Assembly (NCBI GenBank): GCA_002309255.1
Contig: DBXI01000076.1
Span: 30,946 to 94,945, forward strand
DNA from: Bacteroidales bacterium UBA1216
GTDB lineage: Bacteria; Bacteroidota; Bacteroidia; Bacteroidales; Paludibacteraceae
Direction of reading: 5' to 3'
Length of the DNA: 64,000 bases
Part shown: positions 1-64,000 of the stretch, one piece after another
Numbering within the stretch: the stretch's first letter is position 1
Layout of the letters: each line of letters opens with the position of its first letter
Notes under the pieces: generated by a model
The model's input: the letters and a program-made list of their open reading frames with translations, nothing else
Databases searched by the model: none
What the model was told of the DNA's origin: nothing
Translations under genes and position numbers: made by a program

Positions 1-386
1 TGATAGCGCTTGGGTTTGCCGTCGCGGTCGAGTGGGGCTTGTGGATCGGGTTGCTTGCGGAGCTGGGCTTGGAAGCGACGGCGGTAGTCGTCGAGGAGTG
101 CGAGTTGCTCGGCGGTTGGGGAATCATCGGGTTTGAGGGCGCTGAGCAGGGCGGTGGTTTGCTTGGCAGCCTCGCCGAAATGTTGGAGATGGGCAAGTTC
201 GGCGCCCATGGGCGGAGTGTGCTTGTAGTCACGAGGGTTGGCAACGAGGTAGGCCTCGGTGGCGCAGGTGTGGGTGACGATGCCGTTGGTGTCACGGAGG
301 TTCTTCTGGCGCTGGATGAACTGGTGCTTGCTGTCGAGGGCGCCGGTCATGCGTTCGACGGGGATATCGTAATGAATTTTAGCCAT
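1..386 (-). CDS. hypothetical protein; C-terminal end cut by the window edge
   Basis: Minus-strand frame is open from the ATG at 386-384 to the window edge (MAKIHYDIPVERMTGALDSKHQFIQRQKNLRDTNGIVTHTCATEAYLVANPRDYKH...). It is absent from the ORF track because no stop lies in the window. The listed + ORF 39..410 is its antisense shadow. No family recognised. Confidence 0.55.
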   Translation of the reverse strand, partial: MAKIHYDIPVERMTGALDSKHQFIQRQKNLRDTNGIVTHTCATEAYLVANPRDYKHTPPMGAELAHLQHFGEAAKQTTALLSALKPDDSPTAEQLALLDDYRRRFQAQLRKQPDPQAPLDRDGKPKRY

Positions 387-453
387 AATGGGTGTGTTTT
401 TGTGCGGTGACAGTACTGTGACGTACACGAAGTAAACGCTATGATTCAGTTGA

Positions 454-508
454 ATCACCTATTAATCACCTACTAATTACCTACTAATCACCTACTAATT
501 ACCTACTA
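454..508. repeat. 5 x 11-bp tandem repeat ATYACCTAYTA
   Basis: Read directly: atcacctatta|atcacctacta|attacctacta|atcacctacta|attacctacta. Units 2-5 form a 22-bp higher-order repeat. The array lies about 70 bp upstream of the minus-strand ATG at 386. Confidence 0.95.
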
Positions 509-732
509 AATTTAGGTGGGCGAACATTTGGAAATGGTACAAAAATCGAGCCAAAGGTGAAGATGGAGCGAGGAAAATGCATAATAAAACAGGTTGAGGC
601 ATGAAATATACAAGCAGAAAGTATGTGATGAAAAAGTTGAAGGTCTGCAACAAAAAACTTGAAGATATTGCATGCAGATGTAAAAAAAAACAAAAAAATG
701 GCGAAAAATTTGCATATATCAATTTTTTTTTG

Positions 733-740
733 TAACTTTG
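733..740 (+). promoter_or_regulatory. Bacteroidetes sigma-A -7 box TAACTTTG, with -33 TTTG at 709-712
   Basis: TAnnTTTG match with TTTG exactly 20 nt upstream, inside aaatttgcatatat. The ATG at 753 follows. Confidence 0.7.
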
Positions 741-752
741 CGGGCTTTTAGT

Positions 753-1454
753 ATGCGCGATAGTCGACGCTATATAGTATTATGCATGTTTGCGCTATGT
801 CTGTGTACTGCACAGGCGTGGGCGCAGCGTGTGGGCAGGAACCAGATTGAGTTCGGTCTGCAAGGGGGGATGATGTACTATATCGGTGATGCGCATCCGA
901 AGATGTTTCAGGACATAAGGGAGGTATATGGGGGTGAAGTGAGCTACCTGTTCAACCGGCGCTGGTCGCTGATGTTACAGGGCGGAACGGGGCGCATAGC
1001 AGGCTATCCGGCTACGGAGCAGGGATTGCCTGATCCGAAAGGTGAGAAGTGGACAAACAGGCTGGTGGATATAGATGTGGTGGCGCGCTTCAACTTCCTG
1101 CCGTTCGGGTTGAAGAACAAGTACGACAAGAGCGTCCGTCCATACACGCCGTATATATTTGCTGGCTTTGGTGTTGCGATGCACACGGGATTCACGAAAG
1201 TGACGCCGTACGTGCCGGTAGGAGTAGGGTTCAGGTGGATGTGCTCGGAGCATGTGGGTATGTTCGTGGCTTGGCAGAACAACATCTGCTTTGGCGATAA
1301 TCTGGAGCCGGTACCCGGATACGATAATATCCATAACCTGAACGGCAGCAACCCGCTGAACTGCGATATGACATCGACGATACAGTTTGGCATAGTTTTT
1401 GAAATCATACGGGAGAAGAAGATTTGTAAGTTCTGCACTGAGCATCATCAGTAG
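753..1454 (+). CDS. outer-membrane beta-barrel protein (DUF6089-like)
   Basis: Signal peptide [25 protein letters not shown] and alternating aromatic beta-strand pattern. Conserved position upstream of uppS-bamA in Bacteroidetes. The track start at 738 is a TTG inside the promoter box, so the ATG at 753 is preferred. Confidence 0.7.
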
Positions 1455-1464
1455 GTTCAAGGTG

Positions 1465-1483
1465 GTTTGAAATAGTTTCAAAC
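1465..1483 (+). terminator. 8-bp hairpin GTTTGAAA-tag-TTTCAAAC after the DUF6089-like gene
   Basis: Perfect inverted repeat 11 nt after the stop codon. There is no clean U-run, so it is weak as an intrinsic terminator. Confidence 0.35.
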
Positions 1484-1519
1484 AACTTCAAACAATATAA
1501 AACAAGCAAAAACTCTGAT

Positions 1520-2263
1520 ATGAGTAAGAAAGACGATATAGTACAAGAGCGGATACCGCGGCATATAGCCATCATCATGGATGGTAACGGTCGTTGGGCG
1601 AAGAAACAAGGCTTGGCGCGTATGTTCGGGCATAAGCAGGGGGTGACCACGGTGCATAACATCACCGAGGCGGCTGCTGAGATAGGTATAGAGTACCTGA
1701 CGCTGTACGCGTTCTCAACGGAGAACTGGAACAGACCGAAGGAGGAGGTGGATGCGCTGATGGCTCTACTGGTGGACACCATAGCCAAAGAGACACCCAC
1801 GCTGATGAAGAACAACGTGCGGTTGCTCACGATAGGCGACGTGGATCGATTGCCGAAAGCTACGCGGGAGAAGTTTTTGGGATGCATCCGTGAGACCTCG
1901 GTGAATACGGGCCTGAATCTCGTTCTGGCGCTATCGTACTCATCGCGTTGGGAGATGATTGAGGCTGCGAAGCGTATCGCGGCGGAGGTGAAGGAGGGGA
2001 AGATGAGCGTGGAGGATATCAACGAAGCCAGCATAAGCGAGCATCTGACCACGGCAGGTATTCCTGACCCCGATCTGCTGATACGTACATCCGGAGAACT
2101 ACGGATATCGAACTTCCTGCTGTGGCAGATAGCGTACAGTGAACTGTACTTCACCGACAGGCTCTGGCCCGAGTTCACGGTGGAGGATCTCTATGAGGCG
2201 ATAGTGGACTATCAGAAACGAGAAAGGCGCTTTGGCAAAACATCGGAACAAATAAAGAGTTGA
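1520..2263 (+). CDS. uppS: isoprenyl transferase (undecaprenyl-diphosphate synthase)
   Basis: [30 protein letters not shown] and [15 protein letters not shown] are cis-prenyltransferase signatures. Confidence 0.95.
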
Positions 2264-4860
2264 AAAAGTTCGCATACATAGTATTACTTCTCATGCTTGC
2301 TCTGCCTGTGGGGGCGCAAGATAGTGCGGCTGTATCATCTGCGGCTGCAACACCGAAGATTGAGTACGGGATGACGCGCAAAACCTACGAGATTGCCGGC
2401 ATAAGCGTGACTGGTGCGCCAAGCTATGAGGATTTTGTGCTGATCGGTTTCTCCGGCCTCGCCGTAGGCGACAAGATTGAGGTGCCCGGTGACCAGATCA
2501 CGAAGTGTATCCGCCGATTCTGGAAACAGGGTCTGTTCTCGGACGTGAAGATAGTGGCGAACAAGATAGAGGGCGACAAGATCTGGCTGGAGATCCAACT
2601 CAAGCAGCGTCCGCGCGTGAGCGACATTCAGTACAACGGGCTGAAGAAGAGCGAGAAGGAGGATGTGGAGGTGAAGGTGGGCATCAGCAAAGGTGCGCAG
2701 ATGACGCCTAACCTCGCCGATAGAGCCAAGACCGTGGTGATGAAGTACCTGGCAGAGAAAGGTTTCCACAACGCCCAGGTGCAGGTGCTGCAGCAGCCTG
2801 ATAGAGACAGAGAAGGCTACGTGAAGGTGTACGTGAATGTGGACAAACGCGAGAAAACGAAGATCGGCAAAATATACATCACCGGCAACGAAGCGCTGAC
2901 GCACACGCAGATCAACAAGGCGATGAAGAAGACGAACGACAATCACATCATCAACCTCTTCCGTACGAAGAAGTTCGTCACCGCTGAGTTTGAGAAAGAT
3001 AAGGTGGCGGTGATCGAGAAGTACAACGAGCTTGGCTACCGTGATGCATACATCGTGGCGGACAGTGTCGTTCCTAATCCCGAAGATCCGACGCGCGTGG
3101 ATGTTTATATGACCATCAACGAGGGAGATAAGTACTACGTTCGTTCTATCCGCTGGGTGGGCAACACCGTCTATCCGTACGAATATCTGGATGCTGTGCT
3201 CGGCATCAAACCCGGCTCGACGTATAACTTGAAGGAGCTGAACAAACGTCTGACGGAGGATGATGATGCGGTGTCGAAACTCTACACCGACCAAGGATAC
3301 TTGTTCTTTAATGTCGATCCGGTGGAGGTGAACGTGGATAACGACAGTATAGATTTTGAGATGCGCATCTACGAGGGGCGGCCGGCAACGATCAACGAGA
3401 TCAATATAGTAGGTAACACGCGCGTGTACGAGCACGTGGTTCGCCGTGAACTATACACCAAGCCTGGACAACTGTATTCGCAGTCGGATATTATGCGTTC
3501 GCTGCGCGAGCTGGCGCAGATGGGGCACTTCGATCAGGAGAAGCTGGTTCCGGATATTCAGCCTAATCCTGAGGACGGAACGGTGGATATCACCTATCAA
3601 CTGGAGACGAAGTCGTCCGACCAGATCGAGTTCTCGCTCGGATGGGGCGCAACGGGTATAGTAGGTTCGATAGGTCTGAAGTTTACGAACTTTGCTATCC
3701 AGAACCTGTTCAACAAGAAAGCCTACCGTATCGTTCCGCAGGGTGAGGGACAGACGTTCTCGATCAACGCGCGCACCAACGGCGTGTACTACACCTCGGC
3801 TTCAATCTCGTTCATGGAGCCTTGGTTGGGCGGCAAGCGTCCGAACTCGTTGTCAACATCGGTGTTCTTCGCCTCGCAGACCGGCTACTCTGATCGCTAC
3901 TATCAGGCGTACAGGAACCTATATAACTCCTACGCGTATAATTACGCGTACTACGGCAACTCCGACTACTACCAGCAGTTGGCGGAGTCCGAGGCCGACC
4001 CCGACAAGTACCTGCGCACCTTCGGCGTCAGCGTGGGATACGGCAAGCGACTGCGCTGGCCGGATGACTACTTCCAGTTCTACGGCGAGCTGTCGTACCA
4101 GGCTTACTGGATGAAGGACTGGGCGTATCTGTTGATATCGAACGGCACGAGCCATAACCTGGCACTTAATCTGCAGCTGTCGCGCTCCAGTATCGACAAC
4201 CCGATCTACACGCGCCGCGGATCGCAGTTCACTATCGGACTGAAGATCACTCCGCCTTGGTCGGTGTTTAACGGAAAGGACTACTCGAACATGACGACGT
4301 CCGAGCGCTACCACATGATTGAGTACCACAAGTGGAAGTTCAGCGGTAAGGTGTTCACTCCGCTCACGCGCGACTCCAAGCTGGTGCTGATGACGCGCTT
4401 CGACTTCGGCTACTTGGGACACTACAACAAGTACGCCAAGTCGCCGTTTGAGTCGTTCTACATGGGAGGTGACGGCATGTCGTCCTACTCATCGTATGCG
4501 ACCGACTACATATCGATGCGTGGCTATAGTTCGGGTTCGCTCACACCGTACGATGCGCAGACCGGACGTAACATGGGCTACTTGTACAACAAGTTCACGA
4601 TGGAGCTAAGGTATCCGATCTCGCTGGAGCAGAACGCGACGATCTGGGCACTGGCGTTCCTGGAGGCTGGTAACTGCTTCGCCGATATCAAGGATTATAA
4701 CCCGTTCAACCTGAAGCGTTCCGCCGGTGTGGGGGTGCGTGTATTCCTGCCGATGTTCGGATTGTTAGGTATCGACTGGGGGTGGGGCTTCGACCAGATC
4801 AACGGATCTGATCAGTACGGAAAGAGCCAGTTCCACTTCGTATTAGGACAAGAATTGTAA
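2260..4860 (+). CDS. bamA: outer membrane protein assembly factor BamA
   Basis: 866 aa with signal peptide, POTRA-like N-terminal repeats and a C-terminal Omp85 barrel ending ...[10 protein letters not shown]. Conserved uppS-bamA-ompH synteny. TTG start overlaps the uppS stop. Confidence 0.92.
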
Positions 4861-4868
4861 AAAAAAAT

Positions 4869-5387
4869 ATGAAACGACTATTTGCATTGATAATTAGCGC
4901 TTTATGTCTCGCGGGAGCGTGCGGAGCGAAAGATAATACCGTCGCCTACGTCGATATGGCATACATTTTGAAGAATTTACCACAGTACGAGACGGCTAAT
5001 GAGCAGTTGACGATGATCGCCAAGCGCTGGCAAAAGGAGATCGATGCGCTGGAGCAGGAGGTAAGGGTGATGACCACGAACTACCAAACGGAGCAGATCT
5101 TCCTATCCGAAGACATGCGTCATCGGCGCGAGGAAGAGATCCTGGCGAAAGAGCAGGAGGCTATCGAGCTGAAGCGTAAGTACTTTGGCGAAGCAGGCGA
5201 ACTGGTGAAGAAGCGTGAAGCGCTACTCAAACCTATACAGGATGAGATATATGCCGCCATCCAGGAGCTGGCTAACGAGAAGCACATCGATGTGGTGAAA
5301 GACCGCTCGTCCGACCCGGGGCTGCTATATATGTCATCGAAGCTGGACTACTCGGATCAACTGCTGCAAAAACTCGGCGCAAAATAA
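4869..5387 (+). CDS. OmpH/Skp family periplasmic chaperone
   Basis: Signal peptide plus coiled-coil, Gln/Glu/Lys-rich 172-aa protein directly after bamA. Confidence 0.85.
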   Translation: MKRLFALIISALCLAGACGAKDNTVAYVDMAYILKNLPQYETANEQLTMIAKRWQKEIDALEQEVRVMTTNYQTEQIFLSEDMRHRREEEILAKEQEAIELKRKYFGEAGELVKKREALLKPIQDEIYAAIQELANEKHIDVVKDRSSDPGLLYMSSKLDYSDQLLQKLGAK

Positions 5388-5394
5388 AACCTCC

Positions 5395-5426
5395 GAATAC
5401 CGAGATAACTGAATACCGGGATAACG
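5395..5426. repeat. 2 x 16-bp tandem duplication GAATACCGRGATAACK
   Basis: gaataccgagataact|gaataccgggataacg, in the spacer between the two ompH genes. Confidence 0.9.
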
Positions 5427-5449
5427 AAAATAATAAAGAATATAACAAT

Positions 5450-5944
5450 ATGAAGAAATCATTAGTAATCATTGCTGTGCTGCTCGTATCGCTGGCAGCC
5501 AATGCACAGAAGTTCGGTTATGTTAACACGCAAGAGTTGTTCGTTCTTATGCCCGAGCTCAAGGATGTTCAGGCTCGCATGGATAGCTTGAACAAGCAAT
5601 ACGAAAACATGCTGATGCAGATGCAGGAGGAGTATCAGAAGAAACTCCAAGATTATCAGCAGAAGCAGAACACCCTGCCCGATGCAATGCGTCAGATCCA
5701 GGAGGAGGAGCTGTACTCGATGCAACAGCGTCTGCAGACCACCTATCAGGCTGCTCAGCAGGATATAGAGCAGAAGCGCGGTGAGTACCTCAAGCCCGTG
5801 AACGAACGAATGGCCAAAGCTATTCAGGATGTAGGTGCCGAAAACAAATATACGTACATCTTCGACTCTGCAGCTACCGTATATATCGCGCCCGAGGCGG
5901 ACAACGTGATGCCGCTGGTGAAGACGAAACTGGGCATCAAGTAG
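5450..5944 (+). CDS. OmpH/Skp family periplasmic chaperone (second copy)
   Basis: Signal peptide MKKSLVIIAVLLVSLAANAQ and an OmpH-like coiled coil. Tandem ompH pair is typical of Bacteroidetes. Confidence 0.85.
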   Translation: MKKSLVIIAVLLVSLAANAQKFGYVNTQELFVLMPELKDVQARMDSLNKQYENMLMQMQEEYQKKLQDYQQKQNTLPDAMRQIQEEELYSMQQRLQTTYQAAQQDIEQKRGEYLKPVNERMAKAIQDVGAENKYTYIFDSAATVYIAPEADNVMPLVKTKLGIK

Positions 5945-5953
5945 TAGAAAGTT

Positions 5954-6070
5954 ATGGCAGACGGCTATCTCGAATCGCACTACGCTGAGTACGAAAAGCG
6001 TAAAGCCGAGTGGCTACGCCGCAAACGTACAGCACCTCACCCTCTCAAACAAGAGGATGAGGCCTTGTGA
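5954..6070 (+). CDS. small conserved-looking ORF, 38 aa (MADGYLESHYAEYEKRKAEWLRRKRTAPHPLKQEDEAL)
   Basis: ATG at 5954, TGA at 6068-6070. Below the track length cutoff. The N-terminal D-x-YLE...EY motif resembles, from memory, the N-terminus of a Bacteroidales family often annotated 'dehydrogenase'. Confidence 0.45.
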   Translation: MADGYLESHYAEYEKRKAEWLRRKRTAPHPLKQEDEAL

Positions 6071-6084
6071 TAAAAAACAACACT

Positions 6085-7452
6085 ATGGAACAAATACAAT
6101 CTTTACTACGTGACAAGACTTGGGCACGTTGGACAGTGCTCGTGCTTGTGGCATCGATGATGTTCTTCGCATACATGTTCGTGGACATCTTGTCGCCACT
6201 GGCGTCATTGCTGAACGATACACTGGGTTGGGATCAGGGCGTGTTTGGCACGTATGCAGCTGGTGAGTACCTGCTGAACGTGTTCGGATTCCTGATCATC
6301 GCCGGTATTATCCTGGACAAGATGGGTGTGCGCTTCACCGGCCTGCTCAGTGCCTCGCTGATGGTAATCGGTGCGGCAATCAAGTACTGGGGTATATCGT
6401 GGGCGGATGCTAACACCGTAAGTTGGCTTAACTCGTGGTGGACAACGATGCCAGGTTCGGCTAAGCTGGCTATGTTCGGCTTCATGATCTTCGGCTGCGG
6501 CGCGGAGATGGCTGGCACAACGGTAAGCAAGATCCTCGCCAAGTGGTTCAAAGGCAAGGAGATGGCACTGGCTATGGGGCTGGAGATGGCTATCGCACGT
6601 CTGGGCGTGTTTGCCGCCATGTGGCTCTCGCCGATGTTCAGTTTGCACTTTGCAGTCAACGGCACGAACTCTGTGGTAGCACCGCTGCTGTTCTCCGCTC
6701 TGCTGCTCGTGATAGGCCTCTTGAATTTCTTCGTGTTCACGATTATGGACAATAAGTTCGACAAGCAACTCGTAGCTATCGGAGAAGCACCTGCCGTACA
6801 TGATCCGGAGGATGAGTTCCATGTGAGCGATCTGGGGAAGATCTTCTCGAGCAAGATGTTCTGGATCGTGGCTCTGCTGTGCGTGTTGTACTACTCGGCT
6901 ATCTTCCCCTTCCAGCGCTTTGCTACGAACTTCCTAGAGGAAACACTGAGCATCTCGAACGCTGAGGCTGCGGGGCTATTCAAGTGGTTCCCGATATTGG
7001 CGATGGTGCTGACGCCGTTCTTGGGCGCGTTCATCGACTACAAGGGCAAGGGCGCATCGATGATGATGTTAGGCGCTGTGATCATGATAGCCTGCCACTG
7101 CATCTTCGCCTTCGTGTTGCCCGCATATCCGAGCAAGGTGCTGGCGCTGATCACAATCCTCGTGCTGGGCGTGAGCTTCTCGCTGGTGCCGGCATCGATG
7201 TGGCCGAGTGTGCCTAAGATCATCGACGAGAAGGTGCTGGGTTCGGCTTACTGCCTGATCTTCTGGGTGCAGAACGTAGGCTTGTGCCTTGTGCCTCTGC
7301 TTATAGGCAAGCTGCGCGTGGCTACCGATGGCTATCTGGTGCCGATGATCGTGTTCGCATCATTCGGCGTACTGGCCTTCTTCCTGAGTCTGGCACTTAA
7401 GGTTGAGGATAAGAAGAAAGGTTACGGCCTCGAATTGCCCAACAAGAAATAA
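6085..7452 (+). CDS. MFS transporter
   Basis: About 12 predicted TM segments with an MFS-like loop (DKMGVRFTG). The ATG at 6085 is preferred over the track's GTG at 6067. Confidence 0.8.
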   Translation: MEQIQSLLRDKTWARWTVLVLVASMMFFAYMFVDILSPLASLLNDTLGWDQGVFGTYAAGEYLLNVFGFLIIAGIILDKMGVRFTGLLSASLMVIGAAIKYWGISWADANTVSWLNSWWTTMPGSAKLAMFGFMIFGCGAEMAGTTVSKILAKWFKGKEMALAMGLEMAIARLGVFAAMWLSPMFSLHFAVNGTNSVVAPLLFSALLLVIGLLNFFVFTIMDNKFDKQLVAIGEAPAVHDPEDEFHVSDLGKIFSSKMFWIVALLCVLYYSAIFPFQRFATNFLEETLSISNAEAAGLFKWFPILAMVLTPFLGAFIDYKGKGASMMMLGAVIMIACHCIFAFVLPAYPSKVLALITILVLGVSFSLVPASMWPSVPKIIDEKVLGSAYCLIFWVQNVGLCLVPLLIGKLRVATDGYLVPMIVFASFGVLAFFLSLALKVEDKKKGYGLELPNKK

Positions 7453-7453
7453 T

Positions 7454-8662
7454 ATGGATTGGTCATTTCTGATAGAGGATAAATCATCGCTTAACGTTAC
7501 GACCGACAGCCGTAAGATCACTCAGGGCTGCGTGTTCGTGGCGCTCAGGGGCGAGAACTTTGACGGCAACCGTTTTGCCTTGCAATCGCTGGAGCAGGGT
7601 GCTTCGTTCGCCATCGTGGATGACGAAGAGGTATACAACACCATCCTTGCCTCCGGAGAGTACTCCGCCCTGCTGGTCGAGAACAGTCTGCAGGCCTTGC
7701 AGGATCTGGCGCGCGAGTGGCGCCGTTACCTCGGCACGCGCATCATCGCCATCACAGGCACCAACGGCAAGACAACCACCAAGGAGCTCCTCGCCGCCGT
7801 GCTCAGCACGAAGTACAAGACGCACTACACACAGGGCAACCTGAACAACAGTATAGGCGTACCACTCACGCTACTGCAGTTGACGAGCGAACACGAGTTG
7901 GCGATTGTCGAGATGGGTGCTTCGCACCCCGGGGACATCAAGGAACTGGTGGAGGTAGCAGAACCGAACTGCGGACTGATCACCAATGTGGGCAGGGCGC
8001 ACTTGCAGGGCTTTGGCTCGTTCGAGGGCGTGATGCAGACCAAGGCCGAATTGTATGATTACTTGCGTGTGCACAGTGGCTTCTGCTTCCGCAATACGGA
8101 CAACCCTTATCTGGCACAGATGGCCGACAACCTGAAGACGGTTGCTTACACCACCGGCAAGATGCCCGAAGGCACGCAACTCGTCGGTGCATACAATAGC
8201 GAGAATATCCAAGCCGCGCTGTGCGTAGGCGAGTACTTTGGCGTCGATCGTGAGACAGGCTTGGCTGCTATACGCGTGTACGTACCTTCTAATAACCGCT
8301 CGCAACGCACTGTCACCGAACATAACACGCTCATCGTGGATGCCTACAACGCCAACCCGACCTCCATGACCGCTGCCATTCAGGCTTTCACAGGCGACAC
8401 GTATATTCTCGGGGCGATGAGAGAGTTAGGCGATTATTCGCACACCGAGCATCAGAACATCGTGAATATGTTGCTGGAGCGCAAGGCGGATCGAGTACTG
8501 CTCGTTGGCGATGAGTACCGCGAGACGACGGCACCTTATCCTATCTTCACGAATGTGGATGAGCTCTGCGAGCACCTCAAGCAACAGCCTATAGTTGGCT
8601 GCACAATCCTGATCAAAGGCTCGCGCAGCAATAAACTGGAAAATGTAATACCCTTGTTATGA
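7454..8662 (+). CDS. murF: UDP-N-acetylmuramoyl-tripeptide--D-alanyl-D-alanine ligase
   Basis: TTDSRKI...VFVALRGENFDGNRFA, GTNGKTTTKE P-loop and Mur ligase central and C-terminal domains. ATG at 7454 (MDWSFLIED...). Confidence 0.9.
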   Translation: MDWSFLIEDKSSLNVTTDSRKITQGCVFVALRGENFDGNRFALQSLEQGASFAIVDDEEVYNTILASGEYSALLVENSLQALQDLAREWRRYLGTRIIAITGTNGKTTTKELLAAVLSTKYKTHYTQGNLNNSIGVPLTLLQLTSEHELAIVEMGASHPGDIKELVEVAEPNCGLITNVGRAHLQGFGSFEGVMQTKAELYDYLRVHSGFCFRNTDNPYLAQMADNLKTVAYTTGKMPEGTQLVGAYNSENIQAALCVGEYFGVDRETGLAAIRVYVPSNNRSQRTVTEHNTLIVDAYNANPTSMTAAIQAFTGDTYILGAMRELGDYSHTEHQNIVNMLLERKADRVLLVGDEYRETTAPYPIFTNVDELCEHLKQQPIVGCTILIKGSRSNKLENVIPLL

Positions 8663-9543
8663 AAAAGAAAATAATTATACCTCTGCTCATTCTGCTGATA
8701 GCCGCCATCGGTGTTCTCACATACTTGTACTTCGCGCAAAAGCAGGAGATGGAGGAGATGGTGGAGCAGATGGAGTTTGAGAAATCCGAGTTGGAGGATG
8801 AGTACGAAGATTTGGCTATGCAGTTCGACGGCTACCGCACGCCGGATATCCACAACGATTCGCTCGCTGAACTGCTGAATCAAGAGCAGCAGCGCGTACG
8901 CGACCTGCTGGAAGAGCTACGTATCACCAAAGCTACCAACGCCCGCCGCATAGCCGAACTGAAGAAGGAGCTGGCTACCGTGCGCCAGGTGATGGTGTCG
9001 TACGTGCATCAGATTGACAGCCTCAATCAAACCAACCAGCGTTTGACGGCGGAGAACAAGCAAGTGCGCGAGCAGTACGCCGTGGTGCAACAGCAGGCTG
9101 AAGAGCTGCAGCAGCAGAACACGAACCTCACGGAAAAAGTGACGCGTGCATCGATGCTGGAGCTGACGGCCTTCAAGGTCACACCGCTCAACAAGAACGA
9201 CCGTAAGACCAACAACCTCAACCAGATGCAGAAGATACAGTTCGACTTCACCATCGGCAAGAACATCACCGCTGAGCGCGGACTGAAGCAGGTGTATATG
9301 CGTATCGTTCGTCCTGACGGCGAGCTGATCACCCTGCCTGATCCCGCATATAGGATGTTCCCGTTCGAGAACACTGAGATCGAGTACTCGCTGACCAAAG
9401 AGATAGAGTACGGTGGTGAGGCTTTGGACGAGACGCTCTATTGGAACGTAGGCGAGATCCTGTATAAGGGCACATACAACGCCGACTTCTTCATTGATGG
9501 GGCATTGATTGCTTCGTTCCCCTTCGAACTAAAGAAAAACTGA
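8659..9543 (+). CDS. membrane-anchored coiled-coil protein, function unknown
   Basis: N-terminal TM (IIIPLLILLIAAIGVLTYLYF), about 150 aa of Glu/Gln-rich coiled coil, then a beta-rich C-terminal domain. Start overlaps the murF stop by 4 nt. Confidence 0.7.
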   Translation: MKKKIIIPLLILLIAAIGVLTYLYFAQKQEMEEMVEQMEFEKSELEDEYEDLAMQFDGYRTPDIHNDSLAELLNQEQQRVRDLLEELRITKATNARRIAELKKELATVRQVMVSYVHQIDSLNQTNQRLTAENKQVREQYAVVQQQAEELQQQNTNLTEKVTRASMLELTAFKVTPLNKNDRKTNNLNQMQKIQFDFTIGKNITAERGLKQVYMRIVRPDGELITLPDPAYRMFPFENTEIEYSLTKEIEYGGEALDETLYWNVGEILYKGTYNADFFIDGALIASFPFELKKN

Positions 9544-9568
9544 TAGTTGCAAAACAAGGAATAAAGAA

Positions 9569-10384
9569 ATGTCAGTACATACACAAAATACCCGCCTGAC
9601 GACCACTAAGATCCGTCAGATGAAACAAGTCGGTGAGAAGATCACCATGCTTACGTCGTACGACTTCACCTTAGCCCGTCTGGTGGATCAGGCAGGTGTG
9701 GAGATAATCCTGGTGGGCGACAGTGCGTCGAACATCGTGTGTGGCAACCAGTACACACTGCCCATCACGCTGGATGAAATGATCTTCCTGACGAAGGGTG
9801 TTGTTCGTGCCGCCGAGCATAGCCTGGTGGTAGCAGATATGCCTTTCGGTTCGTATCAGGTCCGCGATGACGAGGCGGTACGCAACGCCATCCGCATGCT
9901 CAAGGAGAGTGGTGCTGATGCCGTTAAGCTTGAGGGCGGGCAGGAGATAGCCGATGCCATCCGCAGGATGGTGGTTGCAGGTGTGCCTGTCTGCGGTCAT
10001 CTGGGGCTGACACCGCAGAGCGTGAACCAGCTGGGGGGATACGGACTGCGTGCTAAGGAAGAGGCGGAAGCGGAGAAGCTGATAGCTGATGCTCGCGCGC
10101 TGGATAAAGCAGGGTGCTTCTGCATCGTGCTGGAGAAGATCCCCGCCGCGCTGGCTGAGCGTGTGACCCGTGAGGTCAGTTGTCCGACAATAGGTATTGG
10201 TGCCGGAGCAGGAACCGACGGACAGGTGCTGGTGCTGCACGATATGCTCGGACTGAACGAAGGATTCAAGCCTAAGTTCCTCCGCCAGTTCGCACACCTG
10301 AATGAAGAGGTGCACAAGGCGCTGACCGCATACGTAGAGGCGGTGAAGGACAGCTCGTTCCCCTCCGCCGAGGAGAGCTACTGA
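9569..10384 (+). CDS. panB: 3-methyl-2-oxobutanoate hydroxymethyltransferase
   Basis: KITMLTSYDF, ILVGDSASN, KLEGG and GHLGLTPQS are KPHMT motifs. Confidence 0.93.
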   Translation: MSVHTQNTRLTTTKIRQMKQVGEKITMLTSYDFTLARLVDQAGVEIILVGDSASNIVCGNQYTLPITLDEMIFLTKGVVRAAEHSLVVADMPFGSYQVRDDEAVRNAIRMLKESGADAVKLEGGQEIADAIRRMVVAGVPVCGHLGLTPQSVNQLGGYGLRAKEEAEAEKLIADARALDKAGCFCIVLEKIPAALAERVTREVSCPTIGIGAGAGTDGQVLVLHDMLGLNEGFKPKFLRQFAHLNEEVHKALTAYVEAVKDSSFPSAEESY

Positions 10385-10447
10385 TAACTCAACCAAGTTG
10401 GGCTGATACAGACGCCCAATCATTAACCCTTTTATATATTTAATTCT

Positions 10448-10999
10448 ATGAGCAAGAAATTTATTTGCCCGATCTGTGGTTATGTACACGAGGGCACAGA
10501 GGCACCGGAGCGTTGTCCGCAGTGCAAACAAATCGTTGAGTGGAAAGTGGCTGACGAGAGCAAAGGTCTCGTTTTCGCCTGCGAACACGTAGTAGGCGTA
10601 GCCAAGGACGAGCAAGATCCAATCATCCGTGAGGGGCTGCGTGCTCACTTCATGGGCGAGTGCACCGAGGTAGGCCAGTACCTGGCTATGGCTCGTCAGG
10701 CCGACCGCGAGGGTTATCCTGAGATAGCTGCTGCGTTCCGTCAGTACGCTTACGAGGAGGCCGACCATGCATCGAAGTTTGCTGAGTTGCTCGGCGAGGT
10801 CGTTTGGGACACCAAGACCAACCTGGAAAAACGTATGCTGGCTGAGTCAGGCGCATGCGAGGACAAGCTGAAGATCGCTAAGCGCGCGAAAGAGCTGAAC
10901 CTGGATCCTATTCATGACACCGTTCACGAGATGGCTCGCGACGAGGCTCGTCACGGCGCTGGCTTCCAAGGGCTGTATAACCGGTACTTCAAGAAGTAA
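10448..10999 (+). CDS. rubrerythrin family protein with N-terminal rubredoxin-like Cys4 domain ('reverse' order)
   Basis: CPICGY...CPQC at the N-terminus, followed by a ferritin-like diiron domain with two ExxH motifs (EEADH, DEARH). Confidence 0.85.
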
Positions 11000-11018
11000 T
11001 ACCTAATTGACTTACTAA

Positions 11019-11053
11019 ACACCCCACTATCGAGCATTTAGGTAGTGGGGTGT
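11019..11053. terminator. bidirectional intrinsic-terminator-like hairpin (11-bp stem)
   Basis: ACACCCCACTA (13-nt loop) TAGTGGGGTGT, between the convergent rubrerythrin and antiporter genes. Confidence 0.7.
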
Positions 11054-11082
11054 GTTTGTATATGCTGATGCATACAGTTTTG

Positions 11083-12084
11083 TTATAAGTACGGCATTAA
11101 GCGGTAGGTCAGGTAGCCGGCATAGATAAGTAGCAGTACGGCTCCACCCCAGCGCTTGATCTGGCGTTCATGGTTCGTCTTGATGAATAGCCAAACAAGT
11201 ATGCTGCCCGCAGCTACTACCCATGCATCGAGGTTGATCCCGTCGTAGGCAGGCAGCGGGCGAACAATAGCGCTGGAGGCCAACACGAAGAACACGTTGA
11301 AGATATTACTGCCTATCACGTTTCCGAGAGCTATGTCGCTGTTGTGCTTGAATGCAGCCATGGCTGAAGTCGCCAGTTCGGGCAGTGAGGTACCCAGCGC
11401 AACAACCGTAAGACCGATGATAGACTCTGATACACCGAGGTTAGTGGCTATCTGCACGGCCGACTTCACAATCATCTCGCCACCAATAACAAGCCCAGCA
11501 AAGCCTACCAGTACAAGTGTGATCGCTAAACCCACACCAATCGGTTTGGTAGTTCCGGCTGGTTCTATCTCGTCAGGATGATCCTTCGCGTGGCGGAAGG
11601 TGTTATATAGGAAGTAGCAGAACAGCAAGAGCAGGATGATGCCACCCATGCGTGTTATACCGCGACACTCCTCGCCAAATGGCGACTCTACCGCCACGCA
11701 GGCAAACACAAGCACACCGGCGATGATCGACATCGGTATATCGAAGTCGCGAGAACGCTGCTGCGAGGTGACAGGCCAAATCAGTGCCGTTACACCTAAG
11801 ATAACGAACGTGTTGATGATGTTCGAGCCGAGGATGTTCGTGATAGCCAGATCGGTCGTTCCCTCTGCTACGGACACCATGTTCACAACGAACTCGGGCA
11901 TCGAGGTGCCGAAAGCCACTACGGTCAGGCCGATCACCAGATCGCTTATACCAAAGCGCTTGGCTATAGCCGATGCGCCATCCACCAGCCAGTCTGCACC
12001 CTTGACGAGCAGCACTAGACCGATGATCAGCATCGCAGCCAGCAAGTAGGGGTTACTTATGCAGTATGATAAGATATTATTCAT
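11083..12084 (-). CDS. calcium/sodium antiporter (CaCA / YrbG family)
   Basis: Two alpha-repeat motifs (GTSMPEF and GTSLPEL...GNVIGSNIFN) and about 10 TM segments. Confidence 0.88.
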   Translation of the reverse strand: MNNILSYCISNPYLLAAMLIIGLVLLVKGADWLVDGASAIAKRFGISDLVIGLTVVAFGTSMPEFVVNMVSVAEGTTDLAITNILGSNIINTFVILGVTALIWPVTSQQRSRDFDIPMSIIAGVLVFACVAVESPFGEECRGITRMGGIILLLLFCYFLYNTFRHAKDHPDEIEPAGTTKPIGVGLAITLVLVGFAGLVIGGEMIVKSAVQIATNLGVSESIIGLTVVALGTSLPELATSAMAAFKHNSDIALGNVIGSNIFNVFFVLASSAIVRPLPAYDGINLDAWVVAAGSILVWLFIKTNHERQIKRWGGAVLLLIYAGYLTYRLMPYL

Positions 12085-12090
12085 ATTAGT

Positions 12091-12125
12091 CTTTGCTCTT
12101 TCAGCGAAGCGGCCTTTGCTCTTTC
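12091..12125. repeat. direct repeat CTTTGCTCTTTC x2 (23-bp period) in the antiporter 5' leader
   Basis: Copies at 12091-12102 and 12114-12125. The sense (minus) strand reads GAAAGAGCAAAG twice, just upstream of the ATG at 12084. Confidence 0.85.
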
Positions 12126-12147
12126 TGCAGCCATGTTTGGCTGCGGT

Positions 12148-13254
12148 CTATACGTTGAATAGGAAGTGCATGATATCTCCGTCCTGCACAACATAGTCCT
12201 TGCCCTCTACAGCAAGCTTACCTGCTTGTCGGCACGCAGCCTCGCCGCCCAGGGCGATGAAATCCTCGTACTTGATCACCTCCGCGCGGATGAAACCTCG
12301 CTCAAAATCCGTGTGGATCACACCGGCGCATTGCGGTGCTTTGGCGCCTGCACGAAACGTCCAGGCACGCACCTCGTCGCTACCCGCGGTGAGGAACGTG
12401 CGGAGGTTAAGCAGCGCATAAGCCGCCTTGATCAAACGGTTGACACCCGACTCTTGCAGACCGATTTCCTCAAGGAACATCTGTCGCTCCTCATAGGTCT
12501 CCAACTCGGCTATCTCGCTCTCGATCTTTGCTGCCACAACAAGCACCTCGGCTTGTTCATCCTTAACTGCCTCGCGCACCTTATCCACGTAAGCGTTGCC
12601 GCTGATGGCTGAACCTTCGTCCACATTGCATACGTACAGCACGGGTTTGTTCGTCAGCAGGAATAGGTCGTGTGCCGCCAGCTCCTCGTCCTTGTTCTGC
12701 AGTTCGACCGTACGGGCAGACTTGCCTTGCGACAGAGCGTCGCGATAACGGATATACAACTCCAGTGCGGTCTTCGCCTGCTTGTCGCCACCCACGCGCA
12801 CCTGTTTCTCTATCTTCTGTATGCGGCTCTCGATGGTCTCCAGATCCTTAAGCTGCAGCTCTGCATCAATCACCTCCTTATCGCGCACGGGATCAACACT
12901 GCCATCAACATGAATCACGTTCCCGTCGTCAAAGCAACGCAGCACGTGGATGATCGCATCCGTCTCGCGGATATTAGCCAGGAACTTGTTACCAAGACCT
13001 TCGCCATTGCTCGCACCCTTTACTAAGCCGGCTATATCGACGATCTCCATCGTAGTGGGGATCACGCCACGCTCGGGGTGGCACAACTCGCCCAGACGGT
13101 TAAGACGCTCATCGGGAACAGTGATCACACCCAGGTTGGGCTCTATGGTGCAGAAGGGAAAATTGGCGGACTGCGCTTTAGCGTTGCTCAAACAATTAAA
13201 CAAAGTGGATTTGCCGACATTGGGCAATCCTACTATTCCGCATTGTAGTGACAT
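12148..13254 (-). CDS. ychF: redox-regulated ATPase YchF
   Basis: MSLQCGIVGLPNVGKSTLFN P-loop, TGS-like C-terminus, 368 aa. Confidence 0.95.
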   Translation of the reverse strand: MSLQCGIVGLPNVGKSTLFNCLSNAKAQSANFPFCTIEPNLGVITVPDERLNRLGELCHPERGVIPTTMEIVDIAGLVKGASNGEGLGNKFLANIRETDAIIHVLRCFDDGNVIHVDGSVDPVRDKEVIDAELQLKDLETIESRIQKIEKQVRVGGDKQAKTALELYIRYRDALSQGKSARTVELQNKDEELAAHDLFLLTNKPVLYVCNVDEGSAISGNAYVDKVREAVKDEQAEVLVVAAKIESEIAELETYEERQMFLEEIGLQESGVNRLIKAAYALLNLRTFLTAGSDEVRAWTFRAGAKAPQCAGVIHTDFERGFIRAEVIKYEDFIALGGEAACRQAGKLAVEGKDYVVQDGDIMHFLFNV

Positions 13255-13294
13255 CTTGAGATATTCAAAGATTTAATGATTCAAATTTCAATGA

Positions 13295-14695
13295 TTAGAA
13301 GCCCGAATACACTACTTCCAGCTCCAGCTTGTACTGCGGGTGTTGAGCACTGTAGATCTCCGTAGCTGTAAGTGATTGATTGTAACTCACATCCGTAATT
13401 GTATACGATGTAGAGGTGCTTGTTGTACTGATGCTTACCGGCACAAGTAGCATCTCCAGCGTCTCGTATCTATCCTCGCGCAGTTGCTCGGTGAGCAGGG
13501 TGGACAGGTCGAACTCATACGAGTACGTTGTTACATCCAGTGTGTCCGTCTGTGACTGCAAGGTGGCATACATCGCTATGCTGTCGGACAGGACGATCTC
13601 ATCGTTGAAGAGCCGCTCAAGGTCACCCTTGCGGATGAGCAGCATGTTCTGCGCCGGCTGCGCCCAATCGTCGCGCGTGCGCTGCGAGGCAACACCATCG
13701 TAGTGGTTGAGCACGGGTAGGGATATATGCGCGCGGTTCACATAGGCTCGACGTGAGCCCACCGCCTGGGTGATCGACTCCTTCATCGCCGACATCGGGA
13801 ATGACAGCTGCGTGTAGATATGTGCCGGAGAGATGATGAAGTTCGTATCCGGATTTTGCTCCAGCGCCTGCAGATCGCTCTCTTGCCATACATAGCGGTT
13901 GAGCTGACGCACCTCGCGGTTGGCATACAAGCCTTTCATGTCCTGTTCAACTATAGTATCTACGCCTGCGCGCAAATAGGGGAAGTGGTAGTAGATCGCC
14001 ATGTTCACATCTATGATACTCAACAGCGTTGCACCACCGAACTCGGGCGTGATATATACACCGAAGAACTGCTTGTTGAACGCCTCCTGCGACGAGTAGT
14101 CGCTCAGCGAAAACATCTTCTTCGCCCACTGATCGTTGAGCCGCAATGTGATTGTTGGGATATACTGCTCCGAATTGTACGTACTATCCGTATAACGGTT
14201 GGCTGTAATTATTGCCGGACGATCCAACATCCGCGTCGAATCATCCATACTGCAGAACACATCGATCGCCGTGTCGCTGCGCAGAGGCTCGTTATAGGCA
14301 AACGTAGCACGATCCATCGCGTAGGCATTGATGGCCAAAGGTGCATTCCCGTCGCCGTATGCATTGCGGTAGTATAGGAACAGACAAACCGAGTCCAGCT
14401 CTGCACCCTCCGGAAAACGGAAACCAATAGGGCAAGCCAACTGCGTCAGCAGATCGGCGTGCAGATGGCCGTACTTGCTGTCCAACTCACCTATCATGAA
14501 CGAATCAGGCGTAGCGGTAACAGCACCACCACGGACCAGCGCCGACGTCAGACTGAACGTGTCGGAACGAACGATGATGGAGTCCTCCGACTCCAGCACA
14601 GAAGCACCCGCGCTCACTACATCGTCCTTACACGATGAAAAACTGATTAGCAGAACTGCTAACAGAGGAAAAACAATCTTTATCTTACGAATCAT
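13295..14695 (-). CDS. DUF4270-like lipoprotein
   Basis: Lipobox (LLISFSSC). Sequence pattern and position downstream of the short glycogen-synthase-like gene match the Bacteroidetes DUF4270 family, from memory. Confidence 0.65.
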   Translation of the reverse strand: MIRKIKIVFPLLAVLLISFSSCKDDVVSAGASVLESEDSIIVRSDTFSLTSALVRGGAVTATPDSFMIGELDSKYGHLHADLLTQLACPIGFRFPEGAELDSVCLFLYYRNAYGDGNAPLAINAYAMDRATFAYNEPLRSDTAIDVFCSMDDSTRMLDRPAIITANRYTDSTYNSEQYIPTITLRLNDQWAKKMFSLSDYSSQEAFNKQFFGVYITPEFGGATLLSIIDVNMAIYYHFPYLRAGVDTIVEQDMKGLYANREVRQLNRYVWQESDLQALEQNPDTNFIISPAHIYTQLSFPMSAMKESITQAVGSRRAYVNRAHISLPVLNHYDGVASQRTRDDWAQPAQNMLLIRKGDLERLFNDEIVLSDSIAMYATLQSQTDTLDVTTYSYEFDLSTLLTEQLREDRYETLEMLLVPVSISTTSTSTSYTITDVSYNQSLTATEIYSAQHPQYKLELEVVYSGF

Positions 14696-14697
14696 TG

Positions 14698-15543
14698 TTA
14701 CTCAAGCAAGTCATTGTACAGGGACATAAACTCCGCGGCTTCTACGCCTGCCATGTGGCGCACCTTTTTGCCCCTATTCTCCGCATAGTTAACCAATCGG
14801 GCGTTGTATTGCGGCGTGACGGTGATCACTGCATCCGCATAGTCAATGGCCAAATGCATCAGCTCCTCGTAACCCACTGGCAGACCGGCTATCGAGCGCA
14901 CATCATTGCCCAGCACACCGTCGATGACCAGTTTGTCAGCAAAATGCGAGCCGAACGGAGAAACGTACTCCTGATCATCCAGAGCAACGATCACCTTCGA
15001 CTCGGCAAAGAACGGCGTTGTTCCGAATGCTTTCTTCACATACAACGGCACCAGGGCGGACATCCAACCCGAACATTGGATCACACTCGGAGCCCAACGA
15101 AGCTTCTCAATCGTATCTAACACGCCCCGGCAGTAAAAGATCGTACGTACATCATTGTCCGAATACTCTACACCAAACGCATCCTTCAATCCTCGACGAT
15201 GCTGGAACAGATCCTCGTTGTCAATAAAATAGATCTGGATCCTTGCCGCCTGAATACTCGCCACCTTGATCAGTAGCGGATGATCGACATCGTCAATCGA
15301 CATGTTCATGCCCGACAGACGAATCACATCGTGCAACTGATACCGACGCTCGTTGATCTCGCCGAACTTGGGCATGAAGGTGCGAGTCTCATATCCGCTC
15401 GCCTGACAAATCTCAGGTAGCATCCTATTCAGCAAACGAACAGGAGTCTGTTCCTCAAAGAACGGACATATCTCCTGGCTCACATACAAGATTCGATTGG
15501 CACTCTTCATTTCCTTGTCCTCCATTTTTGCACTTTGGAACAA
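14698..15543 (-). CDS. short glycogen/starch synthase-like protein (GT5 N-terminal domain only)
   Basis: RILYVSQEICPF... is a GT5-like N-terminus. Conserved divergent pairing with panC in Bacteroidetes. Start is ambiguous, with in-frame ATGs at 15543, 15525 and 15510. Confidence 0.65.
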   Translation of the reverse strand: MFQSAKMEDKEMKSANRILYVSQEICPFFEEQTPVRLLNRMLPEICQASGYETRTFMPKFGEINERRYQLHDVIRLSGMNMSIDDVDHPLLIKVASIQAARIQIYFIDNEDLFQHRRGLKDAFGVEYSDNDVRTIFYCRGVLDTIEKLRWAPSVIQCSGWMSALVPLYVKKAFGTTPFFAESKVIVALDDQEYVSPFGSHFADKLVIDGVLGNDVRSIAGLPVGYEELMHLAIDYADAVITVTPQYNARLVNYAENRGKKVRHMAGVEAAEFMSLYNDLLE

Positions 15544-15592
15544 ATTTTGTCATTTTCTGTTCAAAAAATGCGCTTTATTGGCTAATTTAGTG

Positions 15593-15600
15593 CAAAGGTA
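15593..15600 (-). promoter_or_regulatory. -7 box TACCTTTG (minus strand), with -33 TTTG at 15621-15624
   Basis: Reverse complement of caaaggta. TTTG lies exactly 20 nt upstream, inside aaatttgcaaaag. Drives the glycogen-synthase-like gene. Confidence 0.65.
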
Positions 15601-15664
15601 CAAAAAAAAAACGACTTTTGCAAATTTTTTCTCAAAAAAACTTTTAAATATCGATTTTTTTTTG

Positions 15665-15672
15665 TATTTTTG
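15665..15672 (+). promoter_or_regulatory. candidate -7 box TATTTTTG for panC
   Basis: TAnnTTTG match 43 nt upstream of the panC ATG in an AT-rich divergent spacer. No clear -33 element. Confidence 0.4.
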
Positions 15673-15714
15673 TAGGTTTTTTGAAAAGTATTGATTTTTG
15701 AACAATAAAAATAT

Positions 15715-16578
15715 ATGCAAATCATAACAACCAAGGCAGAGTTGGAGCATAGTATCCAAGCCTGCAAGATGAAAGGTCAGACTGTCGGATTAGTGCCGAC
15801 TATGGGTGCTCTGCATGAGGGACATGCGTCGCTCGTTCGCCGGTGTGCAAGCGAGAATGATGTAACCGTTGTCAGCGTGTTTGTCAACCCTACGCAGTTC
15901 AACAACAAGGAGGATCTGGCCAAGTACCCGCGTTCGCTACAGCGGGACGCAGAGTTGCTAAATAGCATCGGCGCGCACTTCGTCTTCGCGCCTACGCCCG
16001 AAGAAATGTACACCGCCGAAGAGATGAACGAACCATTCAAGTTTGATTTTGGCGGACTTGACGAGATGATGGAAGGTGCTATGCGACCCGGACACTTCAA
16101 TGGAGTTGTACAAGTCGTTTCGCGACTCTTCTATCTCGTCAAACCCGACCGCGCCTACTTCGGCGAAAAGGATTATCAGCAGCTCGCAATCATCCGATTC
16201 ATGGTGGAGCGCTCGGCACTCGCCGGAACATTCGGCAACTTAACCATCGTCGGATGTCCCATCGTACGCGAGCAATCCGGCTTAGCCCTCTCCTCGCGTA
16301 ACGAACGACTCTCCGCCGAACAGAAACAGATCGCACTGGGCATCTCAAAGACGCTTTTCGACTCGCTCCGGTGGGCTAAAGAACCGAACGCATCCGTCCT
16401 CGCAGTCCAGCAGCGAGTGGTGGAAAACATCAACGCTATTCATGGGCTTGAGGTAGAGTACTACCAGATTGTGGATCAGACAACACTTCTGCCCACAGAC
16501 ACCTTCAATCACGCTATTGGCTGTGTGACCGTCTACTGTGGCGCAGTCCGACTGATCGACAACATCAAATACTGCTAA
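15715..16578 (+). CDS. panC: pantoate--beta-alanine ligase
   Basis: GLVPTMGALHEGHASLV, VSVFVNPTQF and FGEKDYQQ motifs. Confidence 0.95.
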   Translation: MQIITTKAELEHSIQACKMKGQTVGLVPTMGALHEGHASLVRRCASENDVTVVSVFVNPTQFNNKEDLAKYPRSLQRDAELLNSIGAHFVFAPTPEEMYTAEEMNEPFKFDFGGLDEMMEGAMRPGHFNGVVQVVSRLFYLVKPDRAYFGEKDYQQLAIIRFMVERSALAGTFGNLTIVGCPIVREQSGLALSSRNERLSAEQKQIALGISKTLFDSLRWAKEPNASVLAVQQRVVENINAIHGLEVEYYQIVDQTTLLPTDTFNHAIGCVTVYCGAVRLIDNIKYC

Positions 16579-16597
16579 CTGAAAACGGCGACTTTGG

Positions 16598-16696
16598 TCG
16601 AGACTGCTTCGAGACTTTATCGAGGTTTTACCGAGGTTTTGTCGAGACCACCCTAGACAATACTCGAGACATCTTCGAGACATTCTCGAGACTATC
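16598..16696 (+). repeat. 9 x 11-bp phased array with 7-bp core TCGAGAC
   Basis: Unit starts are at 16598, 16609, 16620, 16631, 16642, 16653, 16664, 16675 and 16686, exactly 11 bp apart. Cores read TCGAGAC, TCGAGAC, TCGAGGT, CCGAGGT, TCGAGAC, CTAGACA, TCGAGAC, TCGAGAC, TCGAGAC, with variable 4-nt spacers. Confidence 0.95.
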
Positions 16697-16713
16697 ACGT
16701 ACCTGCTACATAC

Positions 16714-17646
16714 ATGAGAGTACTCATCGACAAATACATTCCGTTTCTGCAAGGCGTCTTAGACAGCTTTGTCGAGACTTGTTTCCTTGAACCTGAGGCC
16801 ATCACGCCTGACACGGTTCGGGATGTCGATGCGCTCATTTTGCGCACGCGCACGCGTTGTGACGCAGCTCTCCTATCCGGCAGCCGCGTGCAGTTCATCG
16901 CCACCGCCACCATCGGTACCGATCACATCGACCTCGACTACTGCCGCGAGCACAATATCCGCGTTGTCAGTTGCCCGGGCTGCAACGCACAAGCCGTCTG
17001 CGATTATTTAGAAGAAGTCCTCAACGAATCTTCAAAGCTTCAAATACTCAAATCTTCAAATACTCCTACCATCGGAGTAGTTGGAGTAGGACATGTCGGC
17101 TCATTGGTGGCTAAGATGGCTGAGCGCCGAGGCATGAATGTCGTCCTCAACGATCCGCCGCGCGGACTCCACGGAAACGTCACCACCTGCGACATCATCA
17201 CTTTCCACACGCCGCTCACACGTGAAGGACTCTATCCGACCTATCACCTCTGCGACACGGACTTCCTCGCCCGCTGCAAACATGGCGCACTCATCATCAA
17301 TGCCGCACGAGGAGGAGTGGTGGACGAACAGGCGCTACTCTGTAGCACGCAGCCGTTCGTCATTGATACCTGGGAAAACGAACCTCGTATCAATCCTGAA
17401 GTCCTCAGTCGCGCCTCGCTCGCATCTATGCACATAGCTGGATACTCCATCCAAGGAAAGCGCAACGCATCGCTGATGAGCCTCAACGCCTTGTGCAAGC
17501 ACTTCGACTTGCCGCCACTTACGCTCAATAGCGAGCAACTGCCGCAAGGCGATAACAACCCCGGATGGCTCAAACGCATATCCGACCAACTCAAAGCCAA
17601 CCCCGAACAATTTGAACAACTACGCAAAGAATATAAATTACGATAA
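16714..17646 (+). CDS. pdxB: 4-phosphoerythronate dehydrogenase (short form)
   Basis: D-2-hydroxyacid dehydrogenase fold with a PdxB-like N-terminus (IDKYIPF..., ATIGTDHIDLDYC) and NAD motif GVVGVGHVG. 310 aa, so it lacks the enterobacterial C-terminal dimerisation domain. Confidence 0.8.
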   Translation: MRVLIDKYIPFLQGVLDSFVETCFLEPEAITPDTVRDVDALILRTRTRCDAALLSGSRVQFIATATIGTDHIDLDYCREHNIRVVSCPGCNAQAVCDYLEEVLNESSKLQILKSSNTPTIGVVGVGHVGSLVAKMAERRGMNVVLNDPPRGLHGNVTTCDIITFHTPLTREGLYPTYHLCDTDFLARCKHGALIINAARGGVVDEQALLCSTQPFVIDTWENEPRINPEVLSRASLASMHIAGYSIQGKRNASLMSLNALCKHFDLPPLTLNSEQLPQGDNNPGWLKRISDQLKANPEQFEQLRKEYKLR

Positions 17647-17649
17647 TAT

Positions 17650-19140
17650 ATGGCAAATTTCCAAAAACTAACCCCACGGAGTGAAGACTACTCCAAGTGG
17701 TACAACGAACTGGTAGTAAAAGCCGACCTCGCCGAGCAGTCTGCTGTCCGCGGATGTATGGTCATCAAACCCTACGGCTACGCTATCTGGGAAACCATCC
17801 AGGCGGAACTTGACCGCCGATTCAAAGAAAAAGGTGTGCGCAACGCCTATTTCCCGCTGCTCATCCCCAAATCGTTCCTCAGCCGTGAAGCCGAGCATGT
17901 CGAAGGGTTCGCCAAGGAGTGCGCCGTCGTTACCCACCACCGCCTCAAGAACGACCCGAACGGTAAAGGCGTCATCGTCGATCCCGATGCACGACTTGAA
18001 GAGGAACTGATCATTCGTCCTACTTCAGAAACAATCATCTGGTCAACCTATAAGAACTGGATCTCCTCCTACCGCGACCTGCCCATCCTTTGCAACCAAT
18101 GGTGTAACGTTATGCGCTGGGAGATGCGTACGCGCCTCTTCCTCCGTACTGCCGAGTTCCTCTGGCAGGAAGGTCACACGGCTCACGCCACCAAGGAAGA
18201 GGCCGAAGACTACGCACGCCAGATGCTTGACGTCTATGCTGACTTCGCCGAGAACGTCATGGCAATCCCCGTCATCAAAGGTGTCAAGTCGCCCAACGAG
18301 CGTTTCGCCGGCGCGCTGAACACCTATTGCATCGAAGCCATGATGCAGGACGGCAAAGCTCTTCAAGCAGGAACATCGCACTTCCTCGGGCAGAACTTCG
18401 CCAAGTCCTTTGACGTTCAATACCTCTCCAAAGAGAACAAGTACGAATATGTTTGGGCAACCAGTTGGGGTGTATCAACTCGTCTCATGGGCGCACTCAT
18501 CATGACCCACTCTGACGACAACGGTCTCGTCCTGCCGCCGCATCTCGCTCCGACACAGGTCGTTATTGTGCCAATCTTCAAGAAACAGGAGGATCTCGAC
18601 AAACTCCTCGTTGTCCTGAATCCGCTCTTCGACCGCCTCAAAGCACGTGGCATCCGTGTCAAACTTGACACCGACGACAAATCCACGCCGGGATTCAAGT
18701 TCGCTGACTATGAACTCAAAGGCGTTCCCGTACGTCTCGCCATGGGTGGTCGTGACCTTGAAAACGGCACCATTGAGGTCGCTCGCCGTGACACCCTCAC
18801 TAAAGAAACTCTTCCTTTGGAAGGCATCGAACAGCACATAGCTGACCTGCTGGAAGCCGTGCAGCAGAACTGCTACCAGAAGGCACTCGACTACCGCATA
18901 GCCAACACTCGCGAGGTCAACTCCTATGACGAGTTCAAGGAGGAGATCAAGAAAGGCGGTTTCCTGCTCTGCCACTGGGACGGAACACCCGAAACGGAGG
19001 AGCAGATCAAGAACGATACCAAGGCCACTATCCGATGCATTCCTCTTGATCCTTTACATGGACACAAGCAGGAAGAAGGCCGTTGCATGGTAACAGGCAA
19101 ACCCTCCGCCGGACGAGTAGTCTTCGCCATCGCTTACTAA
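17650..19140 (+). CDS. proS: proline--tRNA ligase (archaeal/eukaryote-like type)
   Basis: Class II aaRS motifs, 496 aa, C-terminal ...VVFAIAY typical of this ProRS subtype. Confidence 0.93.
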
Positions 19141-19141
19141 A

Positions 19142-19165
19142 TCTAATTTCTGACTTCTGATTTCT
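19142..19165. repeat. heptad array TCTAATT|TCTGACT|TCTGATT|TCT ending at the rdgB ATG
   Basis: Read directly. The reverse complement (AGAAATC AGAAGTC AGAAATT) belongs to the GAAAKTN heptad family but lies antisense to the downstream gene. Confidence 0.85.
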
Positions 19166-19729
19166 ATGAAATTGGTTTTTGCATCGAATAACGCCCACAA
19201 ACTCCAAGAGGTTCGTGCCATCTTGCCCGAGCACGAGATACTCAGCCTCGAGGATATCGGTTGTCACGCCGATATCCCCGAGACGGCGGATACTCTTGAG
19301 GGCAACTCGCTCATCAAGGCGCAGTACATCTACGACCACTATCATTGCGACTGCTTGGCCGATGACACCGGCTTGGAGATTGAGGCTCTCGGCAACCAGC
19401 CCGGCGTACGTACCGCACGCTGGGCTGGTGAACCGGCTAACCCTGCCAACAACCGCGCCAAAGCCTTACGCGAACTTGCCGACCAGACCAACCGAAACGC
19501 ACGCTTCCGCACTGTGATCACCCTCATCCGTGGCTGCAAGGTTGAGCAGGTAGAAGGCATCGTCCGTGGCAGAATTGCCGAAGCCGAGTACGGTAACGGG
19601 GGATTTGGCTACGACCCGCTCTTCATCCCCGAAGGCTACGACCGCACCTTCGCCGAACTGCCGGCTGAGCTCAAGAACACCATCAGCCATCGCGCAAGGG
19701 CTCTGCAAGCACTCAAGCAATTACTCTAA
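19166..19729 (+). CDS. rdgB: non-canonical purine NTP pyrophosphatase (dITP/XTP, RdgB/HAM1 family)
   Basis: MKLVFASNNAHKLQEV, EETG-like TLEGNS, FGYDPLF and SHRARA motifs. Confidence 0.9.
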   Translation: MKLVFASNNAHKLQEVRAILPEHEILSLEDIGCHADIPETADTLEGNSLIKAQYIYDHYHCDCLADDTGLEIEALGNQPGVRTARWAGEPANPANNRAKALRELADQTNRNARFRTVITLIRGCKVEQVEGIVRGRIAEAEYGNGGFGYDPLFIPEGYDRTFAELPAELKNTISHRARALQALKQLL

Positions 19730-19750
19730 CATAGATAAACAACTCTGACA

Positions 19751-22700
19751 ATGAAACGTCTCTTCGTATCTCTTACCTTCATCGCACTCCTGACATCCAT
19801 GAGCGCTACATCCTCCTGGACTACACACTTCGCATATACCAGCGTCAATAAGATCGCTGCCGGAGGGGGCATCGTGTATGGAGTTTCTTCCGGTGCGCTC
19901 TTCTCGATAGACGCGCAGACGGACAAGATCCGCACTTACAGCAATCAGGATGGTATGCATGGATCAAACATCGTATGCATACAATGGCTGGAGCCTGTAC
20001 AGGCGCTGATGATCATGTATGCTGACGGTAAGATGGATCTGCTCCGCGAAGAACAGTTTCACTTTGTGCCAGATATTTACCTCAAGGACGTCACGTTCAG
20101 CAAGCAGTGTAACGCTGTCGTAATCAAAGACAGCCTTGCATACATGGCTATGAACTATGGTGTACAGACATTCCATATCCGCAAGCAGGAGTTTGTTGAT
20201 ACATACTTCATTGGGGACAATGCGAAAGAAGTTCCGGTCAGCAGTGTAGCTTTTTCCGGCAATAATATCTATGCCGCCAGTGATACGATCCTCTACACCG
20301 CATCTCTCGACGATAATATAGTGGATTACGCCTACTGGTCGATCGTGCCGCTGCCCATGAATGGCACTATACAAGGCCTCGTAACTGCTCAAGGAACATT
20401 GTACCTCTTGCAAAAGAATACCTGCTATCGCCTGCAGGATGATCAGTGGGTGGCTATTGACAATCAGTCATATAAGGTGCTGAACGTGGTGGGCGGAAAC
20501 CTGCTACCTGGAAACTATCCGGTTGTATCTGAAAACGGACTTTGGGCTGCGGCTGGTGAGCAAGGCATCATACGCGAACTGCCTACTGGCGAACAGATAA
20601 CCTATCAGCTCAATGGCCCACTGAACAATACCCCTTATCGCCTTTCTTTTCAGCAAGGACAATTGTTCATGCTTGCTGGCGGGCGCTGGGGTACGCAATA
20701 CAATCGTCCCGGATCCGTTATGCGTTTTGACGGAACAACATGGCACAACATAACGAAGAAAGATATTGTAAATGCAGTCGGTGGCTATTGTTATGATATG
20801 ATGAACGTAGCTGTTGACCCGATGGATCAAACACACTACTACACTACATCTTACGGAACAGGTATGTACGAGTTCCGCAACGATACATGTATCAAGCGCT
20901 GGGACACCTCCAACTCTATCATAGGTACATCTGCCATTAGCAACCCTGCCAGATACACCCGAACCGACGCTGCTACCTATGATGCACAAGGCAACTTGTG
21001 GGTGATGAATGCAGGTGATGTGCCATATAACATCGTCATCTTCACGCCGGATAGTACGCAGATAGGAATGAATATCAACAATTCTACCGGCGCACGCGAA
21101 CTGATACATACTGTTGGACAACTCATCTTTGATAAACGGGATCCGAATCTCGTTTGGGTGCTCTCGCCCCGTAACGGCGAAGGACATGCGGGTGTCGGAC
21201 TAATTGATACTAAGGGAACAATCAACAACCCCGAAGATGACCGGTCGCTGATTCGTACATCATGGATAGATTCTGACGAACAGCCGTTCATTCGCCAAGC
21301 AATCTATACTATGCGCCAGGATTCGGAAGCAAATATCTGGCTCGCTACGGGAAATGGTATATTTATTATCCCGTCAACAACCGACTACTTCCAATCGGAG
21401 CAATGCGAGATCCTGCACTTGAAGGACAATGATGGCACACCTCTCTTTGAAGAGGAGGAAATCAACGATGTTGTATTCGACCAACTCAATCGTCCCTGGA
21501 TCGCCACGCAGAACTCCGGAGTATATGTTTTCGCCAGTGATCTGCAATCCGTCGTTGCGCACTATTCAATGGATAACTCCGCTCTACCGTCAAACACCAT
21601 TTTCTCCTTTGCCTACGATAAAGCAAGTGAAAGGATGTATATTGGTTCTGCAGCCGGACTTGTGTCATGCAAGGAACCAACCAGCGATATTCCCTCTTCT
21701 GGCAATGATAACTCTTCCGTTGACTATGGATCTATGCAGCAGTGGACAACACACTTCGCATATACCAGCGTCAGAAGTATGCAACTCTCCTCAACTCATG
21801 TGTATGCGCTGTCTGAGGGCTCACTCTTCGCGGTTGACAGAGCCGACGAATCGTTGGTTTATTACTCCAAATTAGACGGACTGAACGGTTCTGTTATCCA
21901 GCGAATTGACTACGACAATTATACCCGCCGCCTTGTTATTACATACGAGGATGGAATGATCGACCTGCTGGATGAGAATGAAGTGACACATCCTGTTGCA
22001 GACCTTTATCTGAAGCAGATGAACGCACTCAAGCGCGTGCAGGACATAGCGTTCAAAGATGGCAAAGCATATATGGCAATGCCCTTTGGCATCATGGTCA
22101 TGAATCTGCGCAAGGAAGAGATAAGTGATACGTATTATATCGGCAATGGGGGCGATGAAATGGCACTCAACGCAATAGCTATCAGAGGGGACACTATATA
22201 TGCTGCCGCGGATAACTTGCTATATACAGCTCACATGCATGACAATCTGGTTGACTACTCGCAGTGGAAACACAGAGCTTTGGCAAAACCCATCAAGTCG
22301 CTTGTATGCCACAACGGTGATTTGTACATGCTTATGGATAGCGTTATTTATCGCAACTCGCAGCCCATAACCACATCCGAGCATTTTGCAATACTATTAG
22401 AGAGCAACACTGCGCTACTTGCTCGAACAGCAGACTACCGATACTTCGAGGTAACAGGGGATGAAGTAATCCTGCAAGAAGTGCCCTCAACATATAAACC
22501 GTACACTGCAGTAAAAGAAGGAGGAGGAGGATTTTGGATCGGTATGTCAAACGGAGTGTGGTATGTAGATGTCGATAAATCCATCCAGAAGTACACTCCA
22601 AAGGGGCCATTGTCCAATATAGCTTACTTCCTCACAACACACGGCTCAGAACTATGGATGGTGCCCGGAGGACGATGGTTTGCCAGTTACGGCCGCGCTG

Positions 22701-23980
22701 GACAAGTCATGCGCTACAATGGCAAAACATGGAATAATTTGACCAACACAGAGATCAAGAATCGCATAGGTACAGATCTTCCTATTCGTGATATCGGACA
22801 CATCGCTATCGATCCGGCTAATCCCAAGCACTTCTATGCATCCTGTTTCGGAACAGGGCTATTGGAGTTCATGCCTGATGGCGCAATAAAACAATATACA
22901 TATAACAATAGCCCTCTCGTAACATTGGTAGAGGGAAAGAGTGCCCATCTATACTGCCGCACGGATGCACTCACGTTTGATGCGGACGGAAACCTCTGGT
23001 TCACCAATACCGGAGATTTAGCCACCAATATCCACATCATTGATCCGCAAAATCAGTGGCACTTGTTCAACCTGTATCAGAACGGACGACGTATCATACT
23101 TAATACAGTATCCAAGTTCCTTGTGGACAATCGTTATCCCAACTACAAATGGATAGCCAGCGCGCGATTGGATGCAGGAGTTGTGCTGCTCAACGACAAT
23201 GGTACACCATACAACCCGAATGATGACCGAATACTCATGCGCACAACGTTTGTGGATCAGGATAACAAGAGCATAACGCTTGCACGATTGCAAACAATGG
23301 CACAAGATATGAATGGCAATTTGTGGCTCGGAACAAGCGAAGGTATATTGATAATCGATGCAGCTACCGACTTCTTCCAATCCGGAGCGTGCCGCAGATT
23401 AAAGATATCTCGCCATGATGGAACAAATCTGGCAGACTATCTGCTCGGAACAGAGCAAATCAATTCGATCGTCTTTGCCGGAGGCAATCGTATATGGATA
23501 GGCACTGAAGCATCCGGAGCTTACCTCGTGCACATGGTGACCAAAGAAGGTATATATGAACCGGAGATCCTTGCACACTTCACTACGATCAACTCACCAA
23601 TGCCTTCCGACTGCGTATTGTCAATAGCAGTTGACGATAGAGGTGAAGTATATATCGGTACAGCCAAGGGATTAGTATCCTACCGCGGAGATGCTACCGA
23701 ACCGGAGGAGGAATTCAATGGTGCATACGTTTATCCTAATCCCGTCCGCCCGAATTACGAAGGCGCAATAGCCATCACCGGATTGATGGACAACACCACG
23801 GTCTTCATCGCTGATGCAGCCGGCAATGTTGTCTGCCGAACGCATAGTAACGGCGGTACTGCTATCTGGGACGGAAAGACGCAGTCCGGCAAGAAAGCGC
23901 ACTCCGGCGTATATACGATCTACTGCAATACAGCGGACGGCAAGGGGCACACAGTCCTCAAACTCCTGCTGATGCATTAA
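19751..23980 (+). CDS. doubled PorZ-like propeller protein with T9SS C-terminal sorting domain
   Basis: 1409 aa. Signal peptide, then two homologous modules of about 650 aa, each resembling a two-propeller PorZ / two-component-regulator-propeller protein. C-terminus is YVYPNPVRPNYEG...GVYTIYC...VLKLLLMH, a Por-secretion-tail pattern. Confidence 0.75.
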   Translation: MKRLFVSLTFIALLTSMSATSSWTTHFAYTSVNKIAAGGGIVYGVSSGALFSIDAQTDKIRTYSNQDGMHGSNIVCIQWLEPVQALMIMYADGKMDLLREEQFHFVPDIYLKDVTFSKQCNAVVIKDSLAYMAMNYGVQTFHIRKQEFVDTYFIGDNAKEVPVSSVAFSGNNIYAASDTILYTASLDDNIVDYAYWSIVPLPMNGTIQGLVTAQGTLYLLQKNTCYRLQDDQWVAIDNQSYKVLNVVGGNLLPGNYPVVSENGLWAAAGEQGIIRELPTGEQITYQLNGPLNNTPYRLSFQQGQLFMLAGGRWGTQYNRPGSVMRFDGTTWHNITKKDIVNAVGGYCYDMMNVAVDPMDQTHYYTTSYGTGMYEFRNDTCIKRWDTSNSIIGTSAISNPARYTRTDAATYDAQGNLWVMNAGDVPYNIVIFTPDSTQIGMNINNSTGARELIHTVGQLIFDKRDPNLVWVLSPRNGEGHAGVGLIDTKGTINNPEDDRSLIRTSWIDSDEQPFIRQAIYTMRQDSEANIWLATGNGIFIIPSTTDYFQSEQCEILHLKDNDGTPLFEEEEINDVVFDQLNRPWIATQNSGVYVFASDLQSVVAHYSMDNSALPSNTIFSFAYDKASERMYIGSAAGLVSCKEPTSDIPSSGNDNSSVDYGSMQQWTTHFAYTSVRSMQLSSTHVYALSEGSLFAVDRADESLVYYSKLDGLNGSVIQRIDYDNYTRRLVITYEDGMIDLLDENEVTHPVADLYLKQMNALKRVQDIAFKDGKAYMAMPFGIMVMNLRKEEISDTYYIGNGGDEMALNAIAIRGDTIYAAADNLLYTAHMHDNLVDYSQWKHRALAKPIKSLVCHNGDLYMLMDSVIYRNSQPITTSEHFAILLESNTALLARTADYRYFEVTGDEVILQEVPSTYKPYTAVKEGGGGFWIGMSNGVWYVDVDKSIQKYTPKGPLSNIAYFLTTHGSELWMVPGGRWFASYGRAGQVMRYNGKTWNNLTNTEIKNRIGTDLPIRDIGHIAIDPANPKHFYASCFGTGLLEFMPDGAIKQYTYNNSPLVTLVEGKSAHLYCRTDALTFDADGNLWFTNTGDLATNIHIIDPQNQWHLFNLYQNGRRIILNTVSKFLVDNRYPNYKWIASARLDAGVVLLNDNGTPYNPNDDRILMRTTFVDQDNKSITLARLQTMAQDMNGNLWLGTSEGILIIDAATDFFQSGACRRLKISRHDGTNLADYLLGTEQINSIVFAGGNRIWIGTEASGAYLVHMVTKEGIYEPEILAHFTTINSPMPSDCVLSIAVDDRGEVYIGTAKGLVSYRGDATEPEEEFNGAYVYPNPVRPNYEGAIAITGLMDNTTVFIADAAGNVVCRTHSNGGTAIWDGKTQSGKKAHSGVYTIYCNTADGKGHTVLKLLLMH

Positions 23981-23988
23981 AACCGAAT

Positions 23989-24016
23989 GAGGGTGCGCCG
24001 GTCAAAGCGCACCCTC
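23989..24016. terminator. bidirectional terminator hairpin (10-bp GC-rich stem)
   Basis: GAGGGTGCGC (8-nt loop) GCGCACCCTC, between convergent genes. Confidence 0.75.
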
Positions 24017-24040
24017 GTTACATTTATACACTATATAGCA

Positions 24041-25813
24041 TCAGCGAACCTCTTGTCCTTGAGCGTTATATGTCCGTCCGTCCAGAAGGATAAGCAGTTG
24101 TCCGTCGCGAACGATCTTCTGATAGACAGGAAACGATGCATCGCTTGCCGGTGCAAACTCCGCATCCGTGGGAGTAGTAGCCGGCTTGCGGGAGTTGATC
24201 TCACGATACAGTGCGCTTAAGGGGGTGCCCTCATAATCGAACAGCGTTGTATTGGATATTATGTTGCCATCTTGCCACCAGCGATTGTACGTAGCGTCGT
24301 ACTTCTCTGCCCAGCACACTTCCGTCCATGAGCCGTTCACCTTCTGATCAACGAAGATCGGATCCCAATACATGTATCCGACAATCTTCTTGTCGTTATC
24401 AAGTGCATCGTGTAGCGCTTTGATGAATGTTTCCTGACCTGCCTCGGTTGCCTCGTTGTAGCAACCGTTCAGATGCAACTGCCCTTCGTAGTTGCCGCCG
24501 TTCTTTCCGTTAGGCCTATATTGTGTCCATGAGTAGCCTACCTCCATCAGTATCACAGGCTTGCCGATGTTATCCTCCAGATCTTTTGCCCACTCTAACA
24601 TACCGGTGGGTGTGCAGTCGCTTGCATTGTGATCTTTTGCCCAGTGAGGATAATAAGAACCTCCGACGATATCGAACTTGCCACCTGCATCTTTCAAATT
24701 CTTAAAGAAATTGCGGCAGATACCTATCTTACCACTATCGCCATAACTGTGGTGGATGATGATCTGACTATTGGGTGATACCTCCTTCACAGCATCATAT
24801 GCGCGGTTGAATAAGGCTACGCACTGACTCATATTACTTGTATGTCCGCCAAAATCCACCTTATTGCCATTTAGGTCGGTGTACAATATACCATAGTTCG
24901 TCTCGTTGCCGATAGACACATATTCAGGATAAATCCCCTCTTCCTTGAGTCGGAGCATGAACGCACGCACGTAGTTCTCTACCGAGTCGCATAGCACGCT
25001 GTGGGAGGTCACATCTTTCCATGCGCCCGGAATATATTGCTCCGTAGCTCCTGCCCAGTAGTCGCTCAGGTAGATCGACAGGCAGATCTGCATGTTGTGG
25101 GCCTTGGCGCGCTTGGCAAGATTCAGTATATCGTCTGCGCCGGCGTAAGGATAACCCGTATCGTCATTATTCGCAAATTTAACTGGAGTACGATAGGTCG
25201 TACCACCACTTTTTACAGCTGTACCCGGTGTGTGGTACAAGCGCAGACGCGCCAGGTTCAGACCATATGACTCTAAGATGTCAAACACATCACCGGCTGT
25301 TCCGTCCTGGTAGCGGAACACTGTCCCCCAATCCTCCATATAGGTAGCCATCGTCAGGTCGCCGCCCATAAGGAACGATGCGGCTACATGTTCGGGGTCT
25401 TCGGGCTCCTCAGTAGGTTCCTCTTCCGGCTCATCGAAACGGATAGTCATAGCCGTGGAATTGAACGTTACCTTGTAATCACCCTCCGCTAACGCCAGCC
25501 AGCCATTCGCTCCGTCCGCACTGGCCAATTCTACATCTACGCCTGTTGCAGTGACAGCTGCGTCCTTCCAACCGTACATCTTTGACCAAGAACCATTACG
25601 TACACAGAACTTGATTCCTTCTACAGGTATATTGCACGATGGGATAACGAACACGTCGTCCGCATCCGTCGTCTTAAACTGTCCTAAATCACCGCTCAGA
25701 CTCTCCGACCACACATACAGATACCAATCCGCGTTTTCAGCACGTACTGCCAGTACATTTATCACGGCGCATAGCAAGCCAACAATTACGCCACATAAAT
25801 ACTTGTTCTTCAT
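24041..25813 (-). CDS. GH53 arabinogalactan endo-beta-1,4-galactanase with N-terminal beta-sandwich (CBM-like) module
   Basis: Signal peptide. Clan GH-A motifs VSIGNETNYG (acid/base) and VILMEVGYSW (nucleophile), plus YLSDYWAG...IPGAW matching the GH53 YSDFWADPGKQ pattern. Short C-terminal tail KIVRDGQLLILLDGRTYNAQGQEVR. Confidence 0.72.
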   Translation of the reverse strand: MKNKYLCGVIVGLLCAVINVLAVRAENADWYLYVWSESLSGDLGQFKTTDADDVFVIPSCNIPVEGIKFCVRNGSWSKMYGWKDAAVTATGVDVELASADGANGWLALAEGDYKVTFNSTAMTIRFDEPEEEPTEEPEDPEHVAASFLMGGDLTMATYMEDWGTVFRYQDGTAGDVFDILESYGLNLARLRLYHTPGTAVKSGGTTYRTPVKFANNDDTGYPYAGADDILNLAKRAKAHNMQICLSIYLSDYWAGATEQYIPGAWKDVTSHSVLCDSVENYVRAFMLRLKEEGIYPEYVSIGNETNYGILYTDLNGNKVDFGGHTSNMSQCVALFNRAYDAVKEVSPNSQIIIHHSYGDSGKIGICRNFFKNLKDAGGKFDIVGGSYYPHWAKDHNASDCTPTGMLEWAKDLEDNIGKPVILMEVGYSWTQYRPNGKNGGNYEGQLHLNGCYNEATEAGQETFIKALHDALDNDKKIVGYMYWDPIFVDQKVNGSWTEVCWAEKYDATYNRWWQDGNIISNTTLFDYEGTPLSALYREINSRKPATTPTDAEFAPASDASFPVYQKIVRDGQLLILLDGRTYNAQGQEVR

Positions 25814-25850
25814 AAGTGTAAATATTTTGGTTATAAAAAAATTCTCCTTG

Positions 25851-28259
25851 TTATAGCCCCAACCTCACGCATCCGCGTATACCCCATAGCGGTGTGCTCG
25901 GGTCGTCTCGATGCGTGAGTCGCCAGATAGAGTACACATCAACCAGTCGCAGAATGTTGCCTATACCCACTCCCACTTCCACATACGGCACACTGAGCGT
26001 CTGCAGCCCTTCGGTGAACGAATGTCCGCTGCCTAATCCGCCGTAGGCTATCTTGCACTCCACGAGTTCCCTCAGATGCAAGAAGCGCACACCCGGGATC
26101 AGATTGAACAGCACACCCTGTCCGTTCCACTCGGCCTGCAGGGTGAGGTACTTGTCGGTGGCGTATTGGTGGCTGTTCATCAGGGTGAAACGGTAGGTGT
26201 CGTATAAGTACGACTGGTTGCCGTCCATGATCTCCAGCAGCGGATAGGGCACCTTGCCTATCACGATGCCGGCTGAGGCTACATACGTCAGTCTGCCGCC
26301 CACATTGAACGACACCTGCTGTCGCACCGTGGCGTTCAGCTTGGCGTACATATGGTAGTTATTGTCGCCCACGTAAGCAAAGCTCCCCACCTCTGCACCG
26401 ATGAATACCGTAGGCTGCTGGCTGTACAAGTGTATCCGCTGCATGTACATATCTACTGCCCGTTCGTGCCAACTCAATCGCACTATGCCTGTCAGGCTGG
26501 TGAATCGGAACGGGTCAAATGGGTACGAAGGCTGAGGCACGATGGCGTTCGTGCGCAGGTCGCGCTCCGAAACATACGACGGATCGAGTCGCCCTACCTT
26601 GACGCGGATGGTCGTCTCTATGCCCTCGCGCCAGTCAGCATCATAGTTCATAAGGATCGCGCGCTCGCGTATGCCTGTGTGACGTGCGGTTGTGTTGTTG
26701 TAAGGTAGGCCGTCCAGCAGACTCGGAATGAAGTCCATCTCCCGTGCACCGAATCCGTTCTCGCGAGGTAACTTGTCGAACACCGAGGTCTCCGAATAGA
26801 CGTAGTGATCCTCGTATCGCAGCTGTAACCAGTGCCGACGCTCGGTGGGCATCAGTATAGCTACTTGTCCCATCCATTTGAACTTCTTGTCGCCCCAGCC
26901 GTAGCCGAAGTACCCATCCAGACTCACGTGCTTCCATAGCCTCTCGTTCGTGTGCAACGGCAGACCGAAGTACAGCCCGTGCGCCTTGTTGCAGTGGAAT
27001 ATGTCGGTGATCTTTCCTATCTCTATTGCCCCGCCGATGGGTATGTAGCCGCTGGTGGCGATGGTCAGTCCCCATTTAACGACCTTGACAATCGGCAGAT
27101 CATCTATCCTGTTCATCGCATCCATCGTTGCGGAGTCCGCCACATGGCTCAGCGACGGCTCATTTACCGCATCGGTGGCAACATATGTAAGCTTGCGCTC
27201 CACCACCATACTCGGGAACACATGCGAGGAGTCCGCCTTCACCGCAAAATCCAGCGCCATGGTCATCCGCTCCGTCTGCAAGATGTTTTGTTCGTTGAAC
27301 AGCTGCTTGATGTGCATGCCATGCAAGTAGTTCAGGTTCACCTCTCGCGGCACCTTGGCTTCCATGCGCCGCAGCGCCCAGGTGCCCGAGTCCACCTCCA
27401 TCTCGCCGTTGAAGGTGGGGTAGTAACCGTTCTTCGTCCTATAGTGCAGCAGATAACGCTTGCTCGCCGCCGTGCTGTCGCCACCCGTGCTGTCCGCCAG
27501 AAAGTAGTCGTAGTACACTGCACCGCTCTTGGCCAATGGACTGACGAACGCTGTCCCGCACAGACTCACGTTGTTGCGGTAGAAGTCCGCATAACTGCCT
27601 GTCAGTGACAAGATAGGCTCGTAATCAGTCTCGGTGAGCACGCAGCGGGTCTGTTGTTGCGTCAGCGGCGACAGGTAGCCTCCACTCAGACGTGTGTTGC
27701 CTACCGACAGGTAGAGCGGCAGAAACATAGAACTGTCCTCACGCGTCACGATACCTTCCTTCAGGTTCTTCCACAGAAAACGCTCCAGATGCTTGGCGCG
27801 TATGTCGGATAGGTAGAGATGCTTGTACTCCTCGTATCGGTCGGTGGCCTGTCCGCCCAACTGACGGTCGTTCTGCTCGCGGTGGTTGCGCACCTGATCG
27901 ATGATTGCCATGGCGGCGTTGTCATCAGGTAGCACCTGTATCTCCCTCAGGCTCTCCACCCTCTCCACCATCGCTACGTCGATACCTGACTGCATGCCTG
28001 GCATGATTTCGAACCGCTGCTTGCGGTAGCCCACGGCGGAGATAACGAGCGTGTGCCGCTCCTCCATGTTCGTGCGGATCATGAACAGCCCCTCATCATT
28101 GGTGCTCGCGCCTACCTTGGTGCCCTTCAGTACAACGTTCGCAGCCGGTATAGGCTCGCCCGTCTCGGCGTTATACACCTCACCGATCACGATCGTCTCC
28201 GCCGCCGTCAGCCGACCGATGCTGCAGAGCAAGAGCACTATGTAAGCAAGGCGTTTCAT
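25851..28259 (-). CDS. CarboxypepD_reg-like domain + DUF5686-like outer membrane protein
   Basis: Signal peptide, N-terminal GEVYNAETGEPIPAANVVLKGTKVGASTNDEGLFMI (carboxypeptidase-regulatory-like), and a large beta-rich C-terminus. About 800 aa, as in DUF5686 proteins. Confidence 0.6.
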   Translation of the reverse strand: MKRLAYIVLLLCSIGRLTAAETIVIGEVYNAETGEPIPAANVVLKGTKVGASTNDEGLFMIRTNMEERHTLVISAVGYRKQRFEIMPGMQSGIDVAMVERVESLREIQVLPDDNAAMAIIDQVRNHREQNDRQLGGQATDRYEEYKHLYLSDIRAKHLERFLWKNLKEGIVTREDSSMFLPLYLSVGNTRLSGGYLSPLTQQQTRCVLTETDYEPILSLTGSYADFYRNNVSLCGTAFVSPLAKSGAVYYDYFLADSTGGDSTAASKRYLLHYRTKNGYYPTFNGEMEVDSGTWALRRMEAKVPREVNLNYLHGMHIKQLFNEQNILQTERMTMALDFAVKADSSHVFPSMVVERKLTYVATDAVNEPSLSHVADSATMDAMNRIDDLPIVKVVKWGLTIATSGYIPIGGAIEIGKITDIFHCNKAHGLYFGLPLHTNERLWKHVSLDGYFGYGWGDKKFKWMGQVAILMPTERRHWLQLRYEDHYVYSETSVFDKLPRENGFGAREMDFIPSLLDGLPYNNTTARHTGIRERAILMNYDADWREGIETTIRVKVGRLDPSYVSERDLRTNAIVPQPSYPFDPFRFTSLTGIVRLSWHERAVDMYMQRIHLYSQQPTVFIGAEVGSFAYVGDNNYHMYAKLNATVRQQVSFNVGGRLTYVASAGIVIGKVPYPLLEIMDGNQSYLYDTYRFTLMNSHQYATDKYLTLQAEWNGQGVLFNLIPGVRFLHLRELVECKIAYGGLGSGHSFTEGLQTLSVPYVEVGVGIGNILRLVDVYSIWRLTHRDDPSTPLWGIRGCVRLGL

Positions 28260-29140
28260 CTATTAGCCGGATGATATTTGAGTACAGCCTGACGCAGGTC
28301 TTGTATGTCGAGATGCGTATAGATCTCTGTTGTTGTGATGCTTTCGTGCCCGAGCATCTGTTGTATGATCCTCAGATCAGCACCATTCTGCAGCAGATGG
28401 GTGGCAAACGAATGCCGCAGCGTGTGGGGTGAGATTGTCTTGCGTATACCCGCCTCGGCGGCGAGGCGCTTCACTATGGTGAAGATCATCGCGCGCGTCA
28501 GCCCACGGCCGTAGCGGTTAAGGAACGCGTAGTCCTTGTACTCGGGCTTGATATCTAGCCGCGACCGATCCTCTAGCCAGTAGCCGAACCACTCCGTTGC
28601 CACCGGCGAGATAGGCACCAGTCGTTGCTTGCTGCCCTTGCCCTCAATCAGCATAAAGCCCTCGTTCAGATAGACGCGGCTCAGCGGCAGCGTCGTCAGC
28701 TCAGACACACGCAACCCCGAACCGTATAGCATCTCAATGATCGCGCGGTTGCGATGACCCTCCGGCGACGACAGATCGATAGCCGCTATCATCTGGTCAA
28801 TCTCTTCCACAGTCAGTACCTCAGGCAGGTGCTGCTCGCGCTTGGGCATCTCGATCAGCTCAGAGGGGTCTTGGTCAATGTAGTTGTGGTAAACCAGAAA
28901 ACGATAGTAGTTGCGCACGCCCGACAGGATACGTGCCTGCGATCGCATGTTATCCACGCCGCTGAGCACCTCCACCACGAACCGGTGCAGATCGTCAGCC
29001 GTGGCGTGTATCATATCTAAACCTTTCTTCTCGCAGAACGAGCGGAGCTTGTCCAGATCTTGCTCGTAGGCCGCCACCGAGTTGGCAGATAGACCTTTCT
29101 CCAACTTCAGGTACGTATGATACTCTTTCTCCTTGTTCAT
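28256..29140 (-). CDS. xerD: site-specific tyrosine recombinase XerD
   Basis: N-terminal SAM-like domain (LEKGLSANSVAAYEQDL). Catalytic R..HxxR..Y region (HTLRHSFATHLL..., LGHESITTTEIYTHL). Confidence 0.85.
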   Translation of the reverse strand: MNKEKEYHTYLKLEKGLSANSVAAYEQDLDKLRSFCEKKGLDMIHATADDLHRFVVEVLSGVDNMRSQARILSGVRNYYRFLVYHNYIDQDPSELIEMPKREQHLPEVLTVEEIDQMIAAIDLSSPEGHRNRAIIEMLYGSGLRVSELTTLPLSRVYLNEGFMLIEGKGSKQRLVPISPVATEWFGYWLEDRSRLDIKPEYKDYAFLNRYGRGLTRAMIFTIVKRLAAEAGIRKTISPHTLRHSFATHLLQNGADLRIIQQMLGHESITTTEIYTHLDIQDLRQAVLKYHPANR

Positions 29141-29715
29141 CGTTCGCGGTTGATAGTGGGTAGGGTGGTGCGGTAGTGAAATGGGTAGGGGTGTTTCTTG
29201 CCTTCCAGCGTTGCTTTGCCGTCTAGCACCAAGGTGTCGCCCACGTAGGCTACGCTCATCATTGCTTCCGTTATAGGCAGCACGCTGTAGCTCGTCTCGC
29301 CCATTAGCAGCACGTAACTGCCGGCGTAACTCCCATCGTAGTTCACGCCTCGCAAGAAGTGCATCAACTGCGCCGTCGAGTCGCTCGCGTATGTGCCTTC
29401 AGGCAGAAAATCAGAGGCTTTTCTCGCCTTTATCGCAGCAGTGGGAACGAAGATATCGCTGATGTATAGATTCGTACCTACACCCTCCATCTTGCCGTCC
29501 TTGTTCAGACCCAAGCCCTTCGAGTATAGATCTAGACTGACTACATCATACGACACTCCCTCTACCTTGTAGAACGCACCGTAGTACTCCAGCCTACCCG
29601 AAGTCAGTACGCTATCCAGCGACTGGTACGTGATCGCCGGCTGAGGCTTGTAGCAACCCGTCAGCACCAACGAAAGCGACAATGCCATGTATATATATAT
29701 GAATGTACAACGCAT
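29137..29715 (-). CDS. hypothetical lipoprotein
   Basis: Lipobox LVLTGC after MRCTFIYIYMALSLS. The ATG at 29715 is preferred over the track's TTG at 29724. 4-nt overlap with the xerD start. Confidence 0.6.
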   Translation of the reverse strand: MRCTFIYIYMALSLSLVLTGCYKPQPAITYQSLDSVLTSGRLEYYGAFYKVEGVSYDVVSLDLYSKGLGLNKDGKMEGVGTNLYISDIFVPTAAIKARKASDFLPEGTYASDSTAQLMHFLRGVNYDGSYAGSYVLLMGETSYSVLPITEAMMSVAYVGDTLVLDGKATLEGKKHPYPFHYRTTLPTINRER

Positions 29716-29720
29716 AAATA

Positions 29721-29748
29721 TCAATTGTCAATTATCAATTTTCAACTT
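29721..29748. repeat. heptad array (minus strand AAGTTGA|AAATTGA|TAATTGA|CAATTGA)
   Basis: Plus strand reads tcaattg|tcaatta|tcaattt|tcaactt. It encodes the last codons (..KLKIDN*) and the stop of the permease gene, and it fills the spacer to the next gene. Confidence 0.9.
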
Positions 29749-30948
29749 TCTCGCGGGTATCCACGCCGCCAATGCTCCGAGCAGCAGCACAGCGGTCAAC
29801 ACGATTAGCACATCCATCGCCTGGACGCTTACGGGGTAGGCCGACAGTACGTAGTTCATGCCGTTGCCGAGTTTGAGCAGCCCGAACTGCTGCTGCAGCG
29901 CGCACACTGTCACACCAATCACCGCCCCAACCAGCGCGCCGAACGCGCTGATCAGCCAACCCTCGTACAGGAAGATGCGGCGGATCATCGGCTCGTCGGC
30001 ACCTAAGGTGTGCAGCAGACGAATATCCTCTTTCTTGTCCAAGATCAGCATCGATAGCGAGCTGATGATATTAAAGCTGGCTATCAGCAGGATGAACACC
30101 AACAACAGTGCTGTCAGCCACTTCTCAATCATCTGTATGCGGTAGAAATCCGCCTGTTGCTCATAGCGGTTGAGCACCGTATAGTCCTCGCCCAGCGTGT
30201 TTGTGATAGCCTTCTGCACCATCCTTACCGATGCCCCCTCCTTTAATTTGAGCTCAATTGCCGTGGCTTGCGATTCGCTGTACTCAAATAGCTCGCGCGC
30301 CAGCGGCAAGGAGATGAGCATGTACGTGTCGTCGTATTTCGTCTGGTTAACGGCAAACACACCGGCGATGAACACACTCTTGCTGCGGAAGTTCTCGTCC
30401 GGACGCAGCATGTTCACCCGCCCCACGCGCTTGGGGGCGTATATATGCACGGGTGATATGAAGTGCGCGCCTATACCTATTGTATTAGCCAGCCCCACAC
30501 CCATCACACAGCGCTCGAATGCTCCGTCCCACACGGCGTAACTGCCGTCGATCAGTATGCTGTCGATAGCCGTTAGCGACTGGTAGGTGGTGTCCACACC
30601 CTTCAGCAGCGCAGGCACCTGACGACCACGGAACTCTACCAGAGCCGTCTCTTCAACAGTTGGCGCAACAATCGCAACCTCCGGCATCTCAAACAGAGTT
30701 TGTATGCGTGCATCAGCCAGCTCGAGCACCTTACTCGATGCAGGTGTGATGCGCAGTTCAGCGTCCAACTGCGAGAACATCTGCTCTACTACCTCGCCAA
30801 AACCGTTCATCACACTCAGCACGCAAATCATTGCCGCTGTCACCACTGCAACAGCCACACTCGATACGCCCGAGATGATGTTGATCGCGTTCTGACGCTT
30901 CTTCGCCACCAAGTATCGCCAAGCTATGTGTCCCTCAACCTTGAGCAT
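29728..30948 (-). CDS. FtsX-like ABC transporter permease (LolC/LolE family)
   Basis: HIAWRYLVAKKRQNAINIISGVS N-terminus, large periplasmic loop, C-terminal FtsX domain. Confidence 0.82.
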   Translation of the reverse strand: MLKVEGHIAWRYLVAKKRQNAINIISGVSSVAVAVVTAAMICVLSVMNGFGEVVEQMFSQLDAELRITPASSKVLELADARIQTLFEMPEVAIVAPTVEETALVEFRGRQVPALLKGVDTTYQSLTAIDSILIDGSYAVWDGAFERCVMGVGLANTIGIGAHFISPVHIYAPKRVGRVNMLRPDENFRSKSVFIAGVFAVNQTKYDDTYMLISLPLARELFEYSESQATAIELKLKEGASVRMVQKAITNTLGEDYTVLNRYEQQADFYRIQMIEKWLTALLLVFILLIASFNIISSLSMLILDKKEDIRLLHTLGADEPMIRRIFLYEGWLISAFGALVGAVIGVTVCALQQQFGLLKLGNGMNYVLSAYPVSVQAMDVLIVLTAVLLLGALAAWIPARKLKIDN

Positions 30949-30977
30949 TGTAGTCTTAGTTCTTTCAGCGCAGCGAT

Positions 30978-31313
30978 TTATTGCCGCAATAGCTCATCAA
31001 TATGCTCCATCCGCTGGATCGTCTCGTCGGCAAAGAACCGCAGCTCGGGGATGATCCTTAGTTGATGGCGCTCCAATGTGCCTAACTGACCGCGGATAGC
31101 ACCCGTGTCAGCTGTGATCTTGTGCATCACATCCTGCTCCTTGTTGTCAGGGAAGATACTCAAGTAGATGTTCGCTACACTCAGGTCGGGCGACACGCGC
31201 ACCTCGCTCACCGAAATCAGCACACCGCCAAACTGGCGAGCATACCTGAGGAAGATATCACTCAGGTCTTTCTGTATCAGACGCGCAATCTTGTGTTGTC
31301 TTGTTGATTCCAT
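30978..31313 (-). CDS. rbfA: ribosome-binding factor A
   Basis: TRQHKIARLIQKDLSDIF...VSEVRVSPDLSVANIYLS is the RbfA signature. Confidence 0.92.
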   Translation of the reverse strand: MESTRQHKIARLIQKDLSDIFLRYARQFGGVLISVSEVRVSPDLSVANIYLSIFPDNKEQDVMHKITADTGAIRGQLGTLERHQLRIIPELRFFADETIQRMEHIDELLRQ

Positions 31314-31374
31314 ATATCCTTATATCTTTTATCTTTGTTCTTTGCTCCTATAGTCTGTTATTATATCGCAAAGT

Positions 31375-31400
31375 GGGAAAAGAGACTAAACCCTTTTCCC
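31375..31400 (-). terminator. hairpin GGGAAAAG (10-nt loop) CTTTTCCC downstream of rpmH
   Basis: 8-bp perfect stem between the rpmH stop and the rbfA start. The U-tract is poor on the minus strand. Confidence 0.4.
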
Positions 31401-31418
31401 TATTTCCTTTATCGAATA

Positions 31419-31446
31419 TTAACTGTTAATTGTTAACCGTTAATTA
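31419..31446. repeat. 4 x 7-bp array TTAACTG|TTAATTG|TTAACCG|TTAATTA
   Basis: Read directly. The last unit contains the rpmH stop codon (TTA at 31444-31446 on the plus strand). Confidence 0.9.
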
Positions 31447-31602
31447 TTTCTTGTGACGTCCTTCGTCGGCTACAGTCAGTTTCTTTCTGCCTTTAGCACG
31501 GCGAGCAGCCAGCACGCGGCGACCATTAGCGGTTGCCATTCTCTCTAAAAAGCCGTGTTTGTTACGACGCTTACGTTGCGAAGGTTGAAATGTACGTTTC
31601 AT
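31444..31602 (-). CDS. rpmH: 50S ribosomal protein L34
   Basis: Manual translation gives [52 protein letters not shown] (52 aa). Below the track cutoff. Classic L34 sequence. Confidence 0.95.
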
Positions 31603-31679
31603 TGTCTTATCTCTTTAATTCTGTTAGTATGATCACTGCTTTTCCCACACGATTCTTACGGCGCGCGGAAAACGGGTTG

Positions 31680-31687
31680 CAAAGGTA
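31680..31687 (-). promoter_or_regulatory. -7 box TACCTTTG (minus strand), with -33 TTTG at 31708-31711
   Basis: Reverse complement of caaaggta with a 20-nt spacer to TTTG, inside aaatttgcatatat. Upstream of rpmH. Confidence 0.7.
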
Positions 31688-31814
31688 CGACTTTTTTTTT
31701 ATATATGCAAATTTTTTGTGCAGTTTTTTCAAAAAAGTTGATTTTCATAGTGCTAATCGCCCACACAATGTGACAAAATAGGTGTAATTTCCGATCTGGG
31801 AGGTGTTTATCCGT

Positions 31815-33569
31815 TTAATGCACCAATATCTTTTTTGTATGCCACTGTCCGTCATAGAAAGCCTTGACAAAATATATTCCGGTGGGCAGTTGCAGCGTGA
31901 GGCGTGAAAGTTGTGCATCCCCGGCGTCCTCCAATCTGCCGTTATATACCGTTATCAACTTACCGCTCACATCCAGCAGATAGAGTATATTGGGTCCATG
32001 CGGAATAGACGGGGCGCTTATGAGGTCAGTGGCATCAAACGGATTTGGAATAAAATCTTCCTGTACATTGGCTATCTCATCGTCGTGCCAATGTCCTGTG
32101 CAGTCCGGCATATAACAGAACTCAACGATGGTTCGCACGAGCATGTCGTTGAGATGTTCAACACGCAGGCTGTCAGTAGTGGGATTAAGGTGGCTATAAC
32201 CTACACCCGAATCGTCTGTAAGGAAAAACGAAGTGCCGTTAGTAGCCAACGCAATAGACCTCAGCAAATATTCCCCACTCTCCTCTATACCACTGCATAT
32301 GACCGGCACAATGCGTACACCTGCAGCAGCTGCATTGAGTATCTGATCGTCCAGCAAGGCTAAAGTAGCGGAATCCTCGTGGCAGGGGGCATCCAAAATC
32401 AGAAACGCTATACGTGCACGTGCTTCTTCATTCCATCCGGCACTATTCAGTGCGGCCATTAGCGCCTCGGGGATAGCCTCCGGGTAATCTCCTCCGCCAT
32501 TAGCCTCCTGACGATCGATGAATGATTGCGTTGTAGCGATGTCCTCCGTGAGCCGAGAGAGTCGCGTGAGGTACTCATCGCCATGATCTCGATACACCAC
32601 AGCACCGGTTCGGATCTTCAAACCACCTGTCGCCTCTGACGCGCGCGCTATCACATCCTTCATCTCCGCCTGCAGGTAGTGCAGTTCATCACCCATCGAT
32701 CCTGTAGCATCGAATACAAACAGCACATCTGCCCCTTCAGCAATTTCGCAAGGTTCATCCACTACGATGTGTTTAAGCGGCTCATTCACTTGCCGGGGTT
32801 GACTGTTTAACAACAAACTGTTCCACAATTCTGCCTTTCCCGTGTTATCGGTCATTGCTTGGAAGATCGTATTTCCCCGTTCGTCCGTAAGCGAAACAGG
32901 ATAATTGACCACCGGATAGCCGTGCTTGTCTGTTACAGCCACGGTATAACGTTCTCGCGGCTCTATTCCCCACGTTCTTGTGAAGCGTGCATGTGTGCTA
33001 TCTATGATAGTTGACCACGAAGACCACCTTGCAAAATCATTCACTTCACCGGCAGTCAGTTTCCCTGCCGAAACGTTATTACCAACCGGTGCGCCATGGT
33101 AAACTCCCGCCATGGCTGTTTCGGCTATCCCATCATGCTCCGCCATAGCAACATCCTTGTATACTGTCTCCGCACTTGCTCCACGCCTCATCCCCATAGT
33201 AAGGTAGAGCTTGTCGCCGCCCTTACTCCCGGCAGGCTTGCCCGCATTCGGAACCAACCTCACCTCCATCGTCTGCTCATCCTTGATGCGCATGGCTGAA
33301 CTTTTATACCCCTTGCATGTCACCTTAACCGAACGCACGCCGGCCAGATGCTCAGGAGAGAGCTCTACCCGACCATCGAAGGATGTTGTGTACACCGATT
33401 TGCCTACCCTCACAACAGCCCCGGGCAACAGGGCTTGTGTGGTATCCATAACAATGACCGTAAGCGGCCGAGTACGCGTTTCTGACGAAGGAAGATTTCG
33501 TTTGGAACAAGCATGCGCAAAGCCTGTGCATAACAATAAAGCAAAAATTATAAATGATATTCTTTTCAT
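31815..33569 (-). CDS. vWA domain protein with T9SS C-terminal sorting domain
   Basis: Signal/lipobox (GFAHACS), CarboxypepD_reg-like N-domain, vWA MIDAS region VLFVFDATGSMGDEL, and C-terminal ...GIYFVKAFYDGQWHTKKILVH (Por secretion tail pattern). Confidence 0.78.
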   Translation of the reverse strand: MKRISFIIFALLLCTGFAHACSKRNLPSSETRTRPLTVIVMDTTQALLPGAVVRVGKSVYTTSFDGRVELSPEHLAGVRSVKVTCKGYKSSAMRIKDEQTMEVRLVPNAGKPAGSKGGDKLYLTMGMRRGASAETVYKDVAMAEHDGIAETAMAGVYHGAPVGNNVSAGKLTAGEVNDFARWSSWSTIIDSTHARFTRTWGIEPRERYTVAVTDKHGYPVVNYPVSLTDERGNTIFQAMTDNTGKAELWNSLLLNSQPRQVNEPLKHIVVDEPCEIAEGADVLFVFDATGSMGDELHYLQAEMKDVIARASEATGGLKIRTGAVVYRDHGDEYLTRLSRLTEDIATTQSFIDRQEANGGGDYPEAIPEALMAALNSAGWNEEARARIAFLILDAPCHEDSATLALLDDQILNAAAAGVRIVPVICSGIEESGEYLLRSIALATNGTSFFLTDDSGVGYSHLNPTTDSLRVEHLNDMLVRTIVEFCYMPDCTGHWHDDEIANVQEDFIPNPFDATDLISAPSIPHGPNILYLLDVSGKLITVYNGRLEDAGDAQLSRLTLQLPTGIYFVKAFYDGQWHTKKILVH

Positions 33570-33607
33570 ACTCGTTTTTTTTACTTACATACAAACAAAT
33601 TGTGTGC

Positions 33608-33615
33608 CAAATATA
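33608..33615 (-). promoter_or_regulatory. candidate -7 box TATATTTG (minus strand) for the vWA gene
   Basis: Reverse complement of caaatata, about 40 nt upstream of the ATG at 33569. Confidence 0.45.
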
Positions 33616-33800
33616 TTCAGGTAACCTCCTGTAAACTGCTCTGGAACTATACGGACGATACCAGTTTACAACTTCCTGCCAACTGCCACACATTACAAAA
33701 AAACGATGTATTTTTTAAGAATTATCTTGCAAAAAGTATATTTTCATGCACAAAAGTGAACTTTTTTTTAAGAATATTCTTAAAATCGAAAACTTTTTAT

Positions 33801-33808
33801 TATCTTTG
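33801..33808 (+). promoter_or_regulatory. -7 box TATCTTTG for the AraC-family gene
   Basis: TAnnTTTG match 48 nt upstream of the ATG at 33856. No clean -33 TTTG. Confidence 0.55.
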
Positions 33809-33855
33809 CAGTCTCGAATAAAAACGCATAAGCAAACCCACACAATATTATACAT

Positions 33856-34701
33856 ATGCAAGATAATACGATTCCCCTGTTAGACTGCCCGAAAGATTAC
33901 CTGATTGGTGATGCCAGCGGCAAGATCATGAACGAATACGGCCGTTTTCCGTGTAAGATACAATGTACGGTTTTTGCTTTTTTGGCTCGAGGTACAGCCA
34001 AGGCGACCATCAATGTCACACAGTACGATTTCCATCAGAACGATGCACTGTTGCTGGAGTCTGGTTCGTTTCTGCTGATTCACGAGTTCTCGGAGGATGC
34101 GTTGGTGTACTACGTACTGTTCAGCTCATCGTTCATGGAAAAGAACACGTTCCAGACTCGCCTTACTGCCAATGCGATGCATATGCATTCGCCTATTGTT
34201 ACGCTCACAGCTGAGCAGTCCGAAATCATGGTTAACACCTGTAAACTGCTGATTGATGCGCTGAACTGCACTCCGTCGCTGCTGAACACCGAAAAGATGG
34301 TGAATGTGTACAACATCTTCCAGATGACATTCAACGGATTCTTCCGTCAGCAATCCGAGACGACTCTTCGTCCGCAGGATAGGAAGAACGAGATATATTA
34401 CGAATACTGCAACCTTGTACTCAAGCACTATCACGAGTGGCATCATGTATCGAAGTACGCTGACATGATGCACCTTACTCTTCCGCATTTGTGTGCCACC
34501 ATCAAACAGGTGAGTGACAAGACGGCTGGCGATCTGATCGTTGAGGCCATTATCACCGATGCCAAAGCCAAGCTCAAACTGACGAACTTGCAGGTGAAGG
34601 AGATAGCGCTATCTCTTGGTTTCGATAATGTGGCGTTCTTCAACCGATTCTTTAAGACACATGCAGGGGTGACCCCCAAGGCATACAGGTTGATGGTGTA
34701 G
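33856..34701 (+). CDS. AraC family transcriptional regulator
   Basis: C-terminal double HTH (KEIALSLGFDNVAFFNRFFKTHAGVTPKAYR) and N-terminal cupin-like sensor region. Confidence 0.88.
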   Translation: MQDNTIPLLDCPKDYLIGDASGKIMNEYGRFPCKIQCTVFAFLARGTAKATINVTQYDFHQNDALLLESGSFLLIHEFSEDALVYYVLFSSSFMEKNTFQTRLTANAMHMHSPIVTLTAEQSEIMVNTCKLLIDALNCTPSLLNTEKMVNVYNIFQMTFNGFFRQQSETTLRPQDRKNEIYYEYCNLVLKHYHEWHHVSKYADMMHLTLPHLCATIKQVSDKTAGDLIVEAIITDAKAKLKLTNLQVKEIALSLGFDNVAFFNRFFKTHAGVTPKAYRLMV

Positions 34702-34702
34702 C

Positions 34703-34764
34703 GGAAAGTGAAAAGTGAAGTAGTCGTTCGAGTGTAACGAGATAAGAAAAGTGAAAGGTGAAAG
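34703..34764 (+). repeat. two heptad blocks (GGAAAGT|GAAAAGT|GAAGTAG ... GAAAAGT|GAAAGGT|GAAAG) flanking a small hairpin; fills the AraC-miaB spacer
   Basis: Read directly. The second block ends exactly at the miaB ATG (34765). Confidence 0.85.
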
Positions 34765-36084
34765 ATGCCAAAGAAATTCTATATAGAGACTTACGGCTGC
34801 CAGATGAACGTGGCGGACAGTGAGGTGGTGGCTGCAATCATGCAGACCACCGATGCCGAATATACGGATGATTTGAATGAGGCGGACATTGTGTTGCTGA
34901 ACACCTGCTCTATCCGCGACAATGCAGAGCAACGCGTGCAGCACCGCCTGCGGGAACTGGCGGGCGGCAAACATGCCAAACAACGCATGGTGGGTGTTAT
35001 CGGTTGCATGGCGGAACGCATGGGTGAAGAGTTGCTACGTGATTACAAGGTGGATTTTGTATCTGGACCGGATGCCTATCTTGACCTGCCTAACCTCATC
35101 GCTCAATGTGAGCAAGGGCACCAAGCCATCAATGTGCAACTCAGCACCACCGAGACCTATGCGGATGTGCTTCCGGCGCGCATAGGCAAACAGATATCGG
35201 GATTTGTGAGTATCATGCGCGGTTGCAACAACTTCTGCTCCTATTGCGTTGTACCATTCACGCGCGGACGCGAACGCTCGCGCGATATAAATAGTATATG
35301 TACTGAGGTGCTCGATCTTGAGCGCCGCGGTTATAAGGAGGTTAACTTGCTTGGACAGAATGTTAACTCCTATCGCTGGGAGAAAGATGGCCAAGTGATT
35401 GATTTCGCCGACCTGCTGCAAACTGTTGCCAAAACGGTGCCAGGAATGCGTATCCGTTTCACTACTTCGCATCCGAAGGATATGAGCGATAAGACATTAG
35501 AGGTGATTGCAGCCAACAAGAATATCTGCAAGTTTATCCACTTGCCGGTACAAAGCGGCAGCAACAAGATCCTCAAACTCATGAACCGCAAGTACACGCG
35601 CGAGTGGTACCTGGAGCGCATCGCAGCTATCCGTCGCATTGTGCCTGAGGCCACGATAGGTACTGATGTGTTCTGCGGCTTCCATGATGAGACACTGGAG
35701 GATCATGCGCAGACCCTTAGTCTGATGCGGGAGGTGGGGTTTGACACGGCGTTCATGTTCAAGTATTCCGAGCGTCCGGGTACATATGCCCACAAACACC
35801 TGCCTGATAATATCAGCGAGGAGGAAAAAGTAAGACGACTGAACGAGATAATAGCTTTGCAGAACACCCTGTCACTGGAGAGCAATCAGCGCGAGATAGG
35901 CAAAACGGTTGAGGTGCTGGTGGAAGGTTACTCCAAGCGCAGCCATGATGATATGTACGGACGTACGTCGCAGTACAAGACGGTGGTCTTTCCACGACAA
36001 GGACGACATATCGGCGAGTTTGTGATGGTCAAAATCAGCTCCGTGTCGGCTGCAACTTTGAAAGGCGAGATAGTGGAGAGTTGA
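34765..36084 (+). CDS. miaB: tRNA-2-methylthio-N6-dimethylallyladenosine synthase
   Basis: YIETYGCQMNVADSE (UPF0004), radical SAM CNNFCSYCVVP, TRAM C-terminus. Confidence 0.95.
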   Translation: MPKKFYIETYGCQMNVADSEVVAAIMQTTDAEYTDDLNEADIVLLNTCSIRDNAEQRVQHRLRELAGGKHAKQRMVGVIGCMAERMGEELLRDYKVDFVSGPDAYLDLPNLIAQCEQGHQAINVQLSTTETYADVLPARIGKQISGFVSIMRGCNNFCSYCVVPFTRGRERSRDINSICTEVLDLERRGYKEVNLLGQNVNSYRWEKDGQVIDFADLLQTVAKTVPGMRIRFTTSHPKDMSDKTLEVIAANKNICKFIHLPVQSGSNKILKLMNRKYTREWYLERIAAIRRIVPEATIGTDVFCGFHDETLEDHAQTLSLMREVGFDTAFMFKYSERPGTYAHKHLPDNISEEEKVRRLNEIIALQNTLSLESNQREIGKTVEVLVEGYSKRSHDDMYGRTSQYKTVVFPRQGRHIGEFVMVKISSVSAATLKGEIVES

Positions 36085-36220
36085 AAGAAAACGGAGAAAA
36101 AAAGATGATTTTTTGCTGAATTTTGTACTCAAAAATGACGATTTTGGGCAAAAAATGAAAAAAAACACCATGAAAGTGCATTTTTTTGCAAAAATATTTG
36201 CATATTTGAAATAAAAGTAT

Positions 36221-36228
36221 TATCTTTG
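36221..36228 (+). promoter_or_regulatory. -7 box TATCTTTG, with -33 TTTG at 36197-36200
   Basis: Canonical 20-nt spacing. The -33 sits in atatttgcatat. No annotated gene begins for about 190 nt. Confidence 0.65.
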
Positions 36229-36275
36229 CACTCGAAAACAAATAAAATTTTCATAGTTAAGGTTTAGGTTTAATG

Positions 36276-36309
36276 GCAACAGGAGGCTGGGAAGTTTCCT
36301 GTTGTTTTT
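36276..36309 (+). terminator. intrinsic terminator (GCAACAGGA / TCCTGTTGT stem + TTTTT)
   Basis: 8-9 bp stem, 12-nt loop and a U5 run, about 75 nt downstream of the 36221 promoter. Confidence 0.7.
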
Positions 36310-36377
36310 AAAACCAAGAGAAAAAACCTTGCTGTGAAGACTTTTTTGTTTTGCTATTTTGAGGCAAAAATATACAA

Positions 36378-36397
36378 CGATGCAAGCAATTGCATCG
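36378..36397 (+). other. perfect 8-bp hairpin with GCAA tetraloop
   Basis: CGATGCAA-gcaa-TTGCATCG, 18 nt upstream of the small-ORF ATG. Confidence 0.8.
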
Positions 36398-36415
36398 CTT
36401 TAATGTTTTAAATTT

Positions 36416-36580
36416 ATGGCTAAGAAGAAGTCAAAGAAAAATGTCCCTGTTCTTCCGCAGGTGGTACAACAACCGATGCCTGTACCGGAAGTGGAAGAAG
36501 AGTTGTTCGACCTGAGCAATCCCGATGAGTTTCGCAAAGCCTTTATTGCCTCAGAGATATTGGGTAGGAAATACTGTTGA
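36416..36580 (+). CDS. small ORF, 54 aa (MAKKKSKKNVPVLPQVVQQPMPVPEVEEELFDLSNPDEFRKAFIASEILGRKYC)
   Basis: ATG at 36416, TGA at 36578-36580. Below the track cutoff. Non-repetitive composition with a basic N-terminus and acidic core. The only ORF filling the gap upstream of greA. Confidence 0.45.
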   Translation: MAKKKSKKNVPVLPQVVQQPMPVPEVEEELFDLSNPDEFRKAFIASEILGRKYC

Positions 36581-36613
36581 AATGTGAAAGGTGAAAATTG
36601 AAAGATAAAAGGA
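36579..36613 (+). repeat. heptad array GAAATGT|GAAAGGT|GAAAATT|GAAAGAT|AAAAGGA in the greA leader
   Basis: Read directly. It starts inside the stop codon of the 54-aa ORF. Confidence 0.9.
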
Positions 36614-36644
36614 GATGTAGGAAGAAAATAAATAAAATAAATAT

Positions 36645-37115
36645 ATGGCAACAACTTACATGACTGCAGAAGGTCTGCAAAAACTAAAAGAAGAGCTGTC
36701 GTTCCTCGAGAGCGTAGAACGCCCACGAGTGATTGCGGCAATCGCTGAGGCACGCGACAAGGGCGACCTGAGTGAGAATGCCGAGTACGACGCTGCGAAA
36801 GAAGAACAAGGACATCTGGAAACACGCATTGCTATCCTCAAAAGCAAGATCGTAGATGCACGAATTATTGATGAGAGCTCTATCAACACCGATGAGGTGC
36901 AGATTCTCACACGCGTGCGAGTACGTAATAAGAGGAATAATGCTGAAAAAGTGTACCAGATCGTAACCGAGGGAGAGGCAAACATCGCTGAGGGCAAGAT
37001 TGCGTCCACCACACCTATTGCCAAAGGTTTGTTGGGCAAGAGAGTGGGCGAGGTGGCACAAGTGAGCGTGCCGGCCGGCATACTTGAGTTGGAAGTGATG
37101 GAGATAAGCCTCTAA
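36645..37115 (+). CDS. greA: transcription elongation factor GreA
   Basis: YMTAEGLQKLKEEL...ARDKGDLSENAEYDAAKEEQ is the GreA signature. Confidence 0.95.
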   Translation: MATTYMTAEGLQKLKEELSFLESVERPRVIAAIAEARDKGDLSENAEYDAAKEEQGHLETRIAILKSKIVDARIIDESSINTDEVQILTRVRVRNKRNNAEKVYQIVTEGEANIAEGKIASTTPIAKGLLGKRVGEVAQVSVPAGILELEVMEISL

Positions 37116-37148
37116 GAATAGAAAGTTGAAAACTGAAAATTGAAAGAT
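37114..37148 (+). repeat. heptad array AAGAATA|GAAAGTT|GAAAACT|GAAAATT|GAAAGAT
   Basis: Runs from the greA stop codon to 1 nt before the HIT gene ATG. Confidence 0.9.
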
Positions 37149-37149
37149 T

Positions 37150-37557
37150 ATGACGATTTTCACAAAGATCATCAACGGCGAGATCCCAAGCTTCAAGGTA
37201 GCAGAAAACGAGCATTGCTATGCTTTCCTTGACATCAATCCGCTTGTAAAAGGACACACCTTAGTTATTCCCAAGCTCCCCGAACCCGAGGCTGATTACA
37301 TCTTCGACCTTGATGACGATACCTATGCGCATCTTATGGCGTTTGCCAAGCAGGTAGCTGTCGGTATCAAGCAAGCTACGGGATGCAAGCGCGTAGGTGT
37401 AGCCGTACTCGGGATGGAAGTAAATCATGTGCATATTCATCTCGTGCCGATGAACTCGGAAAAAGATATGTTGTTTACCAATCCCAAGCTCCAGCTCCCC
37501 GCTGAGGAAATGGCGCAGATAGCGAACTCCATCGCGCAGGCTATTGACCCGGTGTGA
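37150..37557 (+). CDS. HIT family (histidine triad) protein
   Basis: IFTKIINGEIPS... and HVHIHLVP histidine triad. Confidence 0.92.
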   Translation: MTIFTKIINGEIPSFKVAENEHCYAFLDINPLVKGHTLVIPKLPEPEADYIFDLDDDTYAHLMAFAKQVAVGIKQATGCKRVGVAVLGMEVNHVHIHLVPMNSEKDMLFTNPKLQLPAEEMAQIANSIAQAIDPV

Positions 37558-37583
37558 TAGTTGAATATTGAAAATTGAAAGTT
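37556..37583 (+). repeat. heptad array GATAGTT|GAATATT|GAAAATT|GAAAGTT
   Basis: Starts within the HIT stop codon. Lies in the mreB leader. Confidence 0.9.
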
Positions 37584-37623
37584 CTTAGCCCTAACGGGCA
37601 CGATTATTTGAAAGGAATTTATT

Positions 37624-38643
37624 ATGGCTTTTTTATCCTTTACGCAAGAGATTGCAATAGACCTTGGAACCGCTAATACCCTCATCATGTATGAGGATCA
37701 GATAGTAGTTAACGAGCCCAGTGTGGTAGCCATTTCGGTGGCGGATAACAAGTGTCTGGCCGTAGGCCGCAAAGCACAACAGATGATAGGTCGCGGCAGT
37801 CAGCAGATACGCACCGTACGTCCGCTCAAGGAAGGTGTGATTGCCGACTTCCAGGCTTGTGAGATGATGATCCGCGGACTGATCAAGATGATTCCGCAGA
37901 AGAATCGTCTGTTCACTCCTGCCATCCGCATGGTGGTTGGTATACCTTCGGGTTGCACCGAGGTGGAGATCCGTGCTGTGCGCGACAGTTGCGAACACGC
38001 GGGCGGACGTGAGATCTACATGTTGTACGAACCGATGGCTGCGGCTATTGGTATCGGCGTGGATGTAGAGGCTCCGCGTGGCTGCATGATCGTGGATATA
38101 GGTGGTGGCACAACGGAGATTGCTGTGATCTCACTCGGCGGAATCGTTGCCAACAAGTCCATCAAGACTGCCGGTGACGACTTCAACCGTGACATCATTG
38201 ACTTCATGAGCCGCATGCACAATATGCGTATCGACGAGCCGACAGCCGAGCGTATCAAGATAGCCGTAGGTGCAGCACTGCCCGAGTTGGAGGATGCTCC
38301 GGAGGATTATATGGTAACTGGCCCGAATAAGGTGACCGCTCTGCCGATGAAAGTGATGGTAAGCTATCAGGAGATTGCCCACTGCCTGGAGAAATCAATC
38401 TCGCGTATCGAGCAGGCAGTGTTGGCTGCCCTGGAGTCCACACCGTCAGAACTTTATGCCGACATTGTTGAGAGTGGTATCTTCCTTGCCGGCGGTGGTG
38501 CCCAACTGCACGGATTGGCTAAGCGTCTGCAGGATAAGATAACGATTCCCTTCCATGTTGCGGAAGATCCGCTGTTGTCCGTTGCTCGCGGTGCTGGAAT
38601 CGCTCTGAAGAACTACGACAAGTTCGGCTTCCTGATTCGCTAA
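37624..38643 (+). CDS. mreB: rod shape-determining protein MreB
   Basis: IAIDLGTANTLI, DIGGGTTEIAVISLGG, actin-like ATPase, 339 aa. Confidence 0.95.
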   Translation: MAFLSFTQEIAIDLGTANTLIMYEDQIVVNEPSVVAISVADNKCLAVGRKAQQMIGRGSQQIRTVRPLKEGVIADFQACEMMIRGLIKMIPQKNRLFTPAIRMVVGIPSGCTEVEIRAVRDSCEHAGGREIYMLYEPMAAAIGIGVDVEAPRGCMIVDIGGGTTEIAVISLGGIVANKSIKTAGDDFNRDIIDFMSRMHNMRIDEPTAERIKIAVGAALPELEDAPEDYMVTGPNKVTALPMKVMVSYQEIAHCLEKSISRIEQAVLAALESTPSELYADIVESGIFLAGGGAQLHGLAKRLQDKITIPFHVAEDPLLSVARGAGIALKNYDKFGFLIR

Positions 38644-38684
38644 TATAGCATATAGAGCCTGCCACGTTGTAACAACAGACACTT

Positions 38685-39560
38685 ATGCGTAACCTGCTAC
38701 AACTGATAGTACGCTACAGCAACTTCCTGCTCCTGCTGGGGCTGGAGGTTGTTGCGTTTATCTTTGTTGTACGCGGAAATAGATACCAGCAGGTGGCAGC
38801 TTCCGGCGCAGCCAATGCTGTAACGGGTAGCATACAACTCATGCAGGACAATGTGAACTCCTACTTCCGTCTGCGCGCCGACAATGCGCAACTCCTTGAG
38901 GAAAATGCAAAGCTCAATGCCGAGATAATGCACTTGCTCAACATGCAGGAAAACGACACCAATGTTTGTCGAGCCGTTTACGAGTCATCTACGAGCCGTT
39001 TTCGAAGCAATAGCGAAGGACAAGGCGCATATGTATCCTCCGATTTGGACTATACATTCATACCGGCACATGTCATTGCTTATAGCAACGACCGACATCA
39101 CAACTACCTCACCCTTAATAAAGGCAGCCGCGACGGCATAACGCCCGACATGGGAGTGATTGGCAAGGATGGAATTGTCGGTGTGGTTCAGACGGTTAGT
39201 ACGCACTTTTCCGTCGTGGCACCGGTGATACATGAGGGAATATATATATCCTCGATGATCAGCAAGAACAACTATGTGGCAACATTGCACTGGCACGTAC
39301 CTGATATCCGCCATGCTGAACTTGAGGATGTGGCGCGACACGTAAATGTTGCGGTTGGTGACACAATTGTTACAAGTGGCCTAAGTGCGATCTTCCCCGC
39401 CAATATGCCGGTAGGCGTAGTGTCTAAATTGTCGCTGGGCGAAGGTGATTCGTATTACGATATTGATGTGCAGCTTGCAACCGACTTCCACAGCCTGCGC
39501 ACAGTGCATATCTTGCAGTTCGCGCACCGCAATGAACTGGACTCCATTGCAAACCGATAG
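38685..39560 (+). CDS. mreC: rod shape-determining protein MreC
   Basis: N-terminal TM, coiled coil, beta-rich C-domain (VVTSGLSAIFPANMPVG). Follows mreB. Confidence 0.85.
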   Translation: MRNLLQLIVRYSNFLLLLGLEVVAFIFVVRGNRYQQVAASGAANAVTGSIQLMQDNVNSYFRLRADNAQLLEENAKLNAEIMHLLNMQENDTNVCRAVYESSTSRFRSNSEGQGAYVSSDLDYTFIPAHVIAYSNDRHHNYLTLNKGSRDGITPDMGVIGKDGIVGVVQTVSTHFSVVAPVIHEGIYISSMISKNNYVATLHWHVPDIRHAELEDVARHVNVAVGDTIVTSGLSAIFPANMPVGVVSKLSLGEGDSYYDIDVQLATDFHSLRTVHILQFAHRNELDSIANR

Positions 39561-39586
39561 CGTACAGCACAACAAAGAGAAAGGAA

Positions 39587-40087
39587 ATGGCTCAGTGGTT
39601 TAAGTACATAGGGATTTTACTGTTACTCCTGTTCATGCAGGTGTTCCTGCTGGATAATTTACACTGGCTGGGGTTGGTGCATCCTTATGTCTATCTGTGG
39701 GCTATCCTGCTCCTGCCGATGGAGTTGCCGCGCTGGATGCAGATGCTCTTAGGTGCTACCATCGGAATGTTGATAGACTGGTTCACACACTCACCCGGCA
39801 TACACATGGCCGGTTGTGTGATGATTGCATTCCTCAGACCGCAACTTGTGGCAAACTATGTGCAGGATGTTGATCGCCTGAAGGGGGCTATCACCATCAA
39901 TGTGCTGGGGTTGGGTAACTATCTGCGCCTGCTGGCCATTCTGATTGTGGTACATCATTCGATTGTATTCATGCTGGAGGCGTTCACGTTTTATCATCTG
40001 GGTTACACCTTACTGCAGATCCTGTTGAGCGGAGTATTCAGCTTTGCGTTCATCCTGATGCTTGAATACGTACGGAAGAATACTTGA
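39587..40087 (+). CDS. mreD: rod shape-determining protein MreD
   Basis: 166-aa polytopic membrane protein between mreC and mrdA. Confidence 0.75.
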   Translation: MAQWFKYIGILLLLLFMQVFLLDNLHWLGLVHPYVYLWAILLLPMELPRWMQMLLGATIGMLIDWFTHSPGIHMAGCVMIAFLRPQLVANYVQDVDRLKGAITINVLGLGNYLRLLAILIVVHHSIVFMLEAFTFYHLGYTLLQILLSGVFSFAFILMLEYVRKNT

Positions 40088-40126
40088 CCGTATAGATGCT
40101 TGTCTTTCTGTTAATTGCCTGTGATC

Positions 40127-41968
40127 ATGACTAACGATCCGCACAGCCGAAGATCAATTATCATCATGGGATCCGTGGTGCTTGTTGTGCTGGTGTTTAT
40201 CAGCCGACTGTTCTGGTTGCAGGTCATTGACCAATCGCAGAAAGCCAAGGCAGACAGCAATGCACTGCTTCGACAAGTTATTTATCCTTCGCGCGGATTG
40301 ATATACGATCGTAATGGCGAACTGCTTGTATTCAATCAACCTATCTACGAGGTCACCCTTATTTTCCAAGAGATGCGCCACGGCTTTGACACGATTGCGT
40401 TCTGCCAGTGTCTGGGTATAGACAGCCTGGAATTCGAGCAACGCATCAGCGCTATCCGCGACCGCAAGCGCAACCGCGGTTTCTCGACCTATACGCCGCA
40501 GATCTTCATGGCTCAACTCAGCAAGCAGGATGTGGCATCGCTTCGTGAGGTGTCGTACAAGTTTCCCGGCGTAGGTATCCGCAAGCGCACGCTCCGCGGT
40601 TACACATATCCTTATGCCGCGCATATCTTAGGATCGGTGGGGGAGGTGTCGCAGGCAGACATTGATCGAGACAAGTATTACCAGGCGGGCGATTATTCCG
40701 GTCGCGACGGCTTGGAGCGTACCTATGAGCAGCGCTTGCGTGGCGAGAAAGGTGTGGAGGTAATCATGCGCGATTCGCGCGGACGCATTCAGGGGTCCTA
40801 CCATGACGGCGCGGAGGATGTAGATGCCATCACAGGTACCGATCTGCATTTGTCGCTCGACATACGCCTGCAGCAGTTAGCAGAAGAGTGTCTGCATGGC
40901 AAAGTAGGCAGTGTAGTGGCACTTGAACCTGCCACCGGCGAGATCCTTGCCCTGGCATCTTCGCCGACCTGGAATCCGGAGATACTGGTGGGCAAGCAAC
41001 GTTCCACGCAGTACAATATTCTGCTCAACGACCCCACCAAGCCGCTCTTCAACCGCGCCACACAAGCCACCTACCCGCCTGGATCAACGTTCAAAACGAT
41101 TCAGTCCGTTGTGTGCCTGCAAGAAGGGGGGATCACACCGCGCACGACCTATCCTTGCTCGGGTCCCGGATCTTCGCCTATCAAGTGCACACACCACCAT
41201 GGTTCACCGGTTAGTCTGCTTAACGCCATAGAGCAAAGTTGCAACCCCTACTTCTGGTGTGCGTTCCGCGACATGCTTCAGAAAGAGGGATACGGCGACA
41301 ACAATGCGGTCTTTCGCAAGCGTTTTAACCTTTGGCGCGACGATGTGATGAAGTTCGGATTAGGTCAACGATTTGAGAATACGGATCTTGGCGAACAGTC
41401 AGCTGGAAAGATCCCTCTTGAGCGAGAGTTCAACCGCACGTATGGCGAGAAAGGCTGGAAAGCCATCACCATCCGCTCGCTCAGTATAGGTCAGGGCGAA
41501 ATCCTCGTCACGCCGCTGCAATTGGCAAATCAGGCCGCAACGTTGGCAAACCGCGGCTATTATATCACACCTCATTTGAACACCGAATTGACGAATAGCC
41601 CCGAGCTGCGCCATGAGACAGATATGGATTCTACGTGGTTCAATCTTGTGGCGCAAGGTATGCATCAGGTGATGACCGCCGGTACAGGCCGATGGTACAA
41701 CATCGACTCGCTGCAGATGTGTGGCAAGACTGGTACTGTGCAGAACCCGCATGGCAAGGATCATGCTATCTTCATCGGTTTTGCGCCGATGGATGCACCG
41801 AAGATTGCCGTAGCGGTAGTGGTGGAAAACGCCGGATTTGGCGCTACATGGGCGGCACCGGTTGCTTCGCTGATGATAGAACAGTACCTCACCGACACTA
41901 TCCGCCGCAAGCATATATACAACAAGATGGTTAATGCCGTCCTCGAACACCCAAGCGAACAACAATGA
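40127..41968 (+). CDS. mrdA: penicillin-binding protein 2 (elongasome transpeptidase)
   Basis: PBP dimerisation domain plus transpeptidase motifs STFK (PPGSTFKT), SCN (EQSCNPYF) and KTGT (CGKTGTVQ). The ATG at 40127 is preferred over the TTG at 40115. Confidence 0.9.
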   Translation: MTNDPHSRRSIIIMGSVVLVVLVFISRLFWLQVIDQSQKAKADSNALLRQVIYPSRGLIYDRNGELLVFNQPIYEVTLIFQEMRHGFDTIAFCQCLGIDSLEFEQRISAIRDRKRNRGFSTYTPQIFMAQLSKQDVASLREVSYKFPGVGIRKRTLRGYTYPYAAHILGSVGEVSQADIDRDKYYQAGDYSGRDGLERTYEQRLRGEKGVEVIMRDSRGRIQGSYHDGAEDVDAITGTDLHLSLDIRLQQLAEECLHGKVGSVVALEPATGEILALASSPTWNPEILVGKQRSTQYNILLNDPTKPLFNRATQATYPPGSTFKTIQSVVCLQEGGITPRTTYPCSGPGSSPIKCTHHHGSPVSLLNAIEQSCNPYFWCAFRDMLQKEGYGDNNAVFRKRFNLWRDDVMKFGLGQRFENTDLGEQSAGKIPLEREFNRTYGEKGWKAITIRSLSIGQGEILVTPLQLANQAATLANRGYYITPHLNTELTNSPELRHETDMDSTWFNLVAQGMHQVMTAGTGRWYNIDSLQMCGKTGTVQNPHGKDHAIFIGFAPMDAPKIAVAVVVENAGFGATWAAPVASLMIEQYLTDTIRRKHIYNKMVNAVLEHPSEQQ

Positions 41969-43419
41969 CCAGAAACAGTATTATATCCGGTATAGATTGG
42001 TGGACGATAGCCCTCTTTCTTGTTATTGCCCTATTCGGCTGGCTGAACGTGTATGGTGCCAGTTACACCTTTGATCAGACTTCGCCGTTCGACCTGAGTA
42101 ACCGCGCCGGCAAGCAGTTCTTGTGGTTCGGAATAGCATGCGTGCTGGGGCTCGCTGTGCTGTTCATAGAGGGACGAACGCATGAGGTTATTGCGTATCT
42201 ACTGTATGCGTTCTGGATAGTGGTGCTGCTTATTACGCCTTTCTTGGCGCATGACACCAAGGGATCAATGTCTTGGATTGATCTTGGGCCGCTTAAGTTC
42301 CAGCCTGCGGAGTTGGCTAAGATGATCACCGCCTTGGCTTTAGCTAAGTACATGGGGCGTTTTGATTATCGTGTGCGCTCATGGCGCGACTTGGTGGTTC
42401 CGTTTGTGCTGCTGGCTTTGCCTGCGGGAATCATCATGATCTGGCAGAGCGAAACAGGTTCAGCACTGGTGTTTGCTTCGTTCCTGATCATGTTCTACCG
42501 CTTCGGAATGTCAGGGTATGTGCTGACAGGTGGATTGTCGTTTGCGCTACTGTTCATCCTATCTATACGTTTCGGCGAGGTACCTTTGCCATGGGGCTCG
42601 GGTAGTGTGGGCGTGCTGTTGTGCTATTTGGTACTTCTGGCAGTGATCGTGGGATTCATGTTACTACATGAGCGGGATTTGAAGAGCACACTTATCCTTT
42701 GCTGTGTTGTTATTTTGGCCTATGCAGCAGGGCTGATTGTTAATATATGGTGGACTGTGAATTTCAACCTTGTTTCTCTCATCGCCCTGGTGCTTATCCT
42801 TCTGTACTTCACGGGAGTTGTACTCTACCGCCGCCGTTTTATCATGTTACTTGTAACAGGATACACGGTGCTTGCGTTGCTGTTCTGCGAGGCATGTACG
42901 ATTGTGTTCAACAAGGTGCTGCAGCCCCACCAACGCACGCGTATAGAGGTGCTGCTTGGCCTGAAGGATGATCCTGCAGGTGCCGGCTATAACGTCAATC
43001 AGTCACTCATAGCTATCGGTTCGGGACAGTTCACCGGAAAGGGTTTCTTGAAGGGAACACAAACCAAGCTTCGCTTTGTGCCTGAGCAGGACACTGACTT
43101 CATCTTCTGTACCGTAGGCGAAGAGTGGGGCTTCTTGGGGTCAGCAGGTTTACTAATTGTGTATCTGATCTTTATCTTGCGACTGATTTATATAGCAGAA
43201 CGTCAGCGCGACAACTACTCACGAATCTATGCTTATTGTGTGGCGGGTATCTTCTTCTTCCATTTGACGATTAATGTGGGGATGGTGCTTGGTTTGTTGC
43301 CCGTGATAGGTATTCCACTGCCGTTCTTCAGTTACGGCGGTTCATCGATGATCAGTTTCACGCTGTTGCTGGCAATTCTTCTCCGTTTGGATGCCGAACG
43401 ACTCAGCAAGTGGCAGTAG
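41965..43419 (+). CDS. rodA: SEDS peptidoglycan glycosyltransferase RodA
   Basis: FtsW/RodA/SpoVE motifs (PAELAKM, EQDTDFIF, PLPFFSYGGSSM). Follows mrdA with a 4-nt overlap. Confidence 0.88.
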   Translation: MTRNSIISGIDWWTIALFLVIALFGWLNVYGASYTFDQTSPFDLSNRAGKQFLWFGIACVLGLAVLFIEGRTHEVIAYLLYAFWIVVLLITPFLAHDTKGSMSWIDLGPLKFQPAELAKMITALALAKYMGRFDYRVRSWRDLVVPFVLLALPAGIIMIWQSETGSALVFASFLIMFYRFGMSGYVLTGGLSFALLFILSIRFGEVPLPWGSGSVGVLLCYLVLLAVIVGFMLLHERDLKSTLILCCVVILAYAAGLIVNIWWTVNFNLVSLIALVLILLYFTGVVLYRRRFIMLLVTGYTVLALLFCEACTIVFNKVLQPHQRTRIEVLLGLKDDPAGAGYNVNQSLIAIGSGQFTGKGFLKGTQTKLRFVPEQDTDFIFCTVGEEWGFLGSAGLLIVYLIFILRLIYIAERQRDNYSRIYAYCVAGIFFFHLTINVGMVLGLLPVIGIPLPFFSYGGSSMISFTLLLAILLRLDAERLSKWQ

Positions 43420-43434
43420 CAAAAAGTGGAGTTA

Positions 43435-43489
43435 CTCTCGATGATGTCTCGATGAAGTCTCGATATTGTCTCGACAAAGTCGGACAAAA
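43435..43489 (-). repeat. 5 x 11-bp phased array, same TCGAGAC core family as 16598-16696 but in inverted orientation
   Basis: Plus strand reads ctctcgatgat|gtctcgatgaa|gtctcgatatt|gtctcgacaaa|gtcggacaaaa. Unit starts are at 43435, 43446, 43457, 43468 and 43479. The reverse complement gives TCGAGAC cores. Confidence 0.95.
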
Positions 43490-43517
43490 ATACGGGTATT
43501 ATGTAAAATAGCCTATT

Positions 43518-44249
43518 ATGGCAACAATAAATCAAAGTGACATATTTCAGCGCACAGAACTGCTGATAGGCGAGTCAGGCATGGCTCGCGTGGCAACTGT
43601 TCGCGTTATCTTGTTCGGCGTGGGCGGCGTAGGCTCGTGGTGCGCCGAGACACTCGTTCGCTCGGGCATAAGGCATCTAACAATGGTGGATAGCGATGAG
43701 GTAGTACCATCTAACATCAATCGCCAGCTCATGGCTACCACCGCTACTATCGGTCGACCTAAGGTGGAAGTGATGCGCGAACGGCTGCTGCTGATCAATC
43801 CCGAGGCCGACATCACTGCAATCGCCACGCGCTACAATGCGGATACGGCGGATAGTTTCTGCCTCGCGGATTATGACTATGTGGTCGATGCTATCGACTC
43901 GTTCAATGATAAAGCGTTGCTCATTAATACGGTAACCCGTCTTCCGAACGTGCAACTCTATTCAAGTATGGGCGCTGCGCGCAAACTTGATCCCACGCGC
44001 ATTCGTATAGCCGAGTTCAACAAGGTGCAGGGGGATCCTCTGGCGCGCACTTTGCGCCGCAAGCTCAAGCAAATAGGCGTTTTCCCCGCGCGTAAGTTCA
44101 TGTGCGTATATAGCGATGAGATTTTACCGAACGCTCACGAAACAGATGATCGCGCTAACGGCACCATGGCGCATATAACGGCCGTCTTCGGAAATATGCT
44201 CGCTTCGCTGGTGATTAACAATGCTTTGCATGTATCTTCTGCCGAGTGA
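43518..44249 (+). CDS. tcdA: tRNA threonylcarbamoyladenosine dehydratase (ThiF/E1-like)
   Basis: ILFGVGGVGSW Rossmann motif, DSDEVVPSNINRQ, 243 aa, TcdA/CsdL-like. Confidence 0.82.
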   Translation: MATINQSDIFQRTELLIGESGMARVATVRVILFGVGGVGSWCAETLVRSGIRHLTMVDSDEVVPSNINRQLMATTATIGRPKVEVMRERLLLINPEADITAIATRYNADTADSFCLADYDYVVDAIDSFNDKALLINTVTRLPNVQLYSSMGAARKLDPTRIRIAEFNKVQGDPLARTLRRKLKQIGVFPARKFMCVYSDEILPNAHETDDRANGTMAHITAVFGNMLASLVINNALHVSSAE

Positions 44250-44340
44250 GGGCTGTATTCTCTATCTTTCGTTTTACGAAAAGCAAGCACGTTAAAGAAA
44301 AAAAACGACCGTTCTGCTTGCAAATGTCAAATAATTTTTG

Positions 44341-44348
44341 TACCTTTG
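44341..44348 (+). promoter_or_regulatory. -7 box TACCTTTG for tdk
   Basis: TAnnTTTG match 26 nt upstream of the ATG at 44374. CTTG lies at the -33 position, inside cttgcaaatg. Confidence 0.65.
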
Positions 44349-44373
44349 CATGCATAATAGAAAACTCATATAT

Positions 44374-44967
44374 ATGTTTAGCGAAAGAGACACCCAAGGC
44401 CCAGTGCTTAAGCGAGGCAGCATTGAGGTAGTATGCGGCAGTATGTTTTCCGGTAAGACCGAAGAACTCATCCGTAGGATGAAGCGTGCACAGTTTGCCA
44501 AGCAACGCGTAGAGATTTTCAAGCCTGCTATAGATGTGCGCTATAGTGAGCAGGATGTAGTATCTCATGATCATAACGTCATTCAGTCTACTCCCGTAGA
44601 ATCCAGCCAAACCATTCTGTTGCTGGCAAATGATATTGATGTGGTGGGCATTGACGAAGCGCAGTTCTTCGACATGGGTATAGTGGACGTATGCTCCGAA
44701 CTGGCTCGTCGCGGCATACGTGTCATATGCGCGGGGCTTGACATGGACTTCAAAGGTGTGCCTTTTGGTCCGATGCCTGCTCTGATGGCTATAGCCGAAG
44801 ATGTGTATAAGACGCATGCTATCTGTGTGCGCTGCGGCGACCTGGCATATGTCAGCCACCGACTGGTGGCTAACGAGAAGCGGGTGCTGCTTGGCGAAAC
44901 GGATAGTTATGAACCGCTTTGCCGACGCTGCTACGAACAGGCTACTGCGCAACAGTCTAACGCTTAA
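44374..44967 (+). CDS. tdk: thymidine kinase
   Basis: [15 protein letters not shown]-loop, DEAQFF, C-terminal zinc ribbon (CVRCG...CRRC). The track start at 44338 is a TTG overlapping the promoter, so the ATG at 44374 is preferred. Confidence 0.92.
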
Positions 44968-44982
44968 TATCCCAATCATTCT

Positions 44983-47235
44983 GTGGTAACGGTTGACGTT
45001 ATTCTGCCCCTTGCCATCGCGGACATCTATACGTATAGTGTTCCCGAAGGTATGTTATGTCCGCCGGTGGGCGTACGTGTCTTGGTGCCCTTGGCTCGCA
45101 AGACGATCACGGGGGTGGTGTATCGTCAGCACCTTGACGACAGTACTGCTTCCGGGCAAATACATGTTGCTCTCAGGGATATCATTGAGGTGCTGGATGA
45201 GCAGCCGATAGTACTGCCATCGCAACTGTCGCTATGGCGTTGGATGGCGGATTACTACCTCTGCACCCTGGGCGAGGTGATGGCGGCTGCTCTGCCGGCA
45301 CGGCTGTTGGATAACGACTATATAGCGCGTACTGAGGTGTATATCTCCCTCCATCCACGCTTCACGGATGTGGAGCAGTTGCAACCCATTTTCAATTCGC
45401 TTCACCGCGCCCCCAAGCAACTCAAGTTACTGGAGTATTTCCTCGATTTATCCGATGCGTTCGACAACGCGCCGCATCCGGTCGATCAGCGGCAACTCAT
45501 CGAACAATCCGGCGAATCCACAGCTGTGCTGCGCACACTGATAGAGAAAAACATTCTCTGCGCCTCTCACGAGGTTGTGAGCCGCATACCCTCCTATGAC
45601 ACTGATATTGAATCGGCTCATCCGCTGACACCTCAACAGCAGCGTGCTGCAGAAGAGATAGATACGGGCTTTGCTGATGCGAAGGTTTGCCTGCTGCACG
45701 GTGTTACATCCAGCGGCAAGACTGAGGTGTATATCCACCTGATCCGTCAAATGCTGGATCAAGGAAAACAAGTGCTGTACCTTGTACCAGAGATCGCTTT
45801 GACCACACAATTGACCGACAGACTGAAGCGGGTCTTCGGTAAGCAATTGGGAGTATATCATTCGCGCTTCAGTGATATGGAGCGCGTGGAGATATACAAG
45901 GATCTGCTTACCTCTCAGGAGGCCAAGGTTATTCTCAGCGCCCGCTCGGGAGTGTTCCTGCCGTTTAGCCATCTGGGTTTGGTGATTGTTGATGAGGAGC
46001 ATGACAGCTCGTACAAACAACAGGATCCTGCACCACGGTATCATGCGCGTTCTGTAGCGGTTGTGATGGCTAAAGCCGCTGCGGCGAACGTCTTGTTGGG
46101 TACAGCTACGCCGGCAATAGAGACCTATTATAACGCTAAGAATAGCAAGTACCGACTGGTAGAGATGCATGAACGGTATGCAGGACTCAGTCTGCCGCAT
46201 ATCACCATGGTGGATCTCAAGCAACAGTATCACCGCAAAGAGATGTACGAGCATTTCTCTGATCCGCTGGTGGAACGAATGCGTGAGCAGTTGGCGCTAG
46301 GTAAACAAATCATCATCTTCCAGAATAGGCGTGGGTATGCGCCGTATATCAGTTGCAGGCACTGCGGATTTGTGCCCAAGTGCGGAAATTGCGATGTGAG
46401 CCTCACGTATCATAAGCGTGCGCGCTCGCTGGTGTGTCACTATTGTGGTCACACGATCAGCGCACCGGATTGTTGCCCCAATTGCGGTGGCGAATGGCAT
46501 GAATTTGGCGTTGGTACCGAGCGCGTAGAGGACGAAGTAATCGGCATTTTCCCTGGTGCGCGTGTGGCGCGTATGGATCTGGATACAACGCGCAACAAGA
46601 AAAGCCACCAGCGTCTGATCAATACCTTTGCACGCCATGAGGTAGATATACTGATCGGTACGCAGATGGTGACTAAAGGTCTGCATTTCAATGACGTATC
46701 GCTCGTTGCAGTGCTGAATGCCGACACGATGATGCAGTCGCCGGACTTCCGCAGCTATGAGCGAGCCTTTCAGATGCTGGAGCAGGTGGCTGGTCGTGCA
46801 GGCAGAACAGGAGCGCAGGGCGAAGTGGTCATCCAATCGTTTCAGCCGGATAATCCGTTATATACCTACCTGCAAAATCACGATTACTCCGTGTTCTATG
46901 CCGAACAGGTCAAGGAGCGCCGCATGTTCCGTTTTCCGCCCTTCTACAGGCTGATTGTCCTTACTCTCAAACACCGAGACTATTCGCGACTGGATACAGC
47001 GGCACGCGAGCTGAGTCAGCGGTTGCAAGCTGTATTCGGCAACCGCTGTTCAGGTGTGATTATTCCGTCTGTATCGCGCGTGCAAAACATGCACATCCGT
47101 ACTATCCGCTTGCGTGTAGAGACTGCTGCATCCTTTGCACAGGCCAAGAGCCTTGTTATGCAGCACGTGCAACTGGTGCAGTCGCTGCCTAATTGCAAAG
47201 GTGTGATTGTTCAGCCGGATGTTGACCCGATGTAA
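44983..47235 (+). CDS. priA: primosomal protein N' (replication restart helicase PriA)
   Basis: VDVILPLAI...YTYSVP N-terminus, Walker A GVTSGKTEVY, DEEHD, Cys-rich zinc region (CRHCGF..CGNC..CHYCG..CPNCG). GTG start. Confidence 0.93.
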   Translation: MVTVDVILPLAIADIYTYSVPEGMLCPPVGVRVLVPLARKTITGVVYRQHLDDSTASGQIHVALRDIIEVLDEQPIVLPSQLSLWRWMADYYLCTLGEVMAAALPARLLDNDYIARTEVYISLHPRFTDVEQLQPIFNSLHRAPKQLKLLEYFLDLSDAFDNAPHPVDQRQLIEQSGESTAVLRTLIEKNILCASHEVVSRIPSYDTDIESAHPLTPQQQRAAEEIDTGFADAKVCLLHGVTSSGKTEVYIHLIRQMLDQGKQVLYLVPEIALTTQLTDRLKRVFGKQLGVYHSRFSDMERVEIYKDLLTSQEAKVILSARSGVFLPFSHLGLVIVDEEHDSSYKQQDPAPRYHARSVAVVMAKAAAANVLLGTATPAIETYYNAKNSKYRLVEMHERYAGLSLPHITMVDLKQQYHRKEMYEHFSDPLVERMREQLALGKQIIIFQNRRGYAPYISCRHCGFVPKCGNCDVSLTYHKRARSLVCHYCGHTISAPDCCPNCGGEWHEFGVGTERVEDEVIGIFPGARVARMDLDTTRNKKSHQRLINTFARHEVDILIGTQMVTKGLHFNDVSLVAVLNADTMMQSPDFRSYERAFQMLEQVAGRAGRTGAQGEVVIQSFQPDNPLYTYLQNHDYSVFYAEQVKERRMFRFPPFYRLIVLTLKHRDYSRLDTAARELSQRLQAVFGNRCSGVIIPSVSRVQNMHIRTIRLRVETAASFAQAKSLVMQHVQLVQSLPNCKGVIVQPDVDPM

Positions 47236-47239
47236 GTTC

Positions 47240-48607
47240 ATGAATGTAAAGCTGCATATAAACACAACTATCCTGCGGGAGTACTTACCATACTATCGTC
47301 GGAATCTTATTGTGGCTTTTCCCGTCATGCTCACGCAGCTTGGCGCTGCATTGGTCGGCCTGATTGATACGATCATGGTAGGTCACTACAGTACGACTGA
47401 TCTGGCCGCGGTGAGTTTTGCTAATGGTGTGTTCTTTACTATCATGGTGTTTGCTATGGGTGCTGTGATGGGCGTGACGCCACTGGTGGGACAAGCCTAT
47501 GTACAGCACAAAGATGAACGCGTGGCGGCACTGCTGCTTAATGGGTTGTGGTTCACGTTGCTTGTAGGAGGAGTGACCTGCGCGGTGCTGGGTATATGTG
47601 TGCCGCTGATGGACAATATGGGACAAGATCCTGAAGTGGTGAAGGCTGCACGTCCGTACCTGATAACGCGCATCATAGGTATGCTGCCTTTCTTGCTGTT
47701 CTGCCTAGAGAAGCAGTTCATGGAGGGTTTGGGTAATACTATCGTAGCAATGATCGTCACCGCGGGCATCAATCTGCTGAATATATTGCTTAACTGGGTG
47801 TTTATCTTCGGTCATTGGGGTGCGCAGGCTATGGGGGCGGCGGGCGCAGGTTTGGCTACGATGGTTGCATGGATACTGCTGCCAATAGTGTACCTTATAT
47901 GCATCTTGCGCCGTGAAAAGTGGCGTAAGTATCTGGTGCTATGTCGTGACGGATTATCCGATCGCGTCATGGTGCGCGAGCTCTTTCGGGTAGGTACACC
48001 CATCGGCTTGCAGACCACGATGGAAACGGTGCTCTTCACCTTGTCGTTCATCATGGTGGGGTGGATCAACAAGGAAGCTCTGGCAGCCCATCAAGTCACG
48101 AACCAGATAGCTGATTTTGCATTCATGCTCTCGCTGGGCATCAGCTCTGCCACCACCATACGCGTATCGCACCAATACGGCTTGAGGGATATGCATGCCA
48201 CCAAGATGGCGGCAAACGCCAGTGTTCATCTCATCCTGCTGATGAATACCATAGGTGCGTTGCTGATGATCAGCTTGAGGCACTACTTGCCCTATCTCTT
48301 CACTAATGACGAAGTGGTGGTGGCACTTGCTTCGCAGCTACTGATCTTCGCCGGCCTGCTCCAGTATGCTGATGGCCTGCAATGTGTTGGTGCTGGGATG
48401 CTACGTGGTGTGACGGATGTGAAGGCTCCGATGTGGATAACGGTCTTCACCTACGTGGTGGTAGCACTTCCGCTCGGATATATACTTATGTTCCCCGCCG
48501 ATTTAGGTGCTGTAGGTATGTGGATCAGTTTTGTTGTGGCACTCACCATTGCCGCCATTGCTTTCCACCTCCGCTTCCGCTGGCTCTTCCGTAACTTGCA
48601 TCGATAG
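47240..48607 (+). CDS. MATE family efflux transporter
   Basis: 12 TM segments with a NorM-like N-terminus (LIVAFPVMLTQLGAALVGLIDTIMVGH). The ATG at 47240, just after the priA stop, is preferred. Confidence 0.88.
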   Translation: MNVKLHINTTILREYLPYYRRNLIVAFPVMLTQLGAALVGLIDTIMVGHYSTTDLAAVSFANGVFFTIMVFAMGAVMGVTPLVGQAYVQHKDERVAALLLNGLWFTLLVGGVTCAVLGICVPLMDNMGQDPEVVKAARPYLITRIIGMLPFLLFCLEKQFMEGLGNTIVAMIVTAGINLLNILLNWVFIFGHWGAQAMGAAGAGLATMVAWILLPIVYLICILRREKWRKYLVLCRDGLSDRVMVRELFRVGTPIGLQTTMETVLFTLSFIMVGWINKEALAAHQVTNQIADFAFMLSLGISSATTIRVSHQYGLRDMHATKMAANASVHLILLMNTIGALLMISLRHYLPYLFTNDEVVVALASQLLIFAGLLQYADGLQCVGAGMLRGVTDVKAPMWITVFTYVVVALPLGYILMFPADLGAVGMWISFVVALTIAAIAFHLRFRWLFRNLHR

Positions 48608-48611
48608 AACA

Positions 48612-49409
48612 ATGCATGAGTTAGTAGAATATATTGTGTCCGCCCTGACGCCGTGTTACCCGCCCGGCGAGGCGCGTGCAATGGCGTATTGGATTATAGA
48701 GGAGAAGACGGGACTCAATCGCTTTCAAGCGCATATGCATCCGGGGGCGATAGAGATACCTGATCTTGACGTAATCATCGAGCAATTGCGCAACAATGTG
48801 CCCATTCAGTATGTTTTCGGTCATACAGAATGGCTGGGTATGAATCTGCAAGTCAGTCCTGCCACTCTCATCCCCCGTCCGGAAACAGCCGAGCTCATCA
48901 GCCTTGTCTCTGGTAGCCAGCCACGCATCCGCGTGCTGGATGTAGGCACCGGCAGCGGATGTATTGCGCTCGCGCTCAAGCAGCGGCATCCCAATTGGAC
49001 TGTACATGCGATGGATAACAGCATTGAGGCACTGACCATCGCACAAACCAATGCACAACGGCTAGGAATAGATGTCACGTTCATCCTTGCGGATATACTG
49101 CGCGATGATATATCGCAGTACGACCTTATCGTCTCCAATCCACCGTATATCCGTCCATCGGAGCGAGGTGCGATGACGCAGAATGCACTCATCTACGAGC
49201 CGTCCAGCGCGCTGTTTGTGCCCGAAGCCGATCCACTACTTTTCTATCGGCGTATGGCGCAACTGCACCGAGCACCCGAACTGTGGTTTGAGATCAACGA
49301 GAATCTCGGTGACGAGATGCTCTTGCTGATGCGGCAGTCCGGCTATGAGGCGCAGTGCTTCCGCGATATGTACGACAAGCAACGATTCATCCATGCTACG
49401 CAACGATAA
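48612..49409 (+). CDS. prmC: peptide chain release factor N5-glutamine methyltransferase
   Basis: VLDVGTGSGCIALAL SAM motif and VSNPPYI catalytic motif. The ATG at 48612 is preferred. Confidence 0.9.
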   Translation: MHELVEYIVSALTPCYPPGEARAMAYWIIEEKTGLNRFQAHMHPGAIEIPDLDVIIEQLRNNVPIQYVFGHTEWLGMNLQVSPATLIPRPETAELISLVSGSQPRIRVLDVGTGSGCIALALKQRHPNWTVHAMDNSIEALTIAQTNAQRLGIDVTFILADILRDDISQYDLIVSNPPYIRPSERGAMTQNALIYEPSSALFVPEADPLLFYRRMAQLHRAPELWFEINENLGDEMLLLMRQSGYEAQCFRDMYDKQRFIHATQR

Positions 49410-49414
49410 TAACA

Positions 49415-50038
49415 ATGAAGATAACAACTGAAGCCATAGTATTAGGGTTGCGCAAGCACTCCGACAAGATGTCGGTGCTACACGTGTATACCAAGACCGA
49501 AGGACGTCTTGCCCTACAGGTGTATGGCGTTCACGGTAAGCGCAAGATGCAGGCAGCTTACCAACCATTATCTATCGTTGAAGTCACCTACGATGCTCTT
49601 CCGGCACGTCCTTTTGTTGTCGCTTCATCCGTCGATCCGGTCTTTTTGTCAGAACAGGTATATGAGGATATACGTAAACAGACTGTCGCTCTGTTTGTCG
49701 CGGAGATACTGATGCTCACAGTGACGCATCCGATGCGCGATGAGACAATCTACGATTTTCTCGGTGCTTTCGTTCGCGAACTCAACGGAACTTCTACTCC
49801 AGAGAATCTTCATATTATCTTCATGATTAGACTGGCAGAGTTGTTGGGTATCGGCGTGCCGAAACTATCCGATGTAAGTGTCTACGCTAATATCGAAAAC
49901 CCGACTTTCACCACTGCATCGCTGTCGCGCACAACTCGACAAGACCTATTGTACCAACTATGTGGCTATTACTCAGAACACATCGAGTCTTTCCGTATGC
50001 CTAAATCTTTGGATATACTCATTGAAATATTCAATTGA
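49415..50038 (+). CDS. recO: DNA repair protein RecO
   Basis: N-terminal OB-fold pattern (TEAIVLGLRKHSDKMSVLHVYTKTEGR), about 207 aa. The ATG at 49415 is preferred. Confidence 0.82.
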   Translation: MKITTEAIVLGLRKHSDKMSVLHVYTKTEGRLALQVYGVHGKRKMQAAYQPLSIVEVTYDALPARPFVVASSVDPVFLSEQVYEDIRKQTVALFVAEILMLTVTHPMRDETIYDFLGAFVRELNGTSTPENLHIIFMIRLAELLGIGVPKLSDVSVYANIENPTFTTASLSRTTRQDLLYQLCGYYSEHIESFRMPKSLDILIEIFN

Positions 50039-50115
50039 ATTCATCCGACTCTGACGCTTGATAAAAAATATTGCAAAAAAATATGAAATTATTTGCAAAT
50101 GTCAAATATTTTTTG

Positions 50116-50123
50116 TAACTTTG
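50116..50123 (+). promoter_or_regulatory. -7 box TAACTTTG, with -33 TTTG at 50092-50095
   Basis: Canonical 20-nt spacing. The -33 sits in tatttgcaaatg. Lies 49 nt upstream of the ATG at 50172. Confidence 0.7.
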
Positions 50124-50171
50124 TACGTTTTTTGTGAAATGTATTATTTATAATTATTGGCAGTTTAATCC

Positions 50172-51641
50172 ATGCAACTATCAGAACTTTTCACACAAGC
50201 CACGGGCAAGCCGGCAGGCGAGCAGACTTCTCTGACCGCATCAGGGAGCAACCGGCGTTATTTTCGTATATGGAGCGAGGATAAGCAGGTGACGCTCATC
50301 GGCGTAGAAGGTACGTCGCATGACGAGAATCATGCTTTCCTTATGATGGCTGCGCACTTTGCCGGCCAGGAACTGAATGTTCCACGCGTGCTCGCTGTCA
50401 GTGAAGACGAGATGCTATATGTGCAGGAAGACCTGGGTAATACGCTGCTATTTGACTACATAGCCGAGGGGCGAAAAACCGGTGTGTTCTGCGAACGTGA
50501 GAAAGTGATGCTCAGAAAAACCATACGTGCGTTAGCACGCTTTCAACTGAAGGCGGCAGAGAATTTTGACTTCAACGTATGCTACCCGCAGCCGGAGTTC
50601 AACTTGAGGAGTATCCGCTGGGATCTGAACTACTTCAAGTACTGCTTCCTTAAAGCAACGGGGCTTGAGTTCCAGGAGGATAAACTGGAAAATGAGTTTG
50701 AGCGCCTGGCATATATCCTGCTTCAGCAGAAGCAGATGAATGCATTCATGTACCGTGACTTTCAGAGCCGTAACGTGATGGTTGTTGAAAGTCAAAAGTC
50801 GAAAGTCGAAAGCGATAGAGAGTTGGAGCCGTACTTCATCGACTTCCAGGGCGGAAGGCGTGGCCCCATATACTACGATGTCGCCTCGTTCCTGTGGCAA
50901 GCTAAGGCGAACTTCCACGATGAGCTGCGCCACGAACTCATCGAGGAATATCTAGATGAACTATGTAAGTACATAGAGGTTGACAAGAAGGAGTTCTACG
51001 CCACGCTCCGGCACTTCGTGCTCTTCCGGACGATGCAGGTGCTCGGTGCTTATGGCTTCCGCGGCTACTTTGAGAAGAAACCCCACTTCTTGCAATCTAT
51101 ACCCTTTGCTATCGAGAATCTCCGCCGTCTGCTCAAAGACGCAGCGGATGACTACCCTTACCTGATCGAGGTGCTGCACGAGATGACCGAGATGAAACAG
51201 TTCAAGGAGGTGAATGTTAGGAAACCGCTGGTGGTGAAGGCCTATTCGTTCTCGTTCAAGAAAGGAATCCCTGCGGATGATAGCGGCAATGGTGGCGGCT
51301 TTGTGTTCGATTGCCGTGCGGTGAACAACCCCGGTAAGTACGAGCGCTATAACCACTACACCGGTATGGATGAGCCGGTAATCAAGTTCCTGGAGGAGGA
51401 TGGCGAGATCTTCCCCTTCCTGGATGCAGCCTACCGATTGGTGGATGCCAGCGTCAAGCGCTACAAGGATCGTGGGTTCACCAGTCTCATGGTCAGCTTC
51501 GGCTGCACGGGCGGACAGCACCGCTCTGTTTATGCCGCCGAGAAGATGGCAGAACACATCAACGAGAAATTCGGCGTCGAGGTGCGCCTCATTCACCGCG
51601 AACAGAACGTGGAACGCACACTCCCGGAGAAAGAAAAATGA
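50172..51641 (+). CDS. fusion protein: AmgK-like anomeric sugar kinase (APH fold) + RapZ C-terminal-like domain
   Basis: N-terminal half has YRDFQSRNVMV (catalytic loop) and IDFQGGRRGPIYYDVASFL (DFQ..GP..YD motif of AmgK-type kinases). C-terminal half has FVFDCRAVNNPG and SFGCTGGQHRSVYAAEKMAEHI (RapZ/YhbJ C-domain signature GCTGGQHRSV). Confidence 0.75.
   Translation: MQLSELFTQATGKPAGEQTSLTASGSNRRYFRIWSEDKQVTLIGVEGTSHDENHAFLMMAAHFAGQELNVPRVLAVSEDEMLYVQEDLGNTLLFDYIAEGRKTGVFCEREKVMLRKTIRALARFQLKAAENFDFNVCYPQPEFNLRSIRWDLNYFKYCFLKATGLEFQEDKLENEFERLAYILLQQKQMNAFMYRDFQSRNVMVVESQKSKVESDRELEPYFIDFQGGRRGPIYYDVASFLWQAKANFHDELRHELIEEYLDELCKYIEVDKKEFYATLRHFVLFRTMQVLGAYGFRGYFEKKPHFLQSIPFAIENLRRLLKDAADDYPYLIEVLHEMTEMKQFKEVNVRKPLVVKAYSFSFKKGIPADDSGNGGGFVFDCRAVNNPGKYERYNHYTGMDEPVIKFLEEDGEIFPFLDAAYRLVDASVKRYKDRGFTSLMVSFGCTGGQHRSVYAAEKMAEHINEKFGVEVRLIHREQNVERTLPEKEK
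50787..50814 (+). repeat. in-frame heptad array GAAAGTC|AAAAGTC|GAAAGTC|GAAAGCG inside the kinase CDS
   Basis: Encodes ESQKSKVES, located between the catalytic loop and the DFQ motif. Confidence 0.9.
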
Positions 51642-51643
51642 CA

Positions 51644-51671
51644 AAATTGCAAATGATTAAATTGTAAATGA
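51644..51671 (+). repeat. heptad array AAATTGC|AAATGAT|TAAATTG|TAAATGA
   Basis: Fills the spacer after the kinase stop. The last unit contains the ATG at 51668. Confidence 0.85.
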
Positions 51672-52414
51672 AGTCGATGATTTTTGCGGCGGGGCTGGGT
51701 ACGCGGCTCAAGCCTTTCACCGATAACCATCCTAAGGCGCTGTTGCCGCTGGCAGGAAAGACCTTGCTGCAATGGCAAATAGATAAGTTGCTTGCGGTAG
51801 GGGTGACGGATATAGTGGTGAATGTGCACCACTTTGCCGATCAGATCGTCGAATATCTGCTGTCAAACAGCGGCTTCGGCAGCAGGCTGCAGATCAGCGA
51901 CGAACGCGAGGTGTTGCTTGAGACGGGGGGCGGATTGCTGAAGGCGGCAGAACTGCTTGAAGAGGATGAACCGGTGCTGGTGTGCAATGTGGATATATTG
52001 TCCAACGTCGACCTAGGGGCATTCATCGCCGCGCATCAAGCCGACGAACTGGCTACGATCGTTGTATCCAATCGCGAGACACAGCGGTACTTGCTGTTTG
52101 ATGAGGAGGGGAAACTGCAAGGGTGGACGAACAAGAAAACAGGTGAAGTGAGACCGGATGGATTAACGGTGAGTGGGCTGACGATGTTAGCATTCTCCGG
52201 TATGCAGATAGTATCACCGGCCTTCTTTAGAGAACTACGGAAAGTGAGAGAGGAGAAAGGGGATAAGTTCTCGCTCATTGATGCATATTTGTCAGTAGTA
52301 AGCCGGCAGGCAGGCGTCATCCGAGCCTACGTGCCGCAAGATTATAAGATGATGGATGTGGGAAAGATTGAACAACTCGGCGAAGCCGAACGATTTGCAG
52401 AAGAATTATGTTAG
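51668..52414 (+). CDS. sugar-1-phosphate nucleotidyltransferase (MurU-like)
   Basis: MIFAAGLGTRLKPFTDNHPKALLP is an NTP-transferase G-loop. 248 aa, adjacent to an AmgK-like kinase as in the AmgK/MurU salvage pair. Confidence 0.8.
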   Translation: MKSMIFAAGLGTRLKPFTDNHPKALLPLAGKTLLQWQIDKLLAVGVTDIVVNVHHFADQIVEYLLSNSGFGSRLQISDEREVLLETGGGLLKAAELLEEDEPVLVCNVDILSNVDLGAFIAAHQADELATIVVSNRETQRYLLFDEEGKLQGWTNKKTGEVRPDGLTVSGLTMLAFSGMQIVSPAFFRELRKVREEKGDKFSLIDAYLSVVSRQAGVIRAYVPQDYKMMDVGKIEQLGEAERFAEELC

Positions 52415-53334
52415 GAGTAATTATCAATCCCAAATCGGGTAAAAAAGCTTACCGTCGGCAACGAATGTACCTGTGGAACCTATTGCGCGAGCGCCATATA
52501 CCTTATGAGTTCCGCGTAACCAAATATGCTGCTCATGCTACGGAGTTGGCGCGCGAACTGGTAGAGGATTTTGGCTGCGACGAGATCCTTGTTATAGGCG
52601 GCGATGGCACATTGTCAGAAACACTGAACGGAATCATGCGCGCCAAGATCTCTGCAGAGCAACGTAGGAAGATCCAACTCGGTCTGATGCCTCGTGGCAC
52701 AGGCAACGATTGGGGCAGGTACTGGAACCTGACGAAGAACTACCGTGATGCTATTGAGCGTTTCCTGTCGGGCGAAGGCCATCCGCTGGATGTGGGATGC
52801 GTCACGTACTGGCGCAATCATATTGAGCACCATCGCTACTTCATCAACTCCGTAGGATTCGGTGTCGATCCGCTGTGTTGCCAGAAAGCTGAGAAACTCA
52901 AGTACTACCTCGGCTCACATCACGTGAACTACCTGTTCGGATTGATCGGAGCTATCATGGAGCAGAAACCGATACCCATGCAACTGGTGGTGGATGGAGA
53001 GGTGCTGGTGCACGAAGCCTTGTTCACCATGAATGTAGGCAATGGCCCATATTCAGGAGGTGGTATCAAGCAGAATCCTGATGCCGACCCACAGGACGGC
53101 GTATTCCATGGGATGTTCGTGTGCAAGCCTACACTCATACAAATCATCCGTGCATTGCCTAACCTATTCAATGGCAAACTGACCGAACTTCCGTTCATCC
53201 ATGCCTATGTGGGCAAGGATATCCGTATGGAGACCGAAGAACATTTGCTCTTTGAGGCTGATGGCATATTGCAGAATGTGATGGGACCATGTGAGGTGCA
53301 TTGTATCCATCATGCTTTACAATTTAAAGTATAG
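52408..53334 (+). CDS. diacylglycerol/lipid kinase family protein (YegS/BmrU-like)
   Basis: IINPKSGKK..., ILVIGGDGTLSE DAGK catalytic motif, 308 aa. 7-nt overlap with the upstream gene. Confidence 0.82.
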   Translation: MLGVIINPKSGKKAYRRQRMYLWNLLRERHIPYEFRVTKYAAHATELARELVEDFGCDEILVIGGDGTLSETLNGIMRAKISAEQRRKIQLGLMPRGTGNDWGRYWNLTKNYRDAIERFLSGEGHPLDVGCVTYWRNHIEHHRYFINSVGFGVDPLCCQKAEKLKYYLGSHHVNYLFGLIGAIMEQKPIPMQLVVDGEVLVHEALFTMNVGNGPYSGGGIKQNPDADPQDGVFHGMFVCKPTLIQIIRALPNLFNGKLTELPFIHAYVGKDIRMETEEHLLFEADGILQNVMGPCEVHCIHHALQFKV

Positions 53335-53375
53335 AAAGGTGAAAGTTGAAAGGTGAAAATTGAAAGGTGGAAGAG
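53334..53375 (+). repeat. 6 x 7-bp array GAAAGGT|GAAAGTT|GAAAGGT|GAAAATT|GAAAGGT|GGAAGAG
   Basis: Starts on the last base of the lipid kinase stop codon and contains the candidate rsmH GTG start (53367). Confidence 0.95.
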
Positions 53376-54269
53376 GTTGTGTATCATATTCCTGCGATGC
53401 TGAATGAGGTGCTTGATGGCCTGCATATCGATGCCGACCGCGAGCAGGTGTTCGTTGATGCCACGTTTGGCGGCGGCGGACATAGCCGGGGCATCATAGA
53501 GCGCATGAGCAGTCGTTCGCGGCTCTTCGGTATAGATCAGGATCTGGATGCTTACGCCAACTGCATCAGCGATGAGCGGTTCACGTTCGTGAGAAGTAAC
53601 TTCCGCTACATTGCTAACTTCATGGATTACTATGGCGTAGAGCAGGTGGATGGTATATTGGCTGACTTGGGTGTAAGTTTTCATCACTTCGATGCTGGCG
53701 AACGAGGCTTCTCTTTCCGCTTCGATGCGCCGCTTGATATGCGCATGAACAGGCGACAGAAACTATCGGCAGCCGATGTTATTAATAACTACAGCGAGGA
53801 AGATTTGGCGCGCGTAATGTATCTATACGGTGAGTTCCGCGACTCACACGCCATGGCGCGGCAGATCGTCAGCCGCCGCACTCTGCAGGCGATTCTCACC
53901 ACGCAGCAGTTGCTCGATAGTGTCCGTCTAAAGGACAAACAAGATGCAGCACGACTCTTCCAAGCCCTGCGCATAGAGGTTAACGATGAGCTCGGCGCCC
54001 TGCGCGAACTCCTGCAGGCCGCAACACAACTGCTCGCGCCTGGCGGACGACTGGTGATCCTGACATACCACTCATTGGAGGATCGCATCGTCAAGAACTT
54101 TATGCGCTCGGGTAACACCGAAGGATCAATAGAGAAAGACTTCTACGGGAATATACTGACCCCCTTCAAGGTGATAGAGAAAGGACGCAGCGCCTCTGCC
54201 GATGAGGTGGAGCGAAATCCTCGCGCACGATCTGCCAAGCTCCGCGTAGCAGAACGCTTAAATGACTAA
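53367..54269 (+). CDS. rsmH: 16S rRNA (cytosine1402-N4)-methyltransferase
   Basis: YHIPAMLNEVL, DATFGGGGHS, DLGVSFHHFD and SLEDRIVKNF are RsmH/MraW motifs. Start is uncertain: GTG at 53367 or in-frame GTG at 53379. The last codons (AAT GAC TAA) lie in the TAAATGACTAAAT motif. Confidence 0.9.
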   Translation: MEEVVYHIPAMLNEVLDGLHIDADREQVFVDATFGGGGHSRGIIERMSSRSRLFGIDQDLDAYANCISDERFTFVRSNFRYIANFMDYYGVEQVDGILADLGVSFHHFDAGERGFSFRFDAPLDMRMNRRQKLSAADVINNYSEEDLARVMYLYGEFRDSHAMARQIVSRRTLQAILTTQQLLDSVRLKDKQDAARLFQALRIEVNDELGALRELLQAATQLLAPGGRLVILTYHSLEDRIVKNFMRSGNTEGSIEKDFYGNILTPFKVIEKGRSASADEVERNPRARSAKLRVAERLND

Positions 54270-54311
54270 ATGGTCAAATACATGATAAAATAGTAAATGT
54301 CTAAATGAGGA

Positions 54312-54632
54312 ATGGATAAACGATTAAGTTTGCTACAAAAGATCCTGAACGGTGACATCTTCCGCGCCGAACGGGTTTCGCGCCACTATCGACTGCTGGC
54401 GCTGATTGGTATATACATCTTCCTGAGCATACTGATGGGCTTCGTGTCCGAATGGCAGTACGTGCGTATCGGCGCGCTGAAGAAAGAGTTGCAAGATACT
54501 CGCAACGAGGAACTGACCATCAGCTCGGAGCTGGTGAACAGTACGCGGCAGTCGGCCGTGCTGCGTGCACTCAAAGACAATGGCAGCAAGCTCCGCGAAG
54601 CAAATACACCTGTGATTGTCGTAAATGACTAA
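54312..54632 (+). CDS. FtsL-like cell division protein
   Basis: 106 aa with a single TM (LLALIGIYIFLSILMGF) followed by a short coiled coil. Canonical position between rsmH and ftsI. Confidence 0.75.
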   Translation: MDKRLSLLQKILNGDIFRAERVSRHYRLLALIGIYIFLSILMGFVSEWQYVRIGALKKELQDTRNEELTISSELVNSTRQSAVLRALKDNGSKLREANTPVIVVND

Positions 54633-54646
54633 ATAGTAAATATATT

Positions 54647-56485
54647 GTGCCTGATAACCGACAAAATACTGTCTTCCGTTTCGCGCTGGTGTTCCTGCTT
54701 ATCGCAGCAGGCTTTGTGATTGTGCTGGCTTACATCATCCGCATCCAGTGGTTTGAACGTGACAAGTGGCTGGGTACGGACTCCAGCCGCAAGCCCAATG
54801 TAACCGTAATTGCGCCCCAGCGCGGTAACATCCTTGACCACGAAGGTCGTCTGCTCGCCGGCAGCATACCCGGGTACTATGTGTATATGGATACACGTGT
54901 GCCCGCACTCCATCAAGGCGGAGACACACTCTTCTACCGATATGTCGATAGTGTGGCTATCGGCCTGAACCGCATCTTGCCCGATGCAGACGGTGCGGCC
55001 GGGTACAAGAGGAAGATGATCAAGTCGTTCAACCATAAGAATGGCAAGAATCTGCGGGGGGTGAAACTGGAAAATGGTACGGTTCTCAAGCTCTGCCCCA
55101 ACCGTGTGTCGTATATCCAGAAAAGGGAAATAGAGAAGATCCCGCTGTTCAATAGGGGGTACTACAAGTCCGGCCTGCACTTTAAGGATGCTCCGCAGCG
55201 TAAGAAACCGTTCGGTTCGCTCGCATCGCGTACCATAGGTAATATCCTCAGCAACGGAAAAGGTAACACCGGGTTGGAGAAGACCTTTGAGGATGACTTG
55301 CATGGCATAGACGGTTTAGCGGTGCGCGAACGCATGGGCGGCAAGTGGGAGAACGTGCCGGTGCGCGAGGCTATCAACGGCTACGATCTGGTCACTACGC
55401 TCGATGCCAACCTGCTGGATATAACCGAGACCGCCCTGCGCGGATGCCTAGAGCGCACACAAGCTGACTGGGGCTGCTGCATACTCATGGAGGCAAACAG
55501 CGGAAAGATCCGTGCTATCTGTAACCTCGACCGCAGTTCGGATGGCACATACAACGAGAGAGCCAACCACGCCGTTACGCGCGTTGAGCCGGGATCAACG
55601 TTCAAGACGATCTCGATGATGGCGGCACTCGATGACGGCAAGGTGAATCTGACAGACAGTTTTGAGGTATATAAGAAAGGCTGGACGTACCTCAGTTCCT
55701 CGCACACCGACGCCCATAAGTTCGACACGGTATTCACGTTGCGCAGTGCACTGGCTGTGTCGTCCAATATTGCCTTCGCTAAGATGGTTACTCAAAGTTA
55801 CGACAAGAAAGCATCGAAGTTCGTGGATAAACTCCAGTCGATGGGCATCTGCGATAGTGTCTATTCGGAGATCCCGGGCGCTCAAAAGCCGCGTGTTGAC
55901 GTGCCAAAGGATGCCGTAACACTTTCAAAGATGGCGTACGGCTACTACGTCGAGCTCACCCCAATGCAGATTCTCACGTTTTACAATGGGATTGCCAACA
56001 ACGGCCGAATGATTCGCCCCTATTTGGTAGAAAAGGTCATGGATGGCGACGAGGTCATCCGCCGCTTTGACACCGAGACAATCAAGAGCAGTATGTGCAG
56101 CAAAAGCACACTGGAGGATGTAAAGGTGGCTTTGCACGATGTAGTGTGGGACAACAAGCTCGGTACCGCGTCCCGACAGCCTTGGGGCGCGCCCAAAGCG
56201 CAGTCGAAGCTCGTTCCCATAGCCGGAAAGACAGGTACAGCGCAGATCCTACGTAACGGCAAGTACCAGACACGCGAACACCGGATGACTTTCGTCGGAT
56301 ATTTCCCCGAGGACAAACCGCTGTATTCCTGCATCTGTATGGTTGAGTTCCCGAAGAACTATGGCTATTACGATGCTGGTATGGATTGCGGATTGGTAGT
56401 CCGCCAGATTGCCGAGAAGACCATCGTCTACTCCGGACACTATGTGATAAAAGGTGACTCATTAGTTTACGAAAAGAATAAATAA
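54647..56485 (+). CDS. ftsI: penicillin-binding protein 3-like division transpeptidase
   Basis: N-terminal TM, PBP dimerisation domain, STFK (PGSTFKT), SSN (VSSNIAF) and KTGT (AGKTGTAQ). GTG start, with no nearby ATG. Confidence 0.88.
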   Translation: MPDNRQNTVFRFALVFLLIAAGFVIVLAYIIRIQWFERDKWLGTDSSRKPNVTVIAPQRGNILDHEGRLLAGSIPGYYVYMDTRVPALHQGGDTLFYRYVDSVAIGLNRILPDADGAAGYKRKMIKSFNHKNGKNLRGVKLENGTVLKLCPNRVSYIQKREIEKIPLFNRGYYKSGLHFKDAPQRKKPFGSLASRTIGNILSNGKGNTGLEKTFEDDLHGIDGLAVRERMGGKWENVPVREAINGYDLVTTLDANLLDITETALRGCLERTQADWGCCILMEANSGKIRAICNLDRSSDGTYNERANHAVTRVEPGSTFKTISMMAALDDGKVNLTDSFEVYKKGWTYLSSSHTDAHKFDTVFTLRSALAVSSNIAFAKMVTQSYDKKASKFVDKLQSMGICDSVYSEIPGAQKPRVDVPKDAVTLSKMAYGYYVELTPMQILTFYNGIANNGRMIRPYLVEKVMDGDEVIRRFDTETIKSSMCSKSTLEDVKVALHDVVWDNKLGTASRQPWGAPKAQSKLVPIAGKTGTAQILRNGKYQTREHRMTFVGYFPEDKPLYSCICMVEFPKNYGYYDAGMDCGLVVRQIAEKTIVYSGHYVIKGDSLVYEKNK

Positions 56486-56522
56486 TCCATCAGCTATTAT
56501 TGGCTGATCAAACAACACACAT

Positions 56523-57974
56523 ATGCTACTATCTAACCTCCTTCAAGCCATTGAGCCGCTACGCGTCATAGGTCGTACGGATGTTGATGTTCACGCTATC
56601 CAGTTTGACTCCCGCAAGGTCGAGCCCGGTGACCTCTTTGTTGCCCAAGTCGGCACAGCGGTTGATGGCCACACCTTCATTGAGTCCTGCATAAACAGAG
56701 GCGTCTCCGTGGTAATCCTAGACAATATAGCGTACTTAAACGAGACTAAACTGGGCGTAACTTATGTCTTGGTCAAGAGTTCCGATGAGGCACTCGGTCG
56801 CTTGGCGCATCAGTGGTACGGCTGCCCGAGTGAGAAACTCACGCTCGTAGGTGTCACCGGCACCAACGGTAAGACAACCATCGCCACTCTTCTCTATAAT
56901 CTGGTGCGTGCCATGGGCTATAAGGCCGGATTGCTCTCCACGGTTATCTACTACGTTGATGGACAGGCTTTTCCATCCACCCACACCACGCCTGACGCAC
57001 TCGCCCTGAATGCTCTGCTCGCACAGATGGTAGAGGTGGGCTGCGAATATGCCTTCATGGAGGTAAGCAGTCACTCTATCGCACAGGAGCGCATAGCCGG
57101 ACTACAGTTCAATGGCGCATTGTTCACCAACCTCACGCGCGACCATATAGACTACCATAAGACCTTCGACAACTACCGCGACACGAAGAAACGCCTATTC
57201 GACAACCTGCCCAAGAGCGCTTTTGCTATCACCAATGCCGATGACAAGAACGGCCTTATTATGACGCAGAACACCCGCGCTAAGGTCTATACGTACTCCA
57301 CGCAGAGCATGGCTGACCACCACGGCAAGATACTCGAGGAAGGCTTCGATGGTATGTTGCTCAGTATTGACAACCAGGAGGTGTTCGTCCCCCTTGTTGG
57401 CCGATTTAATGTATCCAACCTGCTCTGTATTTACAGCGCTGCACTCTGCCTCGGTTTCGACAAACTTGACGTCCTGCGCGTACTCAGTGCCCTCAAGCCT
57501 GTCAACGGTCGCTTTGAGACCATCCGCTCCCCCAAAGGCTGGACAGCCATCGTTGATTACGCCCACACACCTGATGCCGTGGACAACGTCATCCGCACCA
57601 TACGCGAGATAAAGAAAGCGGGCACTAAACTCATAACTGTAGTAGGTTGCGGCGGTAACCGCGACAAAGGCAAGCGCCCAATGATGGCACAGATCGCCAA
57701 GCGCGGTAGCGAGCAGTTGATTTTGACGAGCGATAACCCCCGCGACGAAGAACCTCGAGACATATTGAATGACATGAAAGCCGGTCTCACCGAAGAGGAG
57801 CTGCACAGCACATTGGTGATAGAAGATCGTGCTGCGGCTATTCAGACTGCCTGCACCCTGGCGCAGGCAGGCGATGTGATCCTTGTTGCCGGCAAGGGAC
57901 ATGAGGACTATCAGATCATCAAGGGCGTGAAACACCACTTCGACGACCACGAACAAGTACGCAAATACATCTGA
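56523..57974 (+). CDS. murE: UDP-N-acetylmuramoyl-L-alanyl-D-glutamate--2,6-diaminopimelate ligase
   Basis: GVTGTNGKTT P-loop, Mur ligase domains, DNPR motif (TSDNPRDE). Confidence 0.93.
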   Translation: MLLSNLLQAIEPLRVIGRTDVDVHAIQFDSRKVEPGDLFVAQVGTAVDGHTFIESCINRGVSVVILDNIAYLNETKLGVTYVLVKSSDEALGRLAHQWYGCPSEKLTLVGVTGTNGKTTIATLLYNLVRAMGYKAGLLSTVIYYVDGQAFPSTHTTPDALALNALLAQMVEVGCEYAFMEVSSHSIAQERIAGLQFNGALFTNLTRDHIDYHKTFDNYRDTKKRLFDNLPKSAFAITNADDKNGLIMTQNTRAKVYTYSTQSMADHHGKILEEGFDGMLLSIDNQEVFVPLVGRFNVSNLLCIYSAALCLGFDKLDVLRVLSALKPVNGRFETIRSPKGWTAIVDYAHTPDAVDNVIRTIREIKKAGTKLITVVGCGGNRDKGKRPMMAQIAKRGSEQLILTSDNPRDEEPRDILNDMKAGLTEEELHSTLVIEDRAAAIQTACTLAQAGDVILVAGKGHEDYQIIKGVKHHFDDHEQVRKYI

Positions 57975-58036
57975 TTACATAGCCAAATGATTAAATAAAT
58001 GGCCAAATGGTAAATGACTAAATTGTAAATTACTTT

Positions 58037-59308
58037 ATGTTATATTCACTTTTTACACATTTTAGCGACGTGCTTGGTGCACGTTTGTTCACGTACATCT
58101 CTTTCCGCGCGATTATGGTGGCGGTGATTGCCTTCGTTGTGAGCGTGTGGTTCGGGAAATTCTTCATCGCACTGCTTAAACGCCAGAACATCTCAGAACA
58201 GCAGCGCGACGAGAAGATCGATCCGTTCAATGTGGCTAAGAAAGGAGTACCCACCATGGGCGGCGTGGTGCTGATCGTGGCGACCGTAGTGCCTGTGCTG
58301 ATCATGGGCAACCTGAGTAACATCTACCTCTGGTTGATGCTTATCACCACCCTAATTCTTGGCGCATTGGGATTTGCAGATGACTACATCAAGACCTTCA
58401 AGCATAACAAGGAGGGACTGAACGGCTGGGTGAAGATCATCGGACAGGTGACATTGGGACTGATTGTCGGCCTCACGCTGCGTTACGCACCGATGACAAC
58501 GATGAACGAGACTGTTACCGTGCACTACGAAAATAACGTCCGCGTGGTGGAGAAGTCTCCGGAAGTAAAATCCACAAGGACTACTATTCCTTTTGTTAAG
58601 AACCATAACGCCAACTATGCGGATATGTTCTCTTTCCTCGGTGACGAGATGAAGTATCGTGCCGGTTGGATCTTCTTTGTGCTGCTAACAGTGTTCGTGG
58701 TAGCGGCGGTGAGCAACGGCGCAAACCTGAACGACGGGATGGACGGCATGTGTGCGGGTAATAGTGCACTCATTGGTGTTGCACTCATTGTGCTGGCCTA
58801 TGTGTCGGGTAACACGATGCTGGCCGATTACTTCGATGTAATGTATATACCGGGCAGCGAAGAACTGGTGGTGTTCCTCGGAGCATTCGTAGGCGCGCTG
58901 GTAGGCTTCCTGTGGTTCAACGGCTTCCCTGCACAGATCTTCATGGGCGACACGGGCAGCCTGACCATCGGTGGCATCATTGGCGTGTGCGCCGTGATCA
59001 TCCACAAAGAACTGCTCGTTCCTATCCTATGCGGTGTATTCCTGATGGAGAGTGTATCAGTCATTCTGCAGACGCAGGTATATAAGTTCAGCAAGCGTCG
59101 CGGCCAACGTGTGCGCGTGTTCAAGCGCGCGCCGCTGCACGACCATTTCCGCACCTCGGTGGAGCAGGTGCTCAAGAATGATCCTACCTGTCGCATCCTG
59201 TGCAAAGGCAAGAGTGAACTGCACCATGAGACGAAGATCGTCCTCCGCTTCTGCATCGTAACACTCCTGTTGGCTGCATTTACAATACTAACCCTAAAAA
59301 TCCGTTAA
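58037..59308 (+). CDS. mraY: phospho-N-acetylmuramoyl-pentapeptide-transferase
   Basis: PTMGG, NLNDGMDGM (NxxDGxDG) and GDTGSL motifs. Polytopic membrane protein. Confidence 0.95.
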   Translation: MLYSLFTHFSDVLGARLFTYISFRAIMVAVIAFVVSVWFGKFFIALLKRQNISEQQRDEKIDPFNVAKKGVPTMGGVVLIVATVVPVLIMGNLSNIYLWLMLITTLILGALGFADDYIKTFKHNKEGLNGWVKIIGQVTLGLIVGLTLRYAPMTTMNETVTVHYENNVRVVEKSPEVKSTRTTIPFVKNHNANYADMFSFLGDEMKYRAGWIFFVLLTVFVVAAVSNGANLNDGMDGMCAGNSALIGVALIVLAYVSGNTMLADYFDVMYIPGSEELVVFLGAFVGALVGFLWFNGFPAQIFMGDTGSLTIGGIIGVCAVIIHKELLVPILCGVFLMESVSVILQTQVYKFSKRRGQRVRVFKRAPLHDHFRTSVEQVLKNDPTCRILCKGKSELHHETKIVLRFCIVTLLLAAFTILTLKIR

Positions 59309-59310
59309 CA

Positions 59311-60657
59311 ATGAAACGAATGGTTGTTCTGGGTGCCGGCGAAAGCGGCGTAGGTGCTGCTATCCTTGCCAAGGAGAAAGGCTACGAGGTGTTTGTGAGC
59401 GACATGGGTGAGATCAAGCCACACTATGCTGCGCTGCTCGACCAGCACGGCTTACCTTACGAGAGCGGCAAACATACAGCCGAACTGATTCTAAATGCCG
59501 ACGAGGTTGTCAAATCGCCAGGGATACCGGATAGTGCTCCGATGGTCAAAGCACTTATAGAGCAAGGAACGCCGATTATCTCCGAGATTGAGTTCGCTGC
59601 TCGCTATACGCATGCGAAGATGATCTGCATCACAGGATCGAACGGCAAGACAACAACAACCTCGCTCATCTTCGACATGCTCCGTCGCGCCGGACTGGAT
59701 GTCGGCTTGGCGGGGAACATAGGCAATTCACTCGCCCTGCAGGTGGCGCAACATGATAGGCAGTACTACGTGATCGAGCTCTCATCCTTCCAACTGGATA
59801 ACATGTACGACTTCCGTGCTGATGTGGCTATCTTGCTCAATATCACCCCCGACCACCTCGACCGCTACAACTTCGAGTTCCAGAACTACATCGACGCCAA
59901 GATGCGCATCATACGCAACCAGCGCCACGAGGATGCGCTCATCTACTGGAGTGGTGACCCTGTGCTCGACCGCGAGATAGAGAAGCTCCGACCGACTGCC
60001 ACCCTTTATCCGTTCGGCGAAGAGGTCGCGCAGAATGTAGCCTACGTGGAGCGCGGACAGATGGTAGTCAAGGCATTCACGCCGCTGGAGCTACCTGTTG
60101 AACTACTCTCACTCAAGGGCAAGCACAACCAGTACAACTCCATGGCAGCAGCGATCACCGCACAATTGCTGCATATCAAGAACGATGTGATCCGCGAGAG
60201 CCTGACCAAGTTTGAAGGGGTGGAGCACCGTCTGCAATATGTAGCCACGGTGCGCGGTGTGCGCTGGATTAACGACAGCAAGGCTACGAACGTCAACTCC
60301 TGCTGGTACGCGCTTGAGGCAATGACCACATCTATAGTACTCATCCTCGGCGGCAAGGATAAAGGTAACGACTACAGCGAGATTGATGAACTGGTGAAAC
60401 AGAAATGTCACACATTGGTGTTCATGGGGCTACATAACGAGAAACTCATCGAGCACTTCTCCGCTCTTGGCTATTCGCCCGATGGTGAGCGGCGGTATAT
60501 CGATACTCACACCCTTGCCGATGCCGTGCAGGCCTGTTATGATGTAGCGCGAGACGGAGATACCGTGCTGCTCTCACCCTGTTGTGCCAGCTTTGATCTG
60601 TTCAAGTCATATGAGGATCGCGGCGAGCAATTCATGAAGGCGGTAAAGAACTTGTAA
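59311..60657 (+). CDS. murD: UDP-N-acetylmuramoylalanine--D-glutamate ligase
   Basis: VVLGAGESGVGAA Rossmann N-domain, ITGSNGKTTTT P-loop, Mur ligase C-domain. Confidence 0.93.
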   Translation: MKRMVVLGAGESGVGAAILAKEKGYEVFVSDMGEIKPHYAALLDQHGLPYESGKHTAELILNADEVVKSPGIPDSAPMVKALIEQGTPIISEIEFAARYTHAKMICITGSNGKTTTTSLIFDMLRRAGLDVGLAGNIGNSLALQVAQHDRQYYVIELSSFQLDNMYDFRADVAILLNITPDHLDRYNFEFQNYIDAKMRIIRNQRHEDALIYWSGDPVLDREIEKLRPTATLYPFGEEVAQNVAYVERGQMVVKAFTPLELPVELLSLKGKHNQYNSMAAAITAQLLHIKNDVIRESLTKFEGVEHRLQYVATVRGVRWINDSKATNVNSCWYALEAMTTSIVLILGGKDKGNDYSEIDELVKQKCHTLVFMGLHNEKLIEHFSALGYSPDGERRYIDTHTLADAVQACYDVARDGDTVLLSPCCASFDLFKSYEDRGEQFMKAVKNL

Positions 60658-60668
60658 TTCATGCAACA

Positions 60669-61922
60669 ATGGACAAAGGACGAGGTTTAGATCTAATCAA
60701 GCAGAAACTCAAGTATATCGACAAGACGTACTGGACGGTGTTCATCCTGCTGGTAGCGTTTGCTGTGCTGGAGCTCTTCTCGGCATCGAGTACGCTGGCT
60801 TTCAAGTCTGGCAGCCTGTTGGGACCAGTGTGGCATCAAGTGCGTTTCATACTTGTTGGCGCAGCCATTGGGTTTGTGGTGCAGCTGCTGCCTTCCAAGA
60901 TTGTGCGCTTCGGTGGTTATGCGCTGCTTGGCTTGGCTCTGATCTGCTTGTACCTGATGATCATCCCGGGCAACCCCTTCGTGAGTAACATCAATGACGC
61001 CGAGCGATGGTTCAAGATCTTCGGATTCAGTTTTCAACCATCGGAATTAGCCAAGCTTGGTCTGATCATCGTGGTGGCTGACCGTCTGTCGCAGGCGCAT
61101 AGCGAGGAGGAATTGGTCAAGCTGTTCTACCAGACCTTGGCACTATCGGCTATCGTGATCTTCCCCATTCTAATCGGAAACCTCTCCACAGCACTGCTGC
61201 TTTCTGGTGTGGTGTTCCTGATGTGGTTCCTGGCACGCGTTCCTCTCAAGTACTTAGGTGGCATTTTGGCCATTGCTATCATCCTGCTGGTATCAGGATA
61301 CTTCATCGTGGAGTTCGGCTTTGTGCGCGCTCATCGTCCCTTAGGCGGACCTTTCAAACGTGCGATCACCTGGGTGGGACGTATTGACAAGTTCCTTGCT
61401 GACGACGATGTTCCTGACGCCGATGACGACTACCAACGCACTCATGCTACCATGGCTATCGCACGCGGTGGGGTTTCGCCTCTTGGCGTGCTGCCTGGCA
61501 ACAGTGTCGAGCGAAACTTCCTGCCGCTGGCGTATGCGGATTATATCTTCGCCATCATCGTTGAGGAGACCGGAATCATTGGGGCGCTGGTTCTTATCGT
61601 GCTGTATGTAGTGGTGCTCTTCCGAGCGTGCAATACATCATCTAAATATGCCGACTATGGTGCCATGCTCATGGTGATGGGTTTGGCTCTAATGCTCACC
61701 AGCCAGGCGTTTGTATCGATGGCGGTTGCAGTAGGTGTGGGGCCTGTGACAGGTCAGCCGCTGCCGATGGTATCTCGCGGAGGTACATCGGTGCTGGTCA
61801 CCAGTCTGTACTTCGCCATACTGATGTGCGTGAGCCGTGAGCAAAACGAGATGCAGGCGCAGATCGAACAATCGCGCTCTGATTCTTACGAAGATGTTCC
61901 GGAGATTCAGTTGGAGGGATAA
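60669..61922 (+). CDS. ftsW: SEDS protein FtsW (divisome peptidoglycan glycosyltransferase)
   Basis: FtsW/RodA/SpoVE motifs (QPSELAKL, ADYIFAIIVEETG, PLPMVSRGGTS). Follows murD. Confidence 0.88.
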   Translation: MDKGRGLDLIKQKLKYIDKTYWTVFILLVAFAVLELFSASSTLAFKSGSLLGPVWHQVRFILVGAAIGFVVQLLPSKIVRFGGYALLGLALICLYLMIIPGNPFVSNINDAERWFKIFGFSFQPSELAKLGLIIVVADRLSQAHSEEELVKLFYQTLALSAIVIFPILIGNLSTALLLSGVVFLMWFLARVPLKYLGGILAIAIILLVSGYFIVEFGFVRAHRPLGGPFKRAITWVGRIDKFLADDDVPDADDDYQRTHATMAIARGGVSPLGVLPGNSVERNFLPLAYADYIFAIIVEETGIIGALVLIVLYVVVLFRACNTSSKYADYGAMLMVMGLALMLTSQAFVSMAVAVGVGPVTGQPLPMVSRGGTSVLVTSLYFAILMCVSREQNEMQAQIEQSRSDSYEDVPEIQLEG

Positions 61923-61952
61923 GGCTTCGTTAAGGAATCTCGCCTATTTTGA

Positions 61953-64000
61953 TTATTTGAGCAGTCGGTACAGGATCTCTATCGGGTGATGAGCCTTGTA
62001 GCCTGTACCGTCGCTGATTTGTGTGCGGCAGGATATACCGGGTGCGGCTATCAGAGTCAGTGCCTGTGCCCCATCTGTCACCGCTCGCTCGCTGCCGGCC
62101 ATAGCTTGTCGGATAGCAGGGAACAGAACCATCTCACCGATGGCGAGTGAGGTCTTGTAGTGTTCTCTTTCATAGCCAAAGGAGCCGGCCATGCCGCAGC
62201 ATCCAGAGGGGATGATGTGTACCATGGTGTTCTTAGGCAGGCCTAGCAAGGCGGCTGTCTGCTCAACGCCCACCAGCGCCTTCTGATGGCAATGACCATG
62301 TAACCAAATCTCGGCACGAAGATCGCTGAACTGCTCGGATGTGATATGTCCTGCGCGCACCTCACGCATCAAGAACTCATCGTACAACAAGCTATTCTGT
62401 GCCAGTTCAGAGGCTGCTGCATGCAGTTCAGACGGCACAAGGTCGTGGTACTCGTCGCGCAGCGTAAGGATGCACGACGGCTCAAGGCCTACCAGTGGCG
62501 TATCAGCCGTAACAAGATCCTTCAGTAAGTTCACGTTCGCCGTAGCATACTTGCGTGCCAGCCGCAGGAAGCCCTTGGAGATAGCCGCACGGCCGCTCTC
62601 CACGTGCTTGGGAATAACCACGGCATACCCCAAACGATCCAGCAGACGGATGAACGTATCTGCCAACTCCGGCTCTTGATACCGTGTGAACTCATCCAGG
62701 AAGAGATAGACGATGCGCTTGGATTGCCCGCTTCCGTTTAAGGAACAAGAACTGCTGCTGAAAGATGATATACACGGAATCTTTCGTTCGGGCGCGAAAC
62801 CCACGATTCGTTTGATAAGTGCTGATGTCAGGTGGTTGGATGCAAAGAAGTTGTACACGTGCGGCATATATGCGCCTATACGTTGCACATCAGCGTTGTG
62901 TGCTACCATCCATGTGCGGAGGGGTGTTCCCTCTCTATCGTAGAGCGCTTGTAGCACCTCGGCACGCAGACGAGTCATATCTACTCCTGACGGACATTCG
63001 CGCTTGCACGCCTTGCAGGCCAGGCAGGAGGATAGCACTTCCTTTAGATCATCATTGCTCACCTCCCCATGCTCCAGCCACTCACGCATGATATTAGCAC
63101 GTGCACGGGTGGTATGCAGCTCATCACGACTGACCTTGTATGCCGGACACATCGTGCCACCGATTACTGCCGACTTGCGGCAATCGCCTGAGCCGTTGCA
63201 TTGCTCTACGCTGCATAGTAGTGCATCATCCGAATGAGATCGATCTGCACGCAGCGAGGCATCCATGCGCGGTGTATCAACAATTTTGTGCGGATTGAAC
63301 AAATTATCGGCATCCCAGCAGTATTTGACCTGTCGCATCAATTCGTATGTTGCCTCGCCATATTGCAGCGGTATGAACTCACCGCGCAGCCTTCCGTCGC
63401 CGTGCTCACCGCTGATCGTACCGCGGTGCTTGCGTACAATCAAGGTGGTCTCGCGTGCTATGGTGCGGAAGAGCTGCTTCCCCTCTTCGGTCTTGAGGTT
63501 AAGTATAGGTCGCAGATGCAACTCACCGGTACTGATATGACCATAGAAGACGCAGGAGGTTCCCAAGCGCGTCAGCATCGCACGGAAGTCTTTCATGTAC
63601 GCCGGAAGCCGGTATGCAGCCACTGCCGTATCTTCAATCACTCCGGTGGGTTTAGCATCCCCTCTCATCCCGTTAAGTATCCCCAAGCCTGCCTTGCGCA
63701 AGTTCCAAACCTTGCTTACATCGTTACCATATACGCGTGTGCAATGTGTGATCAGGTCGCTGTCAAGCAGGTCTTTCTCCAACGCATCTGCCATCTTATC
63801 CAATGCACCGCGGTCATCGTGCCGCAGTTCGGTGATGAGCAGCGCGGCCGGATCACCGCTCACGAAGAAGCGCTCTACTGATACATTGCCCTTGCTGAGT
63901 TCAAGGATCTCTCCATCCATTAGCTCGATAGCCATAGGTCGGTGCTTCAGCGCGATGAGGTTAGCCTCAAACGCCGCATCCAAACTGAAGCAATGGGCGC
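61953..64000 (-). CDS. FAD-linked oxidase + 4Fe-4S + CCG-domain oxidoreductase (YdiJ-like, D-2-hydroxyacid dehydrogenase family); N-terminus outside the window
   Basis: FAD-oxidase C-domain (GTISGEHGDGRLR), ferredoxin-type Cys clusters (CNGSGDCRKS...CPAYK; CLACKACKRECPSG), and two CCG-like Cys motifs (PSCIL..., PSGCCGMAG). The frame stays open to the window end. Confidence 0.8.
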   Translation of the reverse strand, partial: AHCFSLDAAFEANLIALKHRPMAIELMDGEILELSKGNVSVERFFVSGDPAALLITELRHDDRGALDKMADALEKDLLDSDLITHCTRVYGNDVSKVWNLRKAGLGILNGMRGDAKPTGVIEDTAVAAYRLPAYMKDFRAMLTRLGTSCVFYGHISTGELHLRPILNLKTEEGKQLFRTIARETTLIVRKHRGTISGEHGDGRLRGEFIPLQYGEATYELMRQVKYCWDADNLFNPHKIVDTPRMDASLRADRSHSDDALLCSVEQCNGSGDCRKSAVIGGTMCPAYKVSRDELHTTRARANIMREWLEHGEVSNDDLKEVLSSCLACKACKRECPSGVDMTRLRAEVLQALYDREGTPLRTWMVAHNADVQRIGAYMPHVYNFFASNHLTSALIKRIVGFAPERKIPCISSFSSSSCSLNGSGQSKRIVYLFLDEFTRYQEPELADTFIRLLDRLGYAVVIPKHVESGRAAISKGFLRLARKYATANVNLLKDLVTADTPLVGLEPSCILTLRDEYHDLVPSELHAAASELAQNSLLYDEFLMREVRAGHITSEQFSDLRAEIWLHGHCHQKALVGVEQTAALLGLPKNTMVHIIPSGCCGMAGSFGYEREHYKTSLAIGEMVLFPAIRQAMAGSERAVTDGAQALTLIAAPGISCRTQISDGTGYKAHHPIEILYRLLK

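Follow-up and report, generated by a model that had tools for sequence, protein, structure and literature searches.

The spacer between panC and pdxB in Bacteroidales bacterium UBA1216 carries nine short direct repeats placed 11 bp apart, which raises the question of whether these repeats are a by-product of replication, a spreading element, or a site that is read by the cell. We addressed this question in a window of 64,000 nt, the whole stretch of DNA analysed, to which all positions below refer. The window is core chromosome, with uppS, ompH, mreB/C, rodA, rsmH and mraY, and both mre and dcw genes are present. Homologues of its genes are labelled Paludibacteraceae, and related contigs come from ruminant gut metagenomes, as judged by their records.

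Structure of the panC-pdxB array

The array lies among the following features:

15665..15672, + strand: nearest Bacteroidetes-type -7 box on this strand, TATTTTTG, upstream of panC
15715..16578, + strand: panC (pantoate--beta-alanine ligase; TIGR00018, 290 bits), upstream of the array
16579..16597, + strand: left flank, non-repeat, ctgaaaacggcgactttgg
16598..16696, + strand: focal array, nine 11-bp units, each a core TCGAG(A/G)(C/T) and a 4-nt A/T-biased spacer
16697..16713, + strand: right flank, ACGTACCTGCTACATAC, which matches CGTATCCnnCCnnnACC, the first part of a conserved tail module of relatives
16714..17646, + strand: pdxB-type 4-phosphoerythronate dehydrogenase gene, downstream of the array

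Between the panC stop codon (16578) and the pdxB ATG (16714) lie 135 nt, of which the array accounts for 99. As the initial annotation had it, the repeats end 17 nt before this ATG and include six perfect TCGAGAC units (starting at 16598, 16609, 16642, 16664, 16675 and 16686); Tandem Repeats Finder likewise reports a period of 11 with 0% indels. Two further units have the variant cores TCGAGGT (16620) and CCGAGGT (16631). The claim that the array runs without a single indel, however, needs correction at unit 6, which matches the core at 0 of 7 positions when read in phase (16653-16659, CTAGACA) and at 5 of 7 when read one base earlier (16652-16658, CCTAGAC). The spacing at this unit is 10 bp and then 12 bp, and the phase is regained at 16664. 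Nor do all of the 4-nt spacers differ, as had been stated: TTTA is present twice, adjoining TTTG, and ATCT and ATTC are also neighbours. Neighbouring units thus form subfamilies (units 3/4 and units 7/8/9), which we take to be traces of tandem duplication. Positions C2, G3, A4 and G5 of the core are invariant across 12 units in the window.

The AAACGG motif of the left flank is common to the array-bearing spacers of four other loci (L105, L106, L114 and L192), and the remainder of the tail module (TATATATACATAGTATATAT CCCGTGATTTTGAA) is absent from the right flank in the window. A coding role was considered and rejected: a 135-aa open reading frame on the minus strand spans the array, and an indel of 11 bp throws it out of frame in L192. 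A public short-read contig of the same species (L185, a Logan contig from run SRR094437) begins inside the array at CCTAGACAATAC, indicating that the repeat breaks assemblies.

Phased runs were sought as at least three units in 11-bp phase, each with no more than two mismatches to the core, with shuffled windows serving as the control. Four such segments are present in the window (16598, 16664, 43435 on the minus strand, and 38969 inside mreC), compared with 0.28 in shuffled windows, and no phased runs were found in the window at periods of 7-10, 12-14 or 16. The phase and cores of the focal array are therefore far beyond chance. Autocorrelation of the intergenic DNA gives modest peaks at 7, 11, 14 and 22. 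The heptamer TCGAGAC itself occurs 14 times in the window (8.7 +/- 2.7 expected), with 9 of the 14 copies inside two arrays. The five single copies outside arrays are no enrichment in the window, so the isolated copies at 16772 and 33811, to which attention had been drawn, are unremarkable. Within the window, the enrichment anticipated for the motif over shuffled sequence thus holds for phased arrays and not for single copies.

A second array of opposite orientation and its operon context

Two of the phased segments lie away from panC-pdxB:

43435..43489, - strand: second array, same core inverted, between rodA and tcdA, 15 nt past the rodA stop codon
38969..39018, + strand: possible degenerate in-phase run inside mreC, TCGAGCC GTTT ACGAGTC ATCT ACGAGCC GTTT TCGAAGC

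Read on the + strand, the second array consists of CTCTCGA, three copies of GTCTCGA and GTCGGAC, each followed by 4 nt. The run inside mreC comprises five in-phase units 11 bp apart (TCGAGCC, ACGAGTC, ACGAGCC, TCGAAGC and GCGAAGG); it may be due to chance, with 0.28 runs expected per window, or may be an array that was absorbed into the gene. Next to the second array, a conserved ATGTAA start-stop pair (attATGTAAaatagcc) is present at 43500-43517 and in L186, 14 nt upstream of the tcdA ATG, and one public gene call places the TcdA start 21 codons later.

The focal array lies in an operon of the order panC-pdxB-proS-rdgB, wherein proS begins 3 nt after pdxB; the PdxB product aligns with its homologues from residue 1. 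The -7 box at 15665 is likely the promoter of this operon. No TAnnTTTG sequence was found between this box and pdxB, which agrees with the earlier observation that the spacer lacks such a promoter, and a search for TTTG/TAnnTTTG (-33/-7) promoters found none in the spacer of either array. Promoters of this type (TTTG ... TAnnTTTG) are located in the window at 709, 15624 (minus), 31711 (minus), 36197 and 50092, and a scan for sigma-70 promoters and terminators gave nothing meaningful. Without a promoter in either spacer, both arrays must be operon-internal and transcribed. The transcript of the second array is the complement of the UCGAGAC repeats of the focal array. The genes that flank arrays are unrelated housekeeping genes with no common function, and a search for a gene family that recurs beside arrays found none.

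Arrays of this core form a dispersed family

A scan of a genome collection in which three phased perfect cores were required returned 104 loci. Approximately 44 of these are from Bacteroidota, many in Paludibacteraceae or unclassified Bacteroidales MAGs, and arrays of the same core are present in at least 20 Bacteroidales/Paludibacteraceae MAGs. Most of the remaining loci, from unrelated phyla, are perfect tandem repeats of 11 bp, as expected for background; a scan of viral contigs gave four matches and was uninformative. Arrays in Bacteroidales are almost all intergenic (one, L098, is inside a long open reading frame) and often begin within about 20 nt of a stop codon. At co-directional gene pairs, 7 arrays are in sense and 12 in antisense orientation, and other arrays are located between convergent genes. 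In the literature that was searched, no account of the TCGAGAC motif or of 11-bp arrays in Bacteroidetes was found.

Two MAGs, UMGS451 and RUG12984, carry five loci each, with arrays and flanks that are nearly identical within a MAG. The five loci of UMGS451 (L049, L057, L060, L065 and L073), together with L023, share a near-identical three-unit element, TCGAGACCTTG-TCGAGACCTCA-TCGAGACCTAA. Flanks are conserved among the five UMGS451 loci, two of which lie between convergent genes, and L049, L065 and L023 also have about 45 nt downstream in common.

Other modules accompany the arrays. The tail module follows 11-bp arrays and is composed of CGTATCCnnCCnnnACC (CGTATCC..ACC), TATATATACATAGTATATAT (an 8-bp inverted repeat) and CCCGTGATTTTGAA. 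L194-L197 carry it at panC|pdxB, L034, L039 and L085 carry it at unrelated junctions, and L102 has a variant (module positions: L085, 1745-1815; L194, 3420-3490; L196, 9925-9995), and the order in these composites is array, tail, start codon. Even between species with saturated 4-fold sites the module is identical; it is possibly an operator or an RNA hairpin. In two different MAGs (L085, 1640-1745, and L034), a conserved element of about 100 nt with an 8-bp hairpin (GGAGAAGCCAATTGACTTTTGGCTTCGAAAAG ... GGAGCCTAAGCCGA) separates two TCGAGAC arrays. Rfam searches gave no match for the window at the gathering threshold, for the focal spacer at E<=10, or for the tail module and the ~100-nt element.

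Intergenic tracts of 100-250 bp that are 11-bp periodic throughout were also observed in Chitinophagaceae/Sphingobacteriaceae (L002, L013, L015, L022, L026, L045, L074, L088, L100 and L104; L017, L028, L056, L072 and L095). Their cores are TCGAGAC, TCCGGAC and TTCGAC. Successive blocks of these tracts differ in unit (CTTATCGAGAC, CTTATCCGGAC or TTCGACTnnnn), and degeneracy rises towards one end.

The panC|pdxB junction among relatives

Orthologous junctions were gathered by a metagenome scan with PdxB. Many relatives have no spacer at this junction, and the panC stop codon overlaps the pdxB start codon as TGATG or TAATG (L107-L113 and L116-L118). On the evidence of these spacerless relatives, the focal spacer is a dispensable addition to a formerly coupled junction. 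The spacers of L105, L106 and L114 hold 11-bp arrays of TCGAGGTTTTA, TCGGGGTTTTA or TCGAGGGATTA behind the AAACGG flank, and this shared flank indicates that they are homologous with the spacer in the window; the arrays of L105 and L106 reach to 2-5 nt from the start codon. At the same junction, L119 carries GAAAGGT heptamers and L120 carries 8-mers.

In more distant relatives the unit consensus has changed wholesale, to CCGAGGCATTA in L194, TAGGGACTGAG in L196 and TCGGGGTTTTA in L106. Yet panC|pdxB has retained 11-bp arrays of related core despite saturation of 4-fold sites, whose identity among the lineages of the PdxB scan is 35-55%. When 485 kb from relatives selected through pdxB were searched strictly for three TCGRG at 11-bp intervals, no match lay beyond the window, as the degeneracy of related arrays defeats exact patterns. 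Furthermore, the panC and pdxB trees of these relatives disagree, which suggests recombination at the junction. Neither terminal inverted repeats nor target duplications were seen there.

Other junction repeats in the window

In the window, nearly all spacers of about 60 nt between co-directional genes consist of short imperfect tandem repeats, including the following:

34746-34764, 36578-36612 and 53334-53373: (T)GAAAGG(T) heptamer arrays, directly after stop or before start codons
51636-51671 and 57996-58030: 15-bp repeats on TAAATGAC / AAATGG
1477: 10-mer repeat
5395-5425: 16-bp repeat GAATACCGAGATAACT, 1.9 copies, in the spacer before ompH, with a CCGAGAT core similar to that of the arrays
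453-509: another 11-bp array, AATCACCTACT, 5.2 copies
31419-31445: run of TTAACTG/TTAATTG/TTAACCG heptamers, resembling intergenic TAACTGA repeats (PMC4679880)

An outer-membrane beta-barrel gene has a canonical Bacteroidetes promoter at 709-740, about 200 nt downstream of the AATCACCTACT array. The pdxB|proS and proS|rdgB junctions of relatives vary from 1 to 61 nt and carry differing 7-8-mers. Each (T)GAAAGG(T) unit contains TGA, so that three units place a stop codon in every frame. Such a role in providing stop codons in all three frames fits repeats with TGA/TAA units (TGAAAGG and GTCTCGATAAA) and was rejected for the focal array. A role as Shine-Dalgarno-like GAGG repeats was also set aside; it fits only the sense-oriented panC|pdxB arrays and not the inverted array.

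Orthologous arrays are conserved

The focal array is identical in two further assemblies of the same species (L190/L191), as is the rodA|tcdA array in L188/L189, and copy number is equal across three same-species assemblies. Given a local divergence of about 0.7%, these comparisons bear on copy-number stability and say nothing on substitutions. A substitution test within the species was abandoned: identity at 4-fold sites relative to L190 is 0.924 owing to two recombinant tracts in proS, with about 0.7% divergence near the spacer and in panC and pdxB. These strain differences cluster densely at 17688-17940 and 18909-19185, and the two tracts look like recombination imports.

Substitutions were therefore examined against one sister species per array (L192/L193 for panC|pdxB and L186/L187 for rodA|tcdA; ~84% nucleotide identity), with 4-fold sites within 400 nt of each spacer as the reference (identity 0.59-0.61). 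The sister panC|pdxB array keeps both place and phase, including the irregular 10+12 spacing at unit 6, and its sole length change is one extra 11-bp unit, with CCGAGACTCCA duplicated in L192. The sister rodA|tcdA array has the same five units, and its four good cores show 0 changes in 28 positions (L186). The consensus heptamer is the same in both arrays of the sister species. An alignment across strains had been proposed in the initial annotation as a check on whether core and phase are kept while copy number varies; core and phase are indeed kept, and copy number is stable except for the one unit that differs in the sister species.

When both arrays are summed, 8 of 98 core positions and 11 of 56 spacer positions are changed relative to the sister species, compared with 97 of 243 4-fold sites (core vs 4-fold, p = 1e-9; spacer vs 4-fold, p = 0.005; core vs spacer, p = 0.044). 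Orthologous copies are thus 3- to 5-fold more conserved than 4-fold sites, cores most of all, and the whole spacer is conserved beyond its cores. Most of the core changes are toggles between the family variants GAC and GGT. These counts support the earlier proposal, which read the combination of conserved cores, fixed phase and freer spacers as the mark of a recognition element under selection.

Two control repeats behave differently. The sister species lacks the GAAAGGT array at 53335-53373 through a 33-nt indel, and in the sister L186 unrelated GAAAG-type heptamers stand in place of the 15-mer array at 51636, with 46% identity across the spacer. Deletion or replacement of these controls indicates that conservation is specific to the TCGAG arrays. 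On these sequence comparisons, arrays of both orientations are thus under purifying selection that is strongest on the heptamer. Slippage driven by palindromes (TCGA/CTCGAG hairpins) was rejected as the cause of core conservation, since L105 keeps GGT and not TCGA and copy number is stable in the sister species.

A putative protein-binding platform on double-stranded DNA

Our preferred explanation, to which we give a little less than an even chance, is that the arrays are a dispersed family of binding sites on double-stranded DNA for a putative cooperative protein, born by tandem duplication. Specifically, an 11-bp unit would have been tandemly duplicated in the panC/pdxB junction, which is spacerless in most relatives. 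The resulting array, a member of a dispersed family in rumen Paludibacteraceae-like Bacteroidales, has then been retained by purifying selection, strongest on the heptamer. The TCGAG(A/G)(C/T) boxes, one per 11 bp, would form a recognition platform, and copies of one putative DNA-binding protein would bind (TCGAGACNNNN)n side by side and cooperatively.

We infer a protein as the reader from the two conserved arrays in the window: they give complementary transcript strands, for which a protein on double-stranded DNA would be the simplest reader. The 11-bp phasing, the whole-unit indels and the compensated shift at unit 6 would fit cooperative binding along the helix. There is a precedent for heptamers with less conserved 4-nt spacers to which monomers bind cooperatively at 11-bp spacing (PMC5930380). 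At 11.0 bp per unit, boxes drift from a 10.5-bp helical repeat by about 4 bp over eight steps, or roughly 140 degrees, and the complex would therefore have to twist or wrap the DNA. The suggestion that every core is placed on one face of the helix thus fails at 10.5 bp, and would hold only if bound protein underwinds or reshapes the DNA.

Because the arrays are operon-internal with no promoter behind them, and because the inverted sister array is equally conserved, the effect is likely to be on the DNA itself. The operon-internal position would suit an architectural site, or a bound protein that acts between cistrons as a roadblock or insulator, and any consequence for transcription would follow from such binding; the array is unlikely to activate a pdxB promoter.

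In unit size and number, the focal array resembles the centromere-like iterons of plasmids. The parC locus of plasmid R1 (a type II centromere with ParR iterons) and other ribbon-helix-helix arrays have about ten direct 11-bp repeats that are cooperatively bound in a higher-order complex, and the length of the ParR/parC array outweighs any single box. Unlike these systems, the TCGAG arrays adjoin no parM or parR: their neighbours are panC, pdxB, proS, rodA and tcdA, in a window with mre and dcw genes. They lie in chromosomal housekeeping operons, with several dispersed arrays per genome.

Several observations speak against a binding platform. The wholesale change of consensus in distant relatives fits poorly with one fixed protein specificity. 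The site is dispensable, and labile junction repeats abound in the lineage. At non-orthologous loci, composite arrays are accompanied by conserved flanking modules, which looks like copy-and-paste spread. Finally, the contrast between cores and spacers reaches just p = 0.044, and no gene family recurs beside the arrays.

A bolder version of the proposal, which we regard as doubtful, is that TCGAG-core 11-bp arrays constitute a chromosomal platform for a putative undescribed Bacteroidota protein that would assemble into filaments or rings on intergenic DNA and act as an operon-internal roadblock/insulator or nucleoid organiser. The arrays would be slippage-born, mosaic-spread and selection-retained, and the Chitinophagaceae/Sphingobacteriaceae tracts would belong to the same system, which would then span the phylum.

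Alternative explanations

The serious rival, although we judge it unlikely, is a selfish or mosaic repetitive extragenic element resembling REP/BIME or pneumococcal BOX, with the array as a variable-number module that spreads by copy-and-paste, has no host role and is merely a tolerated insertion. REP/BIME and BOX elements are intergenic, lie in either orientation, are often co-transcribed, and are modular with an internal module of variable copy number; their presence is polymorphic at orthologous sites. The TCGAG arrays are likewise multi-copy, intergenic and found in both orientations, also between convergent genes. They are present or absent at an orthologous junction whose TGATG overlap is intact in many relatives. 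The near-identical arrays and flanks at 5 loci in UMGS451 and 5 in RUG12984, the tail module (TATATATACATAGTATATAT CCCGTGATTTTGAA) and the ~100-nt module that accompany arrays at unrelated loci, and the recombination suggested by discordant panC and pdxB trees all favour such spread.

Such an element would be expected to decay at the neutral rate, however, whereas conservation of the orthologous copies exceeds that of 4-fold sites 3- to 5-fold and is highest in the cores. Neither a transposase nor any other recurrent gene that might mobilise the arrays is nearby, and the panC|pdxB junction shows no terminal inverted repeats or target duplications. The repeated module is merely 11 bp, with no strong palindromic hairpin of the REP or BOX kind (fold z -1.9 and -1.5). 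Spread and host function are mutually compatible.

A lesser and less probable rival is an intercistronic element that acts at the RNA level, either through phased sites for an RNA-binding protein or Rho (one UC per 11 nt), or as an unstructured or standby leader that frees pdxB initiation from coupling to panC. Both window arrays, being operon-internal, must be transcribed, and conservation against the sister species covers the whole spacer rather than the cores alone. The arrays of L105/L106 that end 2-5 nt from the start codon and the order of the tail composites (array, tail, start codon) would also suit a leader. Furthermore, intergenic TAACTGA repeats, also found in Paludibacter, have been proposed as post-transcriptional sites (PMC4679880). 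Against an RNA element, the two conserved window arrays yield complementary RNAs, and related loci are divided between 7 sense and 12 antisense arrays, with others between convergent genes. In addition, Rfam has no match, folding is only mildly better than that of shuffled sequences (z -1.9, -1.5), and compensatory changes were not seen.

The TAACTGA heptamers are dispersed intergenic direct repeats of Beggiatoaceae, cyanobacteria and some Bacteroidetes including Paludibacter (PMC4679880). Like these, cyanobacterial STRR and the long simple-sequence repeats with 5-11-nt units, the TCGAG arrays are short intergenic direct repeats at many loci near start and stop codons. TAACTGA heptamers are contiguous, with no core/spacer split, and are mostly forward relative to the start codon. 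In contrast, TCGAG arrays have an 11-bp core and spacer, occur in both orientations and show measurable purifying selection while neighbouring heptamers are labile.

An operator of OmpR/PhoB or SARP type, from which an activator would turn on a pdxB promoter, is very improbable despite the resemblance in layout. The initial annotation had likened the 7-bp repeat and 4-bp spacer on an 11-bp period to OmpR/PhoB direct-repeat sites, and the array does show the direct 6-7-bp repeats, 4-5-bp spacers and 10-11-bp period of that class. Heptamer boxes with less conserved 4-nt spacers at an 11-bp period are common to OmpR/PhoB and SARP operators and the 11-nt direct repeat units of Streptomyces PhoP, and monomers bind successive boxes cooperatively (PMC5930380; PMC2275107). 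In these operators, 2-3 boxes lie at a set distance from a promoter and in a set orientation to it, and OmpR/PhoB sites are at or adjoining the -35 element. TCGAG arrays have 5-11 boxes in either orientation, operon-internal or between convergent genes, with no promoter, and their hosts are Bacteroidales rather than Actinobacteria or Proteobacteria.

A SARP operator usually comprises three heptamers, 11 bp apart, that end just upstream of the -10 box of an actinobacterial secondary-metabolite promoter. The classical SARP heptamer, which we take to be TCGAGNN, has the same first five bases as the array core. The focal array matches in period and core/spacer split (PMC5930380) but has nine units, not two or three, and lies promoterless in a Bacteroidales housekeeping operon, with no -7/-33 promoter in or after it. 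Given this, the inverted sister array, the arrays between convergent genes and the junctions that are spacerless in many relatives, neither promoter context nor orientation agrees with the Pho-box-like promoter site originally suggested for pdxB, and the flanking genes show no functional theme.

A neutral micro- or minisatellite made by replication slippage without selection is disfavoured and hardly credible: the unit subfamilies (3/4, 7/8/9, and CCGAGACTCCA duplicated in L192) do indicate tandem duplication, the lineage is rich in fast-turnover junction repeats, and some bacteria have long simple-sequence repeats of 5-11-nt units (Mrazek 2007, as cited in PMC4679880), but copy number is equal in three same-species assemblies and one unit off at ~40% neutral divergence, cores are conserved relative to 4-fold sites (p = 1e-9), and unrelated loci and unrelated genomes share the core. 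The varying copy number and homogeneous units of hypervariable simple-sequence repeats are likewise not seen, as L190/L191 and L188/L189 are identical and the spacers are heterogeneous.

Implications

If a protein reads these arrays as a binding platform, they would represent a new pair of cis element and factor in a phylum, Bacteroidota, for which transcription and nucleoid biology are poorly mapped. Its action would be inside housekeeping operons (panC-pdxB-proS and mre-rodA-tcdA) and not at promoters. On the practical side, the arrays break short-read assemblies and could serve as lineage markers in rumen metagenomes. The panC|pdxB junction is also a natural example of the birth of intergenic DNA, in which a spacerless, translationally coupled junction gains a tandem repeat, and the window as a whole illustrates that some repeat families may be kept by selection while neighbouring ones churn.

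Follow-up and report, generated by a model that had tools for sequence, protein, structure and literature searches.

A dispersed family of conserved 11-bp TCGAGAC arrays in Bacteroidales genomes, possibly a platform for head-to-tail binding of a protein

In the Pho boxes recognised by PhoB of E. coli and PhoP of Streptomyces, a 7-bp core is followed by a less conserved, A/T-rich part of 4 bp. Winged-helix protomers bind these units head to tail, complex operators may hold many of them, and the boxes replace the -35 region of phosphate-regulon promoters. The parC site of the ParR-parC system (plasmid R1) consists of ten 11-bp iterons, and the cyanobacterial STRR heptamers are dispersed, intergenic, lineage-specific short tandem repeats. 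The 'bind' repeats of plasmid pMV158 are tandem 11-bp direct repeats to which the oligomeric RepB protein binds cooperatively (PMC4753449). The targets of SARP regulators are direct heptamers, 5'-TCGAGXX-3', with 4-bp spacers (PMC6510168), their repeats are separated by 11 or 22 bp (PMC10936776), and the classical sites are made of 11-bp units (PMC10972967). A literature search for 11-bp repeats in Bacteroidetes found no paper, and a search with the motif itself returned primer sequences only.

In the present study, a 64-kb stretch of Bacteroidales DNA (the window) was analysed, in which two arrays share an 11-bp unit with the core TCGAGAC (Table 1). Array 2 takes up most of the 98-nt spacer between rodA and tcdA. 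On the minus strand it reads TCGAGAC three times and TCGAGAG once, with A/T-rich 4-bp spacers, and Tandem Repeats Finder reported a period of 11 at 43436-43474. Array 1 has six TCGAGAC units, and its remaining three read TCGAGGT, CCGAGGT and CTAGACA. An earlier reading of the window (the original prediction) had described the five units of array 2 and the identity of one of them to 16638-16648 in array 1; both were confirmed letter for letter, TTTGTCGAGAC being the reverse complement of unit 4.

The TCGAGAC strand is the plus strand for array 1 and the minus strand for array 2, so that the two are mutually inverted, both lying among co-directional plus-strand genes. This also bears out the prediction of two loci with one core, one period and opposite orientations. 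A search for at least three cores 11 bp apart, with at most two mismatches, returned these two loci and no third in the window, and the number of three-core stretches expected in the window from 100 dinucleotide-preserving shuffles was 0.00.

Table 1. Positions of the arrays, their surroundings and related features. Positions are those of the window unless an L number names another locus.
Feature	Position	Strand	Remarks
Array 1	16598-16696	+	nine in-phase units, same family as array 2; spacer between panC and the pdxB-like gene
Lone TTTGTCGAGAC	16768-16778	+	within the pdxB-like coding sequence, codons F-V-E-T
rodA (FtsW/RodA/SpoVE family)	41965-43419	+	upstream of array 2
Left spacer flank CAAAAAGTGGAGTTA	43420-43434	+	directly 3' of the rodA stop codon
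Array 2	43435-43489	-	five 11-bp units; four good heptamer cores and one degenerate
Array 2, unit 1	43435-43445		+ reads ctctcgatgat; - reads ATCA-TCGAGAG
Array 2, unit 2	43446-43456		+ reads gtctcgatgaa; - reads TTCA-TCGAGAC
Array 2, unit 3	43457-43467		+ reads gtctcgatatt; - reads AATA-TCGAGAC
Array 2, unit 4	43468-43478		+ reads gtctcgacaaa; - reads TTTG-TCGAGAC
Array 2, unit 5 (degenerate, GTCGGAC)	43479-43489		+ reads gtcggacaaaa; - reads TTTT-GTCCGAC
-7-box-like TATTTTTG	43485-43492	-	overlaps degenerate unit 5; from the TANNTTTG scan
Right spacer part	43490-43517	+	runs to the tcdA start codon
tcdA (ThiF family)	43518-44249	+	downstream of array 2
Start-codon-proximal repeat spacers	34746-34764, 36578-36612, 37561-37580, 53334-53373
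Further start-codon-proximal repeat spacers	51636-51671, 54270-54311, 57996-58030
Composite module	L242 3392-3496; L043 ~4780-4920; L106 ~5530-5670	- (L043, L106)	three to four TCGAG-type 11-mers, CGTATCCCACC and a palindrome
Chitinophagaceae ~170-bp element	L006, L017, L019, L026, L030, L049, L078, L092, L104, L108		on the C-rich strand in 10 of 10
Anaerolineae-like family contigs	L105, L156, L158, L184, L190, L195, L207, L210, L217, L231

A single copy of TTTGTCGAGAC also lies within the pdxB-like coding sequence. At this position all 12 homologs examined from other species read FAEV, LAEV, LAQV or YADV, indicating that the coding match to the array unit is lineage-specific. Three lineage-specific nucleotide changes made the coding 11-mer match, and it is possible that they arose by gene conversion from array 1, about 80 bp upstream.

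Outside the window, one genome from each of 185,579 species was scanned for exact matches to three cores 11 bp apart, which yielded 104 arrays; about 0.3 would be expected in random sequence by our own arithmetic. By record title, 28 of the 104 belong to Paludibacteraceae or uncultured Bacteroidales MAGs, with at most five in a genome (RUG12984 and UMGS451 have five apiece, RGIG1209 two). About ten were in Chitinophagaceae and six in Sphingobacteriaceae, and the remainder were mostly perfect 11-bp microsatellites of unrelated taxa, often of high G+C content. The arrays are thus a dispersed family, as had been predicted over a local accident, with the same heptamer and period at 28 loci in related Bacteroidales MAG species.

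The family also has a common spacer. In Bacteroidales the spacers are 71% A/T compared with a background of 51%, with the consensus nTTA and the preferences H-T-T-R: G is avoided at position 8, T stands at positions 9 and 10 in 60% of units, and at position 11 A is found in 60% and G in 19%. In Chitinophagaceae the spacer is [C/T]TTA, and the arrays of other phyla had no preference.

Almost all Bacteroidales arrays are intergenic, in spacers between co-directional, convergent (L053, L064) or divergent (L010, L089) genes, and they are sense about as often as antisense relative to the genes that flank them. Such mixed orientation is what would be expected of a site on double-stranded DNA, and it agrees with the argument of the original prediction against a strand-specific role in mRNA. 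The flanking genes elsewhere (PPIase, TatC, Lgt, DapB, signal peptidase, PyrK and others) are unrelated housekeeping genes. A Pfam scan of about 40 flanking genes at 20 loci revealed no common function, and none of the scanned flanks held a phosphate-related gene. The proposal that the arrays mark the regulon of one factor, whose members would share a function, is therefore not supported, given the unrelated neighbours, the mixed types of spacer and the absence of promoter geometry at the window arrays.

Some of the array copies clearly stem from copying. In UMGS451, near-identical three-unit arrays with the same order of units and the same spacers occur at five non-orthologous loci. A composite module, in which the array is followed by CGTATCCCACC, a palindrome (CTATATATAC-N3-GTATATATC) and CCCGTGATTTTGA, was found in three species at loci that are not orthologous to one another; one of the three loci (L242) is the panC-pdxB spacer orthologous to array 1. 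In Chitinophagaceae (Paraflavitalea, Niastella) there is a dispersed element of about 170 bp with a conserved leader, five TCGAGACCTTA-type units and a C-rich tail of 11-bp periodicity. Anaerolineae-like contigs carry a multi-copy family of their own, GGGTCGAG...TCGAGACCTTATCGAGACCCTGTCGAGACC, so the TCGAGACCTTA unit also occurs in a distant phylum. At L046, a TCGAGAC array with other 11-mers on its flanks is 580 bp away from the gene of an IS200-like Y1 (HUH) transposase (6174-6629).

The window arrays could be old, partly decayed copies of a dispersed copy-and-paste module, with 11-bp direct repeats that would bind a Rep/HUH/transposase-like protein, as they do at rolling-circle origins. The five UMGS451 arrays, the array-palindrome module, the Chitinophagaceae element that begins with five TCGAGACCTTA units, and the transposase gene at L046 are consistent with such an origin, which we nevertheless regard as unlikely for the arrays of the window. 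The two window arrays share no flanks, no inverted repeat was found near array 2, and there are no terminal repeats or target duplications. The Pfam scan of the window detected no rep, par or HUH gene. Both arrays are moreover stable at the orthologous sites of sister species, under purifying selection (see below). A link to phages or plasmids was rejected, as a search of 2.9 million viral contigs gave only four matches.

The orientation of the arrays was also compared with GC skew. After removal of the effect of gene orientation, the TCGAGAC strand was the C-rich strand in Bacteroidales (r = -0.048 ± 0.011; 22 of 28 loci negative) and in Chitinophagaceae (r = -0.089 ± 0.012; 10 of 10 negative), with r = +0.007 ± 0.008 in other phyla. 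Both window arrays are skew-negative and lie on either side of a change of skew sign near 34 kb. Among new, non-orthologous loci in Bacteroidales-like metagenome contigs, which were short and of uncertain taxonomy (an overfitted k-mer classifier), only 5 of 11 were negative. The association is therefore suggestive: strong in the genome set but not replicated in the 11 metagenome loci, a replication-oriented element was rejected as an explanation and kept as a lead. A C-rich TCGAGAC strand would also suit a mobile element that uses ssDNA, and the failed replication counts against that origin equally.

In the form of this lead that goes furthest, TCGAGAC-N4 arrays would be Bacteroidota-wide and oriented by replication, with GTCTCGA on the G-rich leading strand, and would be read or spread by a fork or ssDNA protein, for example a HUH/Rep-like enzyme or a polar factor that interacts with the fork or a translocase. 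The window arrays, inverted about the skew switch at ~34 kb, would then be one instance. We consider this rather improbable, and less probable than a mobile origin. Should the association be borne out in closed genomes, however, the family would become one of the few replication-oriented sequence elements of bacteria.

On the plus strand the skew is above zero at 0-12 kb, falls below zero at 12-34 kb and is positive again at 34-64 kb; it is negative even over the plus-strand genes at 16-20 kb. Either an inversion of 22 kb or a switch like that at an origin could account for this pattern. An oriC at the switch was rejected, since no cluster of DnaA boxes (TTATCCACA) was found near the arrays or the switch; the one perfect box, at 48432, is in a coding region. 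The array unit TTATCGAGA differs from the DnaA box at two positions. A Chi- or KOPS-like oligomer was likewise rejected, as isolated copies of TCGAGAC show no enrichment and no preferred orientation in the window.

Homologs of the ThiF-family gene downstream of array 2 carry the name tRNA threonylcarbamoyladenosine dehydratase. The homologs of TcdA and of the PdxB-like protein come from uncultured gut and rumen Bacteroidales, those with names being labelled Paludibacteraceae. The gene order greA-HIT-mreB-mreC-mreD-mrdA-rodA-tcdA is syntenic in relatives. Bacteroidetes-type -7 boxes (TANNTTTG) mark where several transcription units of the window begin (for example 15665, 33801, 36221, 44341 and 50116), but neither the rodA-tcdA spacer nor that between panC and the pdxB-like gene has one on the plus strand, from which we infer that both arrays are internal to operons.

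Neither array has a TANNTTTG box downstream of it in the TCGAG direction, a sigma-70 scan gave weak matches at the window arrays (9 of 12 at most), and no terminator was found in the rodA-tcdA spacer. The minus-strand TATTTTTG box would start an antisense transcript through array 2 in the TCGAGAC direction. The box is not preserved in L003, the sister species, has no TTTG at the -33 distance, and would be a weak promoter at best. A role as promoter or terminator was rejected on these grounds.

It follows from the co-directional genes and the missing promoter that the window arrays are almost certainly transcribed, and a role in the RNA deserves consideration. A periodic UCGA in the polycistronic transcript could bind a protein or set processing, stability or re-initiation downstream; as TCGA is palindromic, either orientation would give one UCGA per 11 nt, and the syntenic operon context would suit such a function. 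The conserved flanks of the palindrome are, however, asymmetric (GAC versus GUC), yet the orientation is opposite in the window and mixed over the 28 Bacteroidales loci, two of which lie between convergent genes. Rfam covariance models, applied at their gathering scores, had no match in the window and only one, to a tRNA, in 18 related loci, and with folding z-scores of -1.4 to -2.1 for the arrays a structured RNA was rejected. In addition, a period of 11 nt is meaningful on duplex DNA and not on RNA. An RNA element is accordingly quite improbable.

Most intercistronic spacers of the lineage are built from short sense-strand repeats, a point that speaks for a function in RNA. Many hold purine-/A-rich tandem heptamers (GAAAGGT, TGAAAGG) or AAATGA-type 7/8/15-mers immediately upstream of start codons (Table 1), and TGAAAGG arrays are present in syntenic positions in L109. 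These start-codon-proximal repeats may be translation-initiation enhancers in a clade that does not use Shine-Dalgarno sequences.

Tandem repeats are made everywhere in this lineage, and the mutational origin of the arrays is in that sense certain. The 284 kb of lineage sequence analysed is rich in repeats with periods of 7, 8, 9 and 11, which fill many spacers, period 7 being by far the commonest. Within the window, AATCACCTACT (5.2 copies, 453-509) forms another type of 11-bp direct-repeat array in the spacer between divergent genes at 389-752, and the complementary AGGTG follows its last unit. The linker of the PdxB-like protein contains AATCTTCA (4.4 copies, 17027-17061), an in-frame repeat of 24 nt (8 residues). 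The homolog P0122 has about four extra copies (SSNLQIFK), suggesting that tandem expansion also shapes coding sequence in the lineage.

Against this background of very high slippage, the arrays might be a neutral by-product, with a common core that is either coincidental or a seed prone to slippage. The varying copy number of the PdxB repeat is in keeping with this, and so are the unit numbers of close relatives at other loci of the family, observed among metagenome hits (six in L100 and four in L141, three in L061 and four in L152, and a difference between L093 and L167). Between sister species, the array 1 counterpart in L240/L241 has ten units instead of nine, which is one exact 11-nt indel, and units change in concert between species.

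The comparison with close relatives nevertheless argued strongly for constraint. Two further samples of this species (L001, L002) had an identical rodA-tcdA spacer. In the sister species (L003/L004), whose TcdA is 86% identical to that of the window, 85 of the 98 spacer positions (87%) were identical in L003 with no indels, compared with an identity of 0.576 at four-fold degenerate sites (n = 1607, 11 genes). The array 1 spacer was identical at 116 of 133 aligned positions in its sister species (L240/L241), with 0.59 at four-fold sites. The arrays have thus diverged by about 12%, and the four-fold sites by 41-42%. Another repeat-built spacer, 51651-51667, was only 24% identical between the window and the sister species, indicating that conservation of spacers is not automatic.

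Within array 2, all 28 positions of the good cores were unchanged in L003 and 3 of 16 spacer positions had changed; the other changes fell in degenerate unit 5 and in the right flank, while the left flank kept 14 of its 15 positions. Counted by hand over both arrays, sister species differed at 8 of 98 core positions and 11 of 56 spacer positions (chi-square about 4.4, also by hand), and both proportions are far lower than the ~42% found at four-fold sites. The cores of both arrays are therefore more constrained than their spacers, and the arrays are under purifying selection and are not neutral microsatellites.

The original prediction had allowed that a neutral explanation would suffice if these two were the only loci of the genome and were missing or unrelated at the syntenic position in sister strains, and array 2 was found at that position in both same-species samples and in the sister species, at constant length throughout. 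By our own arithmetic, two of the window's three period-11 arrays would share a 7-mer by chance with a probability of about 0.4%, and the spacers hold a position-specific consensus across loci and species. Slippage accounts for how the arrays arose but leaves their conservation unexplained, and a neutral minisatellite is disfavoured, with little probability left to it. Some of the conservation might nevertheless have a cause other than protein binding.

At larger distances the rodA-tcdA spacer becomes more variable. L109, with a TcdA about 75% identical, has three ACCTCGAT/ACCTCGGT 11-mers and the same GGACAAAAAT tail, and its left flank is still recognisable as AAAATGGAGTGAGAC. In reverse complement its units read TCGAGGT and CCGAGGT, which are variant units of array 1 in the window. 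L238/L239 (TcdA about 78%) have five or six ACCCCGACAAA 11-mers in this spacer. The spacer is an AAATAGT heptamer array in L233 and a TCAAATCT octamer array in L236, and it is reduced to 7 nt in L234/L235 and 22 nt in L110.

The 11-bp array at this position is thus homologous within a subclade, with units that change in concert, and elsewhere it can be replaced or dispensed with. The comparison with wider relatives gave a mixed picture, in that the subclade keeps an 11-bp array, but the heptamer core is not conserved beyond the sister species. Such drift of the core or replacement of the spacer suggests either that the function is dispensable or that specificity co-evolves.

A structural role, in which phased A/T tetramers every 11 bp would make the spacer curved or sensitive to supercoiling, with non-specific nucleoid proteins at most, would be independent of orientation and would fit both the A/T-rich spacers and the L238 (ACCCCGACAAA) and L109 arrays, which keep the period and an A-rich tetramer as the core changes, but it has little chance of being correct given that the cores are better kept than the A/T spacers between sister species, the reverse of what curvature predicts, and that one specific heptamer recurs across loci and species.

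We tentatively propose that the arrays are a platform for the head-to-tail binding of a sequence-specific protein, a reading we hold with slightly more doubt than confidence. Each unit would consist of a 7-bp recognition core (TCGAGAC, tolerating TCGAGGT and CCGAGGT) followed by the 4-bp A/T-rich spacer, so that successive cores would be one helical turn apart and hence on one side of the double helix. Binding of the protomers would be cooperative and head to tail, in the manner of winged-helix proteins of the OmpR/PhoB family and SARPs on 7+4 repeats. Units come and go by slippage or conversion, and selection retains them.

The output might be occupancy of the intercistronic spacer, serving as a roadblock or insulator, or the arrays might be an architectural or titration site. 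Classical activation is less likely, considering that the arrays are operon-internal, occur in either orientation and lack promoters. Protein binding, the type of protein and the consequence of binding are all inferred.

A cognate regulator close to the arrays was looked for and rejected. An AraC-family gene (33856-34701) was the only regulator gene in the Pfam-scanned window, and no gene for a SARP regulator, which combines an OmpR-type winged helix with a BTAD domain, was present among the scanned genes of its 64 kb. A tblastn search with PhoB, of limited sensitivity, covered the window and about 0.4 Mb of related loci and gave no OmpR-type winged helix. The AraC-family gene stays syntenic with the miaB-like/greA/mre cluster in L110, and a gene for an XerC/XerD-type tyrosine recombinase is located at 28256-29140.

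If the arrays are read by a protein, Bacteroidales would share a DNA grammar with actinomycete regulators of the SARP/PhoB type, used in a different place and in long runs. This would suggest that a major clade of the gut and rumen, for which no cultured model exists, has an uncharacterised level of control within operons or of chromosome architecture. In addition, the arrays provide a clean natural case of tandem repeats born by slippage and held by selection, and the concerted change of units between species makes co-evolution of a binding protein and its site directly testable.

Among the known systems, the SARP boxes of Streptomyces, targets of ActII-ORF4, DnrI and other OmpR-type activators with a winged helix, resemble the arrays in their direct TCGAGXX heptamers, 4-bp spacers, 11-bp period and single helical face. 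Four of the five units of array 2 and seven of the nine of array 1 are of the form TCGAGNN, and TCGAGAC, TCGAGAG and TCGAGGT all fit the SARP consensus. SARP sites have two to three repeats over the -35 region of an actinomycete biosynthetic-cluster promoter, with the 3' repeat 8 bp from the -10, whereas the window arrays have five and nine units, occur in housekeeping operons of Bacteroidales in either orientation, and have no such promoter. In array 2 the TCGAGXX heptamers are on the strand opposite to tcdA and point into the 3' end of rodA, and in array 1 nothing -10-like was found 8 bp past the last core.

Pho boxes share with the arrays the 7-bp core and the less conserved, A/T-rich 4-bp spacer; they differ in core sequence, in their -35 placement and in the physiological theme of the genes they flank. 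Plasmid iterons are likewise tandem 11-bp repeats, and the A/T palindrome 3' of the arrays in L242, L043 and L106 is origin-like, but the window arrays are chromosomal and lie between core genes, and neither a rep or par gene nor a hairpin is close to them. STRR repeats and bacterial VNTRs are also dispersed intergenic families that change size by slippage; the arrays are set apart from them by the helical-turn period, the core/spacer substructure and a conservation above that of synonymous sites. By analogy, the layout is thus one known from winged-helix operators, whereas its apparent setting, inside operons of housekeeping genes, is unprecedented among these systems.

Follow-up and report, generated by a model that had tools for sequence, protein, structure and literature searches.

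A probably young heptanucleotide simple sequence repeat fills the spacer upstream of rsmH in a Paludibacteraceae genome

In a 64,000-nucleotide stretch of DNA from a ruminant-gut Paludibacteraceae genome (the window), the entire spacer between a lipid-kinase-like gene and rsmH is made up of a short tandem repeat, lying in sense orientation directly 5′ of a start codon without a Shine–Dalgarno (SD) sequence. This arrangement raises the question of whether the array is a signal for translation, a switch for rsmH, or a repeat that is simply tolerated where it arose. The upstream gene (52408–53334, + strand) is an open reading frame of 308 aa with DAGK_cat and YegS_C domains (PF00781, 2.3e-27; PF19279, 4.5e-21); the downstream gene, rsmH (53367–54269, + strand), encodes the 16S rRNA m4C1402 methyltransferase. 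The letters from 53334 to 53375 read GAAAGGT GAAAGTT GAAAGGT GAAAATT GAAAGGT GGAAGAG, as given in the original prediction, which counted them as six units. However, only ≈4.7 heptads, ending in GAAAG, belong to the spacer (53334–53366, + strand); the GTG and the supposed sixth unit, GGAAGAG, constitute codons 1–3 of rsmH (M-E-E). The array does begin on the last base of the upstream stop codon, as predicted (the G of TAG, 53332–53334). At a period of 7, TRF gave 5.7 copies with 78% matches (53334–53373, score 52), and at a period of 14, 2.9 copies with 88% matches (score 66). The array is thus best described as a series of 14-nt double units.

The 32 nt between the kinase stop and GTG 53367 are all array (A16 G10 T6, without a single C), and no run of G is longer than two. 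The spacer is predicted to be unstructured, and neither GGAG nor GAGG, the complement of the anti-SD core CCUCC, occurs in 53335–53366, in agreement with the claim of a purine-rich leader with little structure and no SD sequence; only GAAAGG and AGGTGA, complementary to the flanks of the core, are present. TGA triplets at 53340, 53347, 53354 and 53361 fall in frames 0, 1, 2 and 0, placing stops in all three frames. The array also carries copies of the start codon region (53339–53362, + strand), namely GTG 53339, TTG 53346, GTG 53353 and TTG 53360. Because there is a TGA in each unit, the ORFs that begin at these codons are either very short or out of frame: the first two open 5-codon mini-ORFs closed by TGA, and the last two open out-of-frame ORFs of 15–16 codons that cross the rsmH start. 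No Rfam family matched the 64-kb window at the gathering threshold, or the region 53000–53700 at E ≤ 1, and a tRNA scan found nothing.

Comparison with homologs indicates that GTG 53367 is most likely the start of rsmH (MEEVVYHIPAML...). Among 120 rsmH homologs, 83 have their first residue six positions ahead of the H in the conserved HIPAML motif (MxExVYHIPAML), the Pfam Methyltransf_5 profile matches from residue 6 of the protein, and the rsmH start reads GTG GAA GAG at locus L086 and ATG GAA GAA at locus L001. The gene caller behind P0001 picked GTG 53379, and it picked a truncated start in 19 of the 120 homologs. GTG 53367 is indeed the first in-frame start candidate after the in-frame TGA at 53361, but it straddles units 5 and 6 rather than lying within unit 5, as had been stated. 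A Bacteroidetes-type promoter motif, TTTG-N-TAACTTTG, was found by motif scan upstream of the gene cluster at 50092–50123 (+ strand), one of six matches in the window where 0.68 were expected. Since there is no further match on the + strand downstream of this motif, which is 3.2 kb upstream of the array, the array probably lies inside a polycistronic mRNA. A TTGAAA-16-TATCAT match across the array, from a sigma-70 promoter and terminator scan, was set aside as a promoter, because Bacteroidetes promoters are of the TTTG/TAnnTTTG type, the nearest being that at 50092–50123.

In relatives with the same gene order, the rsmH junction has no array: the gap is −1 at loci L082 and L087, and 6, 13 and 4 nt at L086, L001 and L002, respectively. 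Since these sister species have junctions of −1 to 13 nt, the array represents a recent expansion. This comparison between species indicates that it is young and species-specific, and that it apparently grew from the old spacer plus the start codon as a seed. Orthologous spacers upstream of rsmH in other species carry different, unrelated units, for instance AAACATT and ACCACTG. Whole-unit insertions and deletions were observed inside arrays at related loci (21 nt between L008 and L011, 7 and 14 nt between L007 and L028, and 14 nt between L031 and L037); these individual examples are the only use made of the BLAST-derived indel spectrum, which consists mostly of 1-nt alignment gaps and leaves divergent spacers unaligned. 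The target junction was also present in one other contig, which was 100% identical and may derive from the same sample. Metagenomes were scanned for further alleles of the junction, without a hit, and strains of sister species at ≈95% identity showed no unit changes in their arrays.

The array has relatives elsewhere in the window. GAAAG-type heptads occur in sense orientation at six junctions (29732 on the − strand, 34746, 36586, 37121–37146, 37563 and 53334–53366), and the array 19-mer has eight matches in the window at ≤3 mismatches, compared to 0.00 expected. Between a small ORF (36416–36580) and greA, in the array at 36578–36612 (+ strand), positions 36586–36604 are identical to 53348–53366. 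The junction between greA and the next gene (37121–37146, + strand) reads GAAAGTT GAAAACT GAAAATT GAAAG, and TTGAATA TTGAAAA TTGAAAG is found just 3′ of a TGA stop (37561–37581, + strand). Two arrays, AAAGTGA and then GAAAGGT, lie at 34705–34764 (+ strand), the second abutting ATG 34765, while the heptads at 29719–29750 (− strand) are upstream of a minus-strand gene starting at 29715. Coding sequence is subject to the same process, as shown by 3.7 copies of GAAAGTC inside an APH/PapZ_C gene (50787–50812, + strand), translated as ESQKSKVES. The predicted family is therefore real as a same-sense GAAAG-type family at six junctions, but its period is not always 7. TRF arrays at ≈16 junctions of the window have period 7 in seven cases, period 11 in three (453, 16598/16663 and 43436), and periods of 8–16 elsewhere. 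The window contains 17 TRF arrays, compared to ≈2 weak ones per block-shuffled window; a 50 kb E. coli dcw region contains two, neither with period 7 or 11.

The target array is one case of a clade-wide phenomenon in Paludibacteraceae. In a survey of 1.5 Mb from 84 loci, with genes called by our own codon-usage caller, 320 arrays were intergenic (1.47/kb) and 190 were coding (0.148/kb), corresponding to a ≈10-fold higher density between genes; these absolute counts are approximate, some arrays being misclassified because ≈85% of the sequence was called coding. The intergenic periods were 7 (149 arrays), 11 (80), 8 (36) and 9 (15), with at most 8 arrays at any other period. A lag-run test independent of TRF gave 32 runs at 7, 26 at 11, nine at 14 and five at 8, with none at 5, 6, 9 or 12; shuffled spacers had hardly any such runs, and none at lags ≥5. 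The clade-wide periods thus peak sharply at both 7 and 11 nt, which contradicts a constant period of 7. Repeat units vary from species to species. Coding sequence contains 84 of the 233 heptad arrays, 70 of them deep within genes, and in MurE of six species, in-frame heptads lengthen one and the same loop by +7 aa, the units differing.

Arrays are present in 23–39% of co-directional junctions and are common in divergent spacers too, compared to only 3 of 34 convergent ones. They are A-rich on the sense strand, whichever strand the gene lies on. Within spacers, arrays show no excess near start codons: 42% of them are within 10 nt of a start, compared to 39% under uniform placement in the spacer. 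Stop triplets are found in 128 of 173 sense-strand units, where 106.5 were expected (z ≈ 4.3), and in 88 on the antisense strand. The minimum free energy was −0.064 kcal/mol/nt for arrays, −0.105 for other spacers and −0.161 for coding sequence. The idea that the repeat arrangement itself avoids structure was nevertheless rejected, because arrays are no less structured than shuffles of their own bases (z ≈ −0.5), the low structure being compositional.

We consider it probable that the target array is a young, lineage-specific and near-neutral heptanucleotide simple sequence repeat (a “long SSR”), tolerated by SD-independent initiation. On this reading, it is neither a conserved translation signal nor a genetic switch. 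The few bases between the kinase stop and the rsmH start, with an ancestral junction of roughly TAG-TTGA..-GTG, would, we infer, have undergone tandem duplication and slipped-strand expansion, presumably through one 7-nt duplication and later 14-nt duplications. A formerly tight or overlapping stop–start junction would in this way have been widened to 32 nt, transcribed within the polycistronic mRNA. The array presumably persists because it does little harm; A/G-rich, C-free and unstructured, it would be just what SD-independent initiation in Bacteroidia needs. A DNA-level process in Paludibacteraceae may make 7-nt (and 11-nt) arrays wherever they are tolerated, mostly in spacers, but also in protein surface loops as in-frame insertions of +21 nt. 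Several features are left unaccounted for by neutral slippage alone: arrays are sharply confined to periods of 7 and 11 nt, sense units carry more stop triplets than expected, convergent spacers rarely hold arrays, and the GAAAG-type unit, including an identical 19-mer, recurs at six junctions of this one genome, always in sense orientation. Such features suggest that selection of some kind, or a common source sequence, was involved.

Selection could have favored the array as an unstructured, A-rich platform for landing or re-initiation (by bS1 or 70S scanning) with stops in three frames, as a substitute for translational coupling in an rsmH whose GTG start is weak. The A-richness of the sense strand for genes on both strands, the spacer without C or predicted structure and with A at −3, the enrichment of stop triplets, the frequency of arrays in co-directional and divergent but not convergent spacers, and the same-sense family in this genome are all consistent with such a module. 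Bacteroidia initiation relies on low structure and upstream adenines, and bS1 has been suggested to read positions −12 to −15 (PMC6847099). However, the nearest species have no array and a junction that overlaps or spans 4–13 nt, arrays do not crowd toward starts beyond what uniform placement would give, heptads are found inside genes as well, and composition alone explains the low structure. These observations speak against the predicted role as a required translation enhancer and make the selected module unlikely. The array may still serve as a landing pad for S1 or an RNA-binding protein, as also predicted. The determinants of Bacteroidia initiation regions are positional, with A at −3, −6, −12 and −13 and few nearby AUGs (Baez et al. 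2019, PMC6847099; Naeem et al. 2026, PMC13000453). The target resembles these regions in being unstructured, A-rich and without SD, but their determinants are not tandem repeats, and it has A only at −3 and adds four decoy GTG/TTG codons. The stop enrichment itself may come from seeding by stop codons or from ascertainment by the gene caller. We also think it quite unlikely that a lineage-specific Paludibacteraceae process or selected system builds junctions from 7-nt and 11-nt units, with the target as a functional, recently acquired module that retunes rsmH/dcw expression; heptads may then serve as barriers that stop translation in any frame and as landing pads free of structure and SD, and the conserved 11-mers (e.g., TAATCACCNNN) as regulatory sites, for example Rho-loading sites or rRNA-tail mimics. 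Recruitment of ribosomes by pairing of GAAAGG, as originally predicted, or AGGTGA with the 16S rRNA 3′ tail is highly improbable. AGGTGA could pair with UCACCU in the canonical tail, and GAAAGG occurs 36 times in the window (22.4 expected) and upstream of 12 of 953 genes (≈6 expected). However, a tail-complementary hexamer of any kind lies at −25 to −1 in only 6% of the 953 genes, so that general SD usage is not seen in this organism; tail-complementary upstream windows numbered 58, compared to 84 among coding control windows, and the orthologous spacers bear unrelated units. Neither the window nor any surveyed locus contains a 16S gene. In Bacteroidia, the ribosome sequesters the 16S 3′ tail (PMC13000453), which together with the 6% figure speaks against the predicted pairing.

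Phase variation had also been suggested, in which gain or loss of 7-nt units would switch or tune rsmH expression at high frequency. Unit-step copy changes between lineages are known for this class of array, and there is a precedent in the 7-bp repeats upstream of H. influenzae hmw1A (PMC8262952), where the heptads likewise lie between upstream signals and the start codon. Such phase-variable SSRs form long, perfect tracts that differ among members of a population and control surface or host-interaction genes, whereas the target is short and degenerate (≈4.7 units, 78% match), precedes a housekeeping gene and showed no variation in the identical second contig or the metagenome scan; the arrays of the sister-species strains were likewise without unit changes. 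Furthermore, the tract lies wholly between the upstream stop and the rsmH start, so the predicted change of frame with unit number cannot occur, and with the promoter motif 3.2 kb away, no promoter spacing would be switched. A contingency locus is thus hardly credible here. An action on DNA or transcription is very unlikely, be it as the operator of a regulator that binds repeats (MraZ, for example) or as an antisense Rho loading site that suppresses antisense transcripts. The position before rsmH is that of the mraZ–rsmH spacer of relatives, which holds the conserved 11-mer family TAATCACCNNN, and the antisense strand of the array (ACCTTTC repeats) is C-rich and G-free, but heptad spacing leaves sites on differing helical faces, and the units vary between species. 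The MraZ operator, prompted by this position and by AAAGTG-like units, was rejected: neither the window nor the subclade loci yielded an mraZ, and a 7-nt spacing does not fit. The observation behind the original prediction is confirmed in part, and its interpretation is supported in part.

Regarded as a heptanucleotide SSR, the array can be compared to the long SSRs of Mrázek, Guo and Shah (2007), which, as outlined in PMC4679880 and PMC4692102, have units of 5–11 nt, are dominated by heptanucleotides and are mostly intergenic; polymerase slippage was Mrázek’s proposal for the origin of the heptanucleotide SSRs (same outlines). As far as these outlines go, long SSRs share with the target the head-to-tail arrangement of short units and the variation in length and sequence between close relatives, and they differ from the situation here, in which many units coexist per genome, a sharp 11-nt class is almost as common as the 7-nt class, and heptads are frequent as in-frame insertions in housekeeping enzymes. 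The target itself consists of tandem units of ≤11 nt at a frequency beyond chance. Our literature search found no account of Paludibacteraceae with such repeats. TAACTGA heptamers precede starts in Beggiatoaceae, cyanobacteria and five Bacteroidetes, including Paludibacter propionicigenes (MacGregor 2015, PMC4679880), and binding of S1, Csp or CsrA to them has been put forward as a proposal only (PMC4679880). They form two to six forward heptads ending a few nt before the start, some overlapping the upstream stop, with three-frame stops and usually no SD, and the target is likewise forward and start-abutting, with three-frame stops and no SD. Its units are not TAACTGA, however, but GAAAGGT/GAAAGTT, and units here vary by spacer and species, whereas TAACTGA is the one heptamer genome-wide, related heptamers being unrepeated. 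The STRR heptamers of cyanobacteria were reportedly described by Mazel et al. in 1990. Heptameric repeats of GGGAATC in Xanthomonas and GGGGAYT in Nostoc are also known (PMC4692102). Like the target, these repeats are intergenic, often between co-directional genes inside operons, and like its class they stay at corresponding junctions in related species while their length and sequence vary widely; they are G-rich and G-quadruplex-prone with one dominant unit per genome, in contrast to the A/G-rich target and its mixed vocabulary.

By itself, the target array is an ordinary, probably near-neutral repeat, and its context is more useful. The clade offers abundant, sequence-diverse and fast-evolving 7- and 11-nt arrays, even in frame within essential enzymes. 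Why bacterial long SSRs favor 7-nt units, and whether start-proximal heptamers act, are questions that could be tested here, for example in the cultivable relative Paludibacter propionicigenes. In annotation, such arrays create false start candidates and ORF extensions.

Direct reading of the window gave TAG, AAAGGTGAAAGTTGAAAGGTGAAAATTGAAAG and GTGGAAGAG in succession at positions 53332–53375. TRF reported an array at 53334–53373 with a period of 7 (5.7 copies, 78% matches, score 52), outscored for the same array by a period of 14 (2.9 copies, 88%, score 66). Its first base is the G of the TAG stop codon of the 308-aa DAGK_cat/YegS_C protein, so that sequence reading and TRF agree with the original prediction on the location of the array and its start on the last base of the stop codon. 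The array reaches GTG 53367, which, as had been noted, is the first in-frame rsmH start candidate downstream of the in-frame TGA 53361. In 83 of the 120 best homologues, RsmH starts six residues before the H of HIPAML (M-x-E-x-V-Y-HIPAML), a position that aligns with GTG 53367 (MEEVVYHIPAML). The equivalent start reads GTG GAA GAG in the sister-species locus L086 and ATG GAA GAA in that of another near species (L001). The Pfam MraW profile begins at residue 6 of the GTG-53367 product; a start at ATG 53397 would therefore truncate the domain. Thus, the GTG and the proposed sixth unit (GGAAGAG) are conserved rsmH codons, and the real array comprises about 4.7 units rather than six (53334–53366; 32 nt, A16 G10 T6 C0). 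It contains TGA stops in frames 0, 1, 2 and 0 and four copies of the start region (GTG 53339, TTG 53346, GTG 53353 and TTG 53360), whose ORFs are only 5 codons long, or 15–16 codons and out of frame. The array is not a chance feature: a 19-mer derived from it has eight matches in the window at ≤3 mismatches (0.00 expected), and TRF found 17 arrays in the window compared to about two weak ones in block-shuffled copies.

Among named relatives, ruminant-gut Paludibacteraceae MAGs are the closest (RsmH identity of 82–87%). The genes run in the order APH/PapZ_C kinase, NTP-transferase, DAGK/YegS, rsmH, ftsL, ftsI, murE, mraY, murD and ftsW. A Bacteroidetes-type promoter motif (TTTG...TAACTTTG; six window matches, 0.68 expected) is located at 50092–50123, with none further downstream on the same strand, which probably places the array within a single long mRNA. 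Neither an Rfam family nor a tRNA was detected, and no structure was predicted. Instead of mraZ, this subclade has an APH-kinase/RapZ-C (PapZ_C) fusion, an NTP-transferase and a DAGK/YegS-like kinase in front of its dcw cluster (window 50172–53334; 6786–10001 in the sister loci L082, L086 and L087). mraZ was not found in the window, L001–L004, L082 or L086, while more distant Paludibacteraceae keep mraZ-rsmH.

The same kinase-rsmH synteny occurs in the five loci from the nearest species, with junctions of −1 nt (a TAATG overlap; L082 and L087), 6 nt (L086), 13 nt (L001) and 4 nt (L002). The array is absent from all five and, judging from these sequences, is young. The L086 junction reads TAG TTGATT GTGGAAGAG, whereas the window array ends in ...ATTGAAAG GTGGAAGAG; by this comparison, the unit (TGAAAGG/GAAAGGT) appears to consist of the old spacer and the initial bases of the start codon, which would have been duplicated by 7 nt first and by 14 nt afterwards. 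We consider it probable that slippage recently produced the array as a heptanucleotide SSR within an operon, and that it persists through tolerated composition. A junction with coupled stop and start codons would thereby have become a spacer of 32 nt. Two features may explain why the array persists: its composition (A/G-rich, no C, no structure, A at −3) suits the SD-independent initiation described for Bacteroidia (PMC6847099), and the TGA in every unit would neutralize the duplicated start codons.

Other junctions in this cluster are likewise longer in the window than in its sisters: rsmH-ftsL (42 nt vs. 12 and 9), murE-mraY (62 nt vs. 36 and 9, with a TAAATG-type array likewise present in L082) and amgK-murU (26 nt vs. 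8 and 21). The only other contig encoding identical proteins, L081 (assembled by Logan from SRR094437), shows 100% identity across 3,278 nt, and a scan of public metagenome contigs found no kinase-rsmH junction with any 11–41-nt spacer. Among related lineages, whole-unit differences in arrays were observed between L008 and L011 (21 nt; 3 × TAAACAT), between L007 and L028 (7 and 14 nt at about 96% identity), between L028 and L038 (7 nt), between L031 and L037 (14 nt) and, within a gene, between L015 and L054 (14 nt). None of the eight indels between the L082 and L087 strains (about 95% identical) was an array unit change, indicating no hypermutability of the degenerate arrays at this scale. These two strains are polymorphic for a 24-nt tandem duplication (GATGCTACAATCATAACCATTACA; L082 6759–6782) located in the spacer near the promoter, ahead of the APH/PapZ_C gene; a nearby TATCCTACGGT-type 11-mer array (6490–6535) is common to L082, L086 and L087.

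The clade was surveyed with TRF and a codon-usage gene caller in the window and 83 non-redundant loci (1.50 Mb), mostly from MAGs and with our own gene calls; all surround rsmH, and orthologous spacers were thus sampled repeatedly. There were 320 intergenic arrays (1.47/kb) and 190 coding ones (0.148/kb); the enrichment was 14-fold under a cruder gene caller. Intergenic periods were 7 (149 arrays), 11 (80), 8 (36) and 9 (15), with at most eight arrays for every other period. Independently of TRF, exact match runs numbered 32 at lag 7, 26 at lag 11, nine at lag 14 and five at lag 8, with none at lags 5, 6, 9, 12 or 13; shuffled spacers yielded virtually none, and not a single one at lag 5 or above. 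Of the 84 loci, 73 contained one or more arrays of period 7, 8, 11 or 14 (median of 2.4 per 10 kb), while several of the most distant loci had none. The E. coli dcw region (50 kb) yielded two arrays, of periods 3 and 6. The orthologous spacer upstream of rsmH holds clearly dissimilar arrays in other Paludibacteraceae: (AAACATT)x7 in L008 and x4 in L011, (ACCACTG/A)x5 in L015, (GTCGAAA)x4 in L010, TAAATGG-type units in L013 and, in both L017 and L036, 11-mers such as CTAATCACCCG. Within the window, arrays occur at about 16 junctions, seven with period 7 and three with period 11, contrary to the expectation that the period is always 7.

A sense-only GAAAG-type family is found at six window junctions. 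Two unlinked spacers share an identical 19-mer, GAAAGGTGAAAATTGAAAG (36586–36604 and 53348–53366), matched exactly among the 92 loci only in L081 and in no other species; this suggests that it either arose convergently out of similar start contexts or was copied from array to array. A 54-aa small ORF (MAKKKSKKNVPVLPQ...GRKYC; 36416–36580) lies upstream of greA (36645–37115), separated from it by a heptad array and a AAAATAAAT repeat. The rpmH gene (ribosomal protein L34, 52 aa; 31444–31602, minus strand), missed by length-filtered ORF lists, has a TTAACTG x3.9 array (plus strand, 31419–31445) beginning right at its stop codon and a Bacteroidetes promoter motif nearby (31680–31711, minus strand). 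AAATGA/TAAATGG-type arrays at 13263–13296, 51636–51671, 57996–58030 and 54270–54311, to which TRF assigns period 15 (7+8 composites), hold an ATG and a stop in each unit (TAAATGA), forming chains of 4–5-codon mini-ORFs just before real starts, counter to the AUG depletion reported near Bacteroidetes starts.

Heptads are also found inside genes. Of 84 coding heptad arrays, mostly with 4–5 copies, 70 lie >60 nt from either gene end, and protein alignment showed that they are real in-frame insertions. One MurE loop has gained 7 aa (3 × 7 nt) in six species with differing units (L008 13286–13320, L013 13240–13272, L016 13216–13248, L017 13368–13404, L026 13514–13543 and L036 13557–13587), giving peptides such as NGQWTMDNGQ, NLKSQISNLK, NQQSSISNHQS and EVESQKSKVES; this insertion is absent from the window and its sisters. 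A second MurE loop has gained 9 aa in three species. The sole coding heptad array in the window, (GAAAGTC)x3.7 at 50787–50812 in the APH/PapZ_C gene, encodes ESQKSKVES, a peptide also found in L036 MurE. Wherever a perfect heptad array would place an in-frame stop, the unit is mutated. These insertions point to a DNA-level origin of at least the 7-nt class, filtered by local tolerance, and argue against this class existing for a leader function.

We also considered the possibility that the array was selected as a translation or re-initiation pad. Arrays do fold weakly (−0.064 kcal/mol/nt; array-free spacers, −0.105; coding windows, −0.161), as the original prediction had supposed. However, when arrays are compared with base shuffles of themselves, they show no reduction in structure (mean z about −0.5; z = +1.2 for the target array), so that the weak folding is an effect of composition. 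Arrays occur in 23–39% of co-directional junctions of at least 15 nt but in only 3 of 34 convergent ones, and are A-rich on the sense strand regardless of gene DNA strand, in spacers and genes; array-free spacers are likewise A-rich on the sense strand. The expected bias toward start codons was not seen, with 42% of arrays in spacers ending ≤10 nt from a start compared to 39% under uniform placement; 41% abut the upstream stop (29% under uniform placement). Stop triplets occur in 128 of 173 sense-strand units, compared to 106.5 expected from base-shuffled units and 88 antisense, an excess that could result from selection, seeding from stop codons or gene-caller ascertainment. Selection as such a pad is unlikely, while neutrality does not fully explain the sense-only GAAAG-type family with its shared 19-mer, the stop-triplet excess or the scarcity in convergent spacers.

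Most of the proposed functions lack support. Hexamers complementary to the canonical 16S tail occur at −25 to −1 in only 58 of 953 genes (6%) from the window and the loci, compared to 46 ± 6 after shuffling and 84 for control windows in coding sequence, and the tail is sequestered in Bacteroidia ribosomes, which are blind to SD sequences (PMC13000453); both speak against anti-SD pairing. GAAAGG itself lies upstream of 12 of the 953 gene starts (about 6 expected). Although the clade as a whole lacks SD sequences, an excess of AAGGAG (23 vs. 6.6 expected) and AGGAGG (11 vs. 3.1) was seen at −25 to −1 for a small minority of these starts, rpsU-like autoregulation being one possibility. Phase variation is not borne out either, since the tract is short, degenerate and upstream of the start, where a unit change cannot shift the rsmH frame, and rsmH is a housekeeping gene. 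The array does not qualify as a phase-variable contingency locus or as an SD element by the features that define them.

The array itself belongs to an already known kind of repeat. Its class corresponds to the long SSRs of Mrázek et al. (2007), in which, according to the summaries in PMC4679880 and PMC4692102, heptanucleotides are the most frequent unit, repeats lie mostly between genes and slippage is tied to the polymerase footprint. Nearest in architecture are the TAACTGA repeats of Beggiatoaceae, cyanobacteria and five Bacteroidetes including Paludibacter propionicigenes, which are forward-oriented, end just before start codons and provide three-frame stops without an SD (PMC4679880); the array is not a member of that family, since its unit differs. 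It also resembles Xanthomonas, Nostoc and Calothrix heptamers (PMC4692102). Unlike all of these, and unlike contingency loci and SD elements, the arrays described here have a mixed unit vocabulary within one genome, a second sharp period of 11 nt and frequent in-frame coding insertions.

The 11-mers, unlike heptads, are rare in genes (4/84), and their sequence families recur across genomes 7.5-fold above expectation, compared to 1.8-fold for heptads. One family, (C)TAATCACCNNN, is conserved in many species; it occupies the 5′ portion of the mraZ-rsmH spacer, and variable heptad arrays come after it (L017 9943–9976, L036 9933–9976, L052 9892–9922, L045 9896–9939, L059 9863–9907, L053 9869–9912, L061 9791–9842, L063 9839–9883 and L021 9902–9947). 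The unit is also found in a divergent spacer of the window (AATCACCTACT x5.2, 453–509). It is C-rich and G-poor and resembles the 16S 3′ end, GAUCACCUCCU; it might act in Rho loading, in mimicry of the rRNA tail or as a DNA-binding site. Other period-11 arrays, with a TCGAGAC/TCTCGAT core, occupy two unlinked co-directional spacers of the window (16598–16648, 16663–16692 and 43436–43481), and related TCGAGG/TCGGGG 11-mers are present in two of the surveyed loci, L006 (9924, 3882) and L012.

Follow-up and report, generated by a model that had tools for sequence, protein, structure and literature searches.

STRR heptanucleotide repeats are found in heterocystous cyanobacteria. The closest known system to the AAAT-cored arrays described here consists of TAACTGA heptamer direct repeats upstream of start codons, which occur in marine Beggiatoaceae, some Cyanobacteria, and five Bacteroidetes including Paludibacter propionicigenes, and for which S1, Csp, and CsrA have been proposed as readers (MacGregor 2015, PMC4679880). 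Long simple sequence repeats with 5- to 11-nt units (Mrazek, Guo and Shah 2007), as relayed in PMC4679880, are not concentrated around start sites. G-rich heptamer SSRs have been described in Xanthomonas and Nostoc (Rehm 2015, PMC4692102). Bacteroidetes also have an initiation-region motif, with A at −11 to −14, −6, and −3 together with AUG avoidance, that has been placed close to bS1 (Baez 2019, PMC6847099).

The arrays were noticed through the 13-mer TAAATGACTAAAT, which has three exact copies, all on the + strand (54259-54271, 54622-54634, and 58011-58023), in the 64-kb window, i.e. the whole stretch of DNA analysed, from a rumen Paludibacteraceae MAG. Two adjacent units (TAAATGAC followed by TAAAT..) make up this 13-mer, and they belong to a family of short tandem repeats that is genus-wide and is proposed to form mRNA leaders.

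Arrays at the dcw junctions

The preliminary description gave the positions of the three copies correctly, and none of 100 dinucleotide-preserving shuffles of the window contains an exact match (expected 0, observed 3). Sites within two mismatches number 9 against 1.16 expected, and include 54294-54306, 57984-58008, and 51635-51662, the last bearing out the kinase-MurU spacer as a related variant. The 7/8-nt TAAATRN runs reported around the 13-mer at the three junctions are present as described, and the motif does supply two stop codons: AAT GAC TAA inside it forms the final codons of both rsmH, whose stop (54267-54269) falls within the first unit of the rsmH-ftsL array, and ftsL, whose stop (54630-54632) falls within the ftsL-ftsI array. 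The third copy lies in the spacer between the murE stop (57972-57974) and the mraY ATG. The shared Asn-Asp ending of RsmH and FtsL has no significance in itself; whichever frame the 15-nt unit is read in, it contains TAA, TGA, or TAG stops, and because an array closes all three frames, about one in three pairs of upstream ORFs will end alike.

Table 1. Repeat arrays and genes of the dcw region, in window positions
Feature	Position	Strand	Content
Related array, spacer from APH/RapZ-C kinase to NTP-transferase (MurU-like)	51635..51670	+	AAAATGAC AAAATTG CAAATGAT TAAATTG TAAATG
rsmH (MraW methylase)	53367..54269	+	Pfam; 3′ end enters first array
rsmH-ftsL array	54259..54311	+	TAAATGAC TAAATGG TCAAATAC ..AAAATAG TAAATGTC TAAATGAG GA, then ftsL ATG at 54312
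ftsL (FtsL_2)	54312..54632	+	Pfam; array on each side
ftsL-ftsI array	54622..54646	+	TAAATGAC TAAATAG TAAATAT ATT, then ftsI GTG at 54647
ftsI (PBP_dimer + Transpeptidase)	54647..56485	+	Pfam; GTG start 14 nt past ftsL stop
murE (Mur ligase)	56523..57974	+	Pfam
murE-mraY array	57983..58036	+	CCAAATGAT TAAATAAATGG CCAAATGG TAAATGAC TAAATTG TAAATTAC TTT, then mraY ATG at 58037
mraY (Glycos_transf_4)	58037..59308	+	Pfam; third array directly upstream

The murE-mraY array holds three abutting mini-ORFs (ATG ATT AAA TAA; ATG GCC AAA TGG TAA; ATG ACT AAA TTG TAA), and in the related kinase-MurU array the ATG at 51668 is within the last unit. A known structured RNA family was rejected as the identity of these elements, since Rfam covariance models gave no match at E ≤1 over 51000-60000. 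Neighbouring junctions have a repeat family in common in 5.3% of pairs versus 2.3% of random pairs; the three dcw copies fit this real but modest tendency, and are ordinary family members that happen to occupy neighbouring junctions.

Anatomy and distribution of the family

A genome-wide count returned seven exact copies of the 13-mer, three in the dcw region and four elsewhere, which upholds the element as real but not as a feature of the dcw operon alone. The four other copies precede genes of unrelated function (a WYL regulator, a nucleotidyltransferase, ribBA, and ribE), each ending 5-6 nt before the ATG; with about 40 further copies in congeners that likewise precede unrelated genes, one of them a tRNA, they contradict the suggestion that the motif is specific to division and cell-wall synthesis. 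Other AAAT-cored arrays precede the genes for TruA, a FabH-like protein, L32, and a Zn-peptidase. Each array is built of 2-7 AAAT-cored sense-strand units alternating between 7 and 8 nt (a 15-nt super-unit), often begins in or just after the upstream stop codon (9 of 21 operon arrays start at or contain it), and ends in register with the next start, its 3′ end usually reading TAAATNNYTTT-ATG or being the ATG of a TAAATG unit itself. Arrays in primary leaders are preceded by TAnnTTTG −7 boxes.

AAAT-cored arrays of at least three units number 148 against 16 in local shuffles, and their placement is biased. Six of seven arrays in the host genome are forward and end only a few nt from a start codon; AAAT[GA] arrays in co-directional spacers are 27 sense versus 7 antisense, and for strict TAAAT[GA]N arrays the ratio is 6:0 at three or more units and 17:4 at two or more. 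Convergent spacers hold only 3 of 112 intergenic AAAT arrays despite making up 12% of spacer length; about a third of the looser AAAT arrays are antisense or away from a start. The idea of a shared junction element is supported: the element is strand-specific, sits at gene junctions, and has as its probable site of action the mRNA close to the following start.

Tandem repeats of this size are abundant in the genome, with 156 period-7, 73 period-8, 83 period-14, 54 period-15, and 43 period-16 arrays at a TRF score of at least 40, compared with 0-9 per period class in shuffles and none at all for periods 7 and 8. Periods 14 and 16 being as common as 15, a coding constraint behind the 15-nt super-unit was rejected. 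Besides the AAAT family there are a dozen others with 7/8-nt units; literal (A/T)ACTGA arrays form a separate one, an example of which immediately precedes an ATG at C73:366, and some repeats lie inside proteins, such as the SFSESGLS repeat in the RibBA linker.

The 13-mer is present in 13 of 24 congeneric genomes, at 0-19 copies each, and is essentially absent (near zero) outside the genus. Among congener arrays, 37 of 42 have a long-ORF ATG within 50 nt downstream, with the gap from last unit to ATG peaking at 6, −2, and 3 nt; one array lies 12 nt upstream of a tRNA-Thr gene. Species-specific unit variants were rejected as evidence of genome-wide homogenisation, since a few long arrays account for most of the counts, which makes the test non-independent.

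Within the species the arrays are stable. Five conspecific assemblies (99.4-100% identity) show no indels over 6.6 kb covering four arrays; the rsmH-ftsL array has equal length in all five, with two point substitutions (2 in the 42-nt spacer versus 0.6% overall), and the ftsL-ftsI array is invariant. Conspecific contigs at mraY and ribE, looked up for length change, yielded nothing further.

Between species the arrays turn over at some junctions and persist at others. AAATGR arrays stand at ftsL-ftsI in two sister species, G001 and G015, the exact 13-mer being part of the G015 array; most congeners have no rsmH-ftsL-ftsI spacer. At rsmH-ftsL, G001 has an AAATGA 8-mer array, G015 has GAAAAYT heptads, and in more distant congeners the genes mostly overlap at TAATG junctions. 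At murE-mraY, the G015 array is degenerate, with none clear, and at least 10 other congeners have ATTTGAR, ATTTGAC, or other heptads. Four-fold sites are saturated between the host genome (G000) and G015 (41% identity), and despite this AAAT arrays remain in both genomes at ftsL-ftsI and at ribE, where the two arrays end identically in TAAATRATTTT-ATG. The ribE array is missing in G001, G003, G005, and G010, and sister arrays at that site include AUG-less units such as CAAATCA.

Explanations for the arrays

We propose, with moderate confidence, that the arrays are an unstructured, A-rich, Shine-Dalgarno-independent translation-initiation leader, made by slippage and perhaps read by bS1. Replication slippage would create and reshape the arrays, which would be retained for placing A-rich, structure-free sequence immediately 5′ of the start codon; transcribed as part of the mRNA, such sequence would offer the Shine-Dalgarno-blind ribosomes of Bacteroidia what they require for loading, perhaps via bS1, with some effect on initiation. 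CSD and RRM_1 proteins were found in 0 of 25 genus genomes, and tblastn searches for CsrA and Hfq, using approximate query sequences, gave no matches, so these were rejected as array readers; S1 domains are present. With Csp, RRM, and CsrA absent, bS1 is the only candidate left of the listed readers. Loss of chaperones is insufficient as a driver of arrays, CSD also being missing in Prevotella/Segatella with almost array-free dcw loci.

In favour of this proposal are the spread of arrays before unrelated genes, their excess over shuffles, their orientation and position relative to starts, their persistence between saturated species, the genome-wide A-rich start context, and the likeness to the TAACTGA repeats. 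The start regions themselves speak on both sides. Array-led start regions have an MFE of −3.6 kcal/mol, showing a little less structure than shuffles of the same sequences do (z = +0.41, p = 0.02), but GC-matched array-less start regions are equally unstructured (−3.8 versus −3.6 kcal/mol), and low RNA structure was therefore rejected as a distinguishing property. The genome-wide start context has an A peak at −14 to −11 and a TAAAT peak at −15, whereas the AAA runs within arrays fall at about −10 to −8 and −17 to −15, off that optimum. AUGs are avoided near starts (ATG/GAT ratio 0.43 at −21 to −1 versus 0.99 mid-gene, a figure that, like the genic and other classes, is subject to the crudeness of gene calls made as longest ATG ORFs), yet TAAATG arrays add 2-5 AUGs in good context upstream of starts. 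Also counted against a leader are the array before tRNA-Thr, the third or so of looser arrays that are antisense or not at a start, and the dispensability of the arrays, most congeners having overlapping rsmH/ftsL/ftsI genes or other murE-mraY heptads.

The strongest competitor, possible although we think it the less probable account, is that the arrays are near-neutral slippage filler, functionless by-products on 7- to 8-nt units of the long simple sequence repeat kind, which survive only where they are harmless (A/T-rich leaders, frame-closing orientation) and acquire their strand and position bias in that way. It draws on the many unrelated period-7 and period-8 families in the genome, the intra-protein repeat of RibBA, the variation in family, length, and presence between species at orthologous junctions, the excess of substitutions in the rsmH-ftsL spacer, and the array upstream of a tRNA; polymerase-related slippage is, moreover, what Mrazek 2007 proposed for heptamers, as far as PMC4679880 conveys it. 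Independent local slippage would not be expected to yield an identical 13-mer and terminal module at dozens of unlinked loci in several species. The orientation bias is strong, convergent spacers are depleted, crisp AAAT arrays are kept at the same junctions despite saturated synonymous divergence, and four arrays show no indels among the five conspecific assemblies. Nor is mismatch repair missing: MutL is found in 24 of 25 genus genomes, by which its loss was rejected as the cause of slippage.

A more elaborate functional role is unlikely in our judgment, namely that the AUG-bearing TAAATGR arrays are a selected initiation device, tunable by copy number, in which successive bS1 OB-folds would grip the periodic AAAT cores, stop-start units would hand on terminating ribosomes via mini-ORFs or act as decoys, and unit number and phase would set the output of the next cistron. 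Its setting would be a genus whose ribosomes ignore the Shine-Dalgarno sequence and in which the Csp and RRM RNA chaperones have been lost.

We give still less credence to a role resting on the mini-ORFs alone, in which TAAATG units would be stop-start pairs, with ribosomes from the upstream gene re-initiating on abutting mini-ORFs of 3-7 codons and passing on to the next cistron, or with decoy AUGs tuning expression. The rsmH TAA, ATG..TAG TAA, ATG..TGA GGA, and the ftsL ATG are all in one frame, three such mini-ORFs abut upstream of mraY, the 7 + 8 = 15-nt super-unit preserves frame, and AUGs near starts are otherwise avoided in this genome; but the chain does not lead properly into the real start at ftsL-ftsI and mraY, being out of frame with it or ending 8 nt before it, period 15 does not stand out from 14 and 16 in frequency, and sister arrays have AUG-less units at the ribE site. 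Re-initiation, offered earlier as a role for the motif, fails as a general one: some arrays immediately follow promoter −7 boxes in primary 5′ leaders, and one precedes a tRNA, positions that no ribosome reaches from upstream.

Contingency repeats serving phase variation, or an operator array bound by a protein at the DNA level, seem very improbable: short tandem repeats near gene starts are a classic substrate of phase variation and direct-repeat operators exist, but the conspecific assemblies show no length variation, the downstream genes are housekeeping rather than surface or antigenic ones, strand-specific placement after −7 boxes and inside operons points to reading at the RNA level, and a 7- to 8-nt period is mismatched to the DNA helical repeat. 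Scarcely any weight is left for a processing or re-initiation signal peculiar to the division and cell-wall operon, for although one operon has three of the seven copies in a 3.8-kb span and the family is kept at ftsL-ftsI in three species, the genome-wide and genus-wide distribution of the 13-mer contradicts it, most copies lying upstream of unrelated genes, most congeners having no spacer at rsmH-ftsL-ftsI, and G015 having a different heptad at rsmH-ftsL and no clear array at murE-mraY.

Should the arrays be initiation leaders, they would constitute a natural, dissectable element for studying start-codon choice in Bacteroidia without Shine-Dalgarno pairing, and might provide an off-the-shelf component for designing expression in Bacteroidales of the gut and rumen. 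They recur letter-for-letter before unrelated genes, persist at the same junctions across saturated divergence, and break the AUG-avoidance rule of the phylum. Should they be neutral slippage products, they would nevertheless point to an uncommon mutational regime in rumen Paludibacteraceae, one that gene callers should know, because arrays terminate reading frames, contribute stop codons, and present false start sites.

Comparison with described repeat systems

STRR and the Xanthomonas/Nostoc SSRs resemble the arrays in being abundant intergenic tandem heptamers with several families per genome and no assigned function; they differ in unit sequence and composition, and they are not known to be placed consistently at start codons. 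The long simple sequence repeats of Mrazek 2007, as represented in PMC4679880, are likewise dominated by heptamers, longer than chance, mostly non-coding, and plausibly products of slippage, but the arrays add a strong start-codon bias of strand and position and a single unit family that extends across loci and species.

The likeness to the TAACTGA repeats (PMC4679880) goes further. Both are tandem (2-6 copies there, 2-7 units here) and forward, and end a few nt before the start; some in each overlap the end of the upstream ORF, and both place stops in all frames, have no predicted RNA structure, show no functional pattern among downstream genes, and are patchy and lineage-specific in abundance. 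The unit here is TAAATGR(C), alternating between 7 and 8 nt and carrying an AUG as well as stops in each unit, and Csp, RRM, and CsrA are absent; function is putative in both. With the motif of Baez 2019 (PMC6847099), finally, this genome shares the A peak at −14 to −11, and its arrays, which are A-rich and unstructured, lie immediately 5′ of starts; they depart from that motif in being multi-copy, in setting their A runs to either side of the peak, and in bringing extra AUGs against the avoidance.

The 13-mer within and beyond the dcw operon

The exact 13-mer TAAATGACTAAAT, made up of two adjacent units of an AAAT-cored tandem array, occurs at three junctions of the division and cell-wall (dcw) operon. 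Its AAT GAC TAA forms the final codons of both rsmH and ftsL, as the preliminary description had observed, and its third copy lies between murE and mraY. Three chance copies in 64 kb had been judged very unlikely, and the 13-mer was indeed absent from every dinucleotide-preserving shuffle of the window. Sites with up to two mismatches number nine against 1.16 expected, the sites gained in this way falling in these three spacers and in the one between the kinase and NTP-transferase genes, where a related variant had correctly been noted.

Features of the dcw region and the kinase/NTP-transferase spacer (window coordinates)
Feature	Position	Strand	Assignment
Sites with up to two mismatches in the kinase-NTP-transferase spacer	51635-51662	+	Pfam APH/RapZ-C kinase, NTP-transferase (flanking genes)
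GAAAGGT/GAAAGTT heptads	53334-53375		
rsmH	53367-54269	+	Pfam MraW/RsmH
13-mer, copy 1	54259	+	
ftsL	54312-54632	+	Pfam FtsL_2
13-mer, copy 2	54622	+	
ftsI	start 54647	+	Pfam PBP_dimer + Transpeptidase
murE	stop 57972-57974	+	Pfam Mur ligase
13-mer, copy 3	58011	+	
mraY	ATG 58037	+	Pfam MraY-type glycosyltransferase

The ftsI start is apparently a GTG, 14 nt past the ftsL stop, and the resulting N-terminus (MPD...) agrees with the ATG-initiated MPD/MSD starts of relatives. The GAAA heptads before rsmH are missing from sister species G015; GAAA-cored arrays show a genome-wide sense bias of 28:4, and GAAAGG would complement CCUUUC in the 3' tail of Bacteroidia 16S.

A dcw-specific element, as first proposed, is contradicted by 13-mers and family arrays before unrelated genes. 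The suggested genome-wide count gave seven exact copies in the 2.23-Mb, 52% GC draft genome (G000; the window is C26:30946-94945), whose relatives are Paludibacteraceae MAGs from rumen and gut. The four non-dcw copies belong to the same kind of run, ending 5-6 nt before the ATG of genes for a WYL regulator, a nucleotidyltransferase, RibBA, and riboflavin synthase; other family arrays precede TruA, a FabH-like enzyme, L32, and a Zn-peptidase. G000 holds 148 AAAT-cored arrays (at least three units, spaced 6-9 nt) versus 16 in locally shuffled sequence, and 409 tandem arrays of many families with period 7, 8, 14, 15, or 16 versus ∼20 in shuffles. Neighbouring arrays tend to share a repeat (a common same-strand 10-mer in 5.3% of neighbouring pairs versus 2.3% of random pairs), and the dcw trio is an instance of this. 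RibBA (C55:12786) itself carries a tandem peptide repeat, SFSESGLSAQR SFSESGLSGGSGL, at residues ∼198-225, in the linker from the DHBP-synthase to the GTP-cyclohydrolase II domain, an in-frame outcome of the same repeat-prone behaviour.

Array placement and turnover

Placement was scored against genes called as longest ORFs. Units of 7 and 8 nt alternate (TAAATGG/TAAATGAC). AAAT[GA] arrays in co-directional spacers are 27 sense versus 7 antisense, and strict TAAAT[GA]N arrays 6:0 (at least three units) or 17:4 (at least two); convergent spacers hold 3 of 112 intergenic AAAT arrays, yet 12% of spacer length. Of the 21 arrays whose end is no more than 15 nt from a start, nine overlap the upstream stop codon or begin at it. 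Other arrays come after a TAnnTTTG -7 promoter box and thus form the primary 5' leader. Across the genus, the distance between the final NAAAT and the ATG has maxima at 6 nt (TAAATNNYTTT-ATG), -2 nt (the TAAATG unit's own ATG), and 3 nt, so that array and start codon keep a common register.

Among 24 congeneric genomes, 13 carry the exact 13-mer (0-19 copies per genome); in 16 other Bacteroidales families its counts stay at the level of the controls. Counts of the broader TAAATNGTAAATG pattern run from 0 to about 39 per genome. Among 42 congener arrays retrieved, 37 have a long-ORF ATG within 50 nt downstream on the same strand. One congener array at locus L109 (G016:C9, 705-803, minus strand), which consists of TAAATGG/TAAATGAC units and includes the exact 13-mer, stands between a TTTTG promoter-like box and a tRNA-Thr(CGT) gene whose 5' end is 12 nt away, so the family is not confined to protein-coding starts. 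Two Candidatus Aphodosoma dcw loci (L041, L042) have ∼1 period-7/14 array per kb, the top density of 80 related loci, against 0-0.15 per kb in those of Prevotella, Segatella, and Bacteroidaceae.

Five independent same-species assemblies (99.4-100% identity) show no indels over 6.6 kb including four arrays, and the 42 nt between rsmH and ftsL differ by two substitutions; at this scale, therefore, the arrays show no hypervariability. Across species, we compared the dcw and ribE junctions. The nearest species are G015 (MurE 87%) and G001, and the 41% identity of G000 and G015 at 4-fold degenerate sites implies saturation. The relatives' dcw junctions, a check set by the preliminary description, keep AAATGR arrays at ftsL-ftsI in all three species. 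In congeners farther away, rsmH, ftsL, and ftsI mostly overlap at their junctions, and ATTTGAR, ATTTGAC, AATTAAA, or other heptads occupy murE-mraY. At rsmH-ftsL, G001 has an AAATGA array and G015 GAAAAYT heptads; the murE-mraY spacer of G015 is a degenerate remnant only. Before ribE, G015 has three CAAATCA units and then the same TAAATAATTTT-ATG end as G000, and four further congeners lack the array. Periodic architecture and AAAT core are thus kept among close species, while details, even family, turn over. In at least 10 congeners (L001-L013, locus position ∼7450-7560), the murE-mraY spacer carries T-rich sense-strand heptads (ATTTGAG, ATTTGAC, ATTTGAA), so that another repeat family occupies this junction.

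Possible roles and candidate readers

Bacteroidetes initiation needs low structure and adenines at -3, -6, and -11 to -14, the -12/-13 region is close to bS1, and the surroundings of start codons show AUG avoidance (Baez et al. 2019, PMC6847099). Starts in G000 likewise show an A peak at -14 to -11, and TAAAT has a sharp single-copy peak beginning at -15 (39 genes; 78 within ±1 nt), making it the genome's non-Shine-Dalgarno upstream motif. We give roughly even odds to a reading in which the arrays would arise by slippage and be retained as A-rich, structure-free leader pads where Shine-Dalgarno-blind ribosomes load. Start regions led by an array are unstructured (z = +0.41 versus shuffles), though not to a greater degree than GC-matched ordinary ones. 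The main rival, that the arrays are tolerated neutral filler, appears somewhat unlikely. The AUGs of the TAAATG family are at odds with the AUG avoidance that G000 shares with the phylum: by crude gene calls, ATG/GAT is 0.43 upstream of its starts versus 0.99 mid-gene.

A re-initiation relay over stop-start mini-ORFs would fit the single frame that runs from the rsmH TAA through ATG..TAG TAA and ATG..TGA GGA to the ftsL ATG, and the three abutting mini-ORFs that precede mraY. However, arrays also lie behind promoters and before a tRNA, those of sister species contain no AUG, and a period of 14 or 16 is found as often as one of 15, all of which argues against a general relay. Loss of mismatch repair does not account for the repeats, since MutL is present.

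Rfam had no match in the region. CSD (PF00313) and RRM_1 (PF00076) proteins were found in none of the 25 genus genomes (G000-G024), and in 13 and 11, respectively, of 16 other Bacteroidales families; CSD is also missing from other small host-associated Paludibacteraceae, Aphodosoma, and several Prevotella/Segatella genomes. Searches for CsrA and Hfq by tblastn gave no matches. The analogous TAACTGA repeats have S1, Csp, and CsrA as proposed readers (PMC4679880), and of these S1 domains alone were found; a multi-S1-domain gene, presumably rpsA/bS1, is split across contig ends (C59:3-569(-) and C5:42-245(+)) in this 74%-complete MAG. G000 also has literal (A/T)ACTGA heptamer arrays, of the MacGregor TAACTGA type, at C73:366-410, C60:47, C31:11929(-), and C4:14752, the first of them terminating directly at an ATG.
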